From positions 1 to 40,198 of the IMG/VR virus record IMGVR_UViG_3300045988_096677: a DNA stretch of 40,198 nt. The stretch is one strand, 5' to 3'. Both the position numbers and the translations under genes were made by a program. The stretch is from a virus. This document shows positions 1-40,198 of this stretch, one piece after another (position 1 is the stretch's first letter; every line of letters begins with the position of its first letter). The notes beneath the pieces were generated by a model, which was given only the letters and a program-made list of their open reading frames with translations, did not search any database and had not been told where the DNA came from.

Positions 1-75
1 AGAGCGTACCCGAGAGATGTGATTGACCCACACCTCTACCTTCCGGGTGCAGACCCTTGATGGATTCCTCCTTTC
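1..75. repeat. Terminal overlap identical to 40124-40198 (circular closure or terminal redundancy; unique length 40123 bp)
   Basis: Direct reading: both ends read agagcgtacccgagagatgtgattgaccc...cttgatggattcctcctttc. Confidence 0.9.
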
Positions 76-300
76 AAGGTTCAGGATTTGAGGCCAGAGG
101 CCGGAACGACCGGGCGGGTTGTTCCGGGGTATCTGCCCTTACCGGTTCTCCGACGTTCCCTGCCTGAGACCGGCTCGAAATATTGCCAAGATGGTTTTTG
201 GTGTATCTGATATCCGCAATGTTAGTTTACTACCTTTTTCCCGGCTTGGCAATGTTTTTATAGCGATTTTTTAGCCAAACTGTCAAAAGGTGGTGTAAGT

Positions 301-483
301 ATGACGAATCTCGAATTTCGGGCGGAGGTCAAGAAGCAGCTGACCCTCCGGAAATGGACGTATCGGGATCTGGCACGCTGGGCTGGGCTGGGCTATGACG
401 CCGTCCGCCTGTATATGCAAGGCCGTTATCCCAACGATTACCCCAAGGAGCCGATCGCCAAGGCGTTGGGAATCGAGGTGTAG
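301..483 (+). CDS. Cro-like XRE-family HTH protein (60 aa), first gene of the rightward early operon
   Basis: SD aaggtgg 6 nt upstream. HTH-like stretch WTYRDLARWAGLGYDAVRLYMQG. Divergent from the CI-like gene across the circular junction. Confidence 0.7.
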   Translation: MTNLEFRAEVKKQLTLRKWTYRDLARWAGLGYDAVRLYMQGRYPNDYPKEPIAKALGIEV

Positions 484-486
484 CCG

Positions 487-663
487 ATGACGCTCGATTG
501 GATCTTGAACTGTGTCATGTGTTTTTTGGCTGGCGGCGGGATGATGATGCTGGTGCTGATCAGCGCACAACGCCCGAGCCGCAAGGTGCTGGCCGGTTGG
601 ATGTTGTATATCGTCATCGCGCTGGCGTTGGCGTACAAGCTTGGAAAGGTCGTGTTGTTATGA
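487..663 (+). CDS. Small hydrophobic membrane protein (58 aa, below the ORF-track cutoff)
   Basis: My own translation: MTLDWILNCVMCFLAGGGMMMLVLISAQRPSRKVLAGWMLYIVIALALAYKLGKVVLL. SD gaggtg upstream. Two hydrophobic segments. Stop overlaps the next start. Confidence 0.4.
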   Translation: MTLDWILNCVMCFLAGGGMMMLVLISAQRPSRKVLAGWMLYIVIALALAYKLGKVVLL

Positions 664-881
664 TGGCAGTTGGGTGGATCTTCGCGGATCTGGAGATGGC
701 ACTGGGTGCCACCGCATATCAGGCCGCGTGCATCGAGCAGTTTGCGCTGGTTTTTCTGGCCGCGCCGCTGATTCTGGCCGCGCCGTACCTGCTGGCGCGG
801 TGGGATGCTTACAAACGAGCCGACAATGCCCGGCGGCGTGCCGCCCAGAAGCGGCGGATGGAAAGGACGGCGCAGGGATGA
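660..881 (+). CDS. Small membrane protein (73 aa, internal start of track ORF 498..881)
   Basis: MMAVGWIFADLE...FALVFLAAPLILAAPYLLARW hydrophobic core with a basic C-tail. Start overlaps the previous stop. Confidence 0.45.
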   Translation: MMAVGWIFADLEMALGATAYQAACIEQFALVFLAAPLILAAPYLLARWDAYKRADNARRRAAQKRRMERTAQG

Positions 882-1207
882 GCAGCCGAGCAAGTTTCAC
901 CCGCCGCTGTGCGATCTGCGGCAAGGTGATGGAAAATGTAGGCGCGACGCGCCGGTACTGCACGCCCTGCCGCAAGCACAAGGACGTGGTGAACCATATG
1001 CAGCGGGTGGCATACCTCCGGCGCACTACACCCGACGGTGATGACTGGAAGGAATGGACACCGCCCAAACCGAAGCCGAAACCGGCAGCGGAAAACACCA
1101 TTGGCAGCGTGTGCGCCCGCGCTATTGCTGCTGGCCACACCTACGGCCAGCAAGTAGAATTTGAGCGCAGACAGAAGGAGCTGAGAGAACGTGGCGAAAT
1201 CGACTAG
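878..1207 (+). CDS. Zinc-ribbon protein (CxxC...CxxC), 109 aa
   Basis: Internal start of track ORF 641..1207, ATGA-coupled to the previous stop. Motif CAICGKVMENVGATRRYCTPC. The longer upstream extension overlaps preceding genes. Confidence 0.55.
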   Translation: MSSRASFTRRCAICGKVMENVGATRRYCTPCRKHKDVVNHMQRVAYLRRTTPDGDDWKEWTPPKPKPKPAAENTIGSVCARAIAAGHTYGQQVEFERRQKELRERGEID

Positions 1208-1427
1208 AACCGAGGCCTGGCATGAGAGCTACAAGGCCATTTTCGGGCGGTACGGGTGCATCCGGCTGACGCTGGAGCAGGTCTCCGTCTGTATGGGGAT
1301 CCCGGCGCGGTACGTCCGCAAGCGTTACCCGAATGGCTGGGCGAACATGGCCGGTGAAGAGGGCAAGGGGCACGGGAACACAATCCGGCTCGATACCCTG
1401 CTGGATCAAGAGTATGGGACGTACTGA
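1191..1427 (+). CDS. Hypothetical protein, possible small DNA-binding protein (78 aa, GTG start)
   Basis: Track ORF in operon orientation. No clear SD and the start is uncertain. Confidence 0.4.
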   Translation: MAKSTRTEAWHESYKAIFGRYGCIRLTLEQVSVCMGIPARYVRKRYPNGWANMAGEEGKGHGNTIRLDTLLDQEYGTY

Positions 1428-1656
1428 TCTTGACCGGCGGTTCGGCCAGCGATTGAAAGACCTGCGGAGGGTACACGGCTTCCGGCAGAGAGATGTCGCT
1501 TTGGAACTCCGGATCGGTATCTATACACTCCAGAGCTATGAGCAAGGCAGGACGGAGCCGGATCTGGAGCTGCTGACGGATATGTGCCGCCTGTATCAAG
1601 TGTCTGCGGATTACCTGCTGGGGCTGTCCGACCGGTGCGATCCACCGAAAGAATGA
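1414..1656 (+). CDS. XRE-family HTH transcriptional regulator (80 aa)
   Basis: Internal ATG of track ORF 1333..1656. FGQRLKDLRRVHGFRQRDVALELRIGIYTLQSYEQGRTEPDLELL is a classic HTH_3 pattern. Confidence 0.7.
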   Translation: MGRTDLDRRFGQRLKDLRRVHGFRQRDVALELRIGIYTLQSYEQGRTEPDLELLTDMCRLYQVSADYLLGLSDRCDPPKE

Positions 1657-1657
1657 G

Positions 1658-1927
1658 GTGACAACAATGATGACAGAAATGGACAAGCTGGACGCGATGC
1701 TTACCGAGCGGGGCGTTGAGCACACCTACGACCGGGATTATCAGGACTGCGGCACACAGATCATCGTCTATGAGCACGGTGAACGTGTGTGGGATGCAGT
1801 CTGCACCCGGTTTTCCTACGGCGGCAAAGACGGCTATCTCGAGGTGATGGCCGAAAACCTCCCGATGAAAGTCGAGGGCTGGCTGACCGCAGAGCAGGTC
1901 ATGAAGATGGCGTATGGGGAGGACTAA
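1658..1927 (+). CDS. Hypothetical protein (89 aa)
   Basis: SD gaggtga upstream. Tightly packed in the early operon. Confidence 0.6.
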   Translation: MTTMMTEMDKLDAMLTERGVEHTYDRDYQDCGTQIIVYEHGERVWDAVCTRFSYGGKDGYLEVMAENLPMKVEGWLTAEQVMKMAYGED

Positions 1928-1928
1928 G

Positions 1929-2207
1929 ATGGAAAATTACGAGCAGATCGTCCAGATGCTGAACGACAGCGTCAGCACCGTGCCGAACCGCGAGATCGGC
2001 ACCGCAAGCGGCTGCCTGCTGCTGGCCGCGCTGAACATTTGCGAGGACGCGATTGCCTGCCTTGCACACTACCTGAAGAACCCGCAAGAGGATCGGGCGG
2101 AGTACATGGCTCTGGATCAGAAAAAGGCGATGTTCCAGATCCAGCGCATTCTCGGGGTTCTGGCCGAGCTGGAAGGTCTGGAAGACCACAGCGAGTATTG
2201 CCAATAA
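1929..2207 (+). CDS. Hypothetical protein (92 aa)
   Basis: ATG at 1929 preceded by ggagga. In frame with track ORF 1914..2207. Confidence 0.55.
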   Translation: MENYEQIVQMLNDSVSTVPNREIGTASGCLLLAALNICEDAIACLAHYLKNPQEDRAEYMALDQKKAMFQIQRILGVLAELEGLEDHSEYCQ

Positions 2208-2301
2208 TCCCGGCGCACCAATGGCGGCAGGTGCCAAAATAAGAGCCGCTGCCAGCGCGAGAGCGCGAGAAAAAATAACCCGAAACTGGAGGAACTACAC
2301 A

Positions 2302-2673
2302 ATGGAGAAAGACAGAATCGTTGTAGACGGCGTGGAGTATGTGCGGGCTGACAGCATCGCAAACGACATCATGGCAGAGCCTCTTGATGGAATGCCCTAT
2401 TGCATGGTGCGCACCTATAGCGCGGGCGTTTTTGCGGGGTACATCGAGAGGCGCGTGGGCAATGAAGCAACGCTCCGCAACGCCCGGCGCATCTGGTACT
2501 GGGATGGTGCAGCAAGCCTGTCTCAGCTTGCCACCGATGGCACCAGCAAGCCGGAAAACTGTAAATTTCCGTGTCCGGTTGACCGCGTGACCCTGACTGA
2601 GGTGATCGAAATCATTCCGATCACCGAGAAGGCAAAAAAGAGCATCGAGGGTGTTGCGATATGGAAGATGTAA
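2302..2673 (+). CDS. Hypothetical protein (123 aa)
   Basis: ATG at 2302 preceded by ggagga. In frame with track ORF 2221..2673. Confidence 0.6.
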   Translation: MEKDRIVVDGVEYVRADSIANDIMAEPLDGMPYCMVRTYSAGVFAGYIERRVGNEATLRNARRIWYWDGAASLSQLATDGTSKPENCKFPCPVDRVTLTEVIEIIPITEKAKKSIEGVAIWKM

Positions 2674-2882
2674 TTAACGGCTCCGGTTCCGGCTGCGGTT
2701 CCGGCCGTGGCTACGGTTCCGGCCGTGGCTACGGTTCCGGCCGTGGCTACGACTCCGGCCGCGGCTCCGGCCGTGGCTGCGGTTCCGGCTTTGGCGACGG
2801 CTTCGGCTCCATCGGCGGCTCCGGCGACGGATCCGGCTATGGCAACGGCTTCGGCTTCAGCGGCGGCTCCGGTAACGGCTGA
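2661..2882 (+). CDS. Glycine-rich low-complexity repeat protein (GSGRGY / GSG / GFG repeats), 73 aa
   Basis: Track ORF. Start overlaps the upstream stop. Nearly the whole protein is G/S/R/Y/F repeats encoded by an 18-bp DNA tandem repeat. Confidence 0.5.
   Translation: MEDVINGSGSGCGSGRGYGSGRGYGSGRGYDSGRGSGRGCGSGFGDGFGSIGGSGDGSGYGNGFGFSGGSGNG
2697..2750. repeat. 18-bp perfect tandem repeat ggttccggccgtggctac x3, with degenerate copies continuing to about 2880
   Basis: Read directly: copies at 2697-2714, 2715-2732 and 2733-2750. Confidence 0.9.
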
Positions 2883-2897
2883 TTAGTCGAACCTCCA

Positions 2898-3266
2898 ATG
2901 ATGGCAGGAGGAAAAACAAAAGCCATCACCATTGCGCGAGAGCGCAAGAAAAATAAGAAAGTTGAGGTAAGTATTATGTGCGAAAACTGCAAACCCGCAT
3001 CGGCTCCCTCCTATCGCCGGAAGTATAGCAAGGACGCTAAGGCGATGGGGCGTGCGATGTACAAGCTGCTTATTAACGGACCGCTGGACAAGTCCGCAGC
3101 CGTCTTGACCGTAGAAGAGGCACGAGACGCCTGCTCTTACTGCCGGACGTTGGTAGAGCGTGACGTCCGCCTGCTGGTGTACAGCTACGATCCTAACGCT
3201 GATCCGGCAGATGCTGAGGACGTTGCGATGCTTGAGGAGGCTGAGGAGGCGGGCACGGATGTCTAA
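2898..3266 (+). CDS. Hypothetical protein with acidic C-terminus (122 aa; alternative start ATG 2976 with SD gaggt)
   Basis: Track ORF. CxxC...CxxC-like cysteines (CENC...CSYC). Start ambiguous. Confidence 0.5.
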   Translation: MMAGGKTKAITIARERKKNKKVEVSIMCENCKPASAPSYRRKYSKDAKAMGRAMYKLLINGPLDKSAAVLTVEEARDACSYCRTLVERDVRLLVYSYDPNADPADAEDVAMLEEAEEAGTDV

Positions 3267-3438
3267 GGACAACACCCCCACCTACGATCAGAGCGTGATC
3301 GGCTACACCATCACCGCGCTGCGGATGGCAGATATCCCGCCCGAAAAGATCAATGAGATCGTGTGCGAGCTCCGGCACGTCCTCGAGGACCACACCCCGG
3401 CGGAAATGGCGACGGTCGCCGTTTCCAGCCCCTACTGA
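3259..3438 (+). CDS. Hypothetical protein (59 aa)
   Basis: ATG 3259 preceded by gaggagg at 8 nt. Overlaps the previous stop. In frame with track ORF 3160..3438. Confidence 0.5.
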   Translation: MSKDNTPTYDQSVIGYTITALRMADIPPEKINEIVCELRHVLEDHTPAEMATVAVSSPY

Positions 3439-3452
3439 GGGAGGTGGATGTG

Positions 3453-4064
3453 ATGGCAACCGGAAAACCCGCATCTCGCAGAACGCCAGTAAAGCACCCT
3501 GCGAGCGTCTGTGAGAGTGTTTCTGTTTCAAACGTTAAATTCCCTGTTGAACTTCCAAAACCCCGCCAGACAGCTCCGGAGGAGTGTGTGGTGCTGATTG
3601 TGGAGACATCGGAGGATGCCGTCCGCGTCCGGGTCATCCCCCGGGAGCCTTCCGTCCGGCAGATTCTGGACGATACCTACGGCCCCGGCGGGTGGTGCAA
3701 GCGGCAATATTTTGCGGATGGTCAGCTGTGGTGCGCGGTCGGCGTGTACTGCCCGGCGACCGGGGAGTATGTCTACAAGGACGCTGCCGCGATCCCGCTT
3801 CCCTGCCGTGACCCTGCCTTGATGCGCACCACGACCAGTTTTCTGGCGGCGGCGTCCATTTGGGGCGCAGGGCGCGACGTGATGGAGCTGGGAAACCTGC
3901 TGCTCAAGAGCACGCAGGTGCCCATCGTTCAAGGCGAGCGGGAACGTTACCGGCTGAACACGTCTTTGCGGGTGGATCGCTTTGCCCGGGATGAGGCCGG
4001 CCGGATCACCATGGTGCAGTTCGAGCTGGCCGACGGAAAGAAAGCCTTATGGGAAAAGACCTGA
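3453..4064 (+). CDS. Putative Rad52/Sak-like single-strand annealing protein (203 aa)
   Basis: SD gggaggtgg upstream of ATG 3453. Motif ILDDTYGPGGWCKRQYF...CAVGVY resembles the Rad52/Sak core (LDxxxGxxGW). Sits directly upstream of NinB/Orf and near SSB. Confidence 0.5.
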   Translation: MATGKPASRRTPVKHPASVCESVSVSNVKFPVELPKPRQTAPEECVVLIVETSEDAVRVRVIPREPSVRQILDDTYGPGGWCKRQYFADGQLWCAVGVYCPATGEYVYKDAAAIPLPCRDPALMRTTTSFLAAASIWGAGRDVMELGNLLLKSTQVPIVQGERERYRLNTSLRVDRFARDEAGRITMVQFELADGKKALWEKT

Positions 4065-4603
4065 TTGGCAAGCTGCCGGTGATTTACGATCCCAAAACGC
4101 AGCACGTCACCGTGGAGAACTCGGTGGAGTTTGTGGAAACCCAGATCCGCCAGAAATTGGACGATCTGGCACACGGTGAGCCGCTGCGTCTGACCGTGAC
4201 CCTCGAGCAATACCGCCGGAAGCGGTCACTCGAGCAAAACCGGATGATGTGGGCATTGCTGACCATCATGGCGCACGCCTACAACGCCGGGCAGGGCGGC
4301 GGGATCTCGCCGGAGGACTGCTACATCGAGATGCTGGAAGAGTTCGGACTGGAATATTACTTTCTCGAGGTCCCGCAGAAAGCTCTCCCGGCGGTGCGGC
4401 AGACGTTCAAGCTGGTTCACGTTGTCGAGCTGTTGGACAATGACCGATGCACCGTCAAGGCGTCCATGGGCTCCAGCAGCTTCTCGACAGCCCAGATGAC
4501 GGATTTTATCAACCGAATTTTTGACCGGCTGGCGGAAATGGGCGTCAATGACCCCAATGTGACCGCTTGCTGGATGGAGTGGCAGGAGGTGCCGAAAAAG
4601 TGA
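4049..4603 (+). CDS. ninB: NinB/Orf-family recombination mediator (184 aa)
   Basis: RSLEQNRMMWALL matches the lambda Orf/NinB signature RSLDQNRKLWACL. Sits in a recombination module. Confidence 0.75.
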   Translation: MGKDLIGKLPVIYDPKTQHVTVENSVEFVETQIRQKLDDLAHGEPLRLTVTLEQYRRKRSLEQNRMMWALLTIMAHAYNAGQGGGISPEDCYIEMLEEFGLEYYFLEVPQKALPAVRQTFKLVHVVELLDNDRCTVKASMGSSSFSTAQMTDFINRIFDRLAEMGVNDPNVTACWMEWQEVPKK

Positions 4604-4938
4604 GCGCGTCCATCATGCAATCCCGGCGGGAGTGTTACGTCTGCCGGATGCTGTACGGCGTTGTGACGGCGCAGGGTCTCGAAGAGCACCATGTGCTCAA
4701 CGGTCCGCTCCGGCCGATGGCCGAACAATACGGCCTCAAGGTATGGCTGTGCCACCGGCACCACAACGAGCTGGGATACAGCGCACATTTCGACCACCGG
4801 CTCCGGCTGTACCTCAAGAAACAAGCCCAGCAGAATTTTGAAGCTGTGTATGACCACCGTCAGTGGATGGAGATAGTCGGAAAGAATTATCTGAGATATG
4901 CTCAATGTAGTAGCGATCATGGGGCGTCTTGTCGCTGA
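4600..4938 (+). CDS. HNH-like zinc-binding protein (CxxC...HH...CxxHH), function unknown
   Basis: GTG 4600 overlaps the ninB stop (GTGA), with ggagg 11 nt upstream; alternative ATG at 4615. Motifs ECYVCRM, EEHHVLNG, WLCHRHHN. Confidence 0.5.
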   Translation: MSASIMQSRRECYVCRMLYGVVTAQGLEEHHVLNGPLRPMAEQYGLKVWLCHRHHNELGYSAHFDHRLRLYLKKQAQQNFEAVYDHRQWMEIVGKNYLRYAQCSSDHGASCR

Positions 4939-5344
4939 TCCGGAGCTGCGCACCACCCAGAGCGGGAACAATGTGTGCAGCTTCCGGGTCGCCTGCGACC
5001 GGAACTATGCCCCGCAAGGGCAGGAACGGCAGGCGGATTTTATCGACGTCGTGGCGTGGCGTTATCAAGCGGATTTTGTCTGCAAGTATTTCCACAAGGG
5101 CAGTCTGATTGCCGTATCCGGCAGCCTGCAGACCCGGAATTATCAGGACAAGAACGGCAACAAGCGGACGGCGGTGGAAGTGCTGGCCGACAATATCAGC
5201 TTTGCTGGGGCGAAAAAGACCGAGACCGTGGATGACGGCGGCGAAGCACCGCCCAAGGATTACCGAGAGCCTGCTCCGGCATACGCACAGGGTAGCAACG
5301 ATGATTTTGCCGTTCTCAGCGACGACGAAGACCTGCCGTTTTGA
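4898..5344 (+). CDS. ssb: Single-stranded DNA-binding protein
   Basis: N-terminal OB-fold signature MLNVVAIMGRLVADPELRTTQSGNNVCSFRVA, and the acidic C-terminal tip DDEDLPF. Confidence 0.9.
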   Translation: MLNVVAIMGRLVADPELRTTQSGNNVCSFRVACDRNYAPQGQERQADFIDVVAWRYQADFVCKYFHKGSLIAVSGSLQTRNYQDKNGNKRTAVEVLADNISFAGAKKTETVDDGGEAPPKDYREPAPAYAQGSNDDFAVLSDDEDLPF

Positions 5345-5369
5345 TTGCCCCATCGGGGGGGAGGCGTGT

Positions 5370-6326
5370 ATGAAGGAAAGAAAGAAGAAAAACAGGTATC
5401 TCAACATCCAAGACTGGATGATCGATGACCTGCACCTCAAGGGGAACGACCTGCTGGCCTATGCTCTGATCTATGGGTTTTCGCAGGATGAAGAGAGCGC
5501 ATACAGCGGCAGCTATGCTTATGTCATGTATTGGCTGAGCGTCGATGAGCGGTCGGCAGTGCGCATCCTCAAGCGGCTGGAATCCATGGGGCTGATCCGG
5601 AAATGGAAAGTCCGGGTCAACGGCGTGCTCGTCAACCGCTGGACGGCTTCCACGGAGCTGCCGGAGCCAGAGACCGTGGTGACAGAAGAGGAACCGGAAC
5701 CCTTCGAAGGGGTGACAAAATGTCACCCCCGACAAAATGTCACCCCTGACAAAATGTCAGTCAGAGGGGTGACAAAATGTCAGTCAGGGGGTGACAAAAT
5801 GTCACCCAATAATCTAATAGAGAAACCTAATAGGGAAATCTATCTATCTGGCCGCGGGCCAGAGAGGATGGATGGAACAACATCCGACTGGCAGGAATCT
5901 CTGGATCATTTCCGCAACCGGCTAGAACTGGATACGTTGGCCGCGAGGTACGACCCGGAGATGCTGGATGAGATCCTGAACAACATCGTGGAGATGTACA
6001 ACTGCCCGCTGACAGTACAGGCCATCGGGCAATACCCACAGCTGACTGCCAGCGTCCGAAAGCGTCTGGATATGCTGACAAGCCAACACATCGAGTACAT
6101 CATGGACGCGATGTCCAACACAAAGAACCCGGTGAAGAACATCAAGGCGTATTTGAGAACCACCATCCTCAATGCGCCGATCACCATGGAGCATTACTAT
6201 CAGGCACAGGGCAACGCCACAGTTGCCAACCGGTCGGCACAATCTCCTGCGCCGGACATCCCGCAGAAAGTGATCCTGTCGCAGTCGCTGCGAAGAATCG
6301 GGAAAGCAGGTGCGGCGGATGGCTAA
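5370..6326 (+). CDS. Replication initiator / replisome-organizer-like protein with N-terminal winged HTH (318 aa)
   Basis: ATG 5370 after ggggggaggcg; the upstream part of track ORF 5109..6326 overlaps ssb. LKGNDLLAYALIYGFSQDEESAYSGSYAYVMYWLSVDERSAVRILKRLESMGLI is typical of phage Rep wHTH domains. Iterons lie inside the gene. Confidence 0.7.
   Translation: MKERKKKNRYLNIQDWMIDDLHLKGNDLLAYALIYGFSQDEESAYSGSYAYVMYWLSVDERSAVRILKRLESMGLIRKWKVRVNGVLVNRWTASTELPEPETVVTEEEPEPFEGVTKCHPRQNVTPDKMSVRGVTKCQSGGDKMSPNNLIEKPNREIYLSGRGPERMDGTTSDWQESLDHFRNRLELDTLAARYDPEMLDEILNNIVEMYNCPLTVQAIGQYPQLTASVRKRLDMLTSQHIEYIMDAMSNTKNPVKNIKAYLRTTILNAPITMEHYYQAQGNATVANRSAQSPAPDIPQKVILSQSLRRIGKAGAADG
5709..5807. promoter_or_regulatory. 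Iteron array: five copies of GACAAAATGTCA (core palindrome GTGACAAAATGTCAC), candidate replication origin inside the rep gene
   Basis: Copies at 5714-5725, 5731-5742, 5748-5759, 5771-5782 and 5793-5804, spaced 17, 17, 23 and 22 bp. Confidence 0.6.
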
Positions 6327-6498
6327 GAAGATCACGCTCAGTATGCCGGACAGCCCCTGCCGAAACTGCGAGGCGTGCGGAAAGATCTGCTCCAACAGCG
6401 CATACCGCACCTGTCCGCCCTTCCGGATCTGGTTCGAGGAGCGGTGGACGGATATTCAGCTTGCGGCCGAACGCCTCAAGCGCAAAAACGGAAAATAA
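6319..6498 (+). CDS. Small Cys-rich protein (59 aa; alternative GTG start 6310)
   Basis: Track ORF. CRNCEACGKIC...C pattern. Overlaps the rep stop by a few nt. Confidence 0.45.
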   Translation: MAKKITLSMPDSPCRNCEACGKICSNSAYRTCPPFRIWFEERWTDIQLAAERLKRKNGK

Positions 6499-6521
6499 CC
6501 CACAAGGAGGAAAACATCACA

Positions 6522-7316
6522 ATGGTCAACATGAACAAGATCGCAATCATCAACCTCAAGGGCGGCGTCGGCAAGTCCGTCACCGCCTGCAATCTGGCCT
6601 GCATCCTTGCCGAATTGCATTCCCGGCGGGTGCTGGTCATGGATCTGGACAAGCAGGCCAACAGCACCAAGTTTTTCAACCGGTTTTCGGATACGACGGA
6701 CACGATGGGCGACGTGCTGGAACTCCGGGTCAAGCTGCCCGACGTGATCCGGCACACCGATTTCCCCGGCGTAGACATTGCGCCCAGCAACATGACCATG
6801 CTGCTGGCAAACAAAAACGTCATGTTCGACGTCCGCCGCCCGCAGGCCGACCGGCTGAAAAATGCCCTTGAGCCGCTTCGCAGCGAGTATGACTATTGCA
6901 TTTTCGACTGCCCGCCCGATATCGACATGGCGACCATCAATGCTTTGGTCGCTGCCGATTGGGTCATCATCCCGGTGGACTGCGACGAATGGGCGTTAGA
7001 CGGTCTGGCCGAGATCATGGATCAGGTGCGAGACGTCCAGCACGGGTACAACCCGCAGCTTGAGGTCATGGGCGTGCTTGCCACAAAGTATGACCGGGGG
7101 CGGTACTCCATGCAGACCGTCAATCAGATCGCAAATCTTCACATTCCGGCTTTCCGGAACGAGGATGGCAGCGTGATGCGGATCAACTACAGCGTCAAGG
7201 TCAAAGAAGCCAAAGCAGCGCATAAGCCGCTGCACCGGTACACGCCTAACATCCCGTCGAGCGCACAGTATAAGCAGCTGGCCGCGGCGGTCAAAAAAAT
7301 TGCGGAGGGTGAGTAA
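6522..7316 (+). CDS. parA: ParA/Soj-family partition ATPase (264 aa)
   Basis: SD aaggagg upstream of ATG 6522. Deviant Walker A IAIINLKGGVGKSVT. Walker B-like VLVMDLD and IFDCPP. Confidence 0.9.
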   Translation: MVNMNKIAIINLKGGVGKSVTACNLACILAELHSRRVLVMDLDKQANSTKFFNRFSDTTDTMGDVLELRVKLPDVIRHTDFPGVDIAPSNMTMLLANKNVMFDVRRPQADRLKNALEPLRSEYDYCIFDCPPDIDMATINALVAADWVIIPVDCDEWALDGLAEIMDQVRDVQHGYNPQLEVMGVLATKYDRGRYSMQTVNQIANLHIPAFRNEDGSVMRINYSVKVKEAKAAHKPLHRYTPNIPSSAQYKQLAAAVKKIAEGE

Positions 7317-7317
7317 T

Positions 7318-7809
7318 ATGTGGCCGAAAGAACTGATTGACCGAAAATCAGCGATTGACATTGTAAACAACCTCAAATTTAAAATGCTCAGGGCACTAAA
7401 CGAGTCATTCAAAGGCTCAGACGTTCTCTGCGCATTGGAAGCGGCGAAAAGAGAACTTGAAAAGCTCGTGTATTATGTTCCAGACGAATTTTATCCAGAG
7501 TGGAGAAATCCTGAAACAGAACTGCCGAAGGTCGAAACCGAAGTGCTGGTTTTGTACCGCAACGACATTGGCGGATATAGCATTACAACGGCGCACTATG
7601 AAAACGGCAATGTTTTCTCCGAAGACAGCAAATGGTATTGGGAAGATCTTCCCAATTGGGGAACATACGACGAGGAACGGGATGACTACCGAATCCCTGA
7701 AGGATGGTGGGAAAACCGCCACTTCAACCTGGACGAAGTCTACAACAACCAGATAGACCGCCCTGTTGTGGGCTGGATGCCTTTACCGCCGAAAGGAGAA
7801 CAAAAATGA
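7318..7809 (+). CDS. DUF551-like phage protein (163 aa)
   Basis: SD ggagggtgag. C-terminal VVGWMPLPPKGE and ELPKVETEVLVLY resemble DUF551. Visibly AT-richer than its neighbours. Confidence 0.65.
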   Translation: MWPKELIDRKSAIDIVNNLKFKMLRALNESFKGSDVLCALEAAKRELEKLVYYVPDEFYPEWRNPETELPKVETEVLVLYRNDIGGYSITTAHYENGNVFSEDSKWYWEDLPNWGTYDEERDDYRIPEGWWENRHFNLDEVYNNQIDRPVVGWMPLPPKGEQK

Positions 7810-8936
7810 GCAGCGCAGGATTATTGAGCGGCCTGCTGAATACGCAAGGCTCTGACCCGGCGGGGGCGAAGATGCAGGTGGAGATGCTGCCGATCGACTG
7901 GATCATCCCGAACCCGGATAACAAGATCTACCATGTAGGCGATGTTTCTCAGCTGGCCGAGGATATCCGGAAAAATGGCGTCCGCCAACCGTTGGAAGTT
8001 GTGCAAACGGGCGGCATGACGTACAAGCTGATCGGCGGCGAGCGTCGGTTGACGGCGTGCCAAGAGCTGCTGGACGGTGGCGATGATCGGTTTTCCTCCC
8101 TGCCCTGCATCATCCTCGAGAGCAAGGGCGAGCTGGATGACCGAATCGCGCTGATTACGGCCAACGCAACAGCGCGGGAACTGACCGACGGCGAACGTCT
8201 GGCGCAGTATGAAGCTCTGAAAGATGCACTGACCGCAAAAAAACAGGCCGGACAGCTGGAAGGCAAGGTCAGAGACGCTCTGTGCAAGATTCTGGGCGAA
8301 GGAAGCGGAACCCTTGCCCGGCTGAATGCAATTTCCGCCAACTGCACCGAGGACGTCAAGGACAAGCTGCACCGGGGAGAAATCGGCTTGATGGAAGCTT
8401 ACCGGTACGCCCAGAGCGTGGCCGAAACCCAACGGAAAGCGAAGCAGCCGGAACCGCCAAAAACCGAACCACCGAAAACGTTACCGCGGAACCCGGATTA
8501 TGCGGAGTGGAATCTTCCGCCAGAAGCTATAGAGATGGTGGAAAAGGCTCACGAGGAGCAAAAAAGAGCCCAGAACGATGCACCTAAACCTACGGCATCA
8601 CCGTACAGGGCAAAACCTGTGGAGATTCACGAGCAGCCGAAGGAGCAAACCCATAAGCGGGACACGCTGCACAAACTGGCGGAGAAAACGCTGGGTGCAA
8701 ATGTAGCATGGGAACTGGCGTGGGAAGACGTGCGCTTTCGGCTTGCGTACTACAAGCAGCCTCTGCCCGGCGGGGCGGTGCTGTGGAAGCAGGTAGACAC
8801 AACCAGAGAGGCTGCCGGTCAACCATGCGAAAACTACGCGATCATCCTGAACGACGGAACGTTCAAAACGATCGGCTGGGAATTGTATAACGACGCATTG
8901 ATGAGCTTGGCAAATTATCTTAATCTTTGCGAATGA
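7806..8936 (+). CDS. parB: ParB/Spo0J-like N-terminal-domain protein with a long C-terminal extension (376 aa)
   Basis: ATG 7806 overlaps the previous stop. ParB boxes GVRQPLEV and LIGGERRLTAC. Confidence 0.85.
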   Translation: MSSAGLLSGLLNTQGSDPAGAKMQVEMLPIDWIIPNPDNKIYHVGDVSQLAEDIRKNGVRQPLEVVQTGGMTYKLIGGERRLTACQELLDGGDDRFSSLPCIILESKGELDDRIALITANATARELTDGERLAQYEALKDALTAKKQAGQLEGKVRDALCKILGEGSGTLARLNAISANCTEDVKDKLHRGEIGLMEAYRYAQSVAETQRKAKQPEPPKTEPPKTLPRNPDYAEWNLPPEAIEMVEKAHEEQKRAQNDAPKPTASPYRAKPVEIHEQPKEQTHKRDTLHKLAEKTLGANVAWELAWEDVRFRLAYYKQPLPGGAVLWKQVDTTREAAGQPCENYAIILNDGTFKTIGWELYNDALMSLANYLNLCE

Positions 8937-9076
8937 CCGAAAAAAGAGGACTCCACAATGAAAACCGTACAAGATACATACATCGGCATCGGCTGGGAGG
9001 ATGTACCGGAGAAGGCCGCGCAAATGAGCATGGATGAGCTGTCTTGATATACAAGTAATTTTGAGGAGGCAATCGG

Positions 9077-9520
9077 ATGACACCGCGAGAGTTTCGGAAA
9101 CTGTACGCTATCCCATACGATATCGAGAGACGCAAGCTGCGGATCGAGCGGCTGGAAGCGATGCAGGTCGAAGGCCCTCAGAGTGCGTCCGATGTGGTCA
9201 AGTCTTCCCGCGGTGAGGGAAATACCTGCATCATCGGCCATGCCACCGTGACCGGAACGGATGCGGCGTTTTCCCGGCGGGAGGAAGAGATCCGATATCT
9301 CCGGAAGAAAAACCGCGAGCAGCGGGCAGAGTACACCGAGGCCGTCCGGCTTGTGGAAAGCTGCGAGGATGTGGAGCTTCGCGCGATGCTTTCGGCGGTC
9401 TGCATCGAAGGCAAGAAACCGCAAGAAGTTGCGGTTGAGTTTATGGAGCAGGGCGTGGATATCGGGGCGGAAGCCATCCGGCGAAGAATCGAACGGTGGA
9501 TCAATCAGAATGCGAGGTAG
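9077..9520 (+). CDS. Putative late-gene transcriptional regulator (sigma-70 region-4-like HTH at the C-terminus)
   Basis: SD gaggagg upstream. Position just before the packaging module. C-terminal KKPQEVAVEFMEQGVDIGAEAIRRRIERW looks HTH-like. Family assignment is tentative. Confidence 0.45.
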   Translation: MTPREFRKLYAIPYDIERRKLRIERLEAMQVEGPQSASDVVKSSRGEGNTCIIGHATVTGTDAAFSRREEEIRYLRKKNREQRAEYTEAVRLVESCEDVELRAMLSAVCIEGKKPQEVAVEFMEQGVDIGAEAIRRRIERWINQNAR

Positions 9521-9526
9521 GAAACT

Positions 9527-9688
9527 ATGGAGAACGAAAAATGCAATATGCCACCCAATCCGTATGATTGCTGGAATTGCGAAACAGCTATTCATTTTTG
9601 GGAGGTTGGCGGAAGGAATCAAAAGATACTTTGCGAAAATCATAATTGTCCACGCTGGAAAGCTGAACATGGAGGAGAAAATGAATGA
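9527..9688 (+). CDS. Small Cys-rich zinc-ribbon-like protein (53 aa, below the track cutoff)
   Basis: My own translation: MENEKCNMPPNPYDCWNCETAIHFWEVGGRNQKILCENHNCPRWKAEHGGENE. SD gaggtagg upstream. Confidence 0.4.
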   Translation: MENEKCNMPPNPYDCWNCETAIHFWEVGGRNQKILCENHNCPRWKAEHGGENE

Positions 9689-10229
9689 CCAAGAAAAGCT
9701 TTTCTTTTTGGCGTGCTATGCGATGAGGGGATTTGCAAAACCCTCAACTGTATATCGCATTTTTCACAATGCTATTCCCATTAAACGTGCGCTCTATTAT
9801 TTGGGAAAATGGGAAGGAAAGGGATTTTATGGCGACGGCGTAAGCGAATGGTCAGGCCGATTCTACACATCTAAGCTGCCAACTCAATATCGTGAACTTT
9901 TGGAAGGCGTAACCCCTATCCCGATAGAGGATTATGACAACGATTACTTTGCCTCTTCTTTGATTGCCGGATATTTTCTGCCAGAAAAAGGAGAAGCCCC
10001 TGACTATGCTTACATTAACGAGAGACGTTACCAGTTGAGTGGAAAATCAATTTGCAGAATGTGCGGGCAAGAGCTTCCACGGAAATGCCTGTTTTGCGAG
10101 CATTATTTCCCATTCGATGCTGATTCCGGCGGGTGCAATGCAACTATGAAAAAGACGAAAAAAGACGCTGAATGCCAAATGTTTTGCAAACAAAACAATT
10201 GGACATATAGTTGGAGGCAGTACAGATGA
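9681..10229 (+). CDS. Hypothetical Cys-rich protein (182 aa; alternative start 9669)
   Basis: In frame with track ORF 9261..10229, whose 5' part overlaps the previous gene. C-terminal CRMCG...CLFCEH...C...C cluster. AT-richer island. Confidence 0.55.
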   Translation: MNDQEKLFFLACYAMRGFAKPSTVYRIFHNAIPIKRALYYLGKWEGKGFYGDGVSEWSGRFYTSKLPTQYRELLEGVTPIPIEDYDNDYFASSLIAGYFLPEKGEAPDYAYINERRYQLSGKSICRMCGQELPRKCLFCEHYFPFDADSGGCNATMKKTKKDAECQMFCKQNNWTYSWRQYR

Positions 10230-10405
10230 CACGAAAAATCAATTCGGATGAGATGGAACGGCGGGTGATCTACCTGCGAGGATACTATAACGGCTTGGTG
10301 CTGGCCGAAACAGATGGATCTTTCGACGCGGTGTATAAGGAAATCCTCGATAATCTCATTTGGGCTATGGGAGACGAACCCCAAGAAACCAACGGAGAAA
10401 CGTGA
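10226..10405 (+). CDS. Hypothetical protein (59 aa)
   Basis: ATG 10226 preceded by ggagg and ATGA-coupled to the previous stop. In frame with track ORF 10211..10405. Confidence 0.5.
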   Translation: MTRKINSDEMERRVIYLRGYYNGLVLAETDGSFDAVYKEILDNLIWAMGDEPQETNGET

Positions 10406-10412
10406 AAGCCGT

Positions 10413-10484
10413 GTCCGGAATGTCCGATTTGTCCGGAATGTCCGATTTGTCCGGAATGTCCGATTTGTCCGGAATGTCCGGTTT
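10413..10484. repeat. Intergenic tandem repeat: 4 x 18 bp GTCCGGAATGTCCGATTT, equivalent to 8 x 9-bp GTCCGNNNT
   Basis: Copies at 10413-10430, 10431-10448, 10449-10466 and 10467-10484; the last has one substitution. Confidence 0.9.
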
Positions 10485-10489
10485 CGGTA

Positions 10490-10498
10490 TGCTATAAT
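10490..10498 (+). promoter_or_regulatory. Extended -10 promoter element TGcTATAAT abutting the repeat array
   Basis: TG at 10490-10491 and TATAAT at 10493-10498. No good -35, which extended -10 promoters tolerate. Confidence 0.45.
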
Positions 10499-10710
10499 CA
10501 TAATGCGGACATTGGGAGTAGCCAATGAACCGTCATCATTGTGGTGAGACATCCCGGCGGGAAGCATAGCACGGCATTTTGAAATTTCCACCGTGCTCAA
10601 TGGATATTGCGCCGTCCGCTCCAAAATCCAGCGGCGCACAATGACTACGACCGAAAACACGATTTCCCGGAGTGGTGTCCACAGTGGACACCTTGAGAAA
10701 GGAGCACCCC

Positions 10711-10833
10711 ATGGTCACTACGATTCCCGCAAAGCGTGAGCCTCGGGCAGAGATCGGAGGCCGTGGCTGTACACAAGGTGCGTCGGCCTGCTATCCGACG
10801 CAAACCTACTGCTGGTACACGGCGGGTGCATGA
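10711..10833 (+). CDS. Candidate micro-ORF, 40 aa, three Cys (MVTTIPAKREPRAEIGGRGCTQGASACYPTQTYCWYTAGA)
   Basis: SD aaggag 7 nt upstream of the ATG. Stop followed 10 nt later by a 13-bp perfect hairpin. It could equally be chance inside a structured RNA. Confidence 0.25.
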   Translation: MVTTIPAKREPRAEIGGRGCTQGASACYPTQTYCWYTAGA

Positions 10834-10843
10834 TGATTTATTA

Positions 10844-10878
10844 AGCGTCCCCGATGTGTAATGTGCATCGGGGACGCT
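10844..10878 (+). terminator. 13-bp perfect hairpin (agcgtccccgatg / catcggggacgct), a terminator-like or processing structure just upstream of the tRNA-like gene
   Basis: Arms at 10844-10856 and 10866-10878, followed by cttattat (weak U tract). Confidence 0.5.
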
Positions 10879-10886
10879 CTTATTAT

Positions 10887-11021
10887 GCCGTCGTAGCTCA
10901 GCGAAGAGCACCGTGCAGGTAACACGGGTTACATTGGCGATAACGCACAGGTGCTTAACACATGGATTAGCCACCATGCAATGGTACTGTGCGGGCGCGG
11001 GTTCGACTCCCGCCGACGGCT
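10887..11021 (+). tRNA. Aberrant tRNA-like gene (135 nt) with a ~67-nt insertion between the anticodon arm and T arm; anticodon ambiguous (GGU if the local hairpin is used, but position 33 is A)
   Basis: Acceptor GCCGTCG/CGACGGC. D arm GCTC-AGCGAA-GAGC (no GG in the loop). CCGTG-CAGGTAA-CACGG hairpin. T arm GCGGG-TTCGACT-CCCGC. The insertion contains GTTA..TAAC, GCACAG..CTGTGC and CATGG..CCATG stems. Confidence 0.5.
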
Positions 11022-11028
11022 TGATTAT

Positions 11029-11104
11029 GCCGCGTTAGCTCAACAGGCAGAGCACCCGGCTCATAACCGGATCGTTGCAGGTTCGATTCCTGCACGCGGC
11101 ACCA
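11029..11104 (+). tRNA. tRNA-Met (anticodon CAT), CCA encoded
   Basis: Acceptor GCCGCGT/ACGCGGC. D arm GCTC-AACAGGCA-GAGC. Anticodon loop CTCATAA. T arm GCAGG-TTCGATT-CCTGC. Then A-CCA. Confidence 0.9.
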
Positions 11105-11218
11105 AGACTTTCAGGAAGGACGGGACTTCATCGGTGTTGAGAAAGACTCTCAATACTTCGAGACTGCAAAAATGCGAATCCAACAAGCTCAAGAAGAAGG
11201 ACAACAGCTTAGTATGAT

Positions 11219-11575
11219 ATGACCGAAACATTTTTGAATTGGCTCCGGGCGTTGATCGCGTCCGGAGACGTGCATCCATTCTACTGCTCTTCGCAGTGGG
11301 TTGGGCTGTCGCACCGCGTGCTCGACATGGATCAGCACGAGTGCCAGATCTGCAAGCAGCGCGGCAGATACAAGTGCGCCGAATTGGTGCATCATGTCAA
11401 TCATGTCAAGGACGCGCCGGACAAGGCACTGGATATCTGGTATCGAGACGCCGACGGCAACGAGCAGCGCAATCTTATCAGTGTATGCAAGGACTGCCAC
11501 GAAACGGTTTGCCACCCGGAGCGGCTGCACAAGACAGCTCACGCACCGCCGTTGACCCGCGAACGCTGGGATTGA
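11219..11575 (+). CDS. HNH endonuclease (packaging-associated)
   Basis: CQICKQRG...ELVHHVNHV...ISVCKDCHETVCH is the HNH/zinc motif. Position immediately upstream of terS/terL as in HK97-like cos phages. Confidence 0.85.
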   Translation: MTETFLNWLRALIASGDVHPFYCSSQWVGLSHRVLDMDQHECQICKQRGRYKCAELVHHVNHVKDAPDKALDIWYRDADGNEQRNLISVCKDCHETVCHPERLHKTAHAPPLTRERWD

Positions 11576-11721
11576 GCAGCACACCCCCCGTCTGGAAAAA
11601 CCTGCCAGCTGGCACCCCCCTATACTCGGGGTGTGCCCTGACTTTCCAGCTGGATTTGCGCGCACGCGCACGCGCGGGAATCTCCGTCATATTGCACAAG
11701 CCGGACAGAAAGGAAATCGCC

Positions 11722-12069
11722 ATGGTGAAAGTGGAAAACGCCCGAAAAAAGTATCAGGCCGAACTCGCCGAAATCGAGGAAGCGGCCAAGGCTGCCGGAT
11801 GCGACACAAATTTTCTGTACCGCACCACGCTTGACCGGTATCTCGATCAGCTGGATCTGCTGGAAAAGTCTCAGGCGGACATCAAGGCCAACGGGACGAC
11901 CATTATTCAGATAACTCCCCGGGGAACGGAGCGCGAGGTTCCGAATCCGGCAATTCAGGCTTACGGACAGACCGCGAGTGCAGCCAACTCCACCGTTTCG
12001 ACGCTGCTGCGGATCGTCCAGACTTACAAGTTTATGGCGGCGAAGCCGGAAGAGGACGATGAGCTGTAA
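11722..12069 (+). CDS. terS: Terminase small subunit (P27-family-like, 115 aa)
   Basis: Internal ATG of track ORF 11239..12069, after SD-like gaaaggaaa. Size, position and the NPAIQAY motif fit. Overlaps the terL start. Confidence 0.7.
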   Translation: MVKVENARKKYQAELAEIEEAAKAAGCDTNFLYRTTLDRYLDQLDLLEKSQADIKANGTTIIQITPRGTEREVPNPAIQAYGQTASAANSTVSTLLRIVQTYKFMAAKPEEDDEL

Positions 12070-13726
12070 CATCCCACCGGAAATTCTGGAGTACATCGAG
12101 CAGGTGGAGGCCGACAACCCACGGGCCAACAAGGAGCAGCACGCGCTGGCCGCATTGATCCGCAAAATTTTTGAAACTGAAGACATCCATGTGGATACCG
12201 AGCGAATGCAAAAATATTTTGGACTCGCCCGGTATTTTCCTTATGACCGGCTTTTTCCGTGGCAGAAGTTTGTGCTGGGCCTCTGGCTATGCACATACAA
12301 CGCCGACGGAAGCCCCCGCTTCAAAACGCTGTTCGGGATGGTCGGGCGCGGCGCGGGAAAAGATGGCGTGATCGCGCTTTCGTCCGCTGCGCTTATCAGC
12401 CCATACAACACGGTGAGGCACTACAACGTCGATATCTGCGCCAACAACGAGGAACAGGCCGTCACCCCCGTCAAAGATATTGTGGAAGCTCTGGAAAACC
12501 CAAAGTATGAGGCGAAGCTGTCAAAGTATTATTACCATACCAAGGAGATTTTGAGGGGTCGCAAGAATTTGGGCGAGGTCAAAGGCCGAACCAACAACCC
12601 CAAGGGGCGCGACGGTATGCGTTCCGGTGCGGTGATCTTCAACGAGGTCCACCAATATCAAAATTACGACAATATCAAAGTTTTCATCACCGGCCAGGGC
12701 AAAGTCGCAGAGCCTCGGGTCGGTTTTTTCACGTCGAATGGCGACGTGTCCGACGGACCGCTGGATGATTATCTGGCTCGTGGCCGGAGGATCTTGTTTG
12801 AGGGCGAAGAGGATCGAGGCTTTCTGCCGTATATCTGCTGTCTGGACTCGAAAGACGAAGTCCACGATGAGCAGAACTGGCCGAAAGCCAATCCCTCTCT
12901 CCCCTATCTGCCGGACTTGTGGAAGGAGACACGCGATGAATACCATGACTGGTTAGACCACCCGGAACAGAATGGAGACTTCATCACGAAACGGATGGGC
13001 ATCCGCGACGGGGCGAAAGAAATCGCCGTGACGGACTACGAAAAGATCCGGCTCACAAACCGCCCCCTGCCGGATATGACCGGCTGGACGTGTACCGTCG
13101 GCATTGACTACGCCGAACTGAACGACTGGGCGGCGGTCAACTTGCATTTCCGGCGCGGGGATGATCGGTATGATATCAATCACGCATGGATCTGCGCCCA
13201 AAGCAAAACGCTGACCCGAATCAAAGCACCGTGGAAGCACTGGTGCGAGATGGGCTGCTGCACCTATGTGGACGATGTCAGCATCTCCCCATATCTGCTG
13301 ACCGACTTCATCCGAGATGTGGCGTCAAAATACACCGTCAAAAAAATTGCGCTTGACCATTTCCGATACACCATGATGGCGGAAGCGATGCAGAGTATCG
13401 GATTTGACGCGCAAGACAAATCCCGGGTCAAGCTGATCCGCCCAAGCGACATTATGCAAGCCGATCCGGTGATTCAGGACTGCTTTGACCGGCAGCTGTT
13501 CACTTGGGGCGACTCCCCTCACCTGCGATGGGCGACCAACAACACCAAGCGCGTCCGGAGCAGCCGGAGTCAGGGCGTGGATACCGGAAATTTCATCTAT
13601 GCAAAAATCGAGGCCAAAAGCCGGAAAACCGACCCCTTTATGGCTCTCGTTGCGAGCATTGCAATCGAGAGTGAATTGGGAACCGGCCAAGTACAGCTGC
13701 CAAAAATCGGCGCAATCTGCTGGTAG
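12059..13726 (+). CDS. terL: Terminase large subunit (555 aa)
   Basis: Internal ATG of track ORF 11978..13726. Walker A-like GMVGRGAGKDG, with a nuclease half downstream. Synteny HNH-terS-terL-portal. Confidence 0.9.
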   Translation: MSCNIPPEILEYIEQVEADNPRANKEQHALAALIRKIFETEDIHVDTERMQKYFGLARYFPYDRLFPWQKFVLGLWLCTYNADGSPRFKTLFGMVGRGAGKDGVIALSSAALISPYNTVRHYNVDICANNEEQAVTPVKDIVEALENPKYEAKLSKYYYHTKEILRGRKNLGEVKGRTNNPKGRDGMRSGAVIFNEVHQYQNYDNIKVFITGQGKVAEPRVGFFTSNGDVSDGPLDDYLARGRRILFEGEEDRGFLPYICCLDSKDEVHDEQNWPKANPSLPYLPDLWKETRDEYHDWLDHPEQNGDFITKRMGIRDGAKEIAVTDYEKIRLTNRPLPDMTGWTCTVGIDYAELNDWAAVNLHFRRGDDRYDINHAWICAQSKTLTRIKAPWKHWCEMGCCTYVDDVSISPYLLTDFIRDVASKYTVKKIALDHFRYTMMAEAMQSIGFDAQDKSRVKLIRPSDIMQADPVIQDCFDRQLFTWGDSPHLRWATNNTKRVRSSRSQGVDTGNFIYAKIEAKSRKTDPFMALVASIAIESELGTGQVQLPKIGAICW

Positions 13727-13737
13727 GAGGACGAACG

Positions 13738-14964
13738 TTGACACGAGAAGAATGGAATCTTGGGGTATTCGACGGAGTCCCCGTGCAAAAACTCAGTTAT
13801 GAAAAGTTGGATGCGGCAACCGGAAAAACAGTGACGCTTTCCTGCAACGACTGGCTCTATTACCGCGAGGAACTGCAACTGCGGGAGCTGGCGTTTGGCT
13901 GCTGCGTCAATCTGATTGCCCGTGCCATTGCCAACTGTGAGTTCAAAACGTTTGAGGGGCGAGCAGAAGCGAAAAACGATTATTATTATATGCTCAACGT
14001 CGAGCCGAACCTCAACGAAAACAGTACCGCGTTCTGGCAGAATGCTATTTTCCGGCTCTATGCCTATAACGAGGTGCTGATCGTTCCCGTCCAAAAAAAT
14101 CGGCGGTTGATGTTGGTCACAGCAGACAGCTGGACGCCCCCGGAGAATTACCCGACGCGGGAAAAAATCTATGAGGGCGTGCAGCTGGGCGACGAACCCA
14201 ACACCCGGCGGCTGAAAGAATCGGAAGTGCTGCACCTGACACTCAACAACCGGAACGTCAAGAACGTGGTCGATGCAATCTACAACAGCTATAACAAGCT
14301 GATCCAGACCGCGATGAAAAACAATGCGTGGAATAACGGCCAGCACATGAAAGTCCACGTTGGGCAGGTCGCCAGCGGGCAAAACAATTTTGAGCAGCGT
14401 TTTGCGGAAATGTTGGAATCACAGTATAAGCCGTTTTTGCACAGTGATTCCGGCATTCTGCCCGAGTTTGACGGGTTCGATTTTCAGCCGTTCGGCGGGA
14501 GCACGTCGGCCAAAGATACCCGCGACATCCGGGCATTGGTCGATGATATTTTCACCTTCACAGCTCGGGGATTCGGGATCCCTCCGGTGCTGCTTCTGGG
14601 CAATGTGGCCGGAATGTCGGACGCAATCAGCTTGTGGCTGACCACGGCCATTGACCCGCTTGCCGCCCAGATCGGCGAAGAGTGCAACCGGAAACTGTTC
14701 GGGCTGGACGGCTGGAAGCAAGGCTTTCGAGTGTTGGTCGATACGTCCACCATCCAGCATTTTGATATGTTTGCCAACGCCGCCAACGTGGAGAAGATCG
14801 TCGGGTCGGCGGTATGGAGCATCAACGACATCCTGACCAAGTGCGGACAGGAACCCTTGCCGTATGACTGGGCGGACAAGCACTGGATGACCAAGAACAT
14901 TGCAACGATCGAGGAAGTCGCTCGGGCGGCAACCTCACAGCAGAAGGAGGGGCAAAATGCCTAA
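13738..14964 (+). CDS. Portal protein (HK97 family), TTG start
   Basis: SD aggagg 7 nt upstream of TTG. About 400 aa, sitting between terL and the prohead protease. Confidence 0.9.
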   Translation: MTREEWNLGVFDGVPVQKLSYEKLDAATGKTVTLSCNDWLYYREELQLRELAFGCCVNLIARAIANCEFKTFEGRAEAKNDYYYMLNVEPNLNENSTAFWQNAIFRLYAYNEVLIVPVQKNRRLMLVTADSWTPPENYPTREKIYEGVQLGDEPNTRRLKESEVLHLTLNNRNVKNVVDAIYNSYNKLIQTAMKNNAWNNGQHMKVHVGQVASGQNNFEQRFAEMLESQYKPFLHSDSGILPEFDGFDFQPFGGSTSAKDTRDIRALVDDIFTFTARGFGIPPVLLLGNVAGMSDAISLWLTTAIDPLAAQIGEECNRKLFGLDGWKQGFRVLVDTSTIQHFDMFANAANVEKIVGSAVWSINDILTKCGQEPLPYDWADKHWMTKNIATIEEVARAATSQQKEGQNA

Positions 14965-15634
14965 GCCGTATTTCGATTTCCAACAGTCGGGCGAACAGGC
15001 CGACATCTACATTTTCGGGGATATCACGTCTTACCCGTATCTGGACAGCGATACCAGCGCATACCGTCTGGCTCAGCAGTTGCAGAAGGCCGGTGATCTG
15101 GCCGAGATCAACATCCACATTGACAGCTACGGCGGCGAGGTTTCGGAAGGGTTTGCAATCTACAACGCGATCCGAAACAAAAACGCCCGGGTCAATACCT
15201 ATGCCGATGGCTTTGTGGCAAGTGCTGCGATCTATCCGTTTCTGGCCGGTGATCAGCGGGTGGCAAACAATGTCAGCGCGTTCTATTTTCACCCGGCGAT
15301 CGGCGGACAGTACGGCTACGCGGAAGACCTGCGGGAAGCGGCAGATGAGCTGGACAAGCTGACCGAGATCGGTCTGGGCGCATTCACCGCGGCCGGCATG
15401 ACCGAGCAGGCTGCGCGTGACCTCATCAAGAGCAAGACATGGTATGCGCCGGAGGCGATGCTCGAAATGGGTCTTGCTACCAGCATCCAGAAGCAGGGCG
15501 ACAGTAAGATGGCAACGCAGAGCGTCCGCGATCTGATCGTCCGGCAGATGCTGACCACGCCTGCCCCGCCCGCTCCCCCGAAAGAGCCGGAGCAAAAGAA
15601 ACCGACGCTTTTTGACCTGTTTGCCAAAATCTGA
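14957..15634 (+). CDS. ClpP-like prohead (head maturation) protease
   Basis: ATG 14957 after aaggagggg. INIHIDSYGGEVSEGFAIYNAI and ADGFVASAAIY are ClpP/S14-type motifs. Confidence 0.9.
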   Translation: MPKPYFDFQQSGEQADIYIFGDITSYPYLDSDTSAYRLAQQLQKAGDLAEINIHIDSYGGEVSEGFAIYNAIRNKNARVNTYADGFVASAAIYPFLAGDQRVANNVSAFYFHPAIGGQYGYAEDLREAADELDKLTEIGLGAFTAAGMTEQAARDLIKSKTWYAPEAMLEMGLATSIQKQGDSKMATQSVRDLIVRQMLTTPAPPAPPKEPEQKKPTLFDLFAKI

Positions 15635-15646
15635 AAATTCAGCCGT

Positions 15647-15674
15647 AAAGCCGCACCCGAAAGGGCGCGGCTTT
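15647..15674 (+). terminator. Hairpin between the protease and capsid genes (possible attenuating terminator)
   Basis: aaagccgcaccc-gaaa-gggcgcggcttt, one mismatch, followed by ctcaat (weak U tract). Confidence 0.35.
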
Positions 15675-15700
15675 CTCAATACAAGAAAAGGAGCAAAACC

Positions 15701-17188
15701 ATGAATCTCAAGGACTTTTGGAAGAAGAACCAGAAGATCACTGCCCTGCGGGAGACGTTCCAGCAGGCAATCAAGGACAACGACAGCGAGAAGTTTGCAA
15801 ACTCGTTCGAGCAGCTGATGACCGCCATTGGTGAGGAAATCGGCAACGAGTACCAGAACGAGATCGACGGTCTGCGCCAGTCCTTTGACGGCAGTGTTCT
15901 TCAGGCTCGCGGCGTGCGCCAGCTGACCACCGAGGAATCCAACTACTATCAGGCGTTCGCCAAGGCTGCACGTTCGGCCAACCCCAAGCAGGAACTGGAG
16001 AACCTGAATGTCGTTATGCCTGAAACCATCATCTCCAGCGTACTGGATGACCTGCGCTCTGACCACCCGCTGCTGAGTCACATCCAGTTTACGACCACCG
16101 GCGGCGCGATCCGCATGATGGTCAACACCGACGGCTATCAGGAGGCGGCATGGGGCGACCTATGCGACTCCATCATTAAGGAGCTGACCTCCGGTTTCAA
16201 GGAGATCGACGCTGGCCTGTTCAAGCTGTCGGCGTTCATTCCGGTCTGCAACGCCATGCTCGACCTTGGCCCCGTCTGGCTGGATCGCTACATCCGCGCA
16301 ATTCTGGCCGAGGCCATTGCCAACGGCCTCGAAGTCGGCATTGTGGTCGGCAACGGCGACAAGAAGCCCATCGGCATGACCCGCGACGTCGGCGCAAACG
16401 TTGCCGTGGTCGGCGGCAAGTATCCCGAGAAGGCAAAGATCAAGGTGACGGACTTTGAGCCGAAAACCCTCGGCAATCTGATCTCGCTGGTCGTCGTGAC
16501 CGCCAACGGCAAAAACCGCAAGACCAACGATCTGATCCTGCTGGTCAACCCGCAGGATTATTTCCAGCTGGTCATGCCTGCCACGACCGTCCGTGCGCCG
16601 GATGGCACCTACCGCAACGACGTGCTTCCCTACCCCATCACTGTGATCCAGACCGCTGCACTTTCCCGCGGTGAGGCTGTGTTCGGCATGGGCCGCCAGT
16701 ATTTCGCGGCGGTCGGCATGGGTAAGGATGGCCGCATTGAGTATGACGACAGCGTGCGTTTCCTCGAGGATCAGCGCGTGTACAAGGCCAAGCTGTACGC
16801 AAACGGCCTGCCGCTGGACAACAATGCCTTCCTGCATCTGGATGTTTCCGGCCTGCGCCCCATCTCCTACCGCGTGACCACCGTTCCTGAACCGACTGCC
16901 TCCGACGACGCAACGCTGACCGCCCTGAAGATCGGCAGTCTGACTCTGTCGCCTGAGTTTGCGGCTGGCACTGTGAGCTACACTGCCGCCACCACTGCAT
17001 CGACCAATACCATCCTTGCAACTCCGGCATCTGCCTCTGCAAAGATCAAGGTCAAGGTCGGCAGCGTCGAGATCGACAACGGCAAACCGGCAACGTGGGC
17101 GGAAGGCTCCAACACCGTGACCATTACCGTGACCGCTGAGGATGGCACCACCACCAAGACTTACACCGTCACGGTCACGAAATCCTGA
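15701..17188 (+). CDS. Major capsid protein (HK97 fold) with a C-terminal cadherin-like beta-sandwich domain
   Basis: SD aaaggag. N-terminal delta-like coiled region, then the capsid core. The last ~95 aa (nt 16901-17185) read DATLTALKIGSLTLSPEF...VSYTA...NTVTITVTAEDGTTTKTYTVTVTK. Confidence 0.9.
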   Translation: MNLKDFWKKNQKITALRETFQQAIKDNDSEKFANSFEQLMTAIGEEIGNEYQNEIDGLRQSFDGSVLQARGVRQLTTEESNYYQAFAKAARSANPKQELENLNVVMPETIISSVLDDLRSDHPLLSHIQFTTTGGAIRMMVNTDGYQEAAWGDLCDSIIKELTSGFKEIDAGLFKLSAFIPVCNAMLDLGPVWLDRYIRAILAEAIANGLEVGIVVGNGDKKPIGMTRDVGANVAVVGGKYPEKAKIKVTDFEPKTLGNLISLVVVTANGKNRKTNDLILLVNPQDYFQLVMPATTVRAPDGTYRNDVLPYPITVIQTAALSRGEAVFGMGRQYFAAVGMGKDGRIEYDDSVRFLEDQRVYKAKLYANGLPLDNNAFLHLDVSGLRPISYRVTTVPEPTASDDATLTALKIGSLTLSPEFAAGTVSYTAATTASTNTILATPASASAKIKVKVGSVEIDNGKPATWAEGSNTVTITVTAEDGTTTKTYTVTVTKS

Positions 17189-17517
17189 TGAGTACCGCAC
17201 TGGACGACCTGCGGCCGGTGCTGCTCCCGGACATCAAGAACTATCTTGATCTGACTTGGGCTGACGACAAGATGGACGCGAAGATCTGGGACATTGCGAC
17301 CGGCGGCATGGCCTACCTCAACGGAAAGATCGGCGATGAGCAGAACTACACTCTGCCCGGTCTTGCCCGGAGCCTGCTGCTCGACTACATCCGCTACGCC
17401 CGCGACGGTGCAGCGGATATCTTCGAGAACAACTACCGGCATCTGATTTTGGCAGCTCAGAACGAAAGGCGGGTGACGGCGTATGGCGCGGAAGCTCCCG
17501 ACCCGCCCGACGGCTGA
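17188..17517 (+). CDS. Head-tail connector (gp6-like) protein
   Basis: ATG overlaps the capsid stop (TGATG). About 109 aa. Synteny. Confidence 0.7.
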   Translation: MSTALDDLRPVLLPDIKNYLDLTWADDKMDAKIWDIATGGMAYLNGKIGDEQNYTLPGLARSLLLDYIRYARDGAADIFENNYRHLILAAQNERRVTAYGAEAPDPPDG

Positions 17518-17890
17518 GATCAGCCAGAATTTCAACGGCGGCGTGGTGCAAATCTCTTCGACCAGCGACGCCGCCAAGCCCGGATTCCAGACGCTGATCC
17601 AGCTGACCCCAAAAGTGACGCTTCGGTACGAAGAAAAGCGGCTTGGGATCAACCGCCTCTATCTCAGCCGTGAAAACATGGCGGAGATCGTCCGGGTGAT
17701 CCGAGTGCCGCGGTCGGCGGTGACGATCTCGAGCCAGGACGTGGCGCAGACCGAGGACGGCCAGAAATACCGCATCGACACGGTGCAGGCCGTTGAGGAC
17801 TGCTGGCCGCCTGCGCTGGATCTGTCGCTGCGGGCAGTCGAGGCGGATTTTGACCGGCGATTGGAGGATGACAGCAATGGCGTGGTATGA
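17483..17890 (+). CDS. Head closure / head-tail adaptor protein
   Basis: Size and synteny. The pattern NRLYLSRENMAEIVRVIRVP...YRIDTV is typical of SPP1 gp16-like proteins. Confidence 0.65.
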   Translation: MARKLPTRPTAEISQNFNGGVVQISSTSDAAKPGFQTLIQLTPKVTLRYEEKRLGINRLYLSRENMAEIVRVIRVPRSAVTISSQDVAQTEDGQKYRIDTVQAVEDCWPPALDLSLRAVEADFDRRLEDDSNGVV

Positions 17891-18230
17891 CTGCATCATT
17901 GCCGCCCACACTGCCGTGACCGATCAGGTAAGCCACGGCGGGCGGCTGAAATCTGACCGGTTTTTCGTCTGGCAGGAATCCGCGCCGCGGGACCTGCTGG
18001 CCGATGGCTCCCACTGCGAGCGGGTATACCGCGGCTCGACCGATCTGTATACCACACAGGAATTCGACCCGTGGGCGGAAGCGTTCGAGGCGTCGCTGAA
18101 CAGCCGCGACAACGTCGCGTGGAGCTGCAACGGCAAGTGGCCGGACGAATCCAATACCCGCTTCTGGCACTATGAGTGGCTGTGGGAGGTGACGGACTGT
18201 GGCGAGGATCACGTCGCGGAAAGCGACTGA
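17877..18230 (+). CDS. Tail-proximal structural protein, hypothetical (117 aa)
   Basis: Internal ATG of track ORF 17793..18230, overlapping the previous stop. Synteny only. Confidence 0.5.
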   Translation: MAWYDCIIAAHTAVTDQVSHGGRLKSDRFFVWQESAPRDLLADGSHCERVYRGSTDLYTTQEFDPWAEAFEASLNSRDNVAWSCNGKWPDESNTRFWHYEWLWEVTDCGEDHVAESD

Positions 18231-18720
18231 GTACCTGCGGCAGCTGGAAAATCTCAGCGACCACACGGATGACATCTGCAAAATGGCGGTCTATGAGGGC
18301 GCAAAGGTGGTGGCCGACGCGATCCACCAATCCATTGATGAGATCACTGTCCATAGCCTCCCGGAAGGGAAAAAATATTATTACCTGAGCGACAAGGCGA
18401 GAGCGTCGGGCGAAATGCTGGACGGCGTGACCAAAGAGCAGGCGCAAGGCCTGAAAGACGGTCTCGGCGTCGCGGTCATGGAATACAAGGGCAAGGCGTG
18501 GAATACCAAGATCGGTTTCGACGGTTACAACTCCGTCAAGACCGAAAAATACCCCAACGGTCAGCCCAACGCACTGATCGCCCGCAGCGTCGAGAGCGGG
18601 AGCCTCGTGCGCAACAAGACCCCCTTCATCGCGCCTGCGGTGGAAAAAATCAAAAAGACCGCAGAAGACAAGATGGCCGTGACCGTGCAGCAGCAGATCG
18701 CGGCTCTGACCAAAGAATAA
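18199..18720 (+). CDS. HK97 gp10-like tail completion protein
   Basis: N-terminal LRQLENLSDHTDDICKMAVYEGAKVVADAI pattern, size and synteny. Confidence 0.65.
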   Translation: MARITSRKATEYLRQLENLSDHTDDICKMAVYEGAKVVADAIHQSIDEITVHSLPEGKKYYYLSDKARASGEMLDGVTKEQAQGLKDGLGVAVMEYKGKAWNTKIGFDGYNSVKTEKYPNGQPNALIARSVESGSLVRNKTPFIAPAVEKIKKTAEDKMAVTVQQQIAALTKE

Positions 18721-18725
18721 TCACC

Positions 18726-18761
18726 GGGAGGTGTCCACTGTGGACACCTCCCTCATTTTTT
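18726..18761 (+). terminator. Rho-independent terminator (13-bp stem GGGAGGTGTCCAC/GTGGACACCTCCC plus T tract)
   Basis: Perfect stem at 18726-18738 and 18740-18752, followed by tcatttttt. Confidence 0.75.
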
Positions 18762-18774
18762 AAGGAGGACAAAA

Positions 18775-19401
18775 ATGGCAGCAAATGTAAGCGGCGGCGT
18801 CGCAACCGGCTTTTCGGACATCCATGTTGCACTCTATTCGGCGGAAGACGGCGGCACCGTCAAGTATACCAGCGTCCGCAAGCTGGGGCGGAGTGTCAGC
18901 ATGAGCACCGACATTTCCACCAGCGACGACAACAATTTCTATGCCGACGATGTTCTGGCCGAAACCGAGACCGGCTCTGCTTTCACGGACGGCTCTGGCT
19001 CCATCGCAGTGGACGGCCTGAGCTCGGAGGAAGAGGCCTTCATCATGGGGCTTGCGACCGGCAACAGCTATGAGGTATCCGGCAGCACCAGCGTGGAGAC
19101 CTACGAGTACGGCGAAAGCATGAATCCGCCCTTCCTCGGTCTTGGCGCGGTCAAGATGGTGCAGCGGAACGGCAAGAGCTCTTGGAAGGCGATCATTCTG
19201 ACCAAGATCCGCTTCAAGGTACCGGGCGACGATCTGACCACCAAGGGCGATCAGATCGACTGGCAGACCCAGAGCCTCGATTTCACCATCATGCGCGACG
19301 ACAGCTCGATGGCGCGGTGGAAGATCATCCCCAAGACGGAATTCACCACCCGCGCGGATGCGATTGCGTTCGTCAAGAAGGTTCTCGGGGGTGAGGTCTG
19401 A
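18775..19401 (+). CDS. Major tail protein
   Basis: SD aaggagg upstream. About 208 aa. Directly precedes the G/GT chaperone pair and tape measure. Confidence 0.8.
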   Translation: MAANVSGGVATGFSDIHVALYSAEDGGTVKYTSVRKLGRSVSMSTDISTSDDNNFYADDVLAETETGSAFTDGSGSIAVDGLSSEEEAFIMGLATGNSYEVSGSTSVETYEYGESMNPPFLGLGAVKMVQRNGKSSWKAIILTKIRFKVPGDDLTTKGDQIDWQTQSLDFTIMRDDSSMARWKIIPKTEFTTRADAIAFVKKVLGGEV

Positions 19402-19820
19402 TGGATAACAAGTATCTTGCGTGGGCTGACATCAAGGGCACCAAGTATCCGCTCTGTCTGAGCATTGGCTCGTCCGCTGCGCTGGAAGAGGCGTTCGGTT
19501 CCGTCACCGGCGTGGTCAACTGCATCGTCCAGCACGCCGACAACAACGAGATCTCGGAGTTGATGCGCTCCATCCTCAAGGCGGCGCGGCCGCTGGCACA
19601 GGCCGGTCAAAGCTATCTTACGGGCACAGCTCTGCTGACCGGCCAGCCGATCGACGACATCCCGGAGTTTCCGGCGGATGAAGTGCTTTCCGCCGTCCTG
19701 TCCGCAAACGAGATGCTGGAACTGTGGACGGCCTGTCTCACAGCGATGCGGGTCGGCTCTGCCCGCGAGGTCGAGGTTGCCAAGGACAACAGCCCAAAAA
19801 ACGCGGAAAACGCCATGTGA
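19401..19820 (+). CDS. Tail assembly chaperone (G-like)
   Basis: Position between the major tail and tape measure genes. Slippery heptamer near its 3' end. Confidence 0.75.
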   Translation: MDNKYLAWADIKGTKYPLCLSIGSSAALEEAFGSVTGVVNCIVQHADNNEISELMRSILKAARPLAQAGQSYLTGTALLTGQPIDDIPEFPADEVLSAVLSANEMLELWTACLTAMRVGSAREVEVAKDNSPKNAENAM

Positions 19821-19996
19821 TCCAGCTCAATACAACGTGGTTTCTCTATTTTGGCCGAAAATTGGGGATGAGCGAGCCGCAGGTGCTCGCTTGTCCTCTC
19901 GGCCAGATGCTGGACTATATGGCGTGTATGCAGATTGAGAACGGTGCGAATCAGAAAGTCTATCTGGACATGGACGATCTGGAAAAAATCGAGTGA
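19401..19996 (+). CDS. Tail assembly chaperone frameshift product (GT-like) made by -1 slippage at 19796-19802
   Basis: The -1 frame ORF (track 19724..19996) stays open and continues ...KKRGKRHVIQLNTTWF... after A_AAA_AAC. Confidence 0.6.
19796..19802 (+). promoter_or_regulatory. Programmed -1 ribosomal frameshift slippery heptamer A_AAA_AAC
   Basis: Zero-frame codons cca aaa aac at 19794-19802. Frame arithmetic fits: 19401 is frame 3 and 19724 is frame 2. Confidence 0.65.
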
Positions 19997-20010
19997 GGAG
20001 GTGACGGACT

Positions 20011-22848
20011 GTGGCAAAAACCGATATCGGCCCCAGAATCAGCGTTGAGGGCGAAAACGAATACAAAAAACAGATGAAAAACATCATCCAGCAGCAGAAA
20101 GAATATACTGCTGAGCTGGATTCGGCGACCGCCGCCCTTGGCAAAAATTCGACGGCCCAGCAACGTGCGTCTACCGTCGCCGGTGTACTCAAAAAGCAGA
20201 TTGCGGCAAATGAGTCAGCAATCAAGCTTCAAAACATACAGCTCCAAAAAGCGGTTGAAAAGTTTGGCGCAACTAGCACGCAAGCTTCGGCATACCGAAC
20301 CTCCATCTACAAGACCAATGCGGAACTGCAAACGCTAAAATCTCGCTTATCCGATGCAGAAAACGGTCTGGGTGAATTTGCGGACGCGGCCAAAGATACC
20401 GACCTTTCCGGGATGACGGCTTCCGTCGCAAAAGGCCAGCTGCTTGCATCGGCGTTTCAGACGATTGGCAAGGCCGCACTGGATGCAGGGCAAAAAGTCG
20501 TTACAACCGGCGTTGCCTACAATGCCCAGATCGAGCAGTATCAGGTCGCCTTGACCAATATGCTCGGGAGCGAGGATCAGGCAATCGAAGTCCTCAATCA
20601 GATCAAGGAGGATGCAGCCCGGACACCATTCAGCGTTGAAAATTTGGTCGAAGCAAATCGCTACCTTATATCAACTGGAGTTAATGCGGAGTCCTCCCGG
20701 CAGACCATCCTCGCACTGGGCGATGCAGTTTCAGCCACCGGCGGCGGCAACGAAGAGCTGAGCCGGATGGCACAGAATTTGCAGCAGATCAAGAACGCCG
20801 GAAAAGCGACGTCGGCAGACATCAAGCAGTTTGCCTACGCCGGTATCGACGTATACGGCATTCTGGCGGACTACACCGGCAAATCCACGGCGGAAGTCCA
20901 AAAAATGACCGTCACCTATGACCTGCTGACCGCTGCTCTGGAAAACGCATCCAGTGAGGGTGGGCGTTATTACGGCGCGATGCAGACCCAGAGCGAGACC
21001 CTGAACGGCGAGTGGAACACCCTCAAGGACAACGCAACCCAGCTGGCGGGCGTTATGACCGAGGATCTGACCAACGGCCTGAAAATGATGGTCGAAAACG
21101 CCAACGATTTTGTGCTTGCCGCGCAAGACGCATACGATACCGGCGGATGGATCGGACTGGCGGACGCGATCACCGATTGCATGGGTCCGATCAGCAACCT
21201 CAAGGCTGGTTTCGAGTCGTTTGCGACCAGCTCGATATCTTGGCTCGACCAGTTGAGCTATAAGCTCAACAAGGCGTTGGGGAAAGAGGCTTACTCCGGG
21301 TATGACACATACGAGGAGTACCGCAAAGCCGCCGACGAGCAAAAAAAGGCCGACGAACGGCACAAAAAAGCACTGGCAGAATTTAACAGCGGAAAATACA
21401 GCCAAGGAAAACAGTATGACCGGCTGCACCCGAAAACCACGACCGGTGGAGATACCGGCGGCGACAGCTCTGGATCAAGCGGTAGTGCCAAAAAAGCCGC
21501 TGCCGACCAGAAGAAACTAGCTCAGAGCGTCACCGACACATCCACCCAGATGCTCGAGGGCACCGGGAACATCGTTGGCGCGATCAAGCAGGTAACGGAA
21601 ACCGCCGACAACACCTACAACGTCTACGACGGCACCACCGGCAAGCTCAAAGAGACCACCACCGAAACAGCCCAGACCATCACCAAGACGTGGACGGAAG
21701 TAGTGGACGGCGTCCAGAAAAATTTCAAGCAGGTGGACACTCTGCTGGACGGCGTGGTTCAGAAAACGCAGATCACAAGCGATGCGGTCAGCCAGACACA
21801 GACCAGTAAGCAGCAGTCCTCTCAAAAAATCTATGGGATGGAAGGCGTTATTGGCGCAGTAGACCGGGCAACAACGATCACGACGGAAACCCAGAAGGTG
21901 TGGAATGAAGCGACCGGCGAATACGAGGAAAAAGCCGTTGCAACCGGAAAAGTTGTGGTCGATACGTTTGTACGAATGGTGGACGGCGTCAAACAGTCTG
22001 TGACCCAAACGAAAACGTACATCGGCGATGTCTGCACGGATACGCAGGAATCAATTAACGTTCTGAGCGACGAGATCGTTGGTATTCAGGGCACGGTCGG
22101 CGGGTTCACAAAATTCATCCTTGACCTCGATACCAAGCTGGGCGGGCTGGAAACCGTGGCCAACAACCTGAGCAACAGCCCGCTCGGGAATTGGTTTTCC
22201 GACCTTACCAAGGGATATCGGGCAGATGACAGCTTCTGGGATAATATCAACCTTGTCAGTCTGGCGGGCAGTGCGGTCAGCGGAGGAATTAGTGGCTATA
22301 AGCTGACCGGCAGCCCTTACGGAGCAGCGGCCGGCGCGATCATTGGCGTAATCGGCAACCTGCTGGGCACGGCGATCAGCACAGATGCGGATACTTGGGG
22401 CGGCGACCTTGTCACCAGCATGGCTGGCGGCATGGAAAAGGCTGCTCCGGAGATTGCTGCAGCGGCCTCCGACATTGGCAAGACGATTTCCAGCTTCCTG
22501 CATTTTTCCTGCCCCGACGTCGGTCCATTGACCGAGTACGAGACGTGGATGCCAGACATGGTCGAGGGCATGGCGGAAGGAATCCGGAAAAACACCTACA
22601 AGATCCGGGATGCTGCCGCTGATCTGAGCGGACAGCTCCAGATGCAGCTCCAGTATGACGTCGGCCAGACCGGTGCTGCATCCCAGACCACCAACAACCG
22701 CACCGTCCGGATGGGCGGAGTCACGGTGCAAGTCTATGCCGCACCCGGTCAGAGTGCGGAAGAAGTTGCGGACTCCGTCCTCGAGCGGCTGCAATGGAAG
22801 ATCAATCAGGAGGCTGCAAGCATTGGCGAACCACTACCTGTACTATAA
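20011..22848 (+). CDS. Tape measure protein (945 aa, GTG start)
   Basis: Longest ORF in the tail module. N-terminal coiled coil, with Gly-rich hydrophobic segments near the C-terminus. Confidence 0.9.
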   Translation: MAKTDIGPRISVEGENEYKKQMKNIIQQQKEYTAELDSATAALGKNSTAQQRASTVAGVLKKQIAANESAIKLQNIQLQKAVEKFGATSTQASAYRTSIYKTNAELQTLKSRLSDAENGLGEFADAAKDTDLSGMTASVAKGQLLASAFQTIGKAALDAGQKVVTTGVAYNAQIEQYQVALTNMLGSEDQAIEVLNQIKEDAARTPFSVENLVEANRYLISTGVNAESSRQTILALGDAVSATGGGNEELSRMAQNLQQIKNAGKATSADIKQFAYAGIDVYGILADYTGKSTAEVQKMTVTYDLLTAALENASSEGGRYYGAMQTQSETLNGEWNTLKDNATQLAGVMTEDLTNGLKMMVENANDFVLAAQDAYDTGGWIGLADAITDCMGPISNLKAGFESFATSSISWLDQLSYKLNKALGKEAYSGYDTYEEYRKAADEQKKADERHKKALAEFNSGKYSQGKQYDRLHPKTTTGGDTGGDSSGSSGSAKKAAADQKKLAQSVTDTSTQMLEGTGNIVGAIKQVTETADNTYNVYDGTTGKLKETTTETAQTITKTWTEVVDGVQKNFKQVDTLLDGVVQKTQITSDAVSQTQTSKQQSSQKIYGMEGVIGAVDRATTITTETQKVWNEATGEYEEKAVATGKVVVDTFVRMVDGVKQSVTQTKTYIGDVCTDTQESINVLSDEIVGIQGTVGGFTKFILDLDTKLGGLETVANNLSNSPLGNWFSDLTKGYRADDSFWDNINLVSLAGSAVSGGISGYKLTGSPYGAAAGAIIGVIGNLLGTAISTDADTWGGDLVTSMAGGMEKAAPEIAAAASDIGKTISSFLHFSCPDVGPLTEYETWMPDMVEGMAEGIRKNTYKIRDAAADLSGQLQMQLQYDVGQTGAASQTTNNRTVRMGGVTVQVYAAPGQSAEEVADSVLERLQWKINQEAASIGEPLPVL

Positions 22849-23539
22849 CGACCACAGCAGCCGTGCGTATTACTGCCACATCGAGCACAAGCCCAAGATC
22901 CCGACCCCGGCTCCGAAATATGAGGAGTACGAGGTGGGCGGGCGGAACGGCAAGCTCCACGCGGATCTGGGGTACTACGATAACATCAAGATATCCTATG
23001 AGATCTACTATCACGGCAAGGAGCCAACGGCAGCGGTGGCACGGTCGGTCAAGACTTGGCTGGCCGGAGCACCGGGTGCGCACCGGCTGGCTGACAGCTA
23101 CGACCCCGGATTTTTTTACAACGCGACCGCGACGGTCGGCGACATCACCAACGTGCTCAACAAGTACGGACGCTTCACGGTCGAGTTCGACTGCGACCCC
23201 CGCCACTTCTCGGTGGACGGCCAGCGGTCGGAATTCCTGACCAACGGCCAGAAGCTCCGGAACCCTTTCCCGCAGACGGCTCTCCCGAAGCTGGTCATCT
23301 CCGGCAACGGCGAGACCGGAACGCTGAGCATCAACGGCGAGACGCTGGACGTCGGCACCTACTCCGACACGCAGATCGTGGTGGATGGTGAAAACCAGAA
23401 CGCCTACACCCTGAGTGGACTGTCGGCCAACAATCGCATCTATGGGATGCTCCCCTCCCTGCCGGAGGGTGAAAATGTTATCAGCTGGAGCGGAGGGATC
23501 ACCGCTGTCCTGCTGACCCCGAGGTGGTGGACGCTATGA
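22823..23539 (+). CDS. Distal tail protein (Dit-like), TTG start
   Basis: No ATG is available after the TMP stop. TTG 22823 lies 9 nt after AGGAGG (22808-22813). In frame with track ORF 22655..23539. Synteny TMP-Dit-Tal. Confidence 0.65.
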   Translation: MANHYLYYNDHSSRAYYCHIEHKPKIPTPAPKYEEYEVGGRNGKLHADLGYYDNIKISYEIYYHGKEPTAAVARSVKTWLAGAPGAHRLADSYDPGFFYNATATVGDITNVLNKYGRFTVEFDCDPRHFSVDGQRSEFLTNGQKLRNPFPQTALPKLVISGNGETGTLSINGETLDVGTYSDTQIVVDGENQNAYTLSGLSANNRIYGMLPSLPEGENVISWSGGITAVLLTPRWWTL

Positions 23540-25146
23540 GGCCAGAACTGCGACCCGCACTCTATTCCGCCGACACGACGGCGATCTCCAACTATGGCTA
23601 CGGCATTCTGACCGACGCTTTGGAGTGCAAGGTCAGCTGCGAGGAAAACGGAGCCTATGATCTGAGCATGATCTACCCGGTCATCGGAGCGCATTTCGAG
23701 GATCTTGTGGAGGATCGGCTGATCTCAGCCCGTCCGTCCAGTTATGAGGGAATGCAGCTCTTCCGGATCTATCGGATCTCCCGGCCATACGATGGGCGTG
23801 TACAGGTGTATGCGCACCATCTCTCGTATGACCTCAACGGCTGCATCGTCAAGCCGTTTTCGGCCAAAAAGCTGTCGGAGGCCATCACGCAGCTCAAAAA
23901 AAACATCATTGGTGACTGCCCTTTCGAGATTTCCGCCGCCTATGACAAGGAGGCGAGCTTTTCGGTCACAAAACCGATGACCCTGCGTGCTGCCATCCTT
24001 GGCAATACCAACGGCAACCTTGCGGAAACCTACGGCGGGATCTGGAGCTTCGACGGCCTGACCTGCGTACTGCGGGAGAAAGCCGAAGTCAACCGTGGCG
24101 TCCGGATCGCCTATGGCCGGAATCTGCTGGATGTGACGCAGGAAAAGAACATCGAAGAAATGTACACCCACGTTTTCCCCTACTGGTCGAGCGAGAAAAG
24201 CAAAAAATTTTACTCGATCGACCCCATCGAGATCCTGCCCGGTGCGACCCGGAAAAAGATCTATCCGCTGGACTTGTCCAGCTACTACGAGAAATCCCCG
24301 TCCGACGCCAGCATGAAAAAGACCGCGGCGGAGTTCATCGCAAAAAACGATATGGCGAAACCAACGGTCAGCATCACGGCCAAGTGGGTGCAGCTGGAAA
24401 AGTGCGTGGAGTACAGCGGCGCAGCCGACGCCGAAAAAGTGCTGCGGGGAGACACCGTCGAGGTGCGCTTTCTGCGGCTTGGGATCAGTGCGACCGCCCG
24501 GGTCACCAAAACCGATTACGACGTGCTGAAAGATCAGTACGAGGACGTTTCTCTGGGCGACGCAAAGCAGACCCTTGCCCGCACCATCGTCCGGCAGCAG
24601 AGTCAAATCACCACTTCCAACGACCGGGCAACCGACGCAAGCCGGGTGGCGACCGACTACATCGAGAAAACGGAGGGCGGAGCGGTCAATTTCGGCACCG
24701 GCGGCTATAAGTACACCATCAACAACGACGGCTTGCAGTTTTCGGGGATCCGGAACACCGTAGCCCTCTGGACGAACGGCAAATCATCCGACGGTATGGC
24801 GAAAAACACCACCGTGACCATCGACCTGAGCAGCTATGCTGCCATTGCGGTGGGGTTCGTCGACAATTTGGGTGGAATTTTCGACAGCGGAACGCTGGAC
24901 AACAACAGTGTGCAGTGGACGATCGCCGTTGTGGACGAACACCGCACCGTCCGGGCAACCTACACTTGGGACTATCCCCGCGTGCGGGATTTCGTCGTCA
25001 AAAAGACCGGCATCACGTTCGGCGCGGGCGGCTGGCTGTCATCGTCCGAGATTTCCCTGCCCGACGGCTCAAAAATCCCGCTGGGTGCGAAGCTTCACGA
25101 AAACAAAGCCTGCTGCATCCCATCCATCATCATCGGCTTCTTGTGA
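23536..25146 (+). CDS. Tail-associated protein (Tal / prophage-tail minor structural protein N-terminal region)
   Basis: ATG 23536 overlaps the Dit stop (ATGA), with SD gaggtgg. The N-terminus ...LYSADTTAISNYGYGILTDALECKVSCEENGAYDLSMIYP... is typical of siphovirus Tal proteins. Confidence 0.8.
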   Translation: MRPELRPALYSADTTAISNYGYGILTDALECKVSCEENGAYDLSMIYPVIGAHFEDLVEDRLISARPSSYEGMQLFRIYRISRPYDGRVQVYAHHLSYDLNGCIVKPFSAKKLSEAITQLKKNIIGDCPFEISAAYDKEASFSVTKPMTLRAAILGNTNGNLAETYGGIWSFDGLTCVLREKAEVNRGVRIAYGRNLLDVTQEKNIEEMYTHVFPYWSSEKSKKFYSIDPIEILPGATRKKIYPLDLSSYYEKSPSDASMKKTAAEFIAKNDMAKPTVSITAKWVQLEKCVEYSGAADAEKVLRGDTVEVRFLRLGISATARVTKTDYDVLKDQYEDVSLGDAKQTLARTIVRQQSQITTSNDRATDASRVATDYIEKTEGGAVNFGTGGYKYTINNDGLQFSGIRNTVALWTNGKSSDGMAKNTTVTIDLSSYAAIAVGFVDNLGGIFDSGTLDNNSVQWTIAVVDEHRTVRATYTWDYPRVRDFVVKKTGITFGAGGWLSSSEISLPDGSKIPLGAKLHENKACCIPSIIIGFL

Positions 25147-25155
25147 GGTGAGAAA

Positions 25156-25359
25156 ATGTATCTGATAACGTTTCTTCCCGGAACGGGTGAAATTACCTCG
25201 GCGGGGAGCATTGACCCGAACTATGCGCTGAAAACCCTGCCGGAAGGTGCGGCTTATGTAGACACCCTGCCGCCCGGCAGCCTGAGCGACTACCGGTACA
25301 TCAACGGCGCGTATGTCAAGGCCACAAAGGAGAACAACAATGCACAATATCACGATTGA
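25156..25359 (+). CDS. Hypothetical small tail-module protein (67 aa)
   Basis: SD gaggtgag upstream. Track ORF. Confidence 0.5.
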   Translation: MYLITFLPGTGEITSAGSIDPNYALKTLPEGAAYVDTLPPGSLSDYRYINGAYVKATKENNNAQYHD

Positions 25360-27787
25360 TTTCAACAACCCGGGTCTGCCGCAGGTGATCGACGTCATGC
25401 AGTCCGACGCCCAGAGCCGGTTCATCGGCCTAACGCTCTACGACGGCGGCGTGCCGTACTCCGCGCCCAGCGGCGCACAGTATACGGTGCAGTATCGCGG
25501 ATCCGGTGCCAACAACATGGGCTGGTATGACACCATCCAGCTTTCCAGCGGCACCCGCAAGGCGGTTGTTGTGTCCAGCAGCAGCCCAAACGTCGTCACC
25601 CTCGAGCTGGCAGAGCAGGCGTTGCGCGTCAACGGCAAGGTGGAGGTCTCCCTCTGCGTCGTCAACAACACCGGGTATAAGCTCAACACCTTCCCCATCA
25701 TCTGCCGCGTCACCGGTGCGCCCTACGTTGACCCCGTGTCTGTGCGGTCGTATTTCTACGTCACCGGCATCACAAACGATCAGTGGATGGCGTATGTCAC
25801 CGCATGTCAGGACGCCCAGAACCGGGCAGAAGCCGCCGCAGCAACGTTTCAAACCGACCCCACCCTCTCCGTCTCCGGCAAGGCTGCGGATGCGAAAGCG
25901 ACGGGAGATGCGGCTGGTGAGATAAAGGAAAATTTAGCCTTTTATATGAATCAAAAGCTGACATCAACATATGATTGCAAAAAAGATACAACTAGCATTG
26001 TGTTGGGAAATGTACCGATAATTGAAGGCCATTTTTATATTATACACATATGCTCAAACGATGTAGACCTTAGTGGCGCAACGATAGGACTAAAAGAAGA
26101 TAACGGAGGCAAATTTCATCCCTGGGCATCAAAACAAGATATTCATATCGGAATTATTGCTGATAAGACAGACTATGAATCGTTTGTATGGATGCATCTA
26201 AATACAGATGCTACAGTATATACTGAAATATGGGATTCATCAATCGATAAAAGCAGTTTAAAGTGGATATATGGCGCAATTGATTATGAAAGTGGTATGT
26301 ACATTATGCCATCAGATCATCGTTACAATTATAGAATTGCATACAATGCTTTTATTCCACAGTCTGTAAAACAAATAAAAGCATCAGATGGATATCAGAT
26401 TTCATTGTGGAAATATGACAAAAATGAGAATTTCATAGGGTTAGATAGTCCCGATTCATATTGGAAAAAAATATGTATATTAGACCATTCTAAATTTAAA
26501 TATAAAATCGTATTTCGTAAAGCTGATGACTCGGAAACGTTAAGATTAGGGGATTCTGAGAATATTTTGTTTTTGGAAAATATTCGTAAAATGCCATCTA
26601 TGATTATTGTAGCTGCGTCAGATTCGTCAGATAAGGATAAAGTAATCGCTGATTATGTCTGTGACGGATCTAATGACGAGGTTGAAATACAGAAAGCAAT
26701 TTCCGATTTAAATACAGCAGGAGTATGTGGTACTGTCCTATTGTGTGATGGTACTTATTTTATCGATTCATTATATTATAGTGGAAACGATACCCTTGGA
26801 TATTTTGCATTATATATGGACAATCCAAGCGTAGCACATTCTTTAATAATTAAAGGCACGGGACATCCAACGGTAACTGGCAAAACAGAAGTTGGATGTA
26901 GTGCAAAAATATACTTGACAAAAAAATCTATCGAAAATATAGATAGAGATAGACCAGTGACAATAATAGGAGCATTACCGAGTGACATTAATAATTTAAG
27001 AAAAACATATCCTAATTTATACATGTCTATTGAACATGTTGCCATCAATTATCCATCCAATGAATATGCAATAACTGGAATAAGCGGTGAATATTTATCG
27101 GGCATGTCTGTCAATGACGTATTGATATCAGTATCAGATGTTGGAGTGCTGTCAACAACACCGAACAAAAAATCTATTGGCATAAGAGGACTACCTGGAT
27201 GGAACTTTGGCGTTAACTATAGGATTGATAACGTATTTGTATTTGGGTTTGGTGTTGCATACGATATCGGCGGAGAGCATTTGATAATGTCAAGCTGCGG
27301 ATGCCGTCAATGTGATATAACATATAGATTTAATGCGTATGAACAACCAGATAAAATGTCCCATCCACAAACACTTATAAATTGCTGTGAGGAAGGATGC
27401 AAAAGAAGTATGTACTTTTGCAGATCCAATACAAAACAATCAATAAATATCGTTGATTTTAATATTGAATATAGACCGTCAGAGTTTTTTGGAAAATGGG
27501 ACAGAACTACGAAAGCAGTTGAAGAAAGACCGGGAGATTATAGAGGAAGAATAACTTATTCAGCTAATCATGAGGATTATGTAAATAGTGATGATATTGA
27601 ATTTTGGAAAGAAGGTAGTGGCTTAAATGTTAAAACTGAAAATTTAAACCACAAATTATGCGGTACAAAAGACGAAAGACCTTTAAAACCTAATTTAAAT
27701 CAACAGTTTTATGATACAACTCTTAACAAAATGCTATATTTTATAAATGGCAATTGGGTTGATGCAATGGGAATGCAGATTAAATAA
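25340..27787 (+). CDS. Receptor-binding / tail fibre protein: BppU-like N-terminal domain plus an AT-rich distal module with a pectate-lyase-like beta-helix signature (815 aa)
   Basis: ATG 25340 with SD aaggag at 7 nt. N-terminus MHNITIDFNNPGLPQVIDVMQSDAQSRFIGLTLYDGGVPY is BppU-like. Linker PTLSVSGKAADAKATGDAAGEI. Downstream motif DGSNDEVEIQKAISDLNTAGVCGTVLLCDGTYFI. Confidence 0.8.
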   Translation: MHNITIDFNNPGLPQVIDVMQSDAQSRFIGLTLYDGGVPYSAPSGAQYTVQYRGSGANNMGWYDTIQLSSGTRKAVVVSSSSPNVVTLELAEQALRVNGKVEVSLCVVNNTGYKLNTFPIICRVTGAPYVDPVSVRSYFYVTGITNDQWMAYVTACQDAQNRAEAAAATFQTDPTLSVSGKAADAKATGDAAGEIKENLAFYMNQKLTSTYDCKKDTTSIVLGNVPIIEGHFYIIHICSNDVDLSGATIGLKEDNGGKFHPWASKQDIHIGIIADKTDYESFVWMHLNTDATVYTEIWDSSIDKSSLKWIYGAIDYESGMYIMPSDHRYNYRIAYNAFIPQSVKQIKASDGYQISLWKYDKNENFIGLDSPDSYWKKICILDHSKFKYKIVFRKADDSETLRLGDSENILFLENIRKMPSMIIVAASDSSDKDKVIADYVCDGSNDEVEIQKAISDLNTAGVCGTVLLCDGTYFIDSLYYSGNDTLGYFALYMDNPSVAHSLIIKGTGHPTVTGKTEVGCSAKIYLTKKSIENIDRDRPVTIIGALPSDINNLRKTYPNLYMSIEHVAINYPSNEYAITGISGEYLSGMSVNDVLISVSDVGVLSTTPNKKSIGIRGLPGWNFGVNYRIDNVFVFGFGVAYDIGGEHLIMSSCGCRQCDITYRFNAYEQPDKMSHPQTLINCCEEGCKRSMYFCRSNTKQSINIVDFNIEYRPSEFFGKWDRTTKAVEERPGDYRGRITYSANHEDYVNSDDIEFWKEGSGLNVKTENLNHKLCGTKDERPLKPNLNQQFYDTTLNKMLYFINGNWVDAMGMQIK

Positions 27788-27908
27788 ATAAAAAGTAGTC
27801 AACAATCGAAGGGTGGTGTTGAACTAATGAAAAAAAACGACAAACCCAAAAAGCCGCACAGAATGTAACCTAAAGAGGGCTTTATCCCACTAACAGAAAG
27901 GACGTGAC

Positions 27909-28571
27909 ATGATGGCAAAAACCATATTAGATGTTTCCCGCTGGCAGGGCAGCATCGACTGGGACAAGGTCAAGGCAAGCGGCCTTGTCTCCGGTGTGAT
28001 GCTCAAGACGGTGTCCACCAACCGCAAGTTGAGCAAGCGCAAGGACGGGCTGTACATTGACCCGACCTTTGAGCGCAACTATGCCGAGTGCAAGCGGCTG
28101 GGGATCCCGGTGGGCGTGTACTACTACACCTACGCCGTCTCGCATACCAGTGCCGATGCAGAGCTTGCCCTGCTCAAGACTGCGCTGACCGGCAAGACTT
28201 TTGAGCTGCCGATCTGCGTGGATGTGGAGGACAACAAGCTCTGCAAGCTTGGCAAGCAGGCGTTGACCGACCTGACCGCGTATGCGCTGGCGACCATCGA
28301 GCAGTGGGGCTTCTATGCCCTGCTCTATACCGGGCTTAATTTCGGTGAGACCCGGCTGTATATGAGCGGTGCAGCGTTGCGCAAGTACGACGTATGGCTG
28401 GCCGCCTACCGTGCCAACAAGCCCGCCACGTCGTGGGCTTACGGGATGTGGCAGTACACCAGCACCGCCAGCGTGCCGGGCATCACGGGCAACGTGGACT
28501 TATCGCACGCTTACAAGGACTACGCCGCGATCATCGCGAAAAAGGGGCTGGACAGGCTCCTGGAGGTATAA
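27909..28571 (+). CDS. GH25 muramidase endolysin
   Basis: ILDVSRWQGSIDWDKVKASG...GVYYYTYA...DVE...WLAAY are GH25 lysozyme signatures. Confidence 0.9.
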   Translation: MMAKTILDVSRWQGSIDWDKVKASGLVSGVMLKTVSTNRKLSKRKDGLYIDPTFERNYAECKRLGIPVGVYYYTYAVSHTSADAELALLKTALTGKTFELPICVDVEDNKLCKLGKQALTDLTAYALATIEQWGFYALLYTGLNFGETRLYMSGAALRKYDVWLAAYRANKPATSWAYGMWQYTSTASVPGITGNVDLSHAYKDYAAIIAKKGLDRLLEV

Positions 28572-28576
28572 TCCGA

Positions 28577-28798
28577 ATGGATAGTATCGTCGTTGCCCTC
28601 ATTACCGGTGCAATCACGCTGATCGGCGTTCTGATTGCCAACAGCAAGAGCCAAGCCGTGACCGAAACCAAGCTGGAAGAGCTGACCCGGGAAGTCCGGG
28701 CACACAACAATTTCGCCCAGCGCATCCCTGTGCTGGAAGAACAGATGAAGGTCGCCAATCATCGCATTGCCGACCTCGAAGAAAAGGAAAGGAACTAA
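28577..28798 (+). CDS. Small membrane protein with N-terminal TM and coiled coil (lysis-associated, 73 aa)
   Basis: Internal ATG of track ORF 28394..28798. MDSIVVALITGAITLIGVLIA is the TM segment, followed by heptad-like EELTREV...EEQMKVANHRIADLEE. Confidence 0.6.
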   Translation: MDSIVVALITGAITLIGVLIANSKSQAVTETKLEELTREVRAHNNFAQRIPVLEEQMKVANHRIADLEEKERN

Positions 28799-28802
28799 TA
28801 CC

Positions 28803-29051
28803 ATGACCAACAACAAGATTTCCGCTGGAACCATCGCCCGCACCGCCGTCCTCGCGCTGGCACTGACCAATCAGATCCTGAGCGCAACCGGCCACTCCCC
28901 GCTCCCCATCGAGTCGGAGCAGCTGGAACAGATCATCACCACCGGCATTACCGTCGTCGCTTCCCTCGTGGCGTGGTGGGAGAATAACTCCTTCACGGCG
29001 GCAGCTATCCACGCCGATCACGTCCTCAATCAGATGCAGGGCAAGGAGTAA
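28803..29051 (+). CDS. Holin (82 aa)
   Basis: Internal ATG of track ORF 28767..29051. Two hydrophobic segments and the holin-typical AWWENNSFTAAA motif. Confidence 0.75.
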   Translation: MTNNKISAGTIARTAVLALALTNQILSATGHSPLPIESEQLEQIITTGITVVASLVAWWENNSFTAAAIHADHVLNQMQGKE

Positions 29052-29065
29052 GGAGGAAACACATT

Positions 29066-29332
29066 ATGATTATTACCGGCATGGCAGAATATGAAAGCGT
29101 GTGCAAGAATGCACTGGTTGAGTGGTACAACGCACACCGCGAGACCAAAATCACCCTCGAAAACGTCTTTGTGGTCTGGGCTTGCAAGTCGCTCCAGAAC
29201 TACAAGGCACTACTGTCTACCACCGTGAGCGGTGATGGTATCTATGCTGAGTACACCTACAACGGCGATAAGCAGGAGCTGTACGAGGATGTGTACGGAA
29301 AGCTGACCAATCGCTGCATCAAGCAGCTGTAA
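29066..29332 (+). CDS. Hypothetical protein (88 aa)
   Basis: SD aaggagga upstream. Track ORF. Confidence 0.6.
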   Translation: MIITGMAEYESVCKNALVEWYNAHRETKITLENVFVVWACKSLQNYKALLSTTVSGDGIYAEYTYNGDKQELYEDVYGKLTNRCIKQL

Positions 29333-29342
29333 GGAGGATATC

Positions 29343-29621
29343 ATGGCAAGCACTACATACGAGCATCCCGGTGACGTCACCGAGATGTACGCCGCACAAG
29401 AGCAATTTCGGCACATCACGAAAATGGTCTGCGATTTTGTTAAGGCCAACAAAATCGGGGTATTAAGGCTCAAATTTGAGAAAAAAATGCAAATTTTCGG
29501 TCTTAATATGGTAAAATGCGTATCTAAGCGCAACGCCGGACAGCTGCCCGAACCTTTTTGGCTCGGTGCTGCCTGTGGCGGCGGCTCGTGTGGTGCTGCC
29601 CGCTGCGCTGCAAGGACTTGA
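29343..29621 (+). CDS. Doubtful ORF (92 aa); its 3' half runs through an AT-rich promoter-like insert and overlaps the next ORF
   Basis: SD aaggagga upstream of ATG 29343 supports initiation, but the C-terminal part (GAACGGGSCGAARCAART) looks non-protein-like. Confidence 0.3.
   Translation: MASTTYEHPGDVTEMYAAQEQFRHITKMVCDFVKANKIGVLRLKFEKKMQIFGLNMVKCVSKRNAGQLPEPFWLGAACGGGSCGAARCAART
29509..29517 (+). promoter_or_regulatory. Extended -10 element TGgTAAAAT inside an AT-rich patch
   Basis: TG at 29509-29510 and TAAAAT at 29512-29517. Candidate promoter for the downstream sigma-r4-like ORF. Confidence 0.35.
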
Positions 29622-29799
29622 CCGACAGCAGATGACCGCCGCGATCAGACGCGCACCGCTTGGGAGGGTAGATCGGGAAATCGCCCGTTTGCGGTACGTT
29701 GAGCGGCTCCCGCTGCCGGACATTGCAGCGCAGACCCACTATTCCCGGCAGGCGGTCGGGTATCGCTTGCAACAGATTGCAATGACCTTGCAACTGTGA
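29566..29799 (+). CDS. Small sigma-70 region-4-like HTH protein (77 aa, GTG start, start uncertain)
   Basis: LDRQQMTAAIRRAPLGRVDREIARLRYVERLPLPDIAAQTHYSRQAVGYRLQQI resembles sigma-70 region 4 (Sigma70_r4_2). No clear SD. Confidence 0.45.
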   Translation: MLPVAAARVVLPAALQGLDRQQMTAAIRRAPLGRVDREIARLRYVERLPLPDIAAQTHYSRQAVGYRLQQIAMTLQL

Positions 29800-29842
29800 T
29801 ATAATAATCAAGGCCTCCGTTGTTGGAGACCTTGCTGTAAAA

Positions 29843-29885
29843 AGCCCCGAGGTTTCGCGTTTGCGATTCCCCGGGGCTTTTTTTA
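29843..29885. terminator. Bidirectional terminator between convergent genes
   Basis: agccccg(29843-29849)...cggggct(29872-29878), flanked by aaaa on the left and tttttattttt on the right. Confidence 0.7.
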
Positions 29886-31094
29886 TTTTTTCACGCTCTT
29901 TTTTCTTTTTTTGCCTCGCGCGGCGTTGAACTCTTCGCTGTGCTCTGCCATATACTCCCGCTTGTGCTCCCGGACGGTTTCCGGCACGACAGTTTTCGCG
30001 CACTCCGGGCAATATTTTTGCAGCCCGCTCTGGACAATATACGGCTTGCCGCAGGCCTCGCAGATGTCCTCACTGCCGATTTTGCGCGGCTTGCGCTTCC
30101 GGCGTGCTGCAGCCTGCTCCCGCTCCACTTCCGGCTTGCACTGGGGGCAGTATTTCGAGCGTGGATACCCCTCGAATTCTGCCCCGCAACGGGCGCACAC
30201 CCGCGGCCGCAGAACGCTGGACGACTTCACGGCCTTTGCGCAATCTTCGCACATATAGGAGTATTTGCTTTTCGTCCAATACAGCTTTCCGCACTGGGAG
30301 CATTTGCGCAACGCTGGCTTTTTGAGCTTCCCCTTATTTTTTCTCGCACTCTCTTCCCTGTTTTTCTCGGCTAGGGCTTCAAGATCTCTCTGGACGGCGT
30401 CTTCCCAGCCGTCATATTGTGCAAGGTACGGCCTCAATATGATGTCGTTGGCCAATCCTCTAACCTTAGCCGCTTCCTCGAGTGTGTCGAAGCGACCAAG
30501 GCAGATGGAGACCTTCCGAAACATGATTCTCGCTATGTATTTTTTTACGCGCTTGTTATAGGTGACTCCATTGACTCCCGTCGTGGAATTTTTATTGGTC
30601 TTTCCTTCCAACCGCATTTTTGCGTTCAAAAGGCTTGAGCCATCCATAATAACATGCTTATCCAACGTTGCAATCGCGCGGCTTTTTTTTCTCGAACACT
30701 TGTCGCAGGAAGTCGTTTTGAAAATCCGACGAAGATTAAGGTCGTAGTATTCTCCGCATTCAGGACATTTGACATGACCCCAAGTTTCTGTATAATAACT
30801 TTTTCGGTTTGGAAATTCCCTCAAGTATACACGCTCGACGAAAAAGCCGTTGACAGTTTTCCCTTCGTATTGTTGTTTTTTCCTTTCGAGCATATTTGAG
30901 GTTACATTTTTGACCCTTTTTTTTCGCGCACAATCTACGCAACAGAAACACTCTTTCGGGCTTCGCAGACTACCATTTTGCACATCCTGTATTTTTCCGC
31001 AGGAACAACGACATTTCGTATACCCATTCTTTTCCGAAGAGCCTATTACCGTCCACTCTTTGTATTTTTTCCCTATTACAATTTTTTCTGCCAT
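29883..31094 (-). CDS. AP2-domain DNA-binding protein with multiple CxxC zinc ribbons (403 aa)
   Basis: The start at 31094 (MAEKIV...) is preferred because the 31133 start would overlap the upstream terminator hairpin. AP2 core GVNGVTYNKRVKKYIARIMFRKVSICLGRFDTLEEAAKVR. At least three C-terminal ribbons: CSQCG..CEDC, CARCG..CPQC, CEACG..CPEC. Confidence 0.75.
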   Translation of the reverse strand: MAEKIVIGKKYKEWTVIGSSEKNGYTKCRCSCGKIQDVQNGSLRSPKECFCCVDCARKKRVKNVTSNMLERKKQQYEGKTVNGFFVERVYLREFPNRKSYYTETWGHVKCPECGEYYDLNLRRIFKTTSCDKCSRKKSRAIATLDKHVIMDGSSLLNAKMRLEGKTNKNSTTGVNGVTYNKRVKKYIARIMFRKVSICLGRFDTLEEAAKVRGLANDIILRPYLAQYDGWEDAVQRDLEALAEKNREESARKNKGKLKKPALRKCSQCGKLYWTKSKYSYMCEDCAKAVKSSSVLRPRVCARCGAEFEGYPRSKYCPQCKPEVEREQAAARRKRKPRKIGSEDICEACGKPYIVQSGLQKYCPECAKTVVPETVREHKREYMAEHSEEFNAARGKKRKKSVKK

Positions 31095-31115
31095 ATCTTC
31101 ACCGCTTTCAAAATA

Positions 31116-31143
31116 ACCCCGGGGCTCATACAAGCCTCGGGGT
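31116..31143 (-). terminator. Hairpin ACCCCGGGGC/GCCTCGGGGT downstream of the 74-aa gene
   Basis: 10-bp stem with one G-T pair. The minus-strand downstream sequence is tattttgaaag. Confidence 0.5.
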
Positions 31144-31157
31144 CTTATTGGTATCTC

Positions 31158-31382
31158 TTATTCTGCGTACTCGCCCCAGCCGCTCAGGGTGCAGGTGTTG
31201 CCGTTGCCGTCTTCCCAGCCTGCGGTGATGGGATCTTTGCCAGCGTCCAGATCGCGCTTGCACAGCTCCATATCGTCGTCATCTGCGGGGTAGATGTAAC
31301 CAAGAACCTTGTCGTCCTTGACGACCTTCAGCGCGTCACAGTTGATCTCGTAGACCTCAATACCATTTTCAAAGCTCCACAT
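31158..31382 (-). CDS. Small strongly acidic protein (74 aa), unknown function
   Basis: SD ggaggt in the duplicated 5'UTR. By my count about 18 D/E versus 6 K/R, including a DDDD run. Confidence 0.65.
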   Translation of the reverse strand: MWSFENGIEVYEINCDALKVVKDDKVLGYIYPADDDDMELCKRDLDAGKDPITAGWEDGNGNTCTLSGWGEYAE

Positions 31383-31510
31383 GATTGTTACCTCCGATTG
31401 TTTTATGTTGTTGTGTTGTTTCCCTTGCTGTGATTATAGTATAGCACAAATACCGTATTTCGTCAAGTGCTTTTTGCAAAAAAACGGTGTTTTTGCAAAA
31501 AATTATTTCA
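31380..31510 (-). repeat. Copy B of a ~130-bp duplicated promoter/5'UTR cassette (paralogue at 32252-32386)
   Basis: By-eye alignment gives about 10 mismatches over ~130 bp. It covers the start codon, SD, a CA-rich UTR, -10, -35 and two TTTTTGCAAAAA palindromes (31471-31482 and 31490-31501). Confidence 0.85.
31438..31466 (-). promoter_or_regulatory. Near-consensus sigma-70 promoter TTGACG-N17-TGcTATACT (copy B)
   Basis: Minus strand: -35 at 31461-31466, 17-nt spacer, -10 at 31438-31443 with an upstream TG. Confidence 0.65.
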
Positions 31511-31937
31511 AAAATTCCCGCAACGCTTCCAAAACCATGTCGTTTCGGCTGCGGTGTTCGACTTCCATCCTTGCGGTCAGCCGCTCTGCCAACTTTTCGG
31601 GCAGATAGATCGTAACCTTGATGTTTTGCCCTCCATCGCTGCCGCCAAAGAGCAGATCGTACTGGTCGCCGTCGAGCCGTTCCTCGACCCATTTCCGGGC
31701 GCGTTCCTCGCTGATCGGCTTGATCTTCTCACCACCAGCCCATTCGTTCTGGCCGATCTGCTCATTGTACCGGCTGGCAGCTCCACCGCAGCAGTACAGG
31801 AAATAGTTGCCAGCCTTGGTGCGGTACAGCTCTTCTTCCTCGTGATACAGCCCACGGGAGTCTCCATCGGACTCCCACCGGCCAAGCTTTTTGGCCGTCT
31901 CGGTGTTGTACCGCATCCCGTTGATAACTTTCTTCAT
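31503..31937 (-). CDS. Protein with a C-terminal ribbon-helix-helix (CopG-like) domain (144 aa)
   Basis: C-terminal NIKVTIYLPEKLAERLTARMEVEHRSRNDMVLEALREFL fits the RHH beta-alpha-alpha pattern. The N-terminal domain is unknown. Confidence 0.65.
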   Translation of the reverse strand: MKKVINGMRYNTETAKKLGRWESDGDSRGLYHEEEELYRTKAGNYFLYCCGGAASRYNEQIGQNEWAGGEKIKPISEERARKWVEERLDGDQYDLLFGGSDGGQNIKVTIYLPEKLAERLTARMEVEHRSRNDMVLEALREFLK

Positions 31938-31960
31938 TGCGATTTCCTCCGTTTAATAAT

Positions 31961-31990
31961 AGCCCCGGGGTTCATACGAGCCTCGGGGCT
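31961..31990 (-). terminator. Hairpin AGCCCCGGGG/CCTCGGGGCT downstream of the 82-aa gene
   Basis: Same arm and loop family as 31116-31143 (ccccggggYtcatacRagcctcgggg). Confidence 0.45.
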
Positions 31991-32005
31991 GTGTAAAGTC
32001 CTGTG

Positions 32006-32254
32006 TTATGCGACCACCTTGGCGATAGCGTCCGCGATCTCCTGCATGGTCATGTGGCGGCGGGTGTTTGCCACGGTGACGATAGACTCGCTGTGGTACT
32101 CCGTCCAATCGTTGTCGCTCAGCTGGTAGACAGCCATCACTTCGCCGTCGGCGCGGTCGTAGCTGATCTGCACATAACCACGGTTGCAGTTGCAGGTCTC
32201 GCCGCTTGCCTTCTTCAGACCGTTCATATTCATACCGTACTTATTGACCTTCAT
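32006..32254 (-). CDS. Small protein (82 aa), unknown function
   Basis: Driven by copy A of the duplicated promoter/UTR, with SD ggaggc. No resemblance to the 74-aa cargo of copy B. Confidence 0.65.
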   Translation of the reverse strand: MKVNKYGMNMNGLKKASGETCNCNRGYVQISYDRADGEVMAVYQLSDNDWTEYHSESIVTVANTRRHMTMQEIADAIAKVVA

Positions 32255-32386
32255 AATTGTTGCCTCCGATTGTTTTGTGTTGTTGTTTTGCTTCCCTTGC
32301 TGTGACTATAGTATAGCACAAATACCGTATTTCGTCAAGCGTTTTTTTGCAAAAAAGCGGTGTTTTTGTAAAAAATTATTCTCAAC
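32252..32386 (-). repeat. Copy A of the duplicated promoter/5'UTR cassette
   Basis: See 31380-31510. The palindromes here read ttttttgcaaaaaa and tttttgtaaaaa. Confidence 0.85.
32310..32338 (-). promoter_or_regulatory. Near-consensus sigma-70 promoter TTGACG-N17-TGcTATACT (copy A)
   Basis: Minus strand: -35 at 32333-32338 and -10 at 32310-32315. Confidence 0.65.
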
Positions 32387-32464
32387 TTTGGCCGTCGTTG
32401 TACCATCGTTGTCTCTTGCTTCCACGGCGAGTGGTAGGATGGGGGTGCAAGGAGGGCGATTGAC

Positions 32465-33007
32465 ATGGCTCAGTATAACAACGGCTATTCTGCTCCTGCC
32501 GGTGCCGGAGCGTACACCCAGCCCGGAGCGCAATACTCCGGCGGAATGGGTGCAGTAGGTGCAACACCGCCTCTTTCTTGCGGTTACGGAGCGGCCAACG
32601 TGCCCCGCACGATGGGCTACCAGCAAGCCGCCCCGCAAGAAGTGCCTGTCGGGTTGCTGGGGCGTCCGGTTTCCAGCCGCGAGGAATTCTTGGCGATCCC
32701 GTCCGATCTGTATGGCCGGGGCATCTATTGTCCGGATCTGCGCAACGGCGTAATCTACTATAAGCGGCTCAACCCAGAAACCGGAGAGTCGGACATTGGG
32801 GAGTACTACAGCCCGCAGGCATGGCAGGCAATGCAGCAGGCACAAGCTGCGCAGCAAGCCCAGAGGATGCAGGCTGCTGCACCTGTGCAGGATTACGTCC
32901 TCAAGGCAGACTATAACGAGCTTGTCCAGCGCGTCAACGAGCTGGACGAACGGTTGCAAAAGCCCACCAAGACCATCCCGGCGGGCAAGAAAGGAGAAGC
33001 AGTATGA
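32465..33007 (+). CDS. Cargo operon gene 1: protein with a G/A/Q/Y/P-rich N-terminus and Q/A-rich coiled C-terminus (180 aa)
   Basis: SD aaggaggg upstream. Track ORF. Confidence 0.7.
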   Translation: MAQYNNGYSAPAGAGAYTQPGAQYSGGMGAVGATPPLSCGYGAANVPRTMGYQQAAPQEVPVGLLGRPVSSREEFLAIPSDLYGRGIYCPDLRNGVIYYKRLNPETGESDIGEYYSPQAWQAMQQAQAAQQAQRMQAAAPVQDYVLKADYNELVQRVNELDERLQKPTKTIPAGKKGEAV

Positions 33008-33258
33008 CACAGTCACCGCTTGATATGCTGACTCACAGCCCGATCATGCAGCTGGCGAATCTTGCCCGTGTCGGCCAGAACCCCATGGCACTGATCCAGC
33101 AGCTGAGCGGACAGAGTGCCCCCATTATGCAGGGCTACAACCTGATACAGGGCAAGAGCGAGGCCCAGCTCCGAAATATGGCTCAGAATCTAGCCCGGGA
33201 GCGCGGCATAGATCTCAATCAATTGGCGTCGGCACTCAATCTGACGCTCCCGAAATAA
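33004..33258 (+). CDS. Cargo operon gene 2: small helical Q-rich protein (84 aa)
   Basis: ATGA-coupled to gene 1, with SD aaaggagaag. Confidence 0.65.
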   Translation: MTQSPLDMLTHSPIMQLANLARVGQNPMALIQQLSGQSAPIMQGYNLIQGKSEAQLRNMAQNLARERGIDLNQLASALNLTLPK

Positions 33259-33367
33259 CACAATACCCCCTCAGTTTTGCGGGTCTTGACGAAAACCGCC
33301 TGACAACGGCTTCGCCCGTCGCATCCGGCGACGGGATAGCAATATCGCAAAACTAAGGAGGCTTAGT

Positions 33368-34249
33368 ATGGACGATTTCGCAACCGGCTATCTTGCAGGG
33401 CAGGACGGCGGCAATAACAACAGCGGTGGCTTTTTCGGCAACGAGGGGCTGTGGGCGGTGATTATCCTTGCCATCATCTTTGGCTGGGGCAACTACGGTA
33501 ACGGGCGCAACGGCGGCGACAACGGAATGGCAAACTACATTCCGTATCTTGTGGGCACCGGAGCAAGCGGTCAGGGCGGCGCAGACACCCGCGCGGCACT
33601 GTCTGAGGGCTTCTACCAGCAGGACACCTCCCGCTCTCTGGCTGGCATCCAGAGCGGTATCTGCTCTCTGGGCTATGACCAGTTAGCGCAGATGAACGGC
33701 ATCAACGCCAACATTTCCAGCGGTTTCGCGGGCGTGAACAGTGCCATCTGTCAGCTGGGCTATCAGAACGCACAGCTGGTCAACGGCCTCGAGCGCAGTG
33801 TCGCCAACGGCGATAATGCGATCACGCTGGCTCTGATGCAGGAAGGCAACGCGCGGCAGGCTGGCCAGACGGCCATCCAGACCCAGATCGCAAGTTGCTG
33901 CTGCGACAACAAGCAGCTCATCGGCGACCTGCGCTACACCATCGCGCAGGAAGATTGTGCCACCCGGCAGGCCATTTCTGATACCGGACGCGCCATCATG
34001 GACAACTGCAACGCCAACTATCGCAGTCTGATGGACTATTTTGTGCAGGACAAGATCGCCAGCCTGACCGCGGAAAATCAGACGCTCAAGTTCGCGGCCT
34101 CCCAGCAGGCTCAGAACACCCTGCTGACCAATGCGATGGCTCAGCAGACCGACGTGCTGATGACTCGGCTCAACCCGCGCGCACAGCCTGCCTACGTTGT
34201 ACCCAATCCCAACGCGGCCACCAACTGCTGCGGGAATCCGTGCTACTAA
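33368..34249 (+). CDS. Cargo operon gene 3: membrane-anchored Gly/Asn-rich, Q-rich, Cys-rich protein (293 aa)
   Basis: SD taaggagg. TM segment LWAVIILAIIFGW flanked by GGNNNSGGFFGN and GNYGNGRNGGDNG. Internal duplicated motif S-x-IC-x-LGY-x3-Q-x2-NG. CCC cluster and C-terminal NCCGNPCY. Confidence 0.75.
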   Translation: MDDFATGYLAGQDGGNNNSGGFFGNEGLWAVIILAIIFGWGNYGNGRNGGDNGMANYIPYLVGTGASGQGGADTRAALSEGFYQQDTSRSLAGIQSGICSLGYDQLAQMNGINANISSGFAGVNSAICQLGYQNAQLVNGLERSVANGDNAITLALMQEGNARQAGQTAIQTQIASCCCDNKQLIGDLRYTIAQEDCATRQAISDTGRAIMDNCNANYRSLMDYFVQDKIASLTAENQTLKFAASQQAQNTLLTNAMAQQTDVLMTRLNPRAQPAYVVPNPNAATNCCGNPCY

Positions 34250-34337
34250 GGACAGTTTGACTCCCCGATAACACCGGGTGATTTATCGGGGCAGCGGCAG
34301 AATGCCGCTGCCCTTGATTGTTAAGGAGGACTATACT

Positions 34338-34715
34338 ATGGCTTGTGCAACAAGCTGCAAACTCTGCCGCCGGTTAGTCGTAAGCACGGCGGTCAATTAT
34401 GACAGCACCAATAACCAGCTCATCATCGCACTCCCGGCGGGCGCATACGCCAACGGCGAGAAATACTGCATCGTCGTGGCTCAGTCTATCCCGGAGTCTA
34501 CCACGATCAACGCCGCAGTCGTCATCACGGTGGGCGACGGCGCGACCCGCTACCCTTTGACGGACAACACCTGCGCACAGGCGACCGCTGAGTGCATCCG
34601 GACGCGGACACGTTACGCCACCCGCGTGGCAACGTCGGCCGCCGGCACGGGAACGTTCAAGTTTTTGGGCTGTTTTTGCCGCTCCCATGTGTCTGCTCCG
34701 GCAGCGATCTCGTAA
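34338..34715 (+). CDS. Cargo operon gene 4: Cys-rich beta-rich small protein (125 aa)
   Basis: SD taaggagga 7 nt upstream of ATG 34338. In frame with track ORF 34278..34715. MACATSCKLCRR at the N-terminus and LGCFCRSH near the C-terminus. Confidence 0.7.
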   Translation: MACATSCKLCRRLVVSTAVNYDSTNNQLIIALPAGAYANGEKYCIVVAQSIPESTTINAAVVITVGDGATRYPLTDNTCAQATAECIRTRTRYATRVATSAAGTGTFKFLGCFCRSHVSAPAAIS

Positions 34716-34728
34716 GGAGGTGTGATCT

Positions 34729-35373
34729 ATGAGCAAGCGTGACACGATCCGCATGATGATGCTGCGAGACCACAGCAACACCCCGAAATATGACCCGGCC
34801 GAAGCTGAGCGCGAGCGCAAAGAGCGTGATCTCGAGCGTCGCCTGCGTCGGCTGGAAGAGGGAGAGCGAGAACCTCGCCGCTCGTGGGAGATCCGGGAAA
34901 ACAACCGGTACATTGACCCCGACCATACTCCCCGCTATCCGGACGCGGACAACTACGACCGCCGTATGCCTCGCATCGGCTTTTCACAGGGAGACGACTG
35001 GGAACGCACCCGCGGCCAGTATGAGCACGGTGGCGCGGCCAGCCGGACGGTCAAAATGCCCCGCCAGCACTTGACACACGATGAGGCCAAGGAGTGGACG
35101 GAGCACATGGCCAATGCCGACGGCACCACCGGCGCACATTGGCCGTATGAGCAGGCCGTCCAGCTTATGACTCAGCGCGGCCTTGACTGCAACAAGGACG
35201 ATTTTTGGGCGGTGCTCAACATGATGTACAGCGATTATAGCAAGGTCGCCAAGTCGTACAGCGTGGATAACCCCAATTTTTACGCCGACATGACCGCCGC
35301 GTTTTTGCGCGACCAAGACGCAGTTGACGGCAAGGCGGCTGTCTATTGGGAGTGCATCGCGGACGCAGACTGA
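34729..35373 (+). CDS. Cargo operon gene 5: protein with a highly charged R/E-rich N-terminal half and a conserved-looking C-terminal domain (214 aa)
   Basis: SD taaggaggtg. C-terminal NADGTTGAHWPYEQ...NMMYSDYSKVAK...FYADM...FLRDQDA. Confidence 0.7.
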   Translation: MSKRDTIRMMMLRDHSNTPKYDPAEAERERKERDLERRLRRLEEGEREPRRSWEIRENNRYIDPDHTPRYPDADNYDRRMPRIGFSQGDDWERTRGQYEHGGAASRTVKMPRQHLTHDEAKEWTEHMANADGTTGAHWPYEQAVQLMTQRGLDCNKDDFWAVLNMMYSDYSKVAKSYSVDNPNFYADMTAAFLRDQDAVDGKAAVYWECIADAD

Positions 35374-35464
35374 TCTACTACTACCCGACTACTACTTTTT
35401 GCACGCAAAAACCCGTTAGTATATGCGCGTACGCGGCACTAACAGCAACCGGGAAGCGACAAGA

Positions 35465-35507
35465 AAACCCGCATGACTGCTGGAACATCCAGTAATCATG
35501 CGGGTTT
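35465..35507. terminator. Bidirectional rho-independent terminator
   Basis: 12-bp stem aaacccgcatga/tcatgcgggttt with an inner ctgga/tccag stem. T tracts on both sides. Confidence 0.7.
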
Positions 35508-35516
35508 CTTTCAAGT

Positions 35517-35537
35517 TGCGCCAGCAGGAGTCGAACC
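35517..35537 (-). mobile_element. Candidate attP core: copy of a tRNA 3' end (T loop, T stem 3' strand, acceptor 3' strand)
   Basis: The minus strand reads GGTTCGACTCCTGCTGGCGCA, but the matching T-stem 5' strand is absent, so it is not a whole tRNA. Lies 52 nt downstream of the integrase stop. Confidence 0.6.
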
Positions 35538-35588
35538 TTTTTCGGGGCGCGTTGAATCGTTGATTATCATGATTATACTACTTTCGCA

Positions 35589-36740
35589 CTACTTTTCGCG
35601 TTTGGGGTCATTCTCGGCATAGTAAGCAATCATCTTTTGGGTGGCGTCCTTGAGCTTACGCTCCCGGATGTGGGTGTAGATCTTGTAGGTTGTCGCTATG
35701 TCGGAGTGACCCATAATCTTTTTGGCCTCTAACACGCCCACACCGGCGTCGTAGAGGTCAGACGCGAACGAGTGCCGGAATTGGTGCGCGGTAACGGTCG
35801 GCTCCATGACCGGCGGAAGAGGATTGACGGCTGCTTTTGCGCCACGCCGCTTGTCTCTGTATCGGGTCTTGCTCTCACTTGGGCGCACAAGCCCCAGTGA
35901 CGTGCAGTATTGGAGCCACCGGCTGTGGTATTCGGCATCTGTCAAGGGTCTTGTCAGCCCACCGATGATATAGACTTTCGGCGCGGCTTTCAGCGGCTCG
36001 AGCAGCTGCTTGAGGTGTGGCAGCAGGGGGATGGTGCGGACTCCGTTGGATGTTTTGGGCGTCTGTATCCGCGTTCCGCCGCCAGCCCAAGAAACATTCT
36101 TAGTTATGTATATTTTGTCGGCCTGAAAGTCGATGTCATCCCATTGCAGGGCGATGAGCTCACCCAAGCGGCAACCGGTGTACATGAGCATCCATGCGCA
36201 CAGCCCAAAGCCTTCCGGGTGCGCACGGAACACCGCAAGCTCTCTGTCGGTGGGCGGCTCACGCTCCACGGCGGGTTTCCCGGCGGGTGCGGAAACATCC
36301 TGCATCGGGTTATAAGAGGATCCGCTGTCCAGCCGCCAGAATTTCAGGATTCCCCGCAGCACGCTCATTCCGTTGCGGATGGTGCTGGTCGAAAGCCCCT
36401 CATCCTTGAGACGCTGACCAAAATTGGCGACCATTGCGGGCGTTATTTCGTCCATGTGCTTCCCCGCAAAGTACGCCACGCACCGCTCATAATTGGACTT
36501 GTAGGTACTATCTGTGCCCGGCTTGATGCGCCCCAGAAGCTTCTCCCAATATTTCGCGGAAACGGTCTCGAAAAGATCCGCAGCTGCCTGCTCTTCCTGC
36601 TTCTGCCGCAGAGCCTCAATATATTTCCCCTCCGCCTCGGTCTTGGTGTGGCCATAGAAGACCTTATATTTGCCGTCGGGCATCTTGCGCTTGCATTGAT
36701 ACAGGCCGTCAGCGCGCTGGCCTTTTTTGGGTCTTGGCAT
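35589..36740 (-). CDS. int: Tyrosine recombinase / phage integrase (383 aa)
   Basis: Start at 36740 (MPRPKKGQRADGLYQCK...) is preferred. C-terminal catalytic signatures HQFRHSFAS and MGHSDIATTYKIYTH. N-terminal SAM-like domain. Confidence 0.9.
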   Translation of the reverse strand: MPRPKKGQRADGLYQCKRKMPDGKYKVFYGHTKTEAEGKYIEALRQKQEEQAAADLFETVSAKYWEKLLGRIKPGTDSTYKSNYERCVAYFAGKHMDEITPAMVANFGQRLKDEGLSTSTIRNGMSVLRGILKFWRLDSGSSYNPMQDVSAPAGKPAVEREPPTDRELAVFRAHPEGFGLCAWMLMYTGCRLGELIALQWDDIDFQADKIYITKNVSWAGGGTRIQTPKTSNGVRTIPLLPHLKQLLEPLKAAPKVYIIGGLTRPLTDAEYHSRWLQYCTSLGLVRPSESKTRYRDKRRGAKAAVNPLPPVMEPTVTAHQFRHSFASDLYDAGVGVLEAKKIMGHSDIATTYKIYTHIRERKLKDATQKMIAYYAENDPKREK

Positions 36741-37329
36741 TTTCCACGTCCTCCTTGTTGATGGAGTAGCTGCCCGCCTGCTTGCCAATTGCGGCCTCTC
36801 CGCAGTCTCGAGCCTGATACAGGATGTCCATGATGGGATGCACGCCGTTGATATCGGGGTCGATGTGCATCATCTGGCACAGCTCGTAATACTTGATGAC
36901 CATATTGACGATCACGACGCGATCCCGGAGCAGGGTGTGCAGGTTGGCCAGCATCTCGGTGATGACGCCCACCGGATCGGAGCCGTGGTCGCCGTAATAC
37001 AGGTAGCACCACGCGTCCACCTCGTAGGGTGACATTTCGTCCACGAGTTTATGCAGGACCTGCCGTTTTTCGGCGTCGGTCGGGCTGTCGTTCAGCCGCT
37101 CGAGCAGCCCGGGGTGAACGCAAGCGTCTGTATAACGTTTTGCGGCCACGCCACAGCAGACGCACCACTTGATAAGATCATCCAGCGTCGTTGACACGAG
37201 CCCTTGCTCCCGGTTGGCAATGGCCGTCTTACTAACTCCCATCTTTCGGGCAAGCCGCTCTTGGCTGAGGCCGCTTTTTGCGCGGGCAATTGCCAACACT
37301 TCCGCTACCCGACGTCTGTATTCATCCAT
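36709..37329 (-). CDS. XRE-family HTH regulator with a ~140-aa C-terminal domain (206 aa)
   Basis: AKSGLSQERLARKMGVSKTAIANREQG is HTH_3-like. Overlaps the int start. Divergent from the small + operon at 37468. Confidence 0.7.
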   Translation of the reverse strand: MDEYRRRVAEVLAIARAKSGLSQERLARKMGVSKTAIANREQGLVSTTLDDLIKWCVCCGVAAKRYTDACVHPGLLERLNDSPTDAEKRQVLHKLVDEMSPYEVDAWCYLYYGDHGSDPVGVITEMLANLHTLLRDRVVIVNMVIKYYELCQMMHIDPDINGVHPIMDILYQARDCGEAAIGKQAGSYSINKEDVENAKTQKRPAR

Positions 37330-37467
37330 TTCTTTGCTCCTTTCCTGCTGTTTTTGCCGGTTTGCACGATATGCTTTCCAATTCGACCAAAAATTGGAAC
37401 TAGATTCTGTTCCGTCAATTGTGCTATAACAGAAACATCAAAAACAATCGACAGGAGGTTGAATTGT

Positions 37468-37581
37468 ATGTATGACAACGGAAATTTCCCGGCGGTGCCG
37501 GACGATATGCAGATCATCGACGGTATGCCCGCATCCAGACCGCAAAGCCCGAACCGCACCCGCAACCCTTGGGAGGACTGA
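37468..37581 (+). CDS. Small ORF (37 aa)
   Basis: SD aggagg 8 nt upstream. In frame with track ORF 37204..37581. Confidence 0.4.
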   Translation: MYDNGNFPAVPDDMQIIDGMPASRPQSPNRTRNPWED

Positions 37582-37583
37582 CC

Positions 37584-37814
37584 ATGGCTAAGATCGCCGA
37601 AAAGATGCTCTATGACTTTTCCCGGCAGACCGCGCTGAAGCTGGTCTATCACCTTTCGCGGGCTGGATCGGACGGATCCGCGTATGAGGTGGCCGAGCAG
37701 ATCCTCGAGCAGGCCGTCAAGGATGTTGCGTCCGGCCGCAACCCCGGCGACCGGGTGCGCTGCGTCAATGGCCGTATTATTCCCACCGATTCCACCGGCG
37801 ATTGCCGGGGATAA
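37584..37814 (+). CDS. Hypothetical protein (76 aa)
   Basis: SD gggagg upstream of ATG 37584. Confidence 0.55.
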   Translation: MAKIAEKMLYDFSRQTALKLVYHLSRAGSDGSAYEVAEQILEQAVKDVASGRNPGDRVRCVNGRIIPTDSTGDCRG

Positions 37815-37835
37815 AACTGATTGGAGGTACTGCAC

Positions 37836-38084
37836 ATGGATTACCAAGAAATTTTTGCGAACGCCGCCGAAAACCACAAGCGTGCGCTTGCCGATGCAAC
37901 AAATTGGCTCAAGCAGTTGGAGACCAACGGCGCAAGCGTTACCGATCTCAACGCCCGGATCGAAATTTTGCAGGCAGTTGCCCGCAAGCTGTCCACTGAG
38001 GCAAAAGTTGATCTGAGTACGGTCGATGTTGAGCAGGCATACAGAGATGCTCATCCCTTTTGCACATCTAATTTCGGATTTTGA
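37836..38084 (+). CDS. Hypothetical protein (82 aa)
   Basis: SD ggaggt upstream of ATG 37836. Confidence 0.55.
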   Translation: MDYQEIFANAAENHKRALADATNWLKQLETNGASVTDLNARIEILQAVARKLSTEAKVDLSTVDVEQAYRDAHPFCTSNFGF

Positions 38085-38151
38085 AAAATCTCAGAATCCA
38101 TGGCCGATTGTCCTTTTGGGCTTGATTTTTGGCCTGCCTGAATAATAACTT

Positions 38152-38185
38152 CCCCCGTCGTCTCTCCGGCGGCGGGGGATGCTTT
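38152..38185 (+). terminator. Terminator hairpin CCCCCGTCG/CGGCGGGGG plus T tract
   Basis: tcccccgtcgtctctccggcggcgggggatgcttttt. Confidence 0.6.
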
Positions 38186-38197
38186 TTGAGGTTTCAG

Positions 38198-38219
38198 GTG
38201 TCCACAGTGGACACTTTTT
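38198..38219 (+). terminator. Terminator hairpin GTGTCCACAGTGGACAC plus TTTTT
   Basis: Perfect 8-bp palindrome arms followed by five T. Same palindrome family as 10674 and 18731. Confidence 0.6.
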
Positions 38220-38710
38220 CAGGATCCCCGGCGGGGTGAGTTATCGAAACTTTCAAAGTTTTCGATTGCAGAGCTTGAGTTTTCATTCTTTTCTTCAAAA
38301 ATTTCGTTGTTTTGCTCTTCGATTTTGCGTCTCTTTTCGTCTTTTTTGATTTTCCACCACGCAACTCCTGTTATAATTGCAAAAATAACAACCGCCGTAA
38401 GAATTGGACTGAATGCGAAGCTGAAAAGAAGAACCAGAATAATGGCAAATACAGCCGTTGATACCCCGACGAACAGGAAAAACGTAGAAATTATGCCGAC
38501 TAGACAACCGGGCGAATTGCTTTTGGAAGTTTCCCGGCGGGTGGTTTTGGAATAATTCTTTGAGATTCGGCTTGCAGTTCTTGCGCTCTTTCTAATTTCT
38601 CGATCAATTTTGTCCATTGTTCGAGTAAGGTCGCTTTTCTTTCGTCTTCGCCTTTCTTTTTGCTCGTAGAGCGAATAAGGTTTGCTTCTTCTTGCCATTT
38701 TTTCCATCAA
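38219..38710 (-). CDS. Membrane protein with a basic N-terminus, two or three TM segments and an acidic C-terminus (163 aa)
   Basis: LVGIISTFFLFVGVSTAVFAIILVLLFSFAFSPILTAVVIFAIITGVAWW. Visibly AT-rich. Coupled to the upstream gene stop. Confidence 0.65.
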   Translation of the reverse strand: MMEKMARRSKPYSLYEQKERRRRKKSDLTRTMDKIDREIRKSARTASRISKNYSKTTRRETSKSNSPGCLVGIISTFFLFVGVSTAVFAIILVLLFSFAFSPILTAVVIFAIITGVAWWKIKKDEKRRKIEEQNNEIFEEKNENSSSAIENFESFDNSPRRGS

Positions 38711-39528
38711 TTCCTCAATGCTTTTTCGCGGACTTCCGGGGTGGCGGCCTTGAGCAGATCATAGAGATTGATGATATCCGTCACAGCCTGCCGATCCTGC
38801 GGCGTCCATGTGTAATCGTATTGATTGTAATCCACACCGTTGAAACGCATGATGATCGTCTGTGCGCTCAAGAGGTTGCGCAGCCAGTCCACCTCGCTGT
38901 CTTCCATGACGAACGAAGCAATGGCAAACCACCGGCCTAATTTCTTGTCATAACCGTAATCGGAATTATCATACCCGCAGGTGTAGGTATACTTATAATC
39001 GCCGCCACGAAGAACGATGGTATCAATATCCAGCTTTTCGGTGCCGAAATAGGTGAAATCCTCATCGAATGCCAGATAATCCCCATTGTCCGCAATGTAT
39101 AATTCCGGTCCCATTCCACAGGTCAGACGCTTATCAATGCTTTCGTAATGCGGCGTCTTAATCATCCAGTCGTCCTCGACGGCGTCATACTCAACGATGC
39201 ACTTTGCCAGCGCGTCCTTGATCCCGAGGATCTGCTGGGCTTCTGCCAGCACCGCAAAATTGCTGACCGCTGCCTTGCCTGTATCATCGAGCTGATTATA
39301 AGCATCCAGCGCAGCGACAATGGCCGGGCGGCTGTCACGGGTGACGGTGCCGATCTGCCCGATCAGAGCCTCCACCTGCTCCGGCGTGGCCGCGTTGATC
39401 TCCTCGATCTGGCCGAGAACGGTATACCCGGCGGGGTTGACGGCCAGCGCGGGCAACGCACCACCGGATACCACCGCCGCGAGGCAGACTGCCGCGGCCA
39501 ATCTTTGACCATTTTTTACAATTTTCAT
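38707..39528 (-). CDS. Secreted protein with an N-terminal signal peptide (273 aa)
   Basis: Start at 39528 (MKIVKNGQRLAAAVCLAAVVSGGALPALA-VN), with SD agagga. The longer 39564 start lacks an SD. Confidence 0.7.
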   Translation of the reverse strand: MKIVKNGQRLAAAVCLAAVVSGGALPALAVNPAGYTVLGQIEEINAATPEQVEALIGQIGTVTRDSRPAIVAALDAYNQLDDTGKAAVSNFAVLAEAQQILGIKDALAKCIVEYDAVEDDWMIKTPHYESIDKRLTCGMGPELYIADNGDYLAFDEDFTYFGTEKLDIDTIVLRGGDYKYTYTCGYDNSDYGYDKKLGRWFAIASFVMEDSEVDWLRNLLSAQTIIMRFNGVDYNQYDYTWTPQDRQAVTDIINLYDLLKAATPEVREKALRN

Positions 39529-39612
39529 TGCGGATTCCTCTTTTCCTCTTGATTTTGTTTGCATTCAGTTGTAATATTGAGATGCAAAATACAACTAAAA
39601 GGAGTGTTTCAA

Positions 39613-39717
39613 ATGACGAACGACGAAATTATTGCTATCCTTCGAGAGCACCCGGAGCTGATCCCTGAGGTACTGACGATTTTGACGAAACGCAAAGCAT
39701 CGTCGTCCGCTGCTTGA
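39613..39717 (+). CDS. Candidate small ORF (34 aa) convergent with the CI-like gene
   Basis: SD aaaggag 8 nt upstream. My own translation: MTNDEIIAILREHPELIPEVLTILTKRKASSSAA. Confidence 0.25.
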   Translation: MTNDEIIAILREHPELIPEVLTILTKRKASSSAA

Positions 39718-39718
39718 A

Positions 39719-40075
39719 TCACTCCTTGCGAACCTTAGACTTGAGCAGAGTTTCCACGGCGTCGCGTTCTTCCTGTGTTGCGTCGTTCAGCAGCTCGACG
39801 ATATTTTGCATCTGCTCATCCAGCCCGCCCTTCCCGGCGGGCTCTTTTTTTTCGCCCATCAATTCCTCGACAGAGATCCCGAAATAGTCGGCGATCCTCT
39901 TGCGGCTCCCAATCTGGGGAACAACGCCGGTTTTCCACTTCGCCGCTGTTGACTTGTTGAAGCCCAGTTCACTAACGGCAACTGACGGATGCTTTCCAAT
40001 TTTTTCGCATTGCCGTTTGAAATTTTCATAAAACAAATTTGCCACCTCATTTTTGTGTAAAACGCCAAAATTCAT
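39719..40075 (-). CDS. CI-like XRE-family HTH repressor (118 aa)
   Basis: SVAVSELGFNKSTAAKWKTG is HTH_3-like. Divergent from the cro-like gene across the junction. Operator half-sites begin 5 nt from its start codon. Confidence 0.8.
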   Translation of the reverse strand: MNFGVLHKNEVANLFYENFKRQCEKIGKHPSVAVSELGFNKSTAAKWKTGVVPQIGSRKRIADYFGISVEELMGEKKEPAGKGGLDEQMQNIVELLNDATQEERDAVETLLKSKVRKE

Positions 40076-40079
40076 AAAG

Positions 40080-40116
40080 ATTCACATTACGCCTTGAAAT
40101 GTGAATCAATGTGAAT
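40080..40116. promoter_or_regulatory. Operator half-sites ATTCACAT (40080-40087) and ATGTGAAT (40099-40106, 40109-40116); a fourth, degenerate ATGTGATT at 40140-40147 (= 17-24)
   Basis: Read directly. The first two form an inverted repeat with an 11-nt spacer. Two lie inside the promoter spacer. Confidence 0.6.
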
Positions 40117-40122
40117 TATAAT
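40094..40122 (+). promoter_or_regulatory. Rightward early promoter TTGAAA-N17-TATAAT (PR-like)
   Basis: -35 at 40094-40099, 17-nt spacer, -10 at 40117-40122. ATTATAAT is palindromic, so a -10 also reads on the minus strand. Confidence 0.6.
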
Positions 40123-40123
40123 A

Positions 40124-40198
40124 AGAGCGTACCCGAGAGATGTGATTGACCCACACCTCTACCTTCCGGGTGCAGACCCTTGATGGATTCCTCCTTTC
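40124..40198. repeat. Terminal overlap identical to 1-75
   Basis: Direct reading. Confidence 0.9.

Follow-up and report, generated by a model that had tools for sequence, protein, structure and literature searches.

The window analyzed here, by which we mean the full 40,198-nt stretch of IMGVR_UViG_3300045988_096677 read as one strand from 5' to 3', appears to come from a Clostridia-type gut siphophage, and its positions 10412-11104 would constitute the leader of the late (packaging, morphogenesis) operon. This leader holds, in order, a late promoter, a conserved structured RNA that we designate Module A, a small ORF, a terminator, a tRNA-like RNA, and tRNA-Met, after which come the genes for HNH, TerS, and TerL. 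Our comparison set consisted of approximately 100 unique related gut-phage loci (n = 101 in counts of architecture), across which the sequence is kept. Because these relatives carry Module A, the small ORF with its block B, and the tRNA-like element independently and in varied orders, the comparison indicates that 10499-11028 is a chain of separate cassettes and not one giant RNA. A preliminary description of this DNA had put the same interval forward as a single candidate promoter-driven, G+C-rich structured noncoding RNA. The promoter-driven structured RNA holds for Module A (10504-10693) and for the tRNA-like RNA, but not for one molecule of ~530 nt, and the G+C richness is marginal, since a content of 0.56 exceeds the 0.43-0.50 found upstream but falls within the 0.51-0.60 found downstream.

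Upstream of the leader lies reg147 (9077-9520, + strand), which we presume to encode a late transcriptional activator of the Ltr type. Its product matches phrog_36, "transcriptional regulator", at E = 1e-5, and in a single-sequence AF2 model its C-terminal half weakly resembles structures of sigma-factor region 4 (E 0.7-3); searches of Pfam, NCBIfam, and PDB sequences gave no significant match for reg147, ORF186, ORF64, or the small ORF. A reg147 homolog precedes Module A in 70 loci, and the one in each of L105, L118, and L243 stands immediately ahead of an array of repeats. In the window, these tandem direct repeats (TGTCCGGAA/TGTCCGATT) occupy 10412-10484 on the + strand, where Tandem Repeats Finder reports a 9-bp unit present about 8 times and an 18-bp unit present 4.1 times. 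The motif TGTCCGNNNTGTCCG has 7 overlapping matches at 10412-10480 and 1 elsewhere with 1 mismatch, 8 in total against 0.3 expected. Arrays of TGTCCG units stand upstream of the promoter in all clades, with ACGACCG units instead in L243, and are taken to be putative activator-binding sites standing in for a -35 element.

Directly downstream of the repeats we read the extended -10 element TGCTATAAT at 10490-10498, where the preliminary description had placed its promoter, and abutting it on the + strand is a second -10-like hexamer, CATAAT (10499-10504), which probably lies upstream of the start site because it abuts the first. Both hexamers are kept as NANNNT in every clade. There is no match to a -35 element, which is why our promoter scanner omits this promoter. 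The scanner, which recognizes sigma-70 consensus promoters only and might miss a promoter of another kind downstream of the terminators, found no sigma-70-like promoter on the + strand between 10608 and 26481, and no promoter-like site was found upstream of the tRNA-like RNA, tRNA-Met, HNH, TerS, or TerL. With TGTCCG direct repeats, an extended -10, and a regulator gene upstream whose product resembles sigma region 4, the late promoter is by all appearances of the activator type. In the cited passages of PMC3753634, Ltr proteins have direct repeats just distal to their own gene, the regulator gene sits upstream of the packaging genes, and the repeats are needed for activation of the Ltr-dependent promoter while other phage proteins are not. 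The small regulator gene, distal repeats, and late-operon promoter of the window are like those of the terS promoters dependent on RinA, ArpU, and LtrA-C as presented there, and the sigma-region-4-like fold modeled for the reg147 C-terminus, weakly supported as it is, would be a likeness to family II LtrA. Those same passages of PMC3753634, unlike our locus, mention no structured leader RNA, leader ORF, or terminator before terS. Of the features of an Ltr-type system, then, the gene position and the direct repeats are present in the window, the fold is weakly supported, and reg147 has no Pfam or NCBIfam match.

Module A occupies 10504-10693 on the + strand, a conserved structured leader RNA of ~150-190 nt (~190 nt in the window) with 4-5 helices. 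From its 5' end it comprises P0 (10505-10508/10530-10533), H0 (10510-10515/10522-10527), a candidate long-range helix P1' (10536-10541/10598-10603), the octamer CCGGCGGG (10554-10561), H1 (10568-10574/10591-10597), an invariant CUCAAUGG (10596-10603), H2 (10609-10614/10632-10637), and a palindromic hairpin (10674-10692) that is a perfect palindrome of 19 nt; all of these are on the + strand. H1, H2, and the palindrome had been noted as stems in the preliminary description and are present as given there, and the covariation among homologs that it proposed looking for is found in H1. Double changes affect 5 of its 7 pairs in the related loci and 6 of 7 in an independent set of 35 true copies from a metagenome scan (about half of that scan's matches being random). 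H1 is 95-98% paired, with G.U cells present and A.C cells absent, and slid controls collapse. The sequence of P0/H0 is clade-specific yet folds as a hairpin throughout. H2 and the palindrome are invariant and so give no covariation signal, apart from a single compensatory GCACCG/CGGTGC variant in L240; of two distant loci of the small-ORF family checked for a divergent H2, one has a standard Module A and the other has none. The linker downstream of H2 varies from 15 to 45 nt and in L118 takes a whole inserted gene.

H1 and the 5' hairpin stay paired through compensatory changes, with G.U but without A.C, which speaks for Module A as a + strand RNA. Folding energy alone leaves the strands indistinguishable: RNA from 10503-10885 has a z of -3.8 against shuffles on the + strand, and the - strand has -5.4. 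A covariance model built on 29 sequences finds Module A once in the window (157.6 bits, a match that is partly circular because the window's own sequence is among the 29) and once per related genome. There is no second copy elsewhere in the genome comparable to a putL/putR pair; the palindrome alone recurs. Module A always follows reg147 and the repeats, always has the late promoter on one side and the late genes on the other, and is strongly conserved at the nucleotide level even between phages with different HNH genes. In L364, a phage with a different terminase, a related cassette region includes the palindrome, terminators, and the small ORF, and Module A is missing. Taken together, covariation and conservation indicate that Module A is a real conserved folded noncoding RNA on the + strand, and with no Rfam match, it is to all appearances an undescribed one. 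A blastn search of a cultured-phage database matched other phages by the tRNA-Met part only. A scan of 596 Gb of genome contigs with the 16-mer GGGCAGAGATCGGAGG returned essentially random matches in unrelated phyla, a 16-mer being too short for that volume.

In the window, the palindromic hairpin of Module A lacks a U-tail, so transcription should, by the sequence, run on into the small ORF and stop at 10844-10878. There, the preliminary description had pointed to a long stem, which is present; our terminator scan gives it 16 pairs, 9 of them G-C, with the tail CTTATTAT on the + strand, as for an intrinsic terminator closing the leader/ORF transcript. It is a G+C-rich hairpin with 5 T within the 8 nt after the stem, in an interrupted U-tract. 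Among the 101 loci, 20 have the palindrome with a T-run and no ORF, and 70 have no T-run and the ORF instead. The ORF-bearing clades that we inspected have their own terminator after the ORF, of unrelated sequence but at the site equivalent to 10844-10878 in every one, and the remaining loci inspected have a terminator 3' of the tRNA-like element. In each architecture seen among the 101 loci, one or more intrinsic terminators appear to separate the promoter from the first late protein gene. The palindrome itself occurs three times in the window, and a terminator built on its core also lies inside the late operon (18726-18752) and, in relatives, after the late genes; the dispersed copies have variable outer stems and T-runs, as in RNA terminators.

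Between the palindrome of Module A and the terminator at 10844-10878, on the + strand, lies the small ORF, contrary to the preliminary description of the interval as ORF-free. It has a Shine-Dalgarno sequence GAAAGGAG at 10697-10704 (core GGAG at 10701-10704), an ATG at 10711, and a stop at 10831-10833, and encodes 40 aa (10711-10833). It is a 41-codon in-frame deletion derivative of an ORF of 62-82 aa, the longer form in 70/101 loci; compared with L001, the deletion is 123 nt. Every clade with the ORF keeps the Shine-Dalgarno sequence and the ATG; the N-terminus comes in three versions, of which one is unrelated, and each is in frame with a conserved REPRAEIGGxGC. As to a protein-coding signal, which the preliminary description had named as a point that would refute it, dN/dS is 0.25 in the conserved part and 0.65 in the N-terminal part, where variable sites number 17/19/18 by codon position with no third-position bias. 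This protein family forms 134 clusters, found only on contigs of gut Caudoviricetes and without a Pfam domain. The 3' part of the ORF is conserved as nucleotides: block B (10731-10801, + strand; GAGCCNNGGGCAGAGATCGGAGG..GGCTGTA..AAGG) reaches up to 89% identity across clades and includes a hairpin (10780-10786/10795-10801, + strand) with the conserved loop CCUGYUAU and 3 pairs showing compensatory changes. In the clade of the window and L001, one extra base pair inserted in block B shifts the frame after GGRGCTQG, the position of the stop codon differs between clades, and in L364, part of a tRNA replaces block B. Translation, more than sequence, seems to be what is kept. We also considered a three-segment attenuator in block B, in which segment 2 would pair with either segment 1 or segment 3, and set it aside; the 2:3 pairing covaries, and the 1:2 alternative reaches just 80% pairing and one compensatory pair. 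Inspection by eye of whether Module A pairs with block B, or CCCGGCGGG with the terminator arms, gave pairings that were inconsistent among clades and were likewise rejected.

Downstream of the terminator, the tRNA-like RNA (10887-11021, + strand) is 135 nt long with a structured variable arm of ~62 nt. Rfam tRNA (RF00005), whose gathering score is 29, matches it at 42 bits, bearing out the tRNA-like module with a multi-hairpin insertion of the preliminary description, and matches its relatives at 43.5-53 bits. The acceptor, D, anticodon, and T arms that define RF00005 are kept and covary, and all 62 extra nucleotides fall in the variable-arm position, between model positions 44 and 45. Compensatory changes affect 14 of 32 pairs in the alignment, the long variable-arm helix included. 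A functional decoder tRNA has a 7-nt anticodon loop with U33 and normal length; the tRNA-like RNA departs from this in having A at position 33 of its loop (CAGGUAA) and a length of 135 nt, and ARAGORN called no tRNA at 10887-11021. Anticodon loops among the members are CAGGUAA, UUUCUAA, CUGAUAC, CUGGUAC, CGUUUAA, and an AAG triloop, and one relative has G33. Whereas class II tRNAs have a variable arm of 10-24 nt, that of the tRNA-like RNAs measures ~62-70 nt and contains internal hairpins, a conserved ACAUUGGCGAUA or AUCGCUGGUGACA leading into it. Allo-tRNAs, which also have long variable arms, are the subject of PMC5389517. The tRNA-like element shares with class II and allo-tRNAs an extra helix at the variable-arm position and the four kept arms, and differs from both in that the anticodon loop is non-canonical or lost in several members. 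Its eight unique relatives occur at different positions, and it is missing from ~80% of Module A loci. In our reading it would be a separate mobile cassette. The tRNA-Met (CAU) that follows (11029-11104, + strand) is canonical (ARAGORN; Rfam tRNA, 66 bits); most relatives have it as well, often alongside tRNA-Trp or tRNA-Lys.

If transcription is to reach the late genes through such a leader, it should have to read through terminators, given that at least one precedes the first late gene in all architectures and that a palindromic one recurs at 18726-18752. No other element is, like Module A, present throughout, promoter-proximal throughout, and single-copy; we propose it as the antitermination RNA. 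In this model, 10412-11104 is a late-operon leader of independent cassettes in which the late promoter would start the transcript and Module A, its first ~190 nt, would act in cis, either by modifying the elongating RNA polymerase itself (as put, EAR, and canT do) or by loading a phage or host factor (as nut does, or conAn2 with ConAn1), with the small ORF as an optional translated leader or moron cassette. Drawn from the layout, this is a tentative proposal, plausible to us but still somewhat short of an even chance. A bolder form of it, that Module A is a new self-sufficient RNA antiterminator fold, the first for a Gram-positive phage late operon, paired with sequence-invariant "GUGUCCAC-N-GUGGACAC" terminators found at intervals along these genomes, we consider somewhat unlikely. 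The terminator at 10844-10878 may simply be leaky, given its interrupted U-tract, and if the terminators are merely leaky, the finding shrinks to an ordinary structured 5' leader with tRNA cassettes.

To our knowledge, RNA-based processive antitermination is known from a handful of systems only: put, EAR, conAn2, and canT. Module A has no match to the EAR model (Rfam epsC, RF01735) at E <= 10; its comparison with put, conAn2, and canT is by description and not by model, and no sequence relationship to put is evident. The put RNA binds the zinc-binding domain of the RNA polymerase beta' subunit and acts in cis. It consists of two stem-loops, in two copies, in the early operons of a lambdoid E. 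coli phage, whereas Module A is larger, single-copy, and in the late operon of Clostridia-type gut phages. Lambda late control depends on an upstream Q gene, a Q-binding DNA element, and a sigma-dependent pause at a transcribed -10-like element, and its PR'-qut-6S RNA-tR' arrangement, a late promoter and short leader transcript followed by a strong terminator and the late genes, is the same layout as the late leader of the window. Unlike Module A, however, the lambda leader RNA is not structurally conserved, the window promoter looks activator-dependent (Ltr type), and no Q homolog was found among the neighboring ORFs in Pfam, PHROG, or NCBIfam searches.

The put, conAn2, and canT systems are precedents for processive antitermination by RNA, alone or with a protein, where a long operon of a mobile element begins (PMC9378689, PMC8191782, PMC11658703). 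At ~70 nt, put lies just downstream of its promoter, and HK022 putL/putR resemble Module A, for which cis action is our proposal, in being structured nascent RNAs with a phage promoter immediately before them and terminators after them, and also in having a -10-like hexamer close to the start (PMC9378689). Other such RNAs are conAn2 of pLS20, ~300 nt long, in which a GC-rich tract and a stem-loop are essential (PMC8191782), and canT of Tn916, at 341-452 nt (PMC11658703). These are several-hundred-nucleotide leader RNAs of long operons with internal terminators in Gram-positive mobile elements, and Module A appears to fit them in its position at the operon start and in the presence of internal terminators. 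The counterpart of the conAn2 tract and stem-loop would be the invariant GC-rich CCCGGCGGG beside the covarying H1, and as conAn2 works with a small adjacent protein, so Module A is often trailed by a small ORF. The gene for the processivity protein ConAn1 lies, however, upstream of conAn2; the small ORF follows Module A, is optional, and is of unrelated sequence, and no ConAn1-like protein was recognized among the neighboring ORFs with Pfam, PHROG, or NCBIfam. The conAn2 and canT families are also defined functionally, by read-through of several internal terminators, and belong to plasmids and ICEs, and Module A is found in phages.

Of the other readings, the one offered in the preliminary description, that 10499-11028 is one large ornate RNA of the GOLLD/ROOL type with an embedded tRNA-like domain, is scarcely tenable, and the comparative data as we read them have already contradicted it. 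The stretch is hairpin-dense, has no annotated protein, and does lie in a phage with adjacent tRNA genes, a location that GOLLD and ROOL share. GOLLD is a multi-domain RNA of ~800 nt and ROOL is ~580 nt, however, and Module A, at 190 nt against ~600-800 nt, has a different architecture. We scanned Rfam 15 over the whole window at gathering score, over 10350-11150 at E <= 10, and over 17+2 relatives: GOLLD (RF01998) had no match in the window at gathering score, in 10350-11150 at E <= 10, or in 17 relatives, ROOL (RF03087) had none in the window or the 17+2 relatives, and these Rfam searches, which had been suggested for the interval, returned no tmRNA, intron, or other family besides tRNA. The terminator at 10844-10878 moreover splits the leader from the tRNA-like element, an ORF led by a Shine-Dalgarno sequence lies within the stretch, and the modules are found apart, reordered, or with insertions in relatives, most Module A loci having no tRNA-like element at all. 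The 5' and 3' ends of tmRNA form a tRNA-like domain around an internal tag ORF that lacks a Shine-Dalgarno sequence and ATG; no tmRNA was detected by ARAGORN or Rfam, and our small ORF has both signals and lies outside the tRNA-like element. Group I introns of bacterial tRNAs insert in the anticodon loop; the 62-nt insertion here is in the variable arm, and no group I or II intron matched in Rfam. It is rather improbable that the small ORF is instead the functional unit, a moron protein with Module A as a 5' UTR serving translation or mRNA stability. The persistence of its Shine-Dalgarno sequence, ATG, and open frame through three N-terminal versions and the in-frame deletion of the window, together with the low dN/dS of its conserved C-terminal peptide, would suit such a protein; approximately 30 of the 101 loci, however, have Module A and no ORF, L364 has the ORF and no Module A, with tRNA sequence in place of block B, the N-terminal part is near-neutral, and both the frame after GGxGC and the stop position vary.

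Three further readings concern Module A itself. It could be a stand-alone trans-acting sRNA of late infection (a decoy, sponge, or antisense RNA) whose position is incidental, which we hold to be unlikely: the loci with palindrome and T-run do form a complete unit of promoter, ~150-nt RNA, and U-tailed terminator, and the conserved loops and junctions are as in protein- or RNA-binding sRNAs, but in 70% of loci there is no terminating U-tract and the RNA continues into the ORF, Module A is in every case placed precisely after the late promoter and before the late genes, and its antisense complementarity within the phage is limited to the dispersed palindrome and octamer. The missing U-tract also speaks against a riboswitch-like sensor that would respond to a metabolite, an ion, or a tRNA and set termination at the palindrome or at downstream terminators. 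Such a sensor would account for the aptamer-like pattern, in which the stems H1 and P0/H0 covary around junctions and loops that do not change, for the terminator hairpin that comes directly next in some clades, and for the three CGGCG copies that RNAalifold suggests as possible competitors for the one GCGCCG strand of H2. These alternative pairings are without covariation, however, the elements involved being invariant, the linker from H2 to the supposed expression platform tolerates the length changes and the gene insertion described above, no Rfam riboswitch matched at E <= 10, and we consider the sensor very doubtful. Finally, conservation could be at the level of DNA, with accessory cos/pac sites for packaging, operators bound by a repressor (the palindrome), or Chi-like nuclease-control sites (CCGGCGGG) clustered ~1 kb from the genome end. 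The palindrome is as invariant as a protein-binding site and present three times, TGTCC is common to the TGTCCG repeats and the palindrome, CCGGCGGG is strand-polar throughout the genome, and the - strand folds as well as the + strand. A point against our own proposal is that the invariant parts of Module A (H2, junctions, palindrome) could be conserved for DNA-level reasons, and that the octamer and palindrome are motifs dispersed across the genome. As an account of the whole, this is nonetheless quite improbable, since it explains parts of Module A and not H1, P0/H0, or the fixed spacing; the compensatory changes in H1 and the 5' hairpin point to + strand RNA, and the dispersed palindromes carry variable outer stems and T-runs. 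The probable cos lies elsewhere, just 3' of HNH, where there are C-rich runs and six contig ends, one with adapter sequence. Module A as the cos site itself was rejected as the main explanation on the same contig ends and C-rich runs and on its RNA-type covariation.

Found between an Ltr-type late promoter and terminators in ~100 distinct human-gut phage loci, Module A is a compact and testable candidate for a further class in a small set of antitermination RNAs. Its place is at the switch by which a temperate phage becomes committed to making particles; if the bolder form of the proposal is true, late genes of a widespread group of human-gut Clostridia phages would be gated by RNA and not by an Ltr activator alone, and the REPRAEIGGxGC peptide and the tRNA-like RNAs with giant variable arms would count as additional undescribed accessories of that region. 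The locus also yields a family of tRNA-like RNAs defined by a structured variable arm of ~60-70 nt and drifting anticodon loops. The octamer CCGGCGGG may be a Chi-like signal of the uncultured Clostridia host. Its orientation is strictly strand-polar, 15:0 in the window and 315:0 in the relatives, minus-strand genes included.

The window is the genome of a temperate, siphophage-type virus of the human-gut Clostridia kind. Its TerL shares 67-71% identity with three human-faecal "Bacteriophage sp." records that carry no annotation, and the closest cultured relative by TerL is a [Clostridium] scindens phage (41%). Because a ParB-like gene (7704-8936) and the 147-aa regulator gene (9077-9520, a phrog_36 match) lie upstream of the leader region, and HNH (11219-11575), a P27-type small terminase and then TerL lie downstream, the leader region falls exactly on the boundary between early and late genes. 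Of the related loci, 55 from IMG/VR were retrieved with the HNH protein as query and others with DNA patterns taken from the conserved core; scanning metagenomes added 35 copies. Those with enough downstream sequence make up 101 unique loci. Pairwise comparison delimits two non-coding blocks as conserved (10466-10704 and 10730-10802), and the segment between them is about 125-150 nt longer in relatives than in the window.

Module A (10504-10693) is a real structured RNA, undescribed before. Its 5′ end is a hairpin domain whose sequence is clade-specific and whose folding is always kept; this is followed by an invariant CCCGGCGGGAAKCAUAGC, helix H1 (10568-10574/10591-10597), an invariant CUCAAUGG, helix H2 (10609-10614/10632-10637), whose 17-nt loop is conserved, an A-rich linker that varies in length and, at the 3′ end, the invariant palindrome GUGUCCAC-N-GUGGACAC (10674-10692). 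H1 is well supported, with both-side changes in 5 of 7 pairs among 29 IMG/VR sequences and in 6 of 7 among the independent 35 metagenome sequences, and is 95-98% paired where slid controls drop to 22-55%. Its wobble cells, read from the sequences, are G.U and never A.C, which indicates a + strand RNA. Being invariant, H2 and the palindrome are uninformative on pairing either way; the sole compensatory H2 change observed is GCACCG/CGGTGC in locus L240. At the contig end of that locus (11897-12126) the Module A core, from CCCGGCGGG up to and including H2, is repeated in tandem at least 2.5 times, which could be either real or an assembly artefact. A covariance model, built from an alignment that includes the window's own sequence, finds exactly one full copy of Module A per genome, always 3′ of a homologue of the regulator (70 loci) and of the TGTCCG repeat array.

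These repeats (8 matches in the window vs 0.3 expected) appear to stand in place of a -35 element, and they start directly after the regulator stop codon in L105, L118 and L243, the last with a unit that differs from TGTCCG. In the window two accessory ORFs, for which family searches gave no matches, lie between regulator and repeats: 9661-10229 (186 aa, the C-terminus Cys-rich and zinc-finger-like; found in only one related locus) and 10211-10405 (64 aa, found in only four). The modelled C-terminal half of the regulator resembles sigma region 4; E-values in the structure search are weak, but nearly all top matches belong to sigma region 4 or to small HTH domains much like it. The same arrangement of regulator gene and direct repeats is described for Ltr late activators in Gram-positive phages, in which terS promoter activation needs direct repeats located immediately beyond the ltr gene (PMC3753634). 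A scan found no sigma-70-like + strand promoter between 10608 and 26481.

The palindrome is followed by at least 5 T in 20 of the 101 loci and, because of this T-run, is a canonical intrinsic terminator there, with no small ORF after it. In 70 loci, the window among them, an SD, ATG and small ORF take the place of the T-run, and in the ORF-bearing clades inspected the ORF is closed by its own terminator; the remaining loci inspected carry a tRNA-like element with a terminator after it. In all inspected arrangements, therefore, at least one terminator lies between the promoter and the first late protein gene. The 17-nt palindrome core GTGTCCACNGTGGACAC occurs three times without mismatch in the window (0.19 expected), at 10675-10691, 18731-18747 and 38198-38214; the second is the core of a terminator between two late genes (18726-18752; 12-bp stem, T6), and the third, between minus-strand genes, adjoins another copy of the octamer CCGGCGGG. 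Relatives have up to four copies, with outer stem and T-run different in each, and with extra copies 3′ of HNH and of late genes. Such an invariant core is unusual among terminators.

The observed order runs from late promoter through Module A and at least one terminator to late genes with more terminators of the same core. Its recurrence argues that read-through has to be supplied, and Module A is the only constant promoter-proximal candidate for providing it. From this layout we infer that Module A is probably a structured cis-regulatory leader and a putative antiterminator; that it works as a cis-acting antitermination leader is a tentative reading, to which we give a little under an even chance. 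Known precedents are put (about 70 nt; PMC9378689), EAR, conAn2 (about 300 nt, in which a GC-rich tract and a stem-loop are essential, acting with the ConAn1 protein; PMC8191782) and canT (341-452 nt; PMC11658703).

The antitermination reading is weakened above all by an overlap between Module A's invariant parts and a palindrome and an octamer found genome-wide, both of which may be conserved for other reasons, so that Module A's conservation might reflect DNA-level signals; the pairing changes and wobbles of H1 speak for an RNA. Strand polarity is strict for the octamer CCGGCGGG, which has the core CCC-GGC-GGG and is often TCCCGGCGGGA: the window has 15 copies on the + strand and 0 on the - strand (2.7 expected), and 62 related loci (531 kb; L056-L119) together have 315 on the strand of Module A and 0 on the opposite one. 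Module A contains one copy, or two in relatives. A trans-acting sRNA is a less likely reading of Module A, whose fixed place 3′ of regulator and repeats suits a leader. A riboswitch is less likely still; in Rfam 15 the window gave no match at E <= 10 to riboswitches, EAR, T-box, GOLLD, ROOL, tmRNA or introns, nor did the relatives' loci to any of these.

Module A might also be the 5′ UTR of a small protein, as its position ahead of the ORF at 10711-10833 would allow; this is an SD-led + strand ORF in a region that the preliminary description had called ORF-free. Relatives encode 62-82 aa, and the window has a 123-nt deletion, yet keeps SD, ATG and frame. The N-terminus comes in three versions, one unrelated, all in frame into REPRAEIGGxGC. 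In the N-terminal 47 codons of the commonest type, variable sites are 17/19/18 by codon position, with no third-position bias (dN/dS 0.65); in the conserved part they are 4/3/9 (dN/dS 0.25). Beyond GGxGC, frame and stop position vary between clades because of a hairpin whose loop, CCUGYUAU, is conserved and which shows compensatory substitutions and, in the clade of the window and L001, insertion of a whole base pair. We interpret this pattern as selection for translation that enters a region under nucleotide constraint, and the ORF as a leader or moron ORF, not a classical protein gene. Its family (134 clusters) occurs only in such gut phages. In L364 the ORF is present without Module A, and block B (window 10731-10801), the nucleotide-conserved 3′ part of the ORF, gives way to the 3′ part of tRNA-Met, so the cassettes shuffle.

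The preliminary description had also taken 10499-11028 as a candidate large RNA, either GOLLD, ROOL or new; its observation was largely right and its interpretation partly so. All its listed stems, the extended -10 TGCTATAAT and the tRNA-like element are where it placed them, and two real RNAs stand, a structured one that is undescribed and an unusual tRNA-like one; the single ornate RNA and, on the Rfam result, the family membership fall. The region is at most marginally G+C-rich (0.56, similar to the late genes). The RNA of 10503-10885 folds better than 100/100 shuffles on the + strand (z = -3.8) and better than all on the - strand (z = -5.4), so energy alone gives no strand assignment. Only tRNA is matched by Rfam 15 in the region: tRNA-Met (11029-11104) at 66 bits and, under relaxed filters, the 135-nt element (10887-11021) at 42 bits, with 62 inserted nt at the variable-arm position. 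The latter is a separate cassette, no domain of Module A; it follows the terminator in the window and L019, comes straight after the palindrome in L002, L061, L105 and others, and lies between two palindrome copies in L022. Among its eight unique relatives, covariation extends over acceptor, D and T arms and a 7-bp variable-arm helix (14/32 pairs compensatory), and the insert starts with a conserved ACAUUGGCGAUA or AUCGCUGGUGACA. Because anticodon loops differ among members and are partly non-canonical, some at least are unlikely to decode.

Relatives carry a further conserved, apparently structured element 5′ of HNH that is absent from the window (L016 2845-2975; also L243, L061, L105, L118 and L364), consisting of GCGCACC..GAGGGGGCGGCGCGAAUAGCGGGGCAUCUGGCCGCGAAAGUUCCAGAUGCAGCGGCCC and then a terminator, with no Rfam match. 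In L364, which has a different terminase (Terminase_6N), a gene-free stretch of about 920 nt (within 1560-2800) holds tRNA fragments, tRNA-Trp, this element, a long tRNA-like RNA, the palindrome and the small ORF, and lacks Module A, which is evidence for cassette shuffling by recombination.

The 15 sites of CCGGCGGG lie at 3685-10561 and 32978-39841, including inside minus-strand genes, and are absent from the late region (10562-32977); where they lie and how they are oriented would suit a Chi-like signal directed towards a genome end just 3′ of HNH. A cos site probably lies between HNH and TerS (11576-11722), where C-rich runs CACACCCCCCGTC and GGCACCCCCCTATACTCGGGGTGTGCC occur. Six IMG/VR contigs terminate no more than about 90 nt from the HNH stop, and one such end (L014/L087) reads ...GTGGACACCCCCCTCCC and then CTGTCTCTTATACACAT, which we take to be Nextera adapter. 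Adjacent tandem repeats at 5714-5842, in the early region (units of 17 nt x2.7, 23 nt x2.6 and 13 nt x2.2, based on GACAAAATGTCA), look like iterons or an operator array. Nested 12-, 18- and 48-nt GGC/TCC-rich tandem repeats at 2678-2872 are probably within a coding region and would specify a Gly/Ser-rich repeat.

Follow-up and report, generated by a model that had tools for sequence, protein, structure and literature searches.

In T4-type phages, as described by Arbiol et al. (2010, PMC2839356) and Comeau et al. (2014, PMC4122927), PeSL (promoter-early stem-loop) cassettes are composites of about 100 nt, repeated in a hyperplastic region, in which GC-rich stem-loops accompany an A/T-rich region, a strong sigma-70-type promoter and a Shine-Dalgarno (SD) sequence. 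Aca14, a ribbon-helix-helix (RHH) protein, is a repressor of two operons, the one that encodes it and a neighbour, and works at both through the same AT-rich inverted repeat (bioRxiv 10.64898/2026.07.27.740549). Two proteins of Listeria phages, AcrIB3 (a Cas5 homologue) and AcrIB4 (a C-terminal fragment of Cas8b), are proven Cas-derived anti-CRISPRs (Acrs) (bioRxiv 10.1101/2023.06.24.545427), and in archaeal viruses shared early regulatory sequences mark anti-defence genes (PMC11065993). The module described here occupies the interval that separates the lysis genes from the integrase in a temperate gut siphophage of Clostridia type (∼40 kb), within a stretch of 40,198 nt that was analysed as a whole (IMG/VR record IMGVR_UViG_3300045988_096677; hereafter the window), and very probably represents a PeSL-like or moron-like pair of regulatory cassettes. 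GenBank phages matching its flanks were limited to unannotated faecal “Bacteriophage sp.” records; the closest named phage by large terminase was Clostridium phage phiCs5676-1 (41%), and a genome scan for the host found no close prophage, so that the assignment stays at Clostridia-type Firmicutes. Holin genes are present in the equivalent loci of relatives (loci and contigs of relatives bear L numbers). A divergent operon neighbouring the module varies between the near-identical phages L004 and L005.

The original prediction proposed two copies of a cassette with four parts each (paired palindromes, a near-consensus promoter, a CA-rich unstructured leader, and a GGAGG SD with start codon), and repeat search, promoter scan and folding located every part in both copies, on the minus strand (Table 1). 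Cassettes P1 and P2 are direct copies of ∼135 nt each. Gapped alignment gave identity at 121 of 136 columns, the remainder comprising 12 mismatches and 3 gap columns, and an ungapped repeat search of the window returned 137 nt at 82%. The 32-mer promoter core TTGACGAAATACGGTATTTGTGCTATACTATA is common to P1 and P2 with no mismatch and is absent elsewhere in the window (0.00 occurrences expected by chance). The palindrome TTTTTGCAAAAA occurs at four sites in the window at ≤1 mismatch, all of them inside P1 and P2 (0.13 expected), and one of the four reads TTTTTGTAAAAA. Both promoters scored 10/12 in the promoter scan, with a TG extension and a 17-nt spacer, and from this sequence the cassette promoter is predicted to be a very strong, near-consensus extended −10 type for the host housekeeping sigma factor. 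The leaders (49 nt, CA-rich) are predicted to be unstructured (folding at 0 and −0.4 kcal/mol), and Rfam returned no RNA family within or around them.

Table 1. Positions of the cassettes, their parts and the surrounding genes in the window
Feature	Positions	Strand	Details
GH25 endolysin	27909-28571		
Terminator-like site	29834-29809	minus-strand order	terminator scan
403-aa basic protein	29883-31094	minus	pI 9.7, 24 Cys; several zinc ribbons and an AP2-like DNA-binding domain
GC-rich hairpin after c74	31117-31142	minus	followed by UUAUUUUG; folding −22 kcal/mol, z = −3.95
c74 (74 aa)	31158-31382	minus	cargo of P1
Cassette P1	31383-31516	minus	promoter, leader and GGAGG; ATG at 31382, leading to c74
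P1 predicted start site	near 31431	minus	
P1 −10 hexamer	31443-31438	minus	promoter scan
P1 −35 box	31466-31461	minus	TTGACG; promoter scan
P1 TTTTTGCAAAAA palindromes	31490-31501 and 31471-31482	minus	pattern search
144-aa two-domain protein	31503-31937	minus	own GGAGG, no promoter of its own
GC-rich hairpin after c82	31963-31988	minus	weak U-tail CUAUUAUU; folding −18.2 kcal/mol
c82 (82 aa)	32006-32254	minus	cargo of P2; pI 6.0; uncharacterised family
Cassette P2	32255-32389	minus	promoter, leader and GGAGG; ATG at 32254, leading to c82
P2 predicted start site	near 32303	minus	
P2 extended −10, hexamer	32315-32310	minus	TGcTATACT; promoter scan
P2 −35 box	32338-32333	minus	TTGACG; promoter scan
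P2 proximal TTTTTGCAAAAA	32344-32355	minus	pattern search
P2 distal A/T palindrome-like tract	32363-32374	minus	one mismatch
Integrase	35589-36788		
cI-like HTH_3 protein	36709-37329		

The two cargos proved unrelated, as had been proposed, and each gene is closed by a GC-rich hairpin of one family (86% identity across 37 nt). To judge from its sequence, the hairpin behind c82 is probably an attenuator or partial terminator before the RHH gene, and the one behind c74, directly before the zinc-ribbon gene, looks like an intrinsic terminator. The terminator scan of the minus strand called neither cargo hairpin, and called the position of the c74 hairpin on the plus strand only. Both hairpins have weak U-tails.

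The cargo of P1, c74, has 18 D/E against 6 K/R, no His and a pI of 4.05, which bears out the strong acidity ascribed to it. Its family comprises 126 representative clusters (E ≤ 1e-3) with a well-conserved motif, LD.G.DPI..GWEDG.GN.C...GWG, and alignment of the 39 homologues of c82 gave a near-invariant RHMTMQEIADAI; the description of the cargo genes as fast-evolving therefore does not hold. The c74 domain is widespread, and some members are fused to unrelated domains. An AF2 model of c74 (pLDDT 90.2) had no match in the PDB by Foldseek (best E 0.6), and against BFVD it retrieved uncharacterised gut-phage homologues only, apart from weak and non-significant resemblances; tblastn found no match to c74 among GenBank phages. 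A DNA-mimic identity, suggested in the original prediction by the acidity, is weakened for c74: neither Pfam nor Foldseek of the model against the PDB gave a fold or sequence likeness to a known mimic, the charge analysis covering net charge. For c82, nothing significant was found in Pfam, PHROGs, PADLOC, NCBIfam or PDB sequences. A FlgK_2nd match on one c82 homologue was rejected, being barely over the cut-off, absent in the other members tested and biologically senseless.

Members of the c74 family adjoin three different RHH proteins across three lineages. In L020 the homologue is followed by an Arc-like RHH; behind that of L107 come an N-terminal fragment of Cas8c/Csd1 (E 3.5e-19) and, after it, a NikA-like RHH; in L114-L116 a Cas8c fragment (41% identical) comes next. 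Homologues of c74 thus stand directly upstream of solo fragments of Cas8c (type I-C) in two diverged phage groups, and c74 is also found in many phage contexts with neither a regulator nor a Cas fragment nearby. Open reading frames of 143-145 aa that appeared to follow c74 homologues in IMG/VR loci were low-complexity non-genes and were set aside. As solo Cascade large-subunit fragments in small phage accessory operons, the Cas8c pieces of L107 and L114-L116 recall AcrIB3 and AcrIB4. They differ in lying in relatives, outside the window (which itself holds no Cas fragment), and in being candidates only as to activity; they correspond to the N-terminal part of Cas8c, whereas AcrIB4 derives from the C-terminal part of Cas8b, and c74 itself has no Cas homology.

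Between the cassettes lies the 144-aa protein, whose C-terminus had been read as an RHH domain, and Pfam agreed (RHH_1 at residues 108-143, 27.6 bits against a cut-off of 20.5). Between c82 and its gene, which lies downstream, are 68 nt, and a further 120 nt separate the end of the gene from the start codon of c74. The N-terminal domain (residues ∼1-98) is beta-rich and conserved, with the motif MKKVI..YNTETA, and many of the 87 homologues of the protein consist of this domain alone. In the AF2 monomer model (pLDDT 83.7) helices at 114-127 and 131-143 follow an extended segment, the dimeric ribbon being outside what such a model can show, and Foldseek found no fold match for it in the PDB. The zinc-ribbon/AP2 protein is a conserved partner of the RHH-protein family: in L009 (54% identity) and L016 (40%) a homologue stands directly upstream of the RHH homologue, and in 7 of 45 distant genome loci homologues of the two adjoin. 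The proposal that the RHH protein is an Aca-like regulator stood as far as adjacency goes, with the RHH gene beside the small genes c82 and c74 here and likewise placed in the L009-like lineage, but a simple Aca it is not, given a large conserved N-domain that also exists alone and the recurrent pairing with the zinc-ribbon/AP2 protein.

Scanning metagenomes for the −10/start-site motif yielded 35 loci, among them 11 with two copies 1.3-2.4 kb apart. The shared motif, TGTGCTATAMT-WWAR-TCACRGYAAGG, covers promoter and start site over ∼26 nt; IMG/VR gave 0 matches to the exact and to the degenerate cassette pattern, and the cassette lineage was found in metagenome contigs only. The arrangement with two cassettes is retained in related phages, where the RHH gene stops just ahead of the second one. 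L009 encodes an RHH protein 63% identical to the one here and has its own duplicated cassette of 116 nt with a different cargo, and L009-like phages share an invariant order of cassette, variable cargo (three unrelated families), zinc-ribbon protein, RHH protein, cassette and an acidic protein of 89 or 112 aa. At least ten unrelated cargo families stand behind the cassette, many of them acidic (pI about 4.1), and a Pfam search of ten other cargo families gave no match. The expectation that the layout would recur in other phages with changing cargo was in this way borne out. Stand-alone 50-aa RHH genes that seemed to lie upstream of single cassettes were a region-boundary effect, the full 144-aa gene being present.

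Sequence similarity between cassettes bears on exchange between the copies. The two copies in L004 are 99% identical, and across genomes first copies do not group apart from second ones. In L006 there is one chimeric cassette, with c74 kept and the intervening 870 nt, including the 82-aa and RHH genes, absent; since this comes from a single contig of ∼3x coverage, and the cassette is where contigs L007 and L008 break off, the single cassette may be a repeat-collapse artefact. Repeated composites of A/T-rich region, promoter, SD and GC-rich stem-loop that flank small genes of unknown function in a variable region are shared with PeSLs, as is a flanked gene that is present, absent or replaced among relatives, leaving, if the contig of L006 is sound, a single chimeric cassette (RB49 ORF192 versus phi1 resembles L004 versus L006). 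Unlike PeSLs, which occur in about 50 copies in a lytic T4-like myovirus, the cassettes here number two per genome in a temperate Firmicutes siphophage. Stem-loop placement is also non-canonical: here the stem-loop follows the cargo and a regulator gene precedes the next promoter, whereas the PeSL stem-loop directly adjoins the upstream side of the promoter. The two copies have a conserved RHH gene between them, and recombination of one with the other is a prediction from sequence. Autonomous promoter-gene-terminator units between core modules are a feature in common with lambdoid morons, and a shared strong sequence ahead of many unrelated small genes, usable as bait, is one in common with the regulatory sequences of archaeal viruses (PMC11065993). 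In contrast to both, the stretch shared here includes the first ∼10 transcribed nt, TCACRGYAAGG, and in contrast to the latter it belongs to a bacterial temperate phage.

The promoters contain inverted repeats, namely the TTTTTGCAAAAA pair of each cassette, which the original prediction had noted, and AAATACGGTATTT within the spacer, as seen in P1. The operator role given to the TTTTTGCAAAAA palindromes is weakened by an in-register match to the UP-element consensus; they appear to suit a UP element no less well than an operator. The case is evenly balanced that they are UP-element-like A/T tracts for the RNA polymerase alpha subunit, which would make the promoter very strong, and not RHH operators, any RHH site then lying elsewhere, for example at the AAATACGGTATTT spacer palindrome. 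The E. coli UP consensus, said to go back to Estrem et al. in 1998, reportedly reads NNAAAWWTWTTTTNNAAAANNN (−59 to −38). With the −35 box of P1 set at −35 to −30, a T7 tract falls at −53 to −47, followed by GC and by A5 at −44 to −40, and by hand count P1 agrees at 12 and P2 at 10 of the 15 specified positions of this E. coli consensus, function in the host being a prediction. The centre of TTTTTGCAAAAA varies (GC, CA, GA), matching the “nn” of the consensus, and the distal one in P2 already has a mismatch. At equal distance from the −35 box, TTTTTTCAAAAAA, TTTTGAAAAA or TTTTTTGAAAAAA is found in otherwise unrelated promoters that share the −10 motif (L030, L031, L035, L039, L040, L046, L052, L059), and a crude HMM found no RHH-like ORF in these contigs, a lack that is weak evidence because the contigs are short. 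On the side of an operator, T-rich sequence replaces the proximal A-tract in L009-like and L010-like phages, and TTTT(G/A)CAAA and TTTTTTGC keep a 19 bp spacing in all three RHH-bearing lineages, a constancy that generic A/T richness would explain less readily than a protein site; L034 lacks both the tracts and an RHH homologue, yet its cassettes are duplicated. The RHH beta-strand residues (K-T-Y here versus Q-T-R in relatives) were compared with the upstream repeats to locate the operator, the A/T-rich repeats being too simple to discriminate. We give about an even chance to regulation of the P1 and P2 promoters by the RHH protein.

Small accessory genes, a strong promoter and an adjacent small DNA-binding regulator are shared with acr-aca loci, and the two-operon control by Aca14 (Pasteurella multocida, WP_005725436.1; likened here by its preprint description) parallels a single RHH gene between two copies of one promoter. 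The module differs from acr-aca loci in having no known Acr. Its regulator has an extra, conserved N-terminal domain of ∼100 aa, so that the nearer conceptual parallel is with dual-function fusions of Acr and regulator, for example AcrIIA1 or AcrIF25. Whereas the inverted repeat of Aca14 overlaps the −10 box, the palindromes here are found ahead of the −35 box and within the spacer.

An Acr/Aca-like locus, the central proposal of the original prediction, is a plausible candidate reading of the sequence, favoured by the recurrence of the architecture with varied cargo and by the RHH and solo Cas8c neighbours of the c74 family; the proposal found no counterpart among characterised anti-defence proteins. 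Single-sequence and profile searches of c74, c82 and the 144-aa protein against Pfam, PHROGs, NCBIfam and the PDB matched no characterised anti-defence, DNA-mimic or toxin family. The modelled folds of c74 and the 144-aa protein matched nothing characterised by Foldseek, and no homologue of a validated Acr was found for the three proteins (sequence and fold searches, the latter for c74 and the 144-aa protein). Over the three proteins and their neighbours, Pfam, PHROGs, NCBIfam and PADLOC reported only RHH_1, zinc ribbons and the AP2-like domain, the PADLOC search for defence systems being empty for the module, and a literature search with motif strings was negative. In the equivalent regions of relatives, homologues have an Acb2/Tad1-like gene or an AcrVA2-like gene in their vicinity, the latter near a c82 homologue in L023/L025. 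CRISPR arrays with I-C-like repeats contain spacers against the cassette and the related module, and none of the spacers found matched the window itself. That at least one cargo gene is anti-defence is a possibility to which we give somewhat less than even weight.

If instead the cargos were ordinary morons, that is, lysogenic-conversion or superinfection-exclusion genes that the prophage expresses and that are directed at the host or at rival phages, then the RHH and zinc-ribbon proteins would be phage transcription factors apart from counter-defence. The interval between lysis genes and integrase at a prophage end is a classic moron site, and the module occupies it; every gene is an autonomous promoter-plus-hairpin unit, homology to anti-defence proteins is lacking, and the divergent neighbouring operon is variable too. 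Nevertheless, this account appears rather unlikely, as solo Cas8c fragments and small RHH genes recur in linkage with homologues of c74, the equivalent regions of relatives contain anti-defence Pfam families, and the proteins are acidic, cytoplasmic and, from their sequences, free of membrane segments, unlike most exclusion proteins. In phage P22, the RHH repressors Arc and Mnt of the immI region control a strong promoter, Pant, that drives the antirepressor Ant, and RHH repressor logic (as proposed here) at a very strong predicted promoter outside the main immunity region, together with a cI-like HTH_3 protein in the same genome, would suit a secondary immunity or antirepressor region in which a small acidic protein binds the cI-like repressor or controls induction. 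There is, however, no Ant, Arc or Mnt homology past the generic RHH fold (Arc-like matches in PHROGs reached only E 0.03-0.05), and the cargo, unrelated to Ant, is replaced by many unrelated proteins behind the same cassette, which is unexpected for a dedicated antirepressor, since it must fit its own repressor; we hold such a region to be improbable.

RHH domains are common in antitoxins, and HicB-like proteins combine an N-terminal binding domain with a C-terminal RHH, so that a toxin-antitoxin or abortive-infection unit, with the RHH protein as HicB-like antitoxin and autorepressor and a small protein as toxin, had also to be weighed. The likenesses in its favour were all non-significant: the c74 model against HicA-like toxins (Foldseek best E 0.05, TM 0.34-0.36) and against a HicAB complex in the PDB (E 3.3), and the 144-aa protein against the antitoxin EndoAI in a PDB sequence search (E 1.2 with a single sequence, 0.72 with the family profile). 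HicA toxins are basic with a catalytic His, and c74 is strongly acidic and has none. The empty PADLOC result, a gene order and separate promoters unlike those of a co-translated pair, the lack of a HicB-like fold match for the RHH model, and L006 (a possible artefact), where c74 persists with neither the 82-aa nor the RHH gene, make such a unit very improbable.

The best explanation of the whole, towards which we lean slightly, is a portable cassette pair with feedback, cargo exchange and counter-defence cargo. Each cassette copy would drive one small accessory gene (c82 or c74) ended by a GC-rich hairpin, with a DNA-binding gene beginning ∼20 nt past each hairpin, the N-domain/RHH protein in one case and the zinc-ribbon/AP2 protein in the other. 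These two genes would be expressed via read-through, below the level of the cargo, and the RHH protein would feed back on both near-identical promoters in the manner of an Aca. The cassette repeats would, as in PeSLs, offer homologous stretches through which cargo is gained, lost or exchanged, and the cargo would consist of counter-defence genes, c74 being a candidate inhibitor of type I-C CRISPR-Cas. A bolder version, which we regard as decidedly doubtful, would make the module a swappable counter-defence island of temperate gut Clostridia phages, in which c74 founds a new family of type I-C anti-CRISPRs, acting alone or with phage-borne Cas8c N-terminal decoys, the 144-aa protein is both an effector and an RHH autoregulator of the two promoters, and the motif serves as bait for dozens of unknown anti-defence genes.

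Were the cargo to consist of ordinary morons, the module would amount to a tidy but unsurprising promoter duplication. If the preferred reading of a portable cassette pair with counter-defence cargo is true, it would extend to temperate Firmicutes phages the PeSL idea of cassettes that double as recombination sites and shuffle small genes. It would also leave three uncharacterised candidate families, namely c74 with its WEDG motif, c82 with its RHMTMQEIADAI motif and the MKKVI..YNTETA N-domain, to which the solo N-terminal pieces of Cas8c can be added; type I-C CRISPR-Cas would be the first candidate target. In hard-to-culture gut Clostridia phages homology-based Acr discovery fails, and there the ∼26-nt motif, taken together with the position of the RHH gene, would provide a handle on accessory, probably counter-defence, genes.

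Alignment of P1 and P2, the two copies of the promoter-leader cassette that each drive one small cargo gene, gave 121 identical columns out of 136 (12 mismatches and 3 gap columns, with gaps allowed), and a repeat search of the window registered the same pair without gaps as 137 nt at 82%. An identical 32-nt core (TTGACGAAATACGGTATTTGTGCTATACTATA), not expected to occur by chance, lies in both, and the cassette elements comprise a tract palindrome (TTTTTGCAAAAA), a spacer palindrome (AAATACGGTATTT) and TCACAGCAAGG. Allowing ≤1 mismatch, TTTTTGCAAAAA has four sites in 40 kb, all within the cassettes (0.13 expected). A promoter scan scored both promoters 10/12, each being TG-extended with a spacer of 17 nt, and both leaders are unstructured (minimum free energy 0 and −0.4 kcal/mol). 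The duplicated palindromes, promoter and leader of the original prediction are present as described. The hairpins that follow the cargo genes (c82 and c74, encoding 82 and 74 aa) are 86% identical across 37 nt, and the cargo products, claimed to be unrelated, share nothing beyond the start codon. Residue counts given for the acidic c74 protein were exact (18 D/E, 6 K/R; pI 4.05), and the ribbon-helix-helix (RHH) domain called on the 144-aa protein scored 27.6 bits against a Pfam threshold of 20.5. Since the cassette, promoter, hairpin, charge and RHH checks all agree, the observation as a whole is confirmed. The G+C content of the module is 50%, versus 55% for the window. A perfect sigma-70 consensus (TTGACA-16-TATAAT, 12/12) was also seen at 30769-30796 (plus strand), antisense within the 403-aa gene and directed towards c74, and could be either fortuitous or an antisense promoter.

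Features of the module and its flanks in the window
Feature	Position	Strand	Remark
Cassette P2	32389-32255	minus	first in 5'-3' order
c82, 82-aa gene	32254-32006	minus	second, after P2
GC-rich hairpin after c82	31988-31963	minus	folds at −18.2 kcal/mol
144-aa gene	31937-31503	minus	RHH protein, ahead of P1
Cassette P1	31516-31383	minus	after 144-aa gene
c74, 74-aa gene	31382-31158	minus	after P1
Second GC-rich hairpin, after c74	31142-31117	minus	folds at −22 kcal/mol
403-aa gene	31094-29883	minus	last in module
GH25 endolysin	27909-28571		close to module, on its left; holin genes come next
Tyrosine integrase	35589-36788		right of module
cI-like HTH_3 protein	36709-37329		right of module

The window is essentially a complete ~40-kb temperate siphophage of the human gut; near-identical contigs (40.1 to 41.6 kb) were found in gut metagenomes, and the nearest named phage by large terminase is Clostridium phage phiCs5676-1 (41% identity). 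The module thus falls within a variable stretch of the prophage bounded by its lysis genes and its integrase end, an interval that is a classical moron site and, in Firmicutes phages, a site of accessory genes. Adjoining P2 is a divergent operon (32465-35373, plus strand) encoding proteins of 180, 84, 293, 145 and 214 aa, with DUF7841 in the 214-aa protein; no clear sigma-70 promoter was seen for it at 32386-32465. Between two related loci, L004 and L005, the first genes of this operon are swapped for genes of 155, 111, 204 and 133 aa in L005 while the minus-strand module is the same, and the operon is therefore a second hypervariable unit. In another related phage (L011), a reverse-transcriptase gene (RVT_1, 6864-7438) adjoining the tail/lysis region possibly belongs to a diversity-generating retroelement.

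A relative whose RHH protein is 63% identical (L009) has its own duplicated 116-nt cassette (copies 88% identical), preceding 125-aa and 112-aa genes unrelated to c82 and c74. A scan of metagenome contigs for TGYGCTATAMTWWARTCACRGYAAGG, which combines the extended −10 with the start-site motif, yielded 35 loci, 11 of which carried two copies 1.3 to 2.4 kb apart. The L009-like lineage keeps a fixed order of cassette, variable cargo, zinc-ribbon protein (164 to 490 aa), RHH protein, cassette and acidic protein (89 or 112 aa, pI 4.1), with variable cargo drawn from three unrelated families (105, 122 or 125 to 139 aa) and sometimes an extra 99-aa gene. Across all loci, at least 10 unrelated small proteins, many of strongly acidic composition, stand behind the cassette; no Pfam family was found among the cargo proteins of the relatives. 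One acidic 89-aa cargo ORF (L057, 2103-3200) continues into ROK-kinase-like sequence (365 aa in total); a junction of prophage and host, or a chimeric assembly, may account for this. The first ~10 transcribed nt, TCAC(A/G)G(C/T)AAGG (window 31422-31432 and 32294-32304, minus strand), recur in ~14 promoter contexts of gut phage contigs that otherwise differ from one another (35 loci, L027-L061; the scan required the motif) and could act as a 5' SD-like mRNA stabilizer, as a +1 operator or through an initial-transcribed-sequence effect.

The 144-aa protein has two domains, a well-conserved N-terminal one (MKKVI.G..YNTETA...), which also occurs as stand-alone ~100-aa proteins in Clostridia mobile elements, and the more variable C-terminal RHH; its model (pLDDT 83.7) gave no significant fold match. 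The basic, Cys-rich 403-aa protein contains zinc ribbons together with an AP2-like domain. In L009 and L016 its homologues directly precede those of the RHH protein, the stop codon of one overlapping the start codon of the next; among 45 distant genome loci, 7 have the two side by side. An adjacent pair of N-domain(-RHH) and multi-zinc-ribbon/AP2 proteins recurs across Clostridia phages and mobile elements (window, L009, L016, L070, L071, L074, L082 and L088-L090), and this recurrence identifies the pair as the conserved core of the module, with c74 and c82 as cargo. The c74 protein is no orphan: exhaustive searching with HMMER placed it in a family of 126 representative clusters (E ≤ 1e-3) with the motif W.F.NGI.V...LG.IYP...D...C...LD.G.DPI..GWEDG.GN.C...GWG, in both stand-alone and fused forms. 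No match was found in Pfam, PHROGs, NCBIfam, PADLOC or PDB. Its AF2 model (pLDDT 90.2) comprises three strands of ≥3 residues each, one helix and a long C-terminal loop; it had no significant PDB neighbor, and BFVD returned only uncharacterized gut-phage homologues. One 3,090-aa protein (P0131) contains 40 matches to c74 residues 32-68. For c82, 39 homologues share the near-invariant motif RHMTMQEIADAI, and no known relative was found from this family or a PDB profile search.

Copy identity is 99% in L004 versus 89% in the window, and first and second copies do not sort into separate lineages across genomes; together these fit ongoing exchange between cassette copies. In L006 (2636-2845; sample ERZ4567976), a single chimeric cassette joins the P2 upstream flank to c74. 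Both c82 and the RHH gene are absent, and the junction falls within a tract identical between copies, a fusion resembling the PeSL-mediated deletion of T4-type phages (PMC2839356). The variant is one contig at ~3x coverage, and the L007 and L008 contigs terminate exactly at the cassette, so the deletion could be an assembly artifact; all three contigs caution that the repeat disturbs assembly.

The TTTTTGCAAAAA-type tracts may be either a UP element or an operator for the RHH protein. With the P1 −35 box set at −35 to −30, T7 lies at −53 to −47, followed by GC and by A5 at −44 to −40; the tracts agree, in register, with the E. coli UP-element consensus at 12 of 15 specified positions. Tracts of the TTTTTTCAAAAAA or TTTTGAAAAA type occupy the same position in unrelated promoters that share the −10 motif, and no RHH-like ORF was found in these loci with a crude HMM (the loci are short), which likewise favors a UP element. 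However, a pure UP element sits poorly with TTTT(G/A)CAAA and TTTTTTGC lying 19 bp apart in all three RHH-bearing lineages, even where the proximal A-tract is missing, and with the end of the RHH gene always falling ~60 to 100 nt upstream of the −35 box of the second cassette. The spacer palindrome AAATACGGTATTT is a further candidate operator; an inverted repeat also occupies the promoter spacer in L020, where the RHH protein is of another, Arc-like kind.

The locus has the architecture of an Acr locus; neither a validated Acr nor an Acr homologue, the one hard requirement for such a locus, was found in it, and no direct homology of the module proteins to anti-defense families was found. Homologues of c74 adjoin a different RHH protein in each of three lineages: the 144-aa protein of the window, a 59-aa Arc-like protein (L020) and a 44-aa NikA-like protein (L107). 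Type I-C Cascade has Cas8c/Csd1 as its large subunit. In L107 (312-1335) and L108 (1069-1760), a c74 homologue is followed by an overlapping gene for a solo Cas8c/Csd1 N-terminal fragment (L107: PF09709, E = 3.5e-19), with the NikA-like gene next in L107. In IMG/VR phages (L114, 2492-3550, and equivalents in L115 and L116), such a fragment lies 49 nt downstream of the c74 homologue (E = 5.2e-16). The L107 and L114 fragments (218 or 258 aa) are 41% identical to each other, and all the fragments are candidates for Cas-derived anti-CRISPRs that act on type I-C systems; anti-CRISPR activity has been proven by experiment for viral homologues of Cas5 and of a Cas8b fragment (bioRxiv 10.1101/2023.06.24.545427). 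Two metagenome hits of the cassette motif proved to be spacers in CRISPR arrays with I-C-like 33-nt repeats (L037, 7722-9647, OLIR01000347.1, 25 exact copies; L053, 52-2093, ULWP01064410.1, 31 exact copies); the repeat GTCGCCCTCCTCGCGGAGGGCGTGGATAGAAAT could serve as a handle for host searches. Spacers 6, 7 and 12 of L037 target one ~2.5-kb L009-like module (the cassette, the zinc-ribbon gene and the boundary between that gene and the RHH gene), a clustering reminiscent of primed acquisition. Elsewhere, members of known anti-defense Pfam families occur close to cargo-gene homologues: a 64-aa Acb2_Tad1_hairpin protein (L020, 4759-4953, minus strand) lies beside the holin with a c74 homologue nearby, and a 338-aa AcrVA2-like protein (L023, 614-1630; L025, 647-1663; minus strand) lies ≤~2 kb from a c82 homologue. 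The RHH-type regulator Aca14 represses two operons via a shared AT-rich repeat (bioRxiv 10.64898/2026.07.27.740549). Taken together, these associations make an Acr/Aca-like reading of the locus plausible. It is nonetheless far from established, because the window contains no Cas fragment and is matched by none of the CRISPR spacers found, many c74 homologues occur in contexts without regulators, and the regulator differs from a simple Aca in its unexplained extra domain and zinc-ribbon partner. It is possible, if on balance somewhat doubtful, that at least one cargo gene is anti-defense.

From the observed anatomy, conservation and cargo diversity, we infer the following promoter and regulator activity. 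Host RNA polymerase would initiate at P1 and P2, with predicted starts near 31431 and 32303, and the unstructured CA-rich leader with GGAGG would let the small proteins be translated at a high level. Most transcripts would end at the hairpins, so that the RHH and zinc-ribbon proteins would be made by read-through in smaller amounts, and the RHH protein would repress both promoters via the shared cassette sequence. The repeats would permit recombinational loss, gain and replacement of cargo, with loss predicted to release a circle of ~870 bp. This logic is shared with the PeSL (promoter-early stem-loop) cassettes, though phage type and arrangement differ; morons, acr-aca operons with the RHH regulator Aca14 and Cas-derived Acrs are also among the closest comparisons. 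The value of the module lies mainly in its promoter/start-site motif as a search handle, in the association of c74 with Cas8c fragments and in three testable, uncharacterized protein families.

Follow-up and report, generated by a model that had tools for sequence, protein, structure and literature searches.

The window analysed here is a stretch of viral DNA of 40,198 nucleotides (IMG/VR record IMGVR_UViG_3300045988_096677). At positions 32465-35373 five closely packed open reading frames lie on the plus strand: g1 (32465-33007, 180 aa), g2 (33004-33258, 84 aa, overlapping g1 at an ATGA), g3 (33368-34249, 293 aa), g4 (34338-34715, 125 aa counted from the ATG; the ORF list gives a longer GTG-started ORF from 34278 in this frame) and g5 (34729-35373, 214 aa). 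Ribosome binding sites (AGGAGG, AAAGGAG or AAGGAGG) are located 6-9 nt upstream of all five starts, which confirms a previous sequence-only reading of the region as five real, compactly spaced genes with strong Shine-Dalgarno sequences. The terminator which it had proposed behind the operon was also recovered, as a terminator-like plus-strand hairpin at 35465-35507 (inverted repeat I5, 20-nt arms, 90% complementary, 3-nt loop) followed by TTTCTTTC. The operon adjoins the integrase and attP. However, it does not directly follow the lysis module, as had been assumed, since about 3.4 kb with small genes, a sigma-r4-like HTH gene, a bidirectional terminator and a 2.5-kb minus-strand insertion separate the two.

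The HTH gene in this gap, hth (29632-29799, plus strand), is the final gene of the late operon and encodes a 55-aa sigma-70 region-4-like protein, the presumed regulator of the five genes. Its ATG start was picked by alignment to the 55-aa orthologs in loci L097, L106 and L009. The protein matches PF08281 in the window (E = 1.7e-4), orthologs match PF04545 with E-values down to 1e-7, and weak matches to GerE/LuxR-type families were also obtained. A bidirectional terminator-like hairpin at 29839-29882 (inverted repeat I6, 20-nt arms, 85% complementary) sets the late operon including hth apart from the minus-strand insertion (29883-32254), which parts hth from g1. This insertion differs in size and content among relatives (0.5-1.6 kb in L106, L097 and L009), and hth is kept upstream of g1 even across such intervening insertions.

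A search of the plus strand revealed no strong sigma-70 consensus promoter upstream of g1. About 55 nt in front of the gene lies a direct repeat, CGTTGT-N5-CGTTGT (32396-32412, plus strand), a candidate regulator-binding site with a TGgTAGGAT extended -10-like box downstream of it. It is the sole exact copy within the window, and in 46 related loci one copy is found at the equivalent relative position. In several lineages intrinsic terminators precede g1 by 100-130 nt. The five genes thus form a transcription unit of their own with a putative regulator of their own, and the repeat region probably represents its promoter region. In Bacillota phages the HTH protein from the late operon end would probably turn on this weak promoter via the CGTTGT repeat, placing the operon under HTH control.

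Two intergenic regions are predicted to form stable RNA structures. The g2-g3 spacer (33263-33364, plus strand) folds with an MFE of -40.6 kcal/mol (z = -3.16). In the predicted fold CCCCCUCAGUUUUGCG pairs with CGCAAAACUAAGGAGG as the outer stem and the g3 ribosome binding site is sequestered. The spacer is 87% conserved in L004 and L009, where the inner hairpin shows one compensatory change (G-C to A-U), and it matched no Rfam family. Between g3 and g4 two overlapping hairpins (34263-34291 and 34288-34314, together 34263-34314, plus strand; folding z = -3.55) are mutually exclusive because both use the same GGGG. The second is terminator-like, with 12 bp of which 9 are GC, and is followed by UUGAUUGUU, leading into the g4 ribosome binding site. 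These two hairpins had been described before at 34274-34302 and 34301-34325; they exist, but their true positions are about 11 nt further left. The attenuation proposed for this spacer is plausible, as in L009, L024 and L106 the hairpin pair is conserved, stem positions covary and the U-tract is better. The RNA structures may then fix the g3:g4 ratio.

The composition and motifs previously described for the five products could all be verified. The hallmark protein is g3 (phrog_16490, E = 2e-36), for which a word-indexed protein database returned 2641 matches and IMG/VR contains at least 561 relatives. It starts with a conserved acidic peptide (MDDFATGYLAGQD), followed by a short hydrophobic anchor flanked by Gly, Asn and Trp, a long helical region, an SCCC cluster, PxPAYxVPNPN and, at the C-terminus, a tail of Cys and Gly with NCCGNPCY; an ICxLGY motif is present in duplicate. 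Residues 1-60 consist of 25% G and 15% N and contain the single hydrophobic segment (GLWAVIILAIIFGWG). The AF2 model shows elongated helices at low confidence (pLDDT 49.8). Repeats in the helical region have a periodicity of 11/18/29 residues with a copy number varying among homologs, and no clear heptad signal was detected. Homing endonuclease genes are repeatedly found within or beside g3.

A conserved hydrophobic segment is present in every g3 homolog (Kyte-Doolittle 1.7-2.8 over 15 residues). We infer that it holds g3 most simply in the host cytoplasmic membrane, from which the protein would extend as a repeat-containing alpha-helical rod bearing Cys clusters. At 12-17 residues the segment is short, and it could be an oligomer core or virion anchor instead of a transmembrane helix. 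The topology is ambiguous: the acidic N-flank and the lone Arg after the segment suggest N-out, whereas the 45-85-aa g2-like N-terminal extensions of other lineages suggest N-in.

The most conserved protein of the set is g4, with 50-64% identity in the same loci where g3 shows 24-33%, and because of this higher conservation g4 fits a multi-interface assembly subunit. Its AF2 model (pLDDT 82.4, low at the termini only) is an eight-stranded beta-sandwich with flexible Cys-bearing termini. The eight cysteines are grouped at both ends (C3, C7 and C10 at the N-terminus, a CxC at the C-terminus), and C7, C10, C44, C79 and TRTRYAT are conserved in an alignment of 46 sequences. Among 1.84e9 representatives 386 g4 clusters were identified, and the best 150 of these are nearly all free-standing proteins of about 70-180 aa. 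A Foldseek search of the model against the PDB, including the solved ENA subunits, returned no structural neighbour, and the BFVD matches were small phage proteins and C-terminal knobs of collagen/tail-fibre proteins. In other phages the fourth position is occupied by a BclA_C-like protein unrelated to g4 (BclA_C match E = 8e-9); g4 itself does not match BclA_C. The confident, fibre-tip-like model together with the BclA_C match of the alternative family is the basis for reading this position as a knob. We propose that g4 or its substitute is a small beta-sandwich subunit that associates or polymerises with the g3 rod. The self-assembling look noted in the sequence-only reading is supported by the predicted elongated, repeat-containing g3 rod and the confident g4 beta-sandwich with flexible Cys termini; the parts may assemble into one structure.

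The remaining products may act as helpers. The g1 protein (phrog_21718, a family without functional annotation) is composed of a low-complexity N-terminus rich in A/G/Q/Y/P (residues 1-60), a conserved domain of about 50 aa with the pattern RxVxxxxEAxA...IYxK...G (alignment of 19 orthologs), a QA-rich helix (residues 116-140, 36% Q and 36% A) and a Lys-rich tail; a profile search against the PDB yielded no relative. The g2 protein (phrog_22984, likewise without functional annotation) is M/Q/N-rich and helical, with a terminal motif NLAxERGIDLNQL that is confined to g2 and, where a lineage has no separate g2, to the N-terminal extension of its g3. The sequence-only reading had assigned none of the five products to a nameable family. 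However, g5, with an Arg/Glu/Asp-rich disordered N-terminal half (residues 1-100, 21% R and 13% E) and an NMMYSDY motif, carries a C-terminal DUF7841 domain (PF25223, E = 1.2e-25, with 90.4 bits where 25.2 is the cut-off), which is fused to another Pfam domain in none of 106 homologs. In g1, g2, g4 and g5 no signal peptide is visible by sequence. Conceivably g2 works at the g3 N-terminus, and g1 and g5 would be low-complexity helper or adaptor proteins.

The unit recurs far outside this genome. In more than 100 independent loci the order is identical, hth-(pep)-g1-g2-g3-[g4 or BclA_C-like]-[DUF7841 or alt5], always on one strand. Local HMM searches found hth upstream of g1 in most loci. The full set of hth and g1 to g5 is present in 67 of 104 sequences scanned (103 loci and the window), and all four combinations at positions four and five occur. 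The window thus contains a single copy of a conserved, probably mobile accessory module of Bacillota-infecting gut viruses, and since the order recurs in hundreds of such viruses the five genes are not the private cargo of one prophage. Many hosts are Clostridia. Viruses of Bacteroidota and methanogenic archaea have a reduced core only: beyond Bacillota phages just g3, DUF7841 and a weak g4-like protein were detected; a phage isolate of Bacteroides uniformis and viruses of Methanomassiliicoccales carry g3 homologs.

The surroundings vary. Holin and endolysin genes adjoin the module without interruption in L001, L003, L008, L019 and Butyrivibrio virus Ceridwen, and in a prophage beside smpB it starts 8 nt behind the endolysin gene. 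Two phages, Dulem virus 35 and bajarodcaudo virus 2, carry it between the portal/minor-head and the scaffold/major-capsid genes, far from endolysin and integrase. CrAss-like phages have the order holin, LysB/FtsL-like gene, DUF7841, g3 homolog. Ceridwen, cultured on Butyrivibrio fibrisolvens and seen only in the lytic cycle, carries the full module and neither integrase nor excisionase. This proximity to holin and endolysin, the occurrence in head-gene blocks and the presence in lytic-only Ceridwen suggest action in the lytic cycle. The explanation we favour, tentatively, is that the mobile accessory operon directs the assembly of an anchored alpha-helical rod bearing a knob, served by three low-complexity helpers, and probably acts late on or at the cell envelope, in connection with lysis, with egress or with what becomes of the cell as it lyses. 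As the hosts are monoderm, diderm and archaeal, a role in a single envelope type is argued against. Proximity to lysis genes is not universal: the module sits among recombination genes in phage C3_41T2LP, and near the integrase in archaeal virus vir215 and in the window.

Spanins (lambda Rz/Rz1, P2 LysB/LysC) are among the closest known systems. Like them, g3 combines a hydrophobic anchor at the N-terminus with a long helical region, conserved Cys and a Pro-rich distal segment, and its gene frequently comes directly after those for holin and endolysin; in crAss-like phages g3 is encoded two genes after the LysB/FtsL-like gene. However, g3 lacks a lipoprotein partner and any sequence or profile similarity to spanins, belongs to a five-gene unit, occurs in monoderm Bacillota phages and archaeal viruses, and is sometimes encoded far from lysis genes.

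The main rival is an accessory fibre or adhesin of the virion, which we regard as possible but rather doubtful. Here a g3 trimer would form the shaft, its hydrophobic peptide plugged into the particle, with g4 or the BclA_C-like protein as distal knob and g1, g2 and g5 as adaptors or chaperones. Attachment to mucus or gut surfaces, or a reversible interaction with the host, would explain the spread over viruses of unrelated hosts, from three phyla, that share a habitat. In deposited records g3 homologs bear the labels 'spike protein/glycoprotein' or 'outer capsid protein/viral fiber', which may stem from coiled-coil composition alone, and g3 weakly matches coronavirus spike heptad repeats (E = 0.14), a likeness only at the level of composition or coiled coil. 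The fold of g4 and the substitution by a BclA_C-like protein also fit a fibre tip, as does the location in head or virion gene blocks of Dulem virus 35, bajarodcaudo virus 2 and crAss-like phages, and in L106 a collagen-repeat fibre gene adjoins the module. Attachment fibres of the reovirus sigma-1 type and T4 fibritin likewise combine an anchor, a repeat-containing helical shaft and a globular beta domain, and repeat-number variation is shared with the g3 rod; in the module, however, the putative knob is a separate polypeptide and the anchor is transmembrane-like with Gly/Trp flanks, atypical of soluble fibres. A fibre would also have to fit particles as unlike as a 30-kb PolB siphovirus, 40-58-kb siphoviruses, crAss-like phages and archaeal viruses. 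Also against a fibre are the module's own presumed regulator and terminators, its degenerate state in L023 and its place among recombination genes in C3_41T2LP, and g4 is highly conserved whereas receptor-binding tips usually diversify.

This conservation of g4 across distant phages, unlike that of arms-race genes, also weighs against superinfection exclusion or inter-virus competition, in which a membrane-anchored complex would block genome entry or sequester components of a rival. We consider this unlikely, although the module is a portable, independent transcription unit at variable genome positions, lies beside the integrase and immunity region in temperate members including the window, contains the anchor-like segment of g3 and is dispensable, decaying in some genomes. 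The homing endonucleases in or beside g3 are as expected where co-infecting phages contest loci. However, no PADLOC defence model matched, known exclusion proteins are single and small whereas this is a structural-looking set of five genes, and the frequent embedding in late operons would be poor timing.

A toxin- or bacteriocin-like assembly, freed by lysis and acting on other cells, seems the least probable, indeed hardly credible. Lacking signal peptides, the products would depend on lysis for their release, the hydrophobic segment of g3 is rich in Gly, and clostridial toxin and bacteriocin loci have a regulator with a holin neighbourhood, which the module resembles. However, no similarity to toxin or bacteriocin families was found in Pfam, NCBIfam or the PDB, no candidate immunity gene is present, and the viruses in which the module is conserved infect hosts with no envelope type in common.

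The sequence-only reading had favoured lysogenic-conversion cargo next to attP, remodelling the cell or spore surface of lysogens as a coat, exosporium or appendage-like layer. Several features agree with it: the operon borders on the integrase and ends in a terminator of its own, the products lack signal peptides and are rich in Cys, Tyr and Gly, many hosts are Clostridia and the small HTH has weak GerE/LuxR-type matches. Endospore appendages consist of S-/L-ENA with DUF3992 and F-ENA with DUF4183, and BclA/L-BclA of the exosporium nap carry the C1q-like BclA_C domain (PMC12357932). Like these, the module has a small subunit of beta-sandwich fold whose flexible N-terminal segment contains Cys, together with CC motifs (PMC12357932) and a Cys-rich partner, and the BclA_C-like protein interchangeable at position four gives the exosporium-like impression a concrete basis. 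However, neither DUF3992 nor DUF4183 matched any of the 46 g4 family members, g4 resembles no solved ENA structure, and no sigma-E- or sigma-K-like promoter is evident by eye upstream of g1. The full module in integrase-less Ceridwen and the core homologs in crAss-like phages, the B. uniformis phage and Methanomassiliicoccales viruses, to our knowledge none of whose hosts sporulates, argue against both the spore-coat and the lysogenic-conversion reading, as do the positions in late and head operons and behind endolysin. The proposal is strongly weakened and we rate it as very unlikely; the module probably has no spore or lysogenic-conversion function.

Phage morons and lysogenic-conversion cassettes are similar in being independently terminated, in their variable insertion sites and, as in the window, in lying beside integrase and attP. 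The small minus-strand genes beside the operon likewise have their own strong promoters. In difference to morons, the module also occurs inside late operons and in non-temperate phages, and its dedicated, presumed regulator is encoded at the late operon end. Ceridwen and phage C3_41T2LP render the function of the module testable.

The five plus-strand ORFs that the sequence-only reading had described at 32465-35373 are all present: g1 (32465-33007, 180 aa), g2 (33004-33258, 84 aa), which shares an ATGA overlap with g1, g3 (33368-34249, 293 aa), g4 (34338-34715, 125 aa) and g5 (34729-35373, 214 aa). In the window sequence every start has an AGGAGG, AAAGGAG or AAGGAGG box 6-9 nt ahead of it, and the compositional features reported for the five products were all seen in the translations and then quantified. 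The hairpin closing the operon (35465-35507) was found as well, with arms of 20 nt. The two hairpins between g3 and g4 exist, but their true positions are 34263-34291 and 34288-34314, about 11 nt to the left of those first reported. They are mutually exclusive, because both use the same GGGG. Relatives retain the pair, in which stem positions covary and a U-rich tail reaches the g4 ribosome-binding site. The spacer between g2 and g3 (33263-33364), which the earlier reading had missed, forms a long stem around a GC hairpin (z = -3.16), and in the predicted fold the outer stem pairs with the g3 ribosome-binding site. This structure is kept in relatives with one compensatory change and, judged from the sequence, may be a translational control element. 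Rfam holds no family for either structured intergenic region. No strong plus-strand sigma-70 promoter was found upstream of g1 in the window, and inspection by eye across lineages gave no convincing sigma-E/sigma-K or shared promoter motif there. A direct repeat, CGTTGT-N5-CGTTGT (32396-32412), about 55 nt upstream of g1 is unique in the window, and 46 related loci have it at the corresponding position.

The window represents a temperate phage of siphovirus type, with genes for tape measure, Dit, Tal-like and receptor-binding proteins and, behind these, for an endolysin (27909-28571), an XhlA-like and a holin-like protein, and then small genes. The late operon ends with hth (29632-29799), which encodes a 55-aa sigma-70 region-4-like HTH protein and is followed by a bidirectional terminator (29839-29882) and a 2.5-kb minus-strand block with an HNH-like Zn-ribbon protein and small genes. 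The operon had been placed between the lysis module and attP; an integrase gene is indeed nearby (35589-36788, minus strand), but the lysis genes do not directly precede the operon, as hth, the terminator and the 2.5-kb block intervene. The Zn-ribbon/HNH-like gene (29883-31133, minus strand), which lies inside the insertion parting hth from g1, encodes 416 aa with many CxxC pairs and matches HNH-endonuclease PHROGs (E = 7e-14). The small minus-strand genes at 31158-31382 and 32006-32254, also inserted between hth and g1, look like genuine morons.

Several further features of the window were recorded. Each copy of a 137-nt direct repeat (31380-31516 and 32252-32388, 82% identical) contains palindromic TTTTTGCAAAAA boxes and, on the minus strand, a strong promoter of the form TTGACG-17-TATACT with a TG extension; these predicted promoters would drive the two small genes. 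An 88-aa DUF6275 protein (29066-29332, E = 5e-30) is encoded between the holin-like gene and hth, and a phage-borne tRNA-Met (CAT) gene is located at 11029-11104. Inside the 824-aa tail/receptor-binding gene (25313-27787) the GC content falls to 33-36% at 26001-28000, compared to about 57% elsewhere, which points to a recent acquisition of the distal receptor-binding part from a low-GC source. At about 35516-35540, close downstream of the integrase gene, the minus strand reads GGTTCGACTCCTGCTGGCGCA, which resembles a tRNA T-loop and 3' acceptor end and would fit an attP core overlapping the 3' end of a host tRNA; ARAGORN found no full tRNA at this site.

The gene order was surveyed with tblastn and local HMMs from diverse loci in 104 sequences, i.e., 103 fetched loci and the window. 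The genes follow an invariant one-strand order of hth, sometimes a papain-like protein of ~130 aa, g1, g2, g3, position 4 (g4 or a BclA_C-like alternative) and position 5 (g5 or an alternative family), and all four position-4/position-5 pairings were seen. Because the same order recurs in the other loci, the five genes form a unit beyond the window genome, and the concern that they might not co-occur elsewhere falls away. A word-indexed protein database gave 2641 matches to g3, IMG/VR contains at least 561 of its relatives, and certain clusters at 90% identity hold thousands of member sequences. g3 matches the profile phrog_16490 (E = 2.1e-36), which is also annotated on an archaeal-virus homolog. 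The module is thus abundant although every one of its families is labeled as of unknown function in Pfam and PHROGs, and literature searches returned no paper describing the module or DUF7841.

The location of the module varies. In several phages it lies directly behind holin and endolysin, in a prophage beside smpB only 8 nt behind the lysis genes, and elsewhere it follows an integrase. In Dulem virus 35 and bajarodcaudo virus 2 it is found between the portal/minor-head and the scaffold/major-capsid genes, with the endolysins at their usual post-tail position. This placement inside head and virion gene blocks would be explained if the module encoded a virion-attached fibre or adhesin, as would its spread across hosts of one habitat. 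However, such a fibre would have to attach to very different particles, the anchor of g3 looks transmembrane-like and g4 is strongly conserved; we regard this explanation, the main rival, as rather unlikely. In several lineages an intrinsic terminator precedes g1 by 100-130 nt, and the interval from hth to g1 is an insertion hot spot whose inserts differ in content. Homing-endonuclease genes recur within or next to g3: in a 109-kb phage (L107) g3 is interrupted by a GIY-YIG gene, an endonuclease stands between g2 and g3 in Dulem virus 33, and I-HmuI adjoins g3 in the Bacteroides phage isolate C3_41T2LP. An endonuclease-like gene is also inserted in the module of Butyrivibrio virus Ceridwen; between it and the 416-aa protein of the window no similarity was detectable. 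Taken together, the evidence supports a mobile accessory operon with a presumed regulator of its own.

A decayed module in a phage-plasmid (L023) has only a chimera of a fibre N-terminus and a g4 C-terminus and g5 left. Chimeric ORFs joining a collagen-repeat fibre N-terminus to the C-terminal part of g3 or g4 are recurrent (P0182, P0092-P0099), the loci concerned being 8001-8630 of L023 and 5952-7940 of L106, and the phage-plasmid with one of the chimeras also carries Rep3/ParA and a reverse transcriptase. As L106 has an intact 662-aa collagen fibre gene next to the module, between the holin and the HTH gene, the chimeras are deletion products of the neighboring fibre gene and the module; they were rejected as informative domain fusions of collagen or tail-fibre N-termini with g3 and g4.

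Most carriers are phages of Clostridia and of Butyrivibrio. For metagenomic records the hosts are the depositors' assignments, and the Phascolarctobacterium locus is a contig of 14 kb that binning placed in a metagenome-assembled genome. The hosts of some carrier viruses, Bacteroides and Methanomassiliicoccales among them, are not known to sporulate. Ceridwen was found through the BclA_C-like family and contains the whole extended module, in the order endolysin, TM protein, hth, terminator, peptidase-like protein, g1, g2, g3, BclA_C-like protein, endonuclease-like insert and alternative position-5 protein; the module homologs of Ceridwen are QHJ73766-QHJ73769 and QHJ73771. This B. fibrisolvens isolate has neither integrase nor excisionase and only lytic growth was seen (PMC7372960). 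The search with DUF7841 led to crAss-like Suoliviridae with the order holin, 'LysB/FtsL-like lysis regulatory' protein, DUF7841, 'spike protein/glycoprotein' and two small proteins. By HMM the 'spike' genes are clearly homologous to g3 (E = 1e-47 and 8e-44), and the ~143-aa protein that follows shows a weak g4-like match (E = 0.009). With a crAss g3 query a g3 homolog was also found in C3_41T2LP, a B. uniformis isolate (HMM E = 1e-51), followed by a beta protein, an RDY-rich peptide and a protein resembling DUF7841 by eye only, with no HMM match, all amid recombination genes. Viruses assigned to Methanomassiliicoccales carry a g3 homolog as well (HMM E = 9e-21), which the depositors annotate as phrog_16490. 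Based on these homologs at least a g3-centered core is present in viruses of monoderm, diderm and archaeal hosts, whereas the full five-gene set was detected in Bacillota phages only; outside of these the search found g3, DUF7841 and the weak g4-like protein.

The position next to attP had suggested lysogenic-conversion cargo, and the composition, speculatively, a spore-coat or envelope-layer function. The conversion and spore readings fail because of the hosts and lifestyle of the carriers: Ceridwen has been seen only in lytic growth and has no integrase, and crAss-like, B. uniformis and Methanomassiliicoccales viruses carry core genes too. We consider a function in lysogenic conversion or sporulation very improbable, and less likely than one at the envelope or in a fibre. 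Likewise, the module is not confined to temperate phages, as a moron would be, since Ceridwen and crAss-like phages carry the module or its core.

The N-terminus of g3 consists of a conserved acidic peptide and a hydrophobic segment of 12-17 residues flanked by Gly/Asn/Trp, which is present in all g3 homologs; among g1-g5 no other protein has a hydrophobic N-terminus. The long region behind it is predicted by AlphaFold to be helical, at low confidence (pLDDT 49.8). A canonical heptad periodicity was looked for and not found; instead, internal repeats of 11, 18 and 29 residues occur in varying copy number. A CCC cluster is invariant, and g3 also has a PxPAYxVPNPN segment and a Cys/Gly tail. The charges flanking the hydrophobic segment, acidic on the N-side with one Arg behind it, suggest an N-out topology. 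The C-terminal motif of g2, L-x-x-x-[KR]-G-[ILVM]-D-[PL]-N, occurs among 11,925 ORFs only in g2 and in N-terminal extensions of g3, the latter in lineages without a separate g2. This recurrence ties g2 to the N-terminus of g3, and such g2-like extensions would argue against the N-out topology.

The nearest functional analogy for g3 is with the spanins, with which it would share an anchor, a helical rod, cysteines, a Pro-rich end and the neighborhood of lysis genes. In spanins, a transmembrane domain at the N-terminus and a helical domain in the periplasm characterize the inner-membrane component; its partner is an outer-membrane lipoprotein with a lipobox, unless the spanin is unimolecular with a lipoprotein signal. 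In contrast, the module has no lipoprotein partner and the hosts of many carriers have no outer membrane; reading the N-termini of g1-g5 by eye revealed no signal peptide or lipobox.

The AlphaFold model of g4 is a confident eight-stranded beta-sandwich (pLDDT 82.4) with disordered, Cys-bearing termini. Conserved cysteines are C7 and C10 at the low-pLDDT N-terminus, C44 and C79 in the core, and a C-terminal pair. g4 is the best-conserved module protein (50-64% identity, compared to 24-33% for g3), and its family comprises 386 clusters among 1.84e9 representatives in a profile search; among the 150 best matches listed nearly all are short free-standing proteins, with no long fibre fusions. Foldseek found no neighbor of the g4 model in the PDB, the best match being a phage baseplate or fibre chain at E = 0.2. 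The matches of g4 in a viral structure library were small phage proteins and knobs at the C-terminus of collagen or tail-fibre proteins; a crAss-like protein named for its DUF7841 domain was among them. The alternative position-4 family (~140 aa) is not detectably related to g4. Two of its six members give a weak match to BclA_C (PF18573, C1q/TNF-like), the best with E = 8.3e-9 and 35.8 bits, just under the cut-off of 38, over profile positions 31-127 of 128. g4 itself has no Pfam match to BclA_C, and no homology between g4 and the BclA_C-like family was detectable (hhalign probability 0.2%).

A likeness to exosporium or spore-coat proteins had been proposed from composition and stands in part. 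With its BclA_C-like protein, CC motifs and Cys-rich partners, the assembly logic would resemble that of endospore appendages (ENA) and the exosporium (PMC12357932). In S- and L-type ENA a Cys on a flexible N-terminal connector cross-links the subunits, and C7 and C10 of g4 might be comparable. However, none of 46 g4 family members matches DUF3992, the jellyroll domain of S- and L-type ENA subunits, at E <= 1, DUF4183 of F-type ENA is absent from g1-g5 and the 46 g4 relatives, and no ENA chain is among the 50 best Foldseek PDB matches for g4. As a disulfide-linked spore pilin g4 thus fails on domain, fold and host range.

No nameable family had been recognized among the five products, yet g5 matches the Pfam domain DUF7841 (PF25223) at residues 109-206 with E = 1.2e-25 and 90.4 bits, compared to a cut-off of 25.2, and the domain is found in all but two of 106 g5 homologs. 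Both position-5 families share the same Arg/Gly/Tyr/Asp-rich disordered motifs. g1 has a prion-like Q/P/Y N-terminus, a conserved domain of ~50 aa, a helix and a Lys-rich tail. DUF7841 is the sole family found in Pfam, NCBIfam and PADLOC scans of g1-g5, and Pfam scans of the alternative families and neighbors gave only sigma-r4 for the HTH protein, the BclA_C near-match and DUF6275. No significant match to any PDB chain came from sequence or profile searches with g1, g3, g4 or g5. PADLOC gave a single match of g3 to LeoA at chance level (E = 0.031). Superinfection exclusion appears improbable and a toxin scarcely credible, both being less likely than an envelope or fibre function.

We rate the module as outside the known kinds of system, its function being read from context and composition. 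Tentatively, we favor an action at the cell envelope in the lytic cycle. The module would build an anchored rod-plus-knob assembly with three low-complexity helpers, and would be expressed with or just after the late genes. A farther-reaching idea, which we hold to be a long shot, is that the module is a gut-virome-wide, host-domain-independent kit making a cysteine-crosslinkable scaffold. Its parts may be an anchored rod, a beta-sandwich subunit that polymerizes, and 'sticker' proteins rich in Tyr/Gln, Met/Gln and Arg/Gly/Tyr. A membrane-tethered condensate or matrix that forms as infection ends is one possibility; it might stay reduced in the anaerobic gut, cross-link on release or oxygen exposure and cluster or protect progeny virions or cell remnants. 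The composition, the conserved CC motifs in g3, g4 and the BclA_C-like family, the lack of signal peptides and the spread over viruses of Bacillota, Bacteroidota and Methanomassiliicoccales would fit such a scaffold; if true, prokaryotic viruses would have a counterpart of their own to occlusion or matrix strategies.

Few accessory genes of viruses reach across host boundaries as the module does, which is spread over Bacillota, Bacteroidota and one order of methanogenic archaea. That viruses so different share a function in one habitat probably tells something general about how they complete infection or persist in the gut. The question is directly testable, since two cultured phage-host pairs are available, with Ceridwen carrying the full module and C3_41T2LP a g3 homolog and a reduced neighboring set.

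Some labels that the module genes had received by homology are misleading and are corrected here, such as 'spike glycoprotein' and 'RNA polymerase sigma factor/ubiquitin-like protein'. In loci L110-L112 (cr6_1, cr125_1, cr52_1) the latter is given to DUF7841 and 'spike protein/glycoprotein' to the g3 homologs, and both look like over-interpretations. Annotated late genes of these three loci contain in-frame stops under table 11, consistent with the stop-codon recoding known in crAss-like phages.
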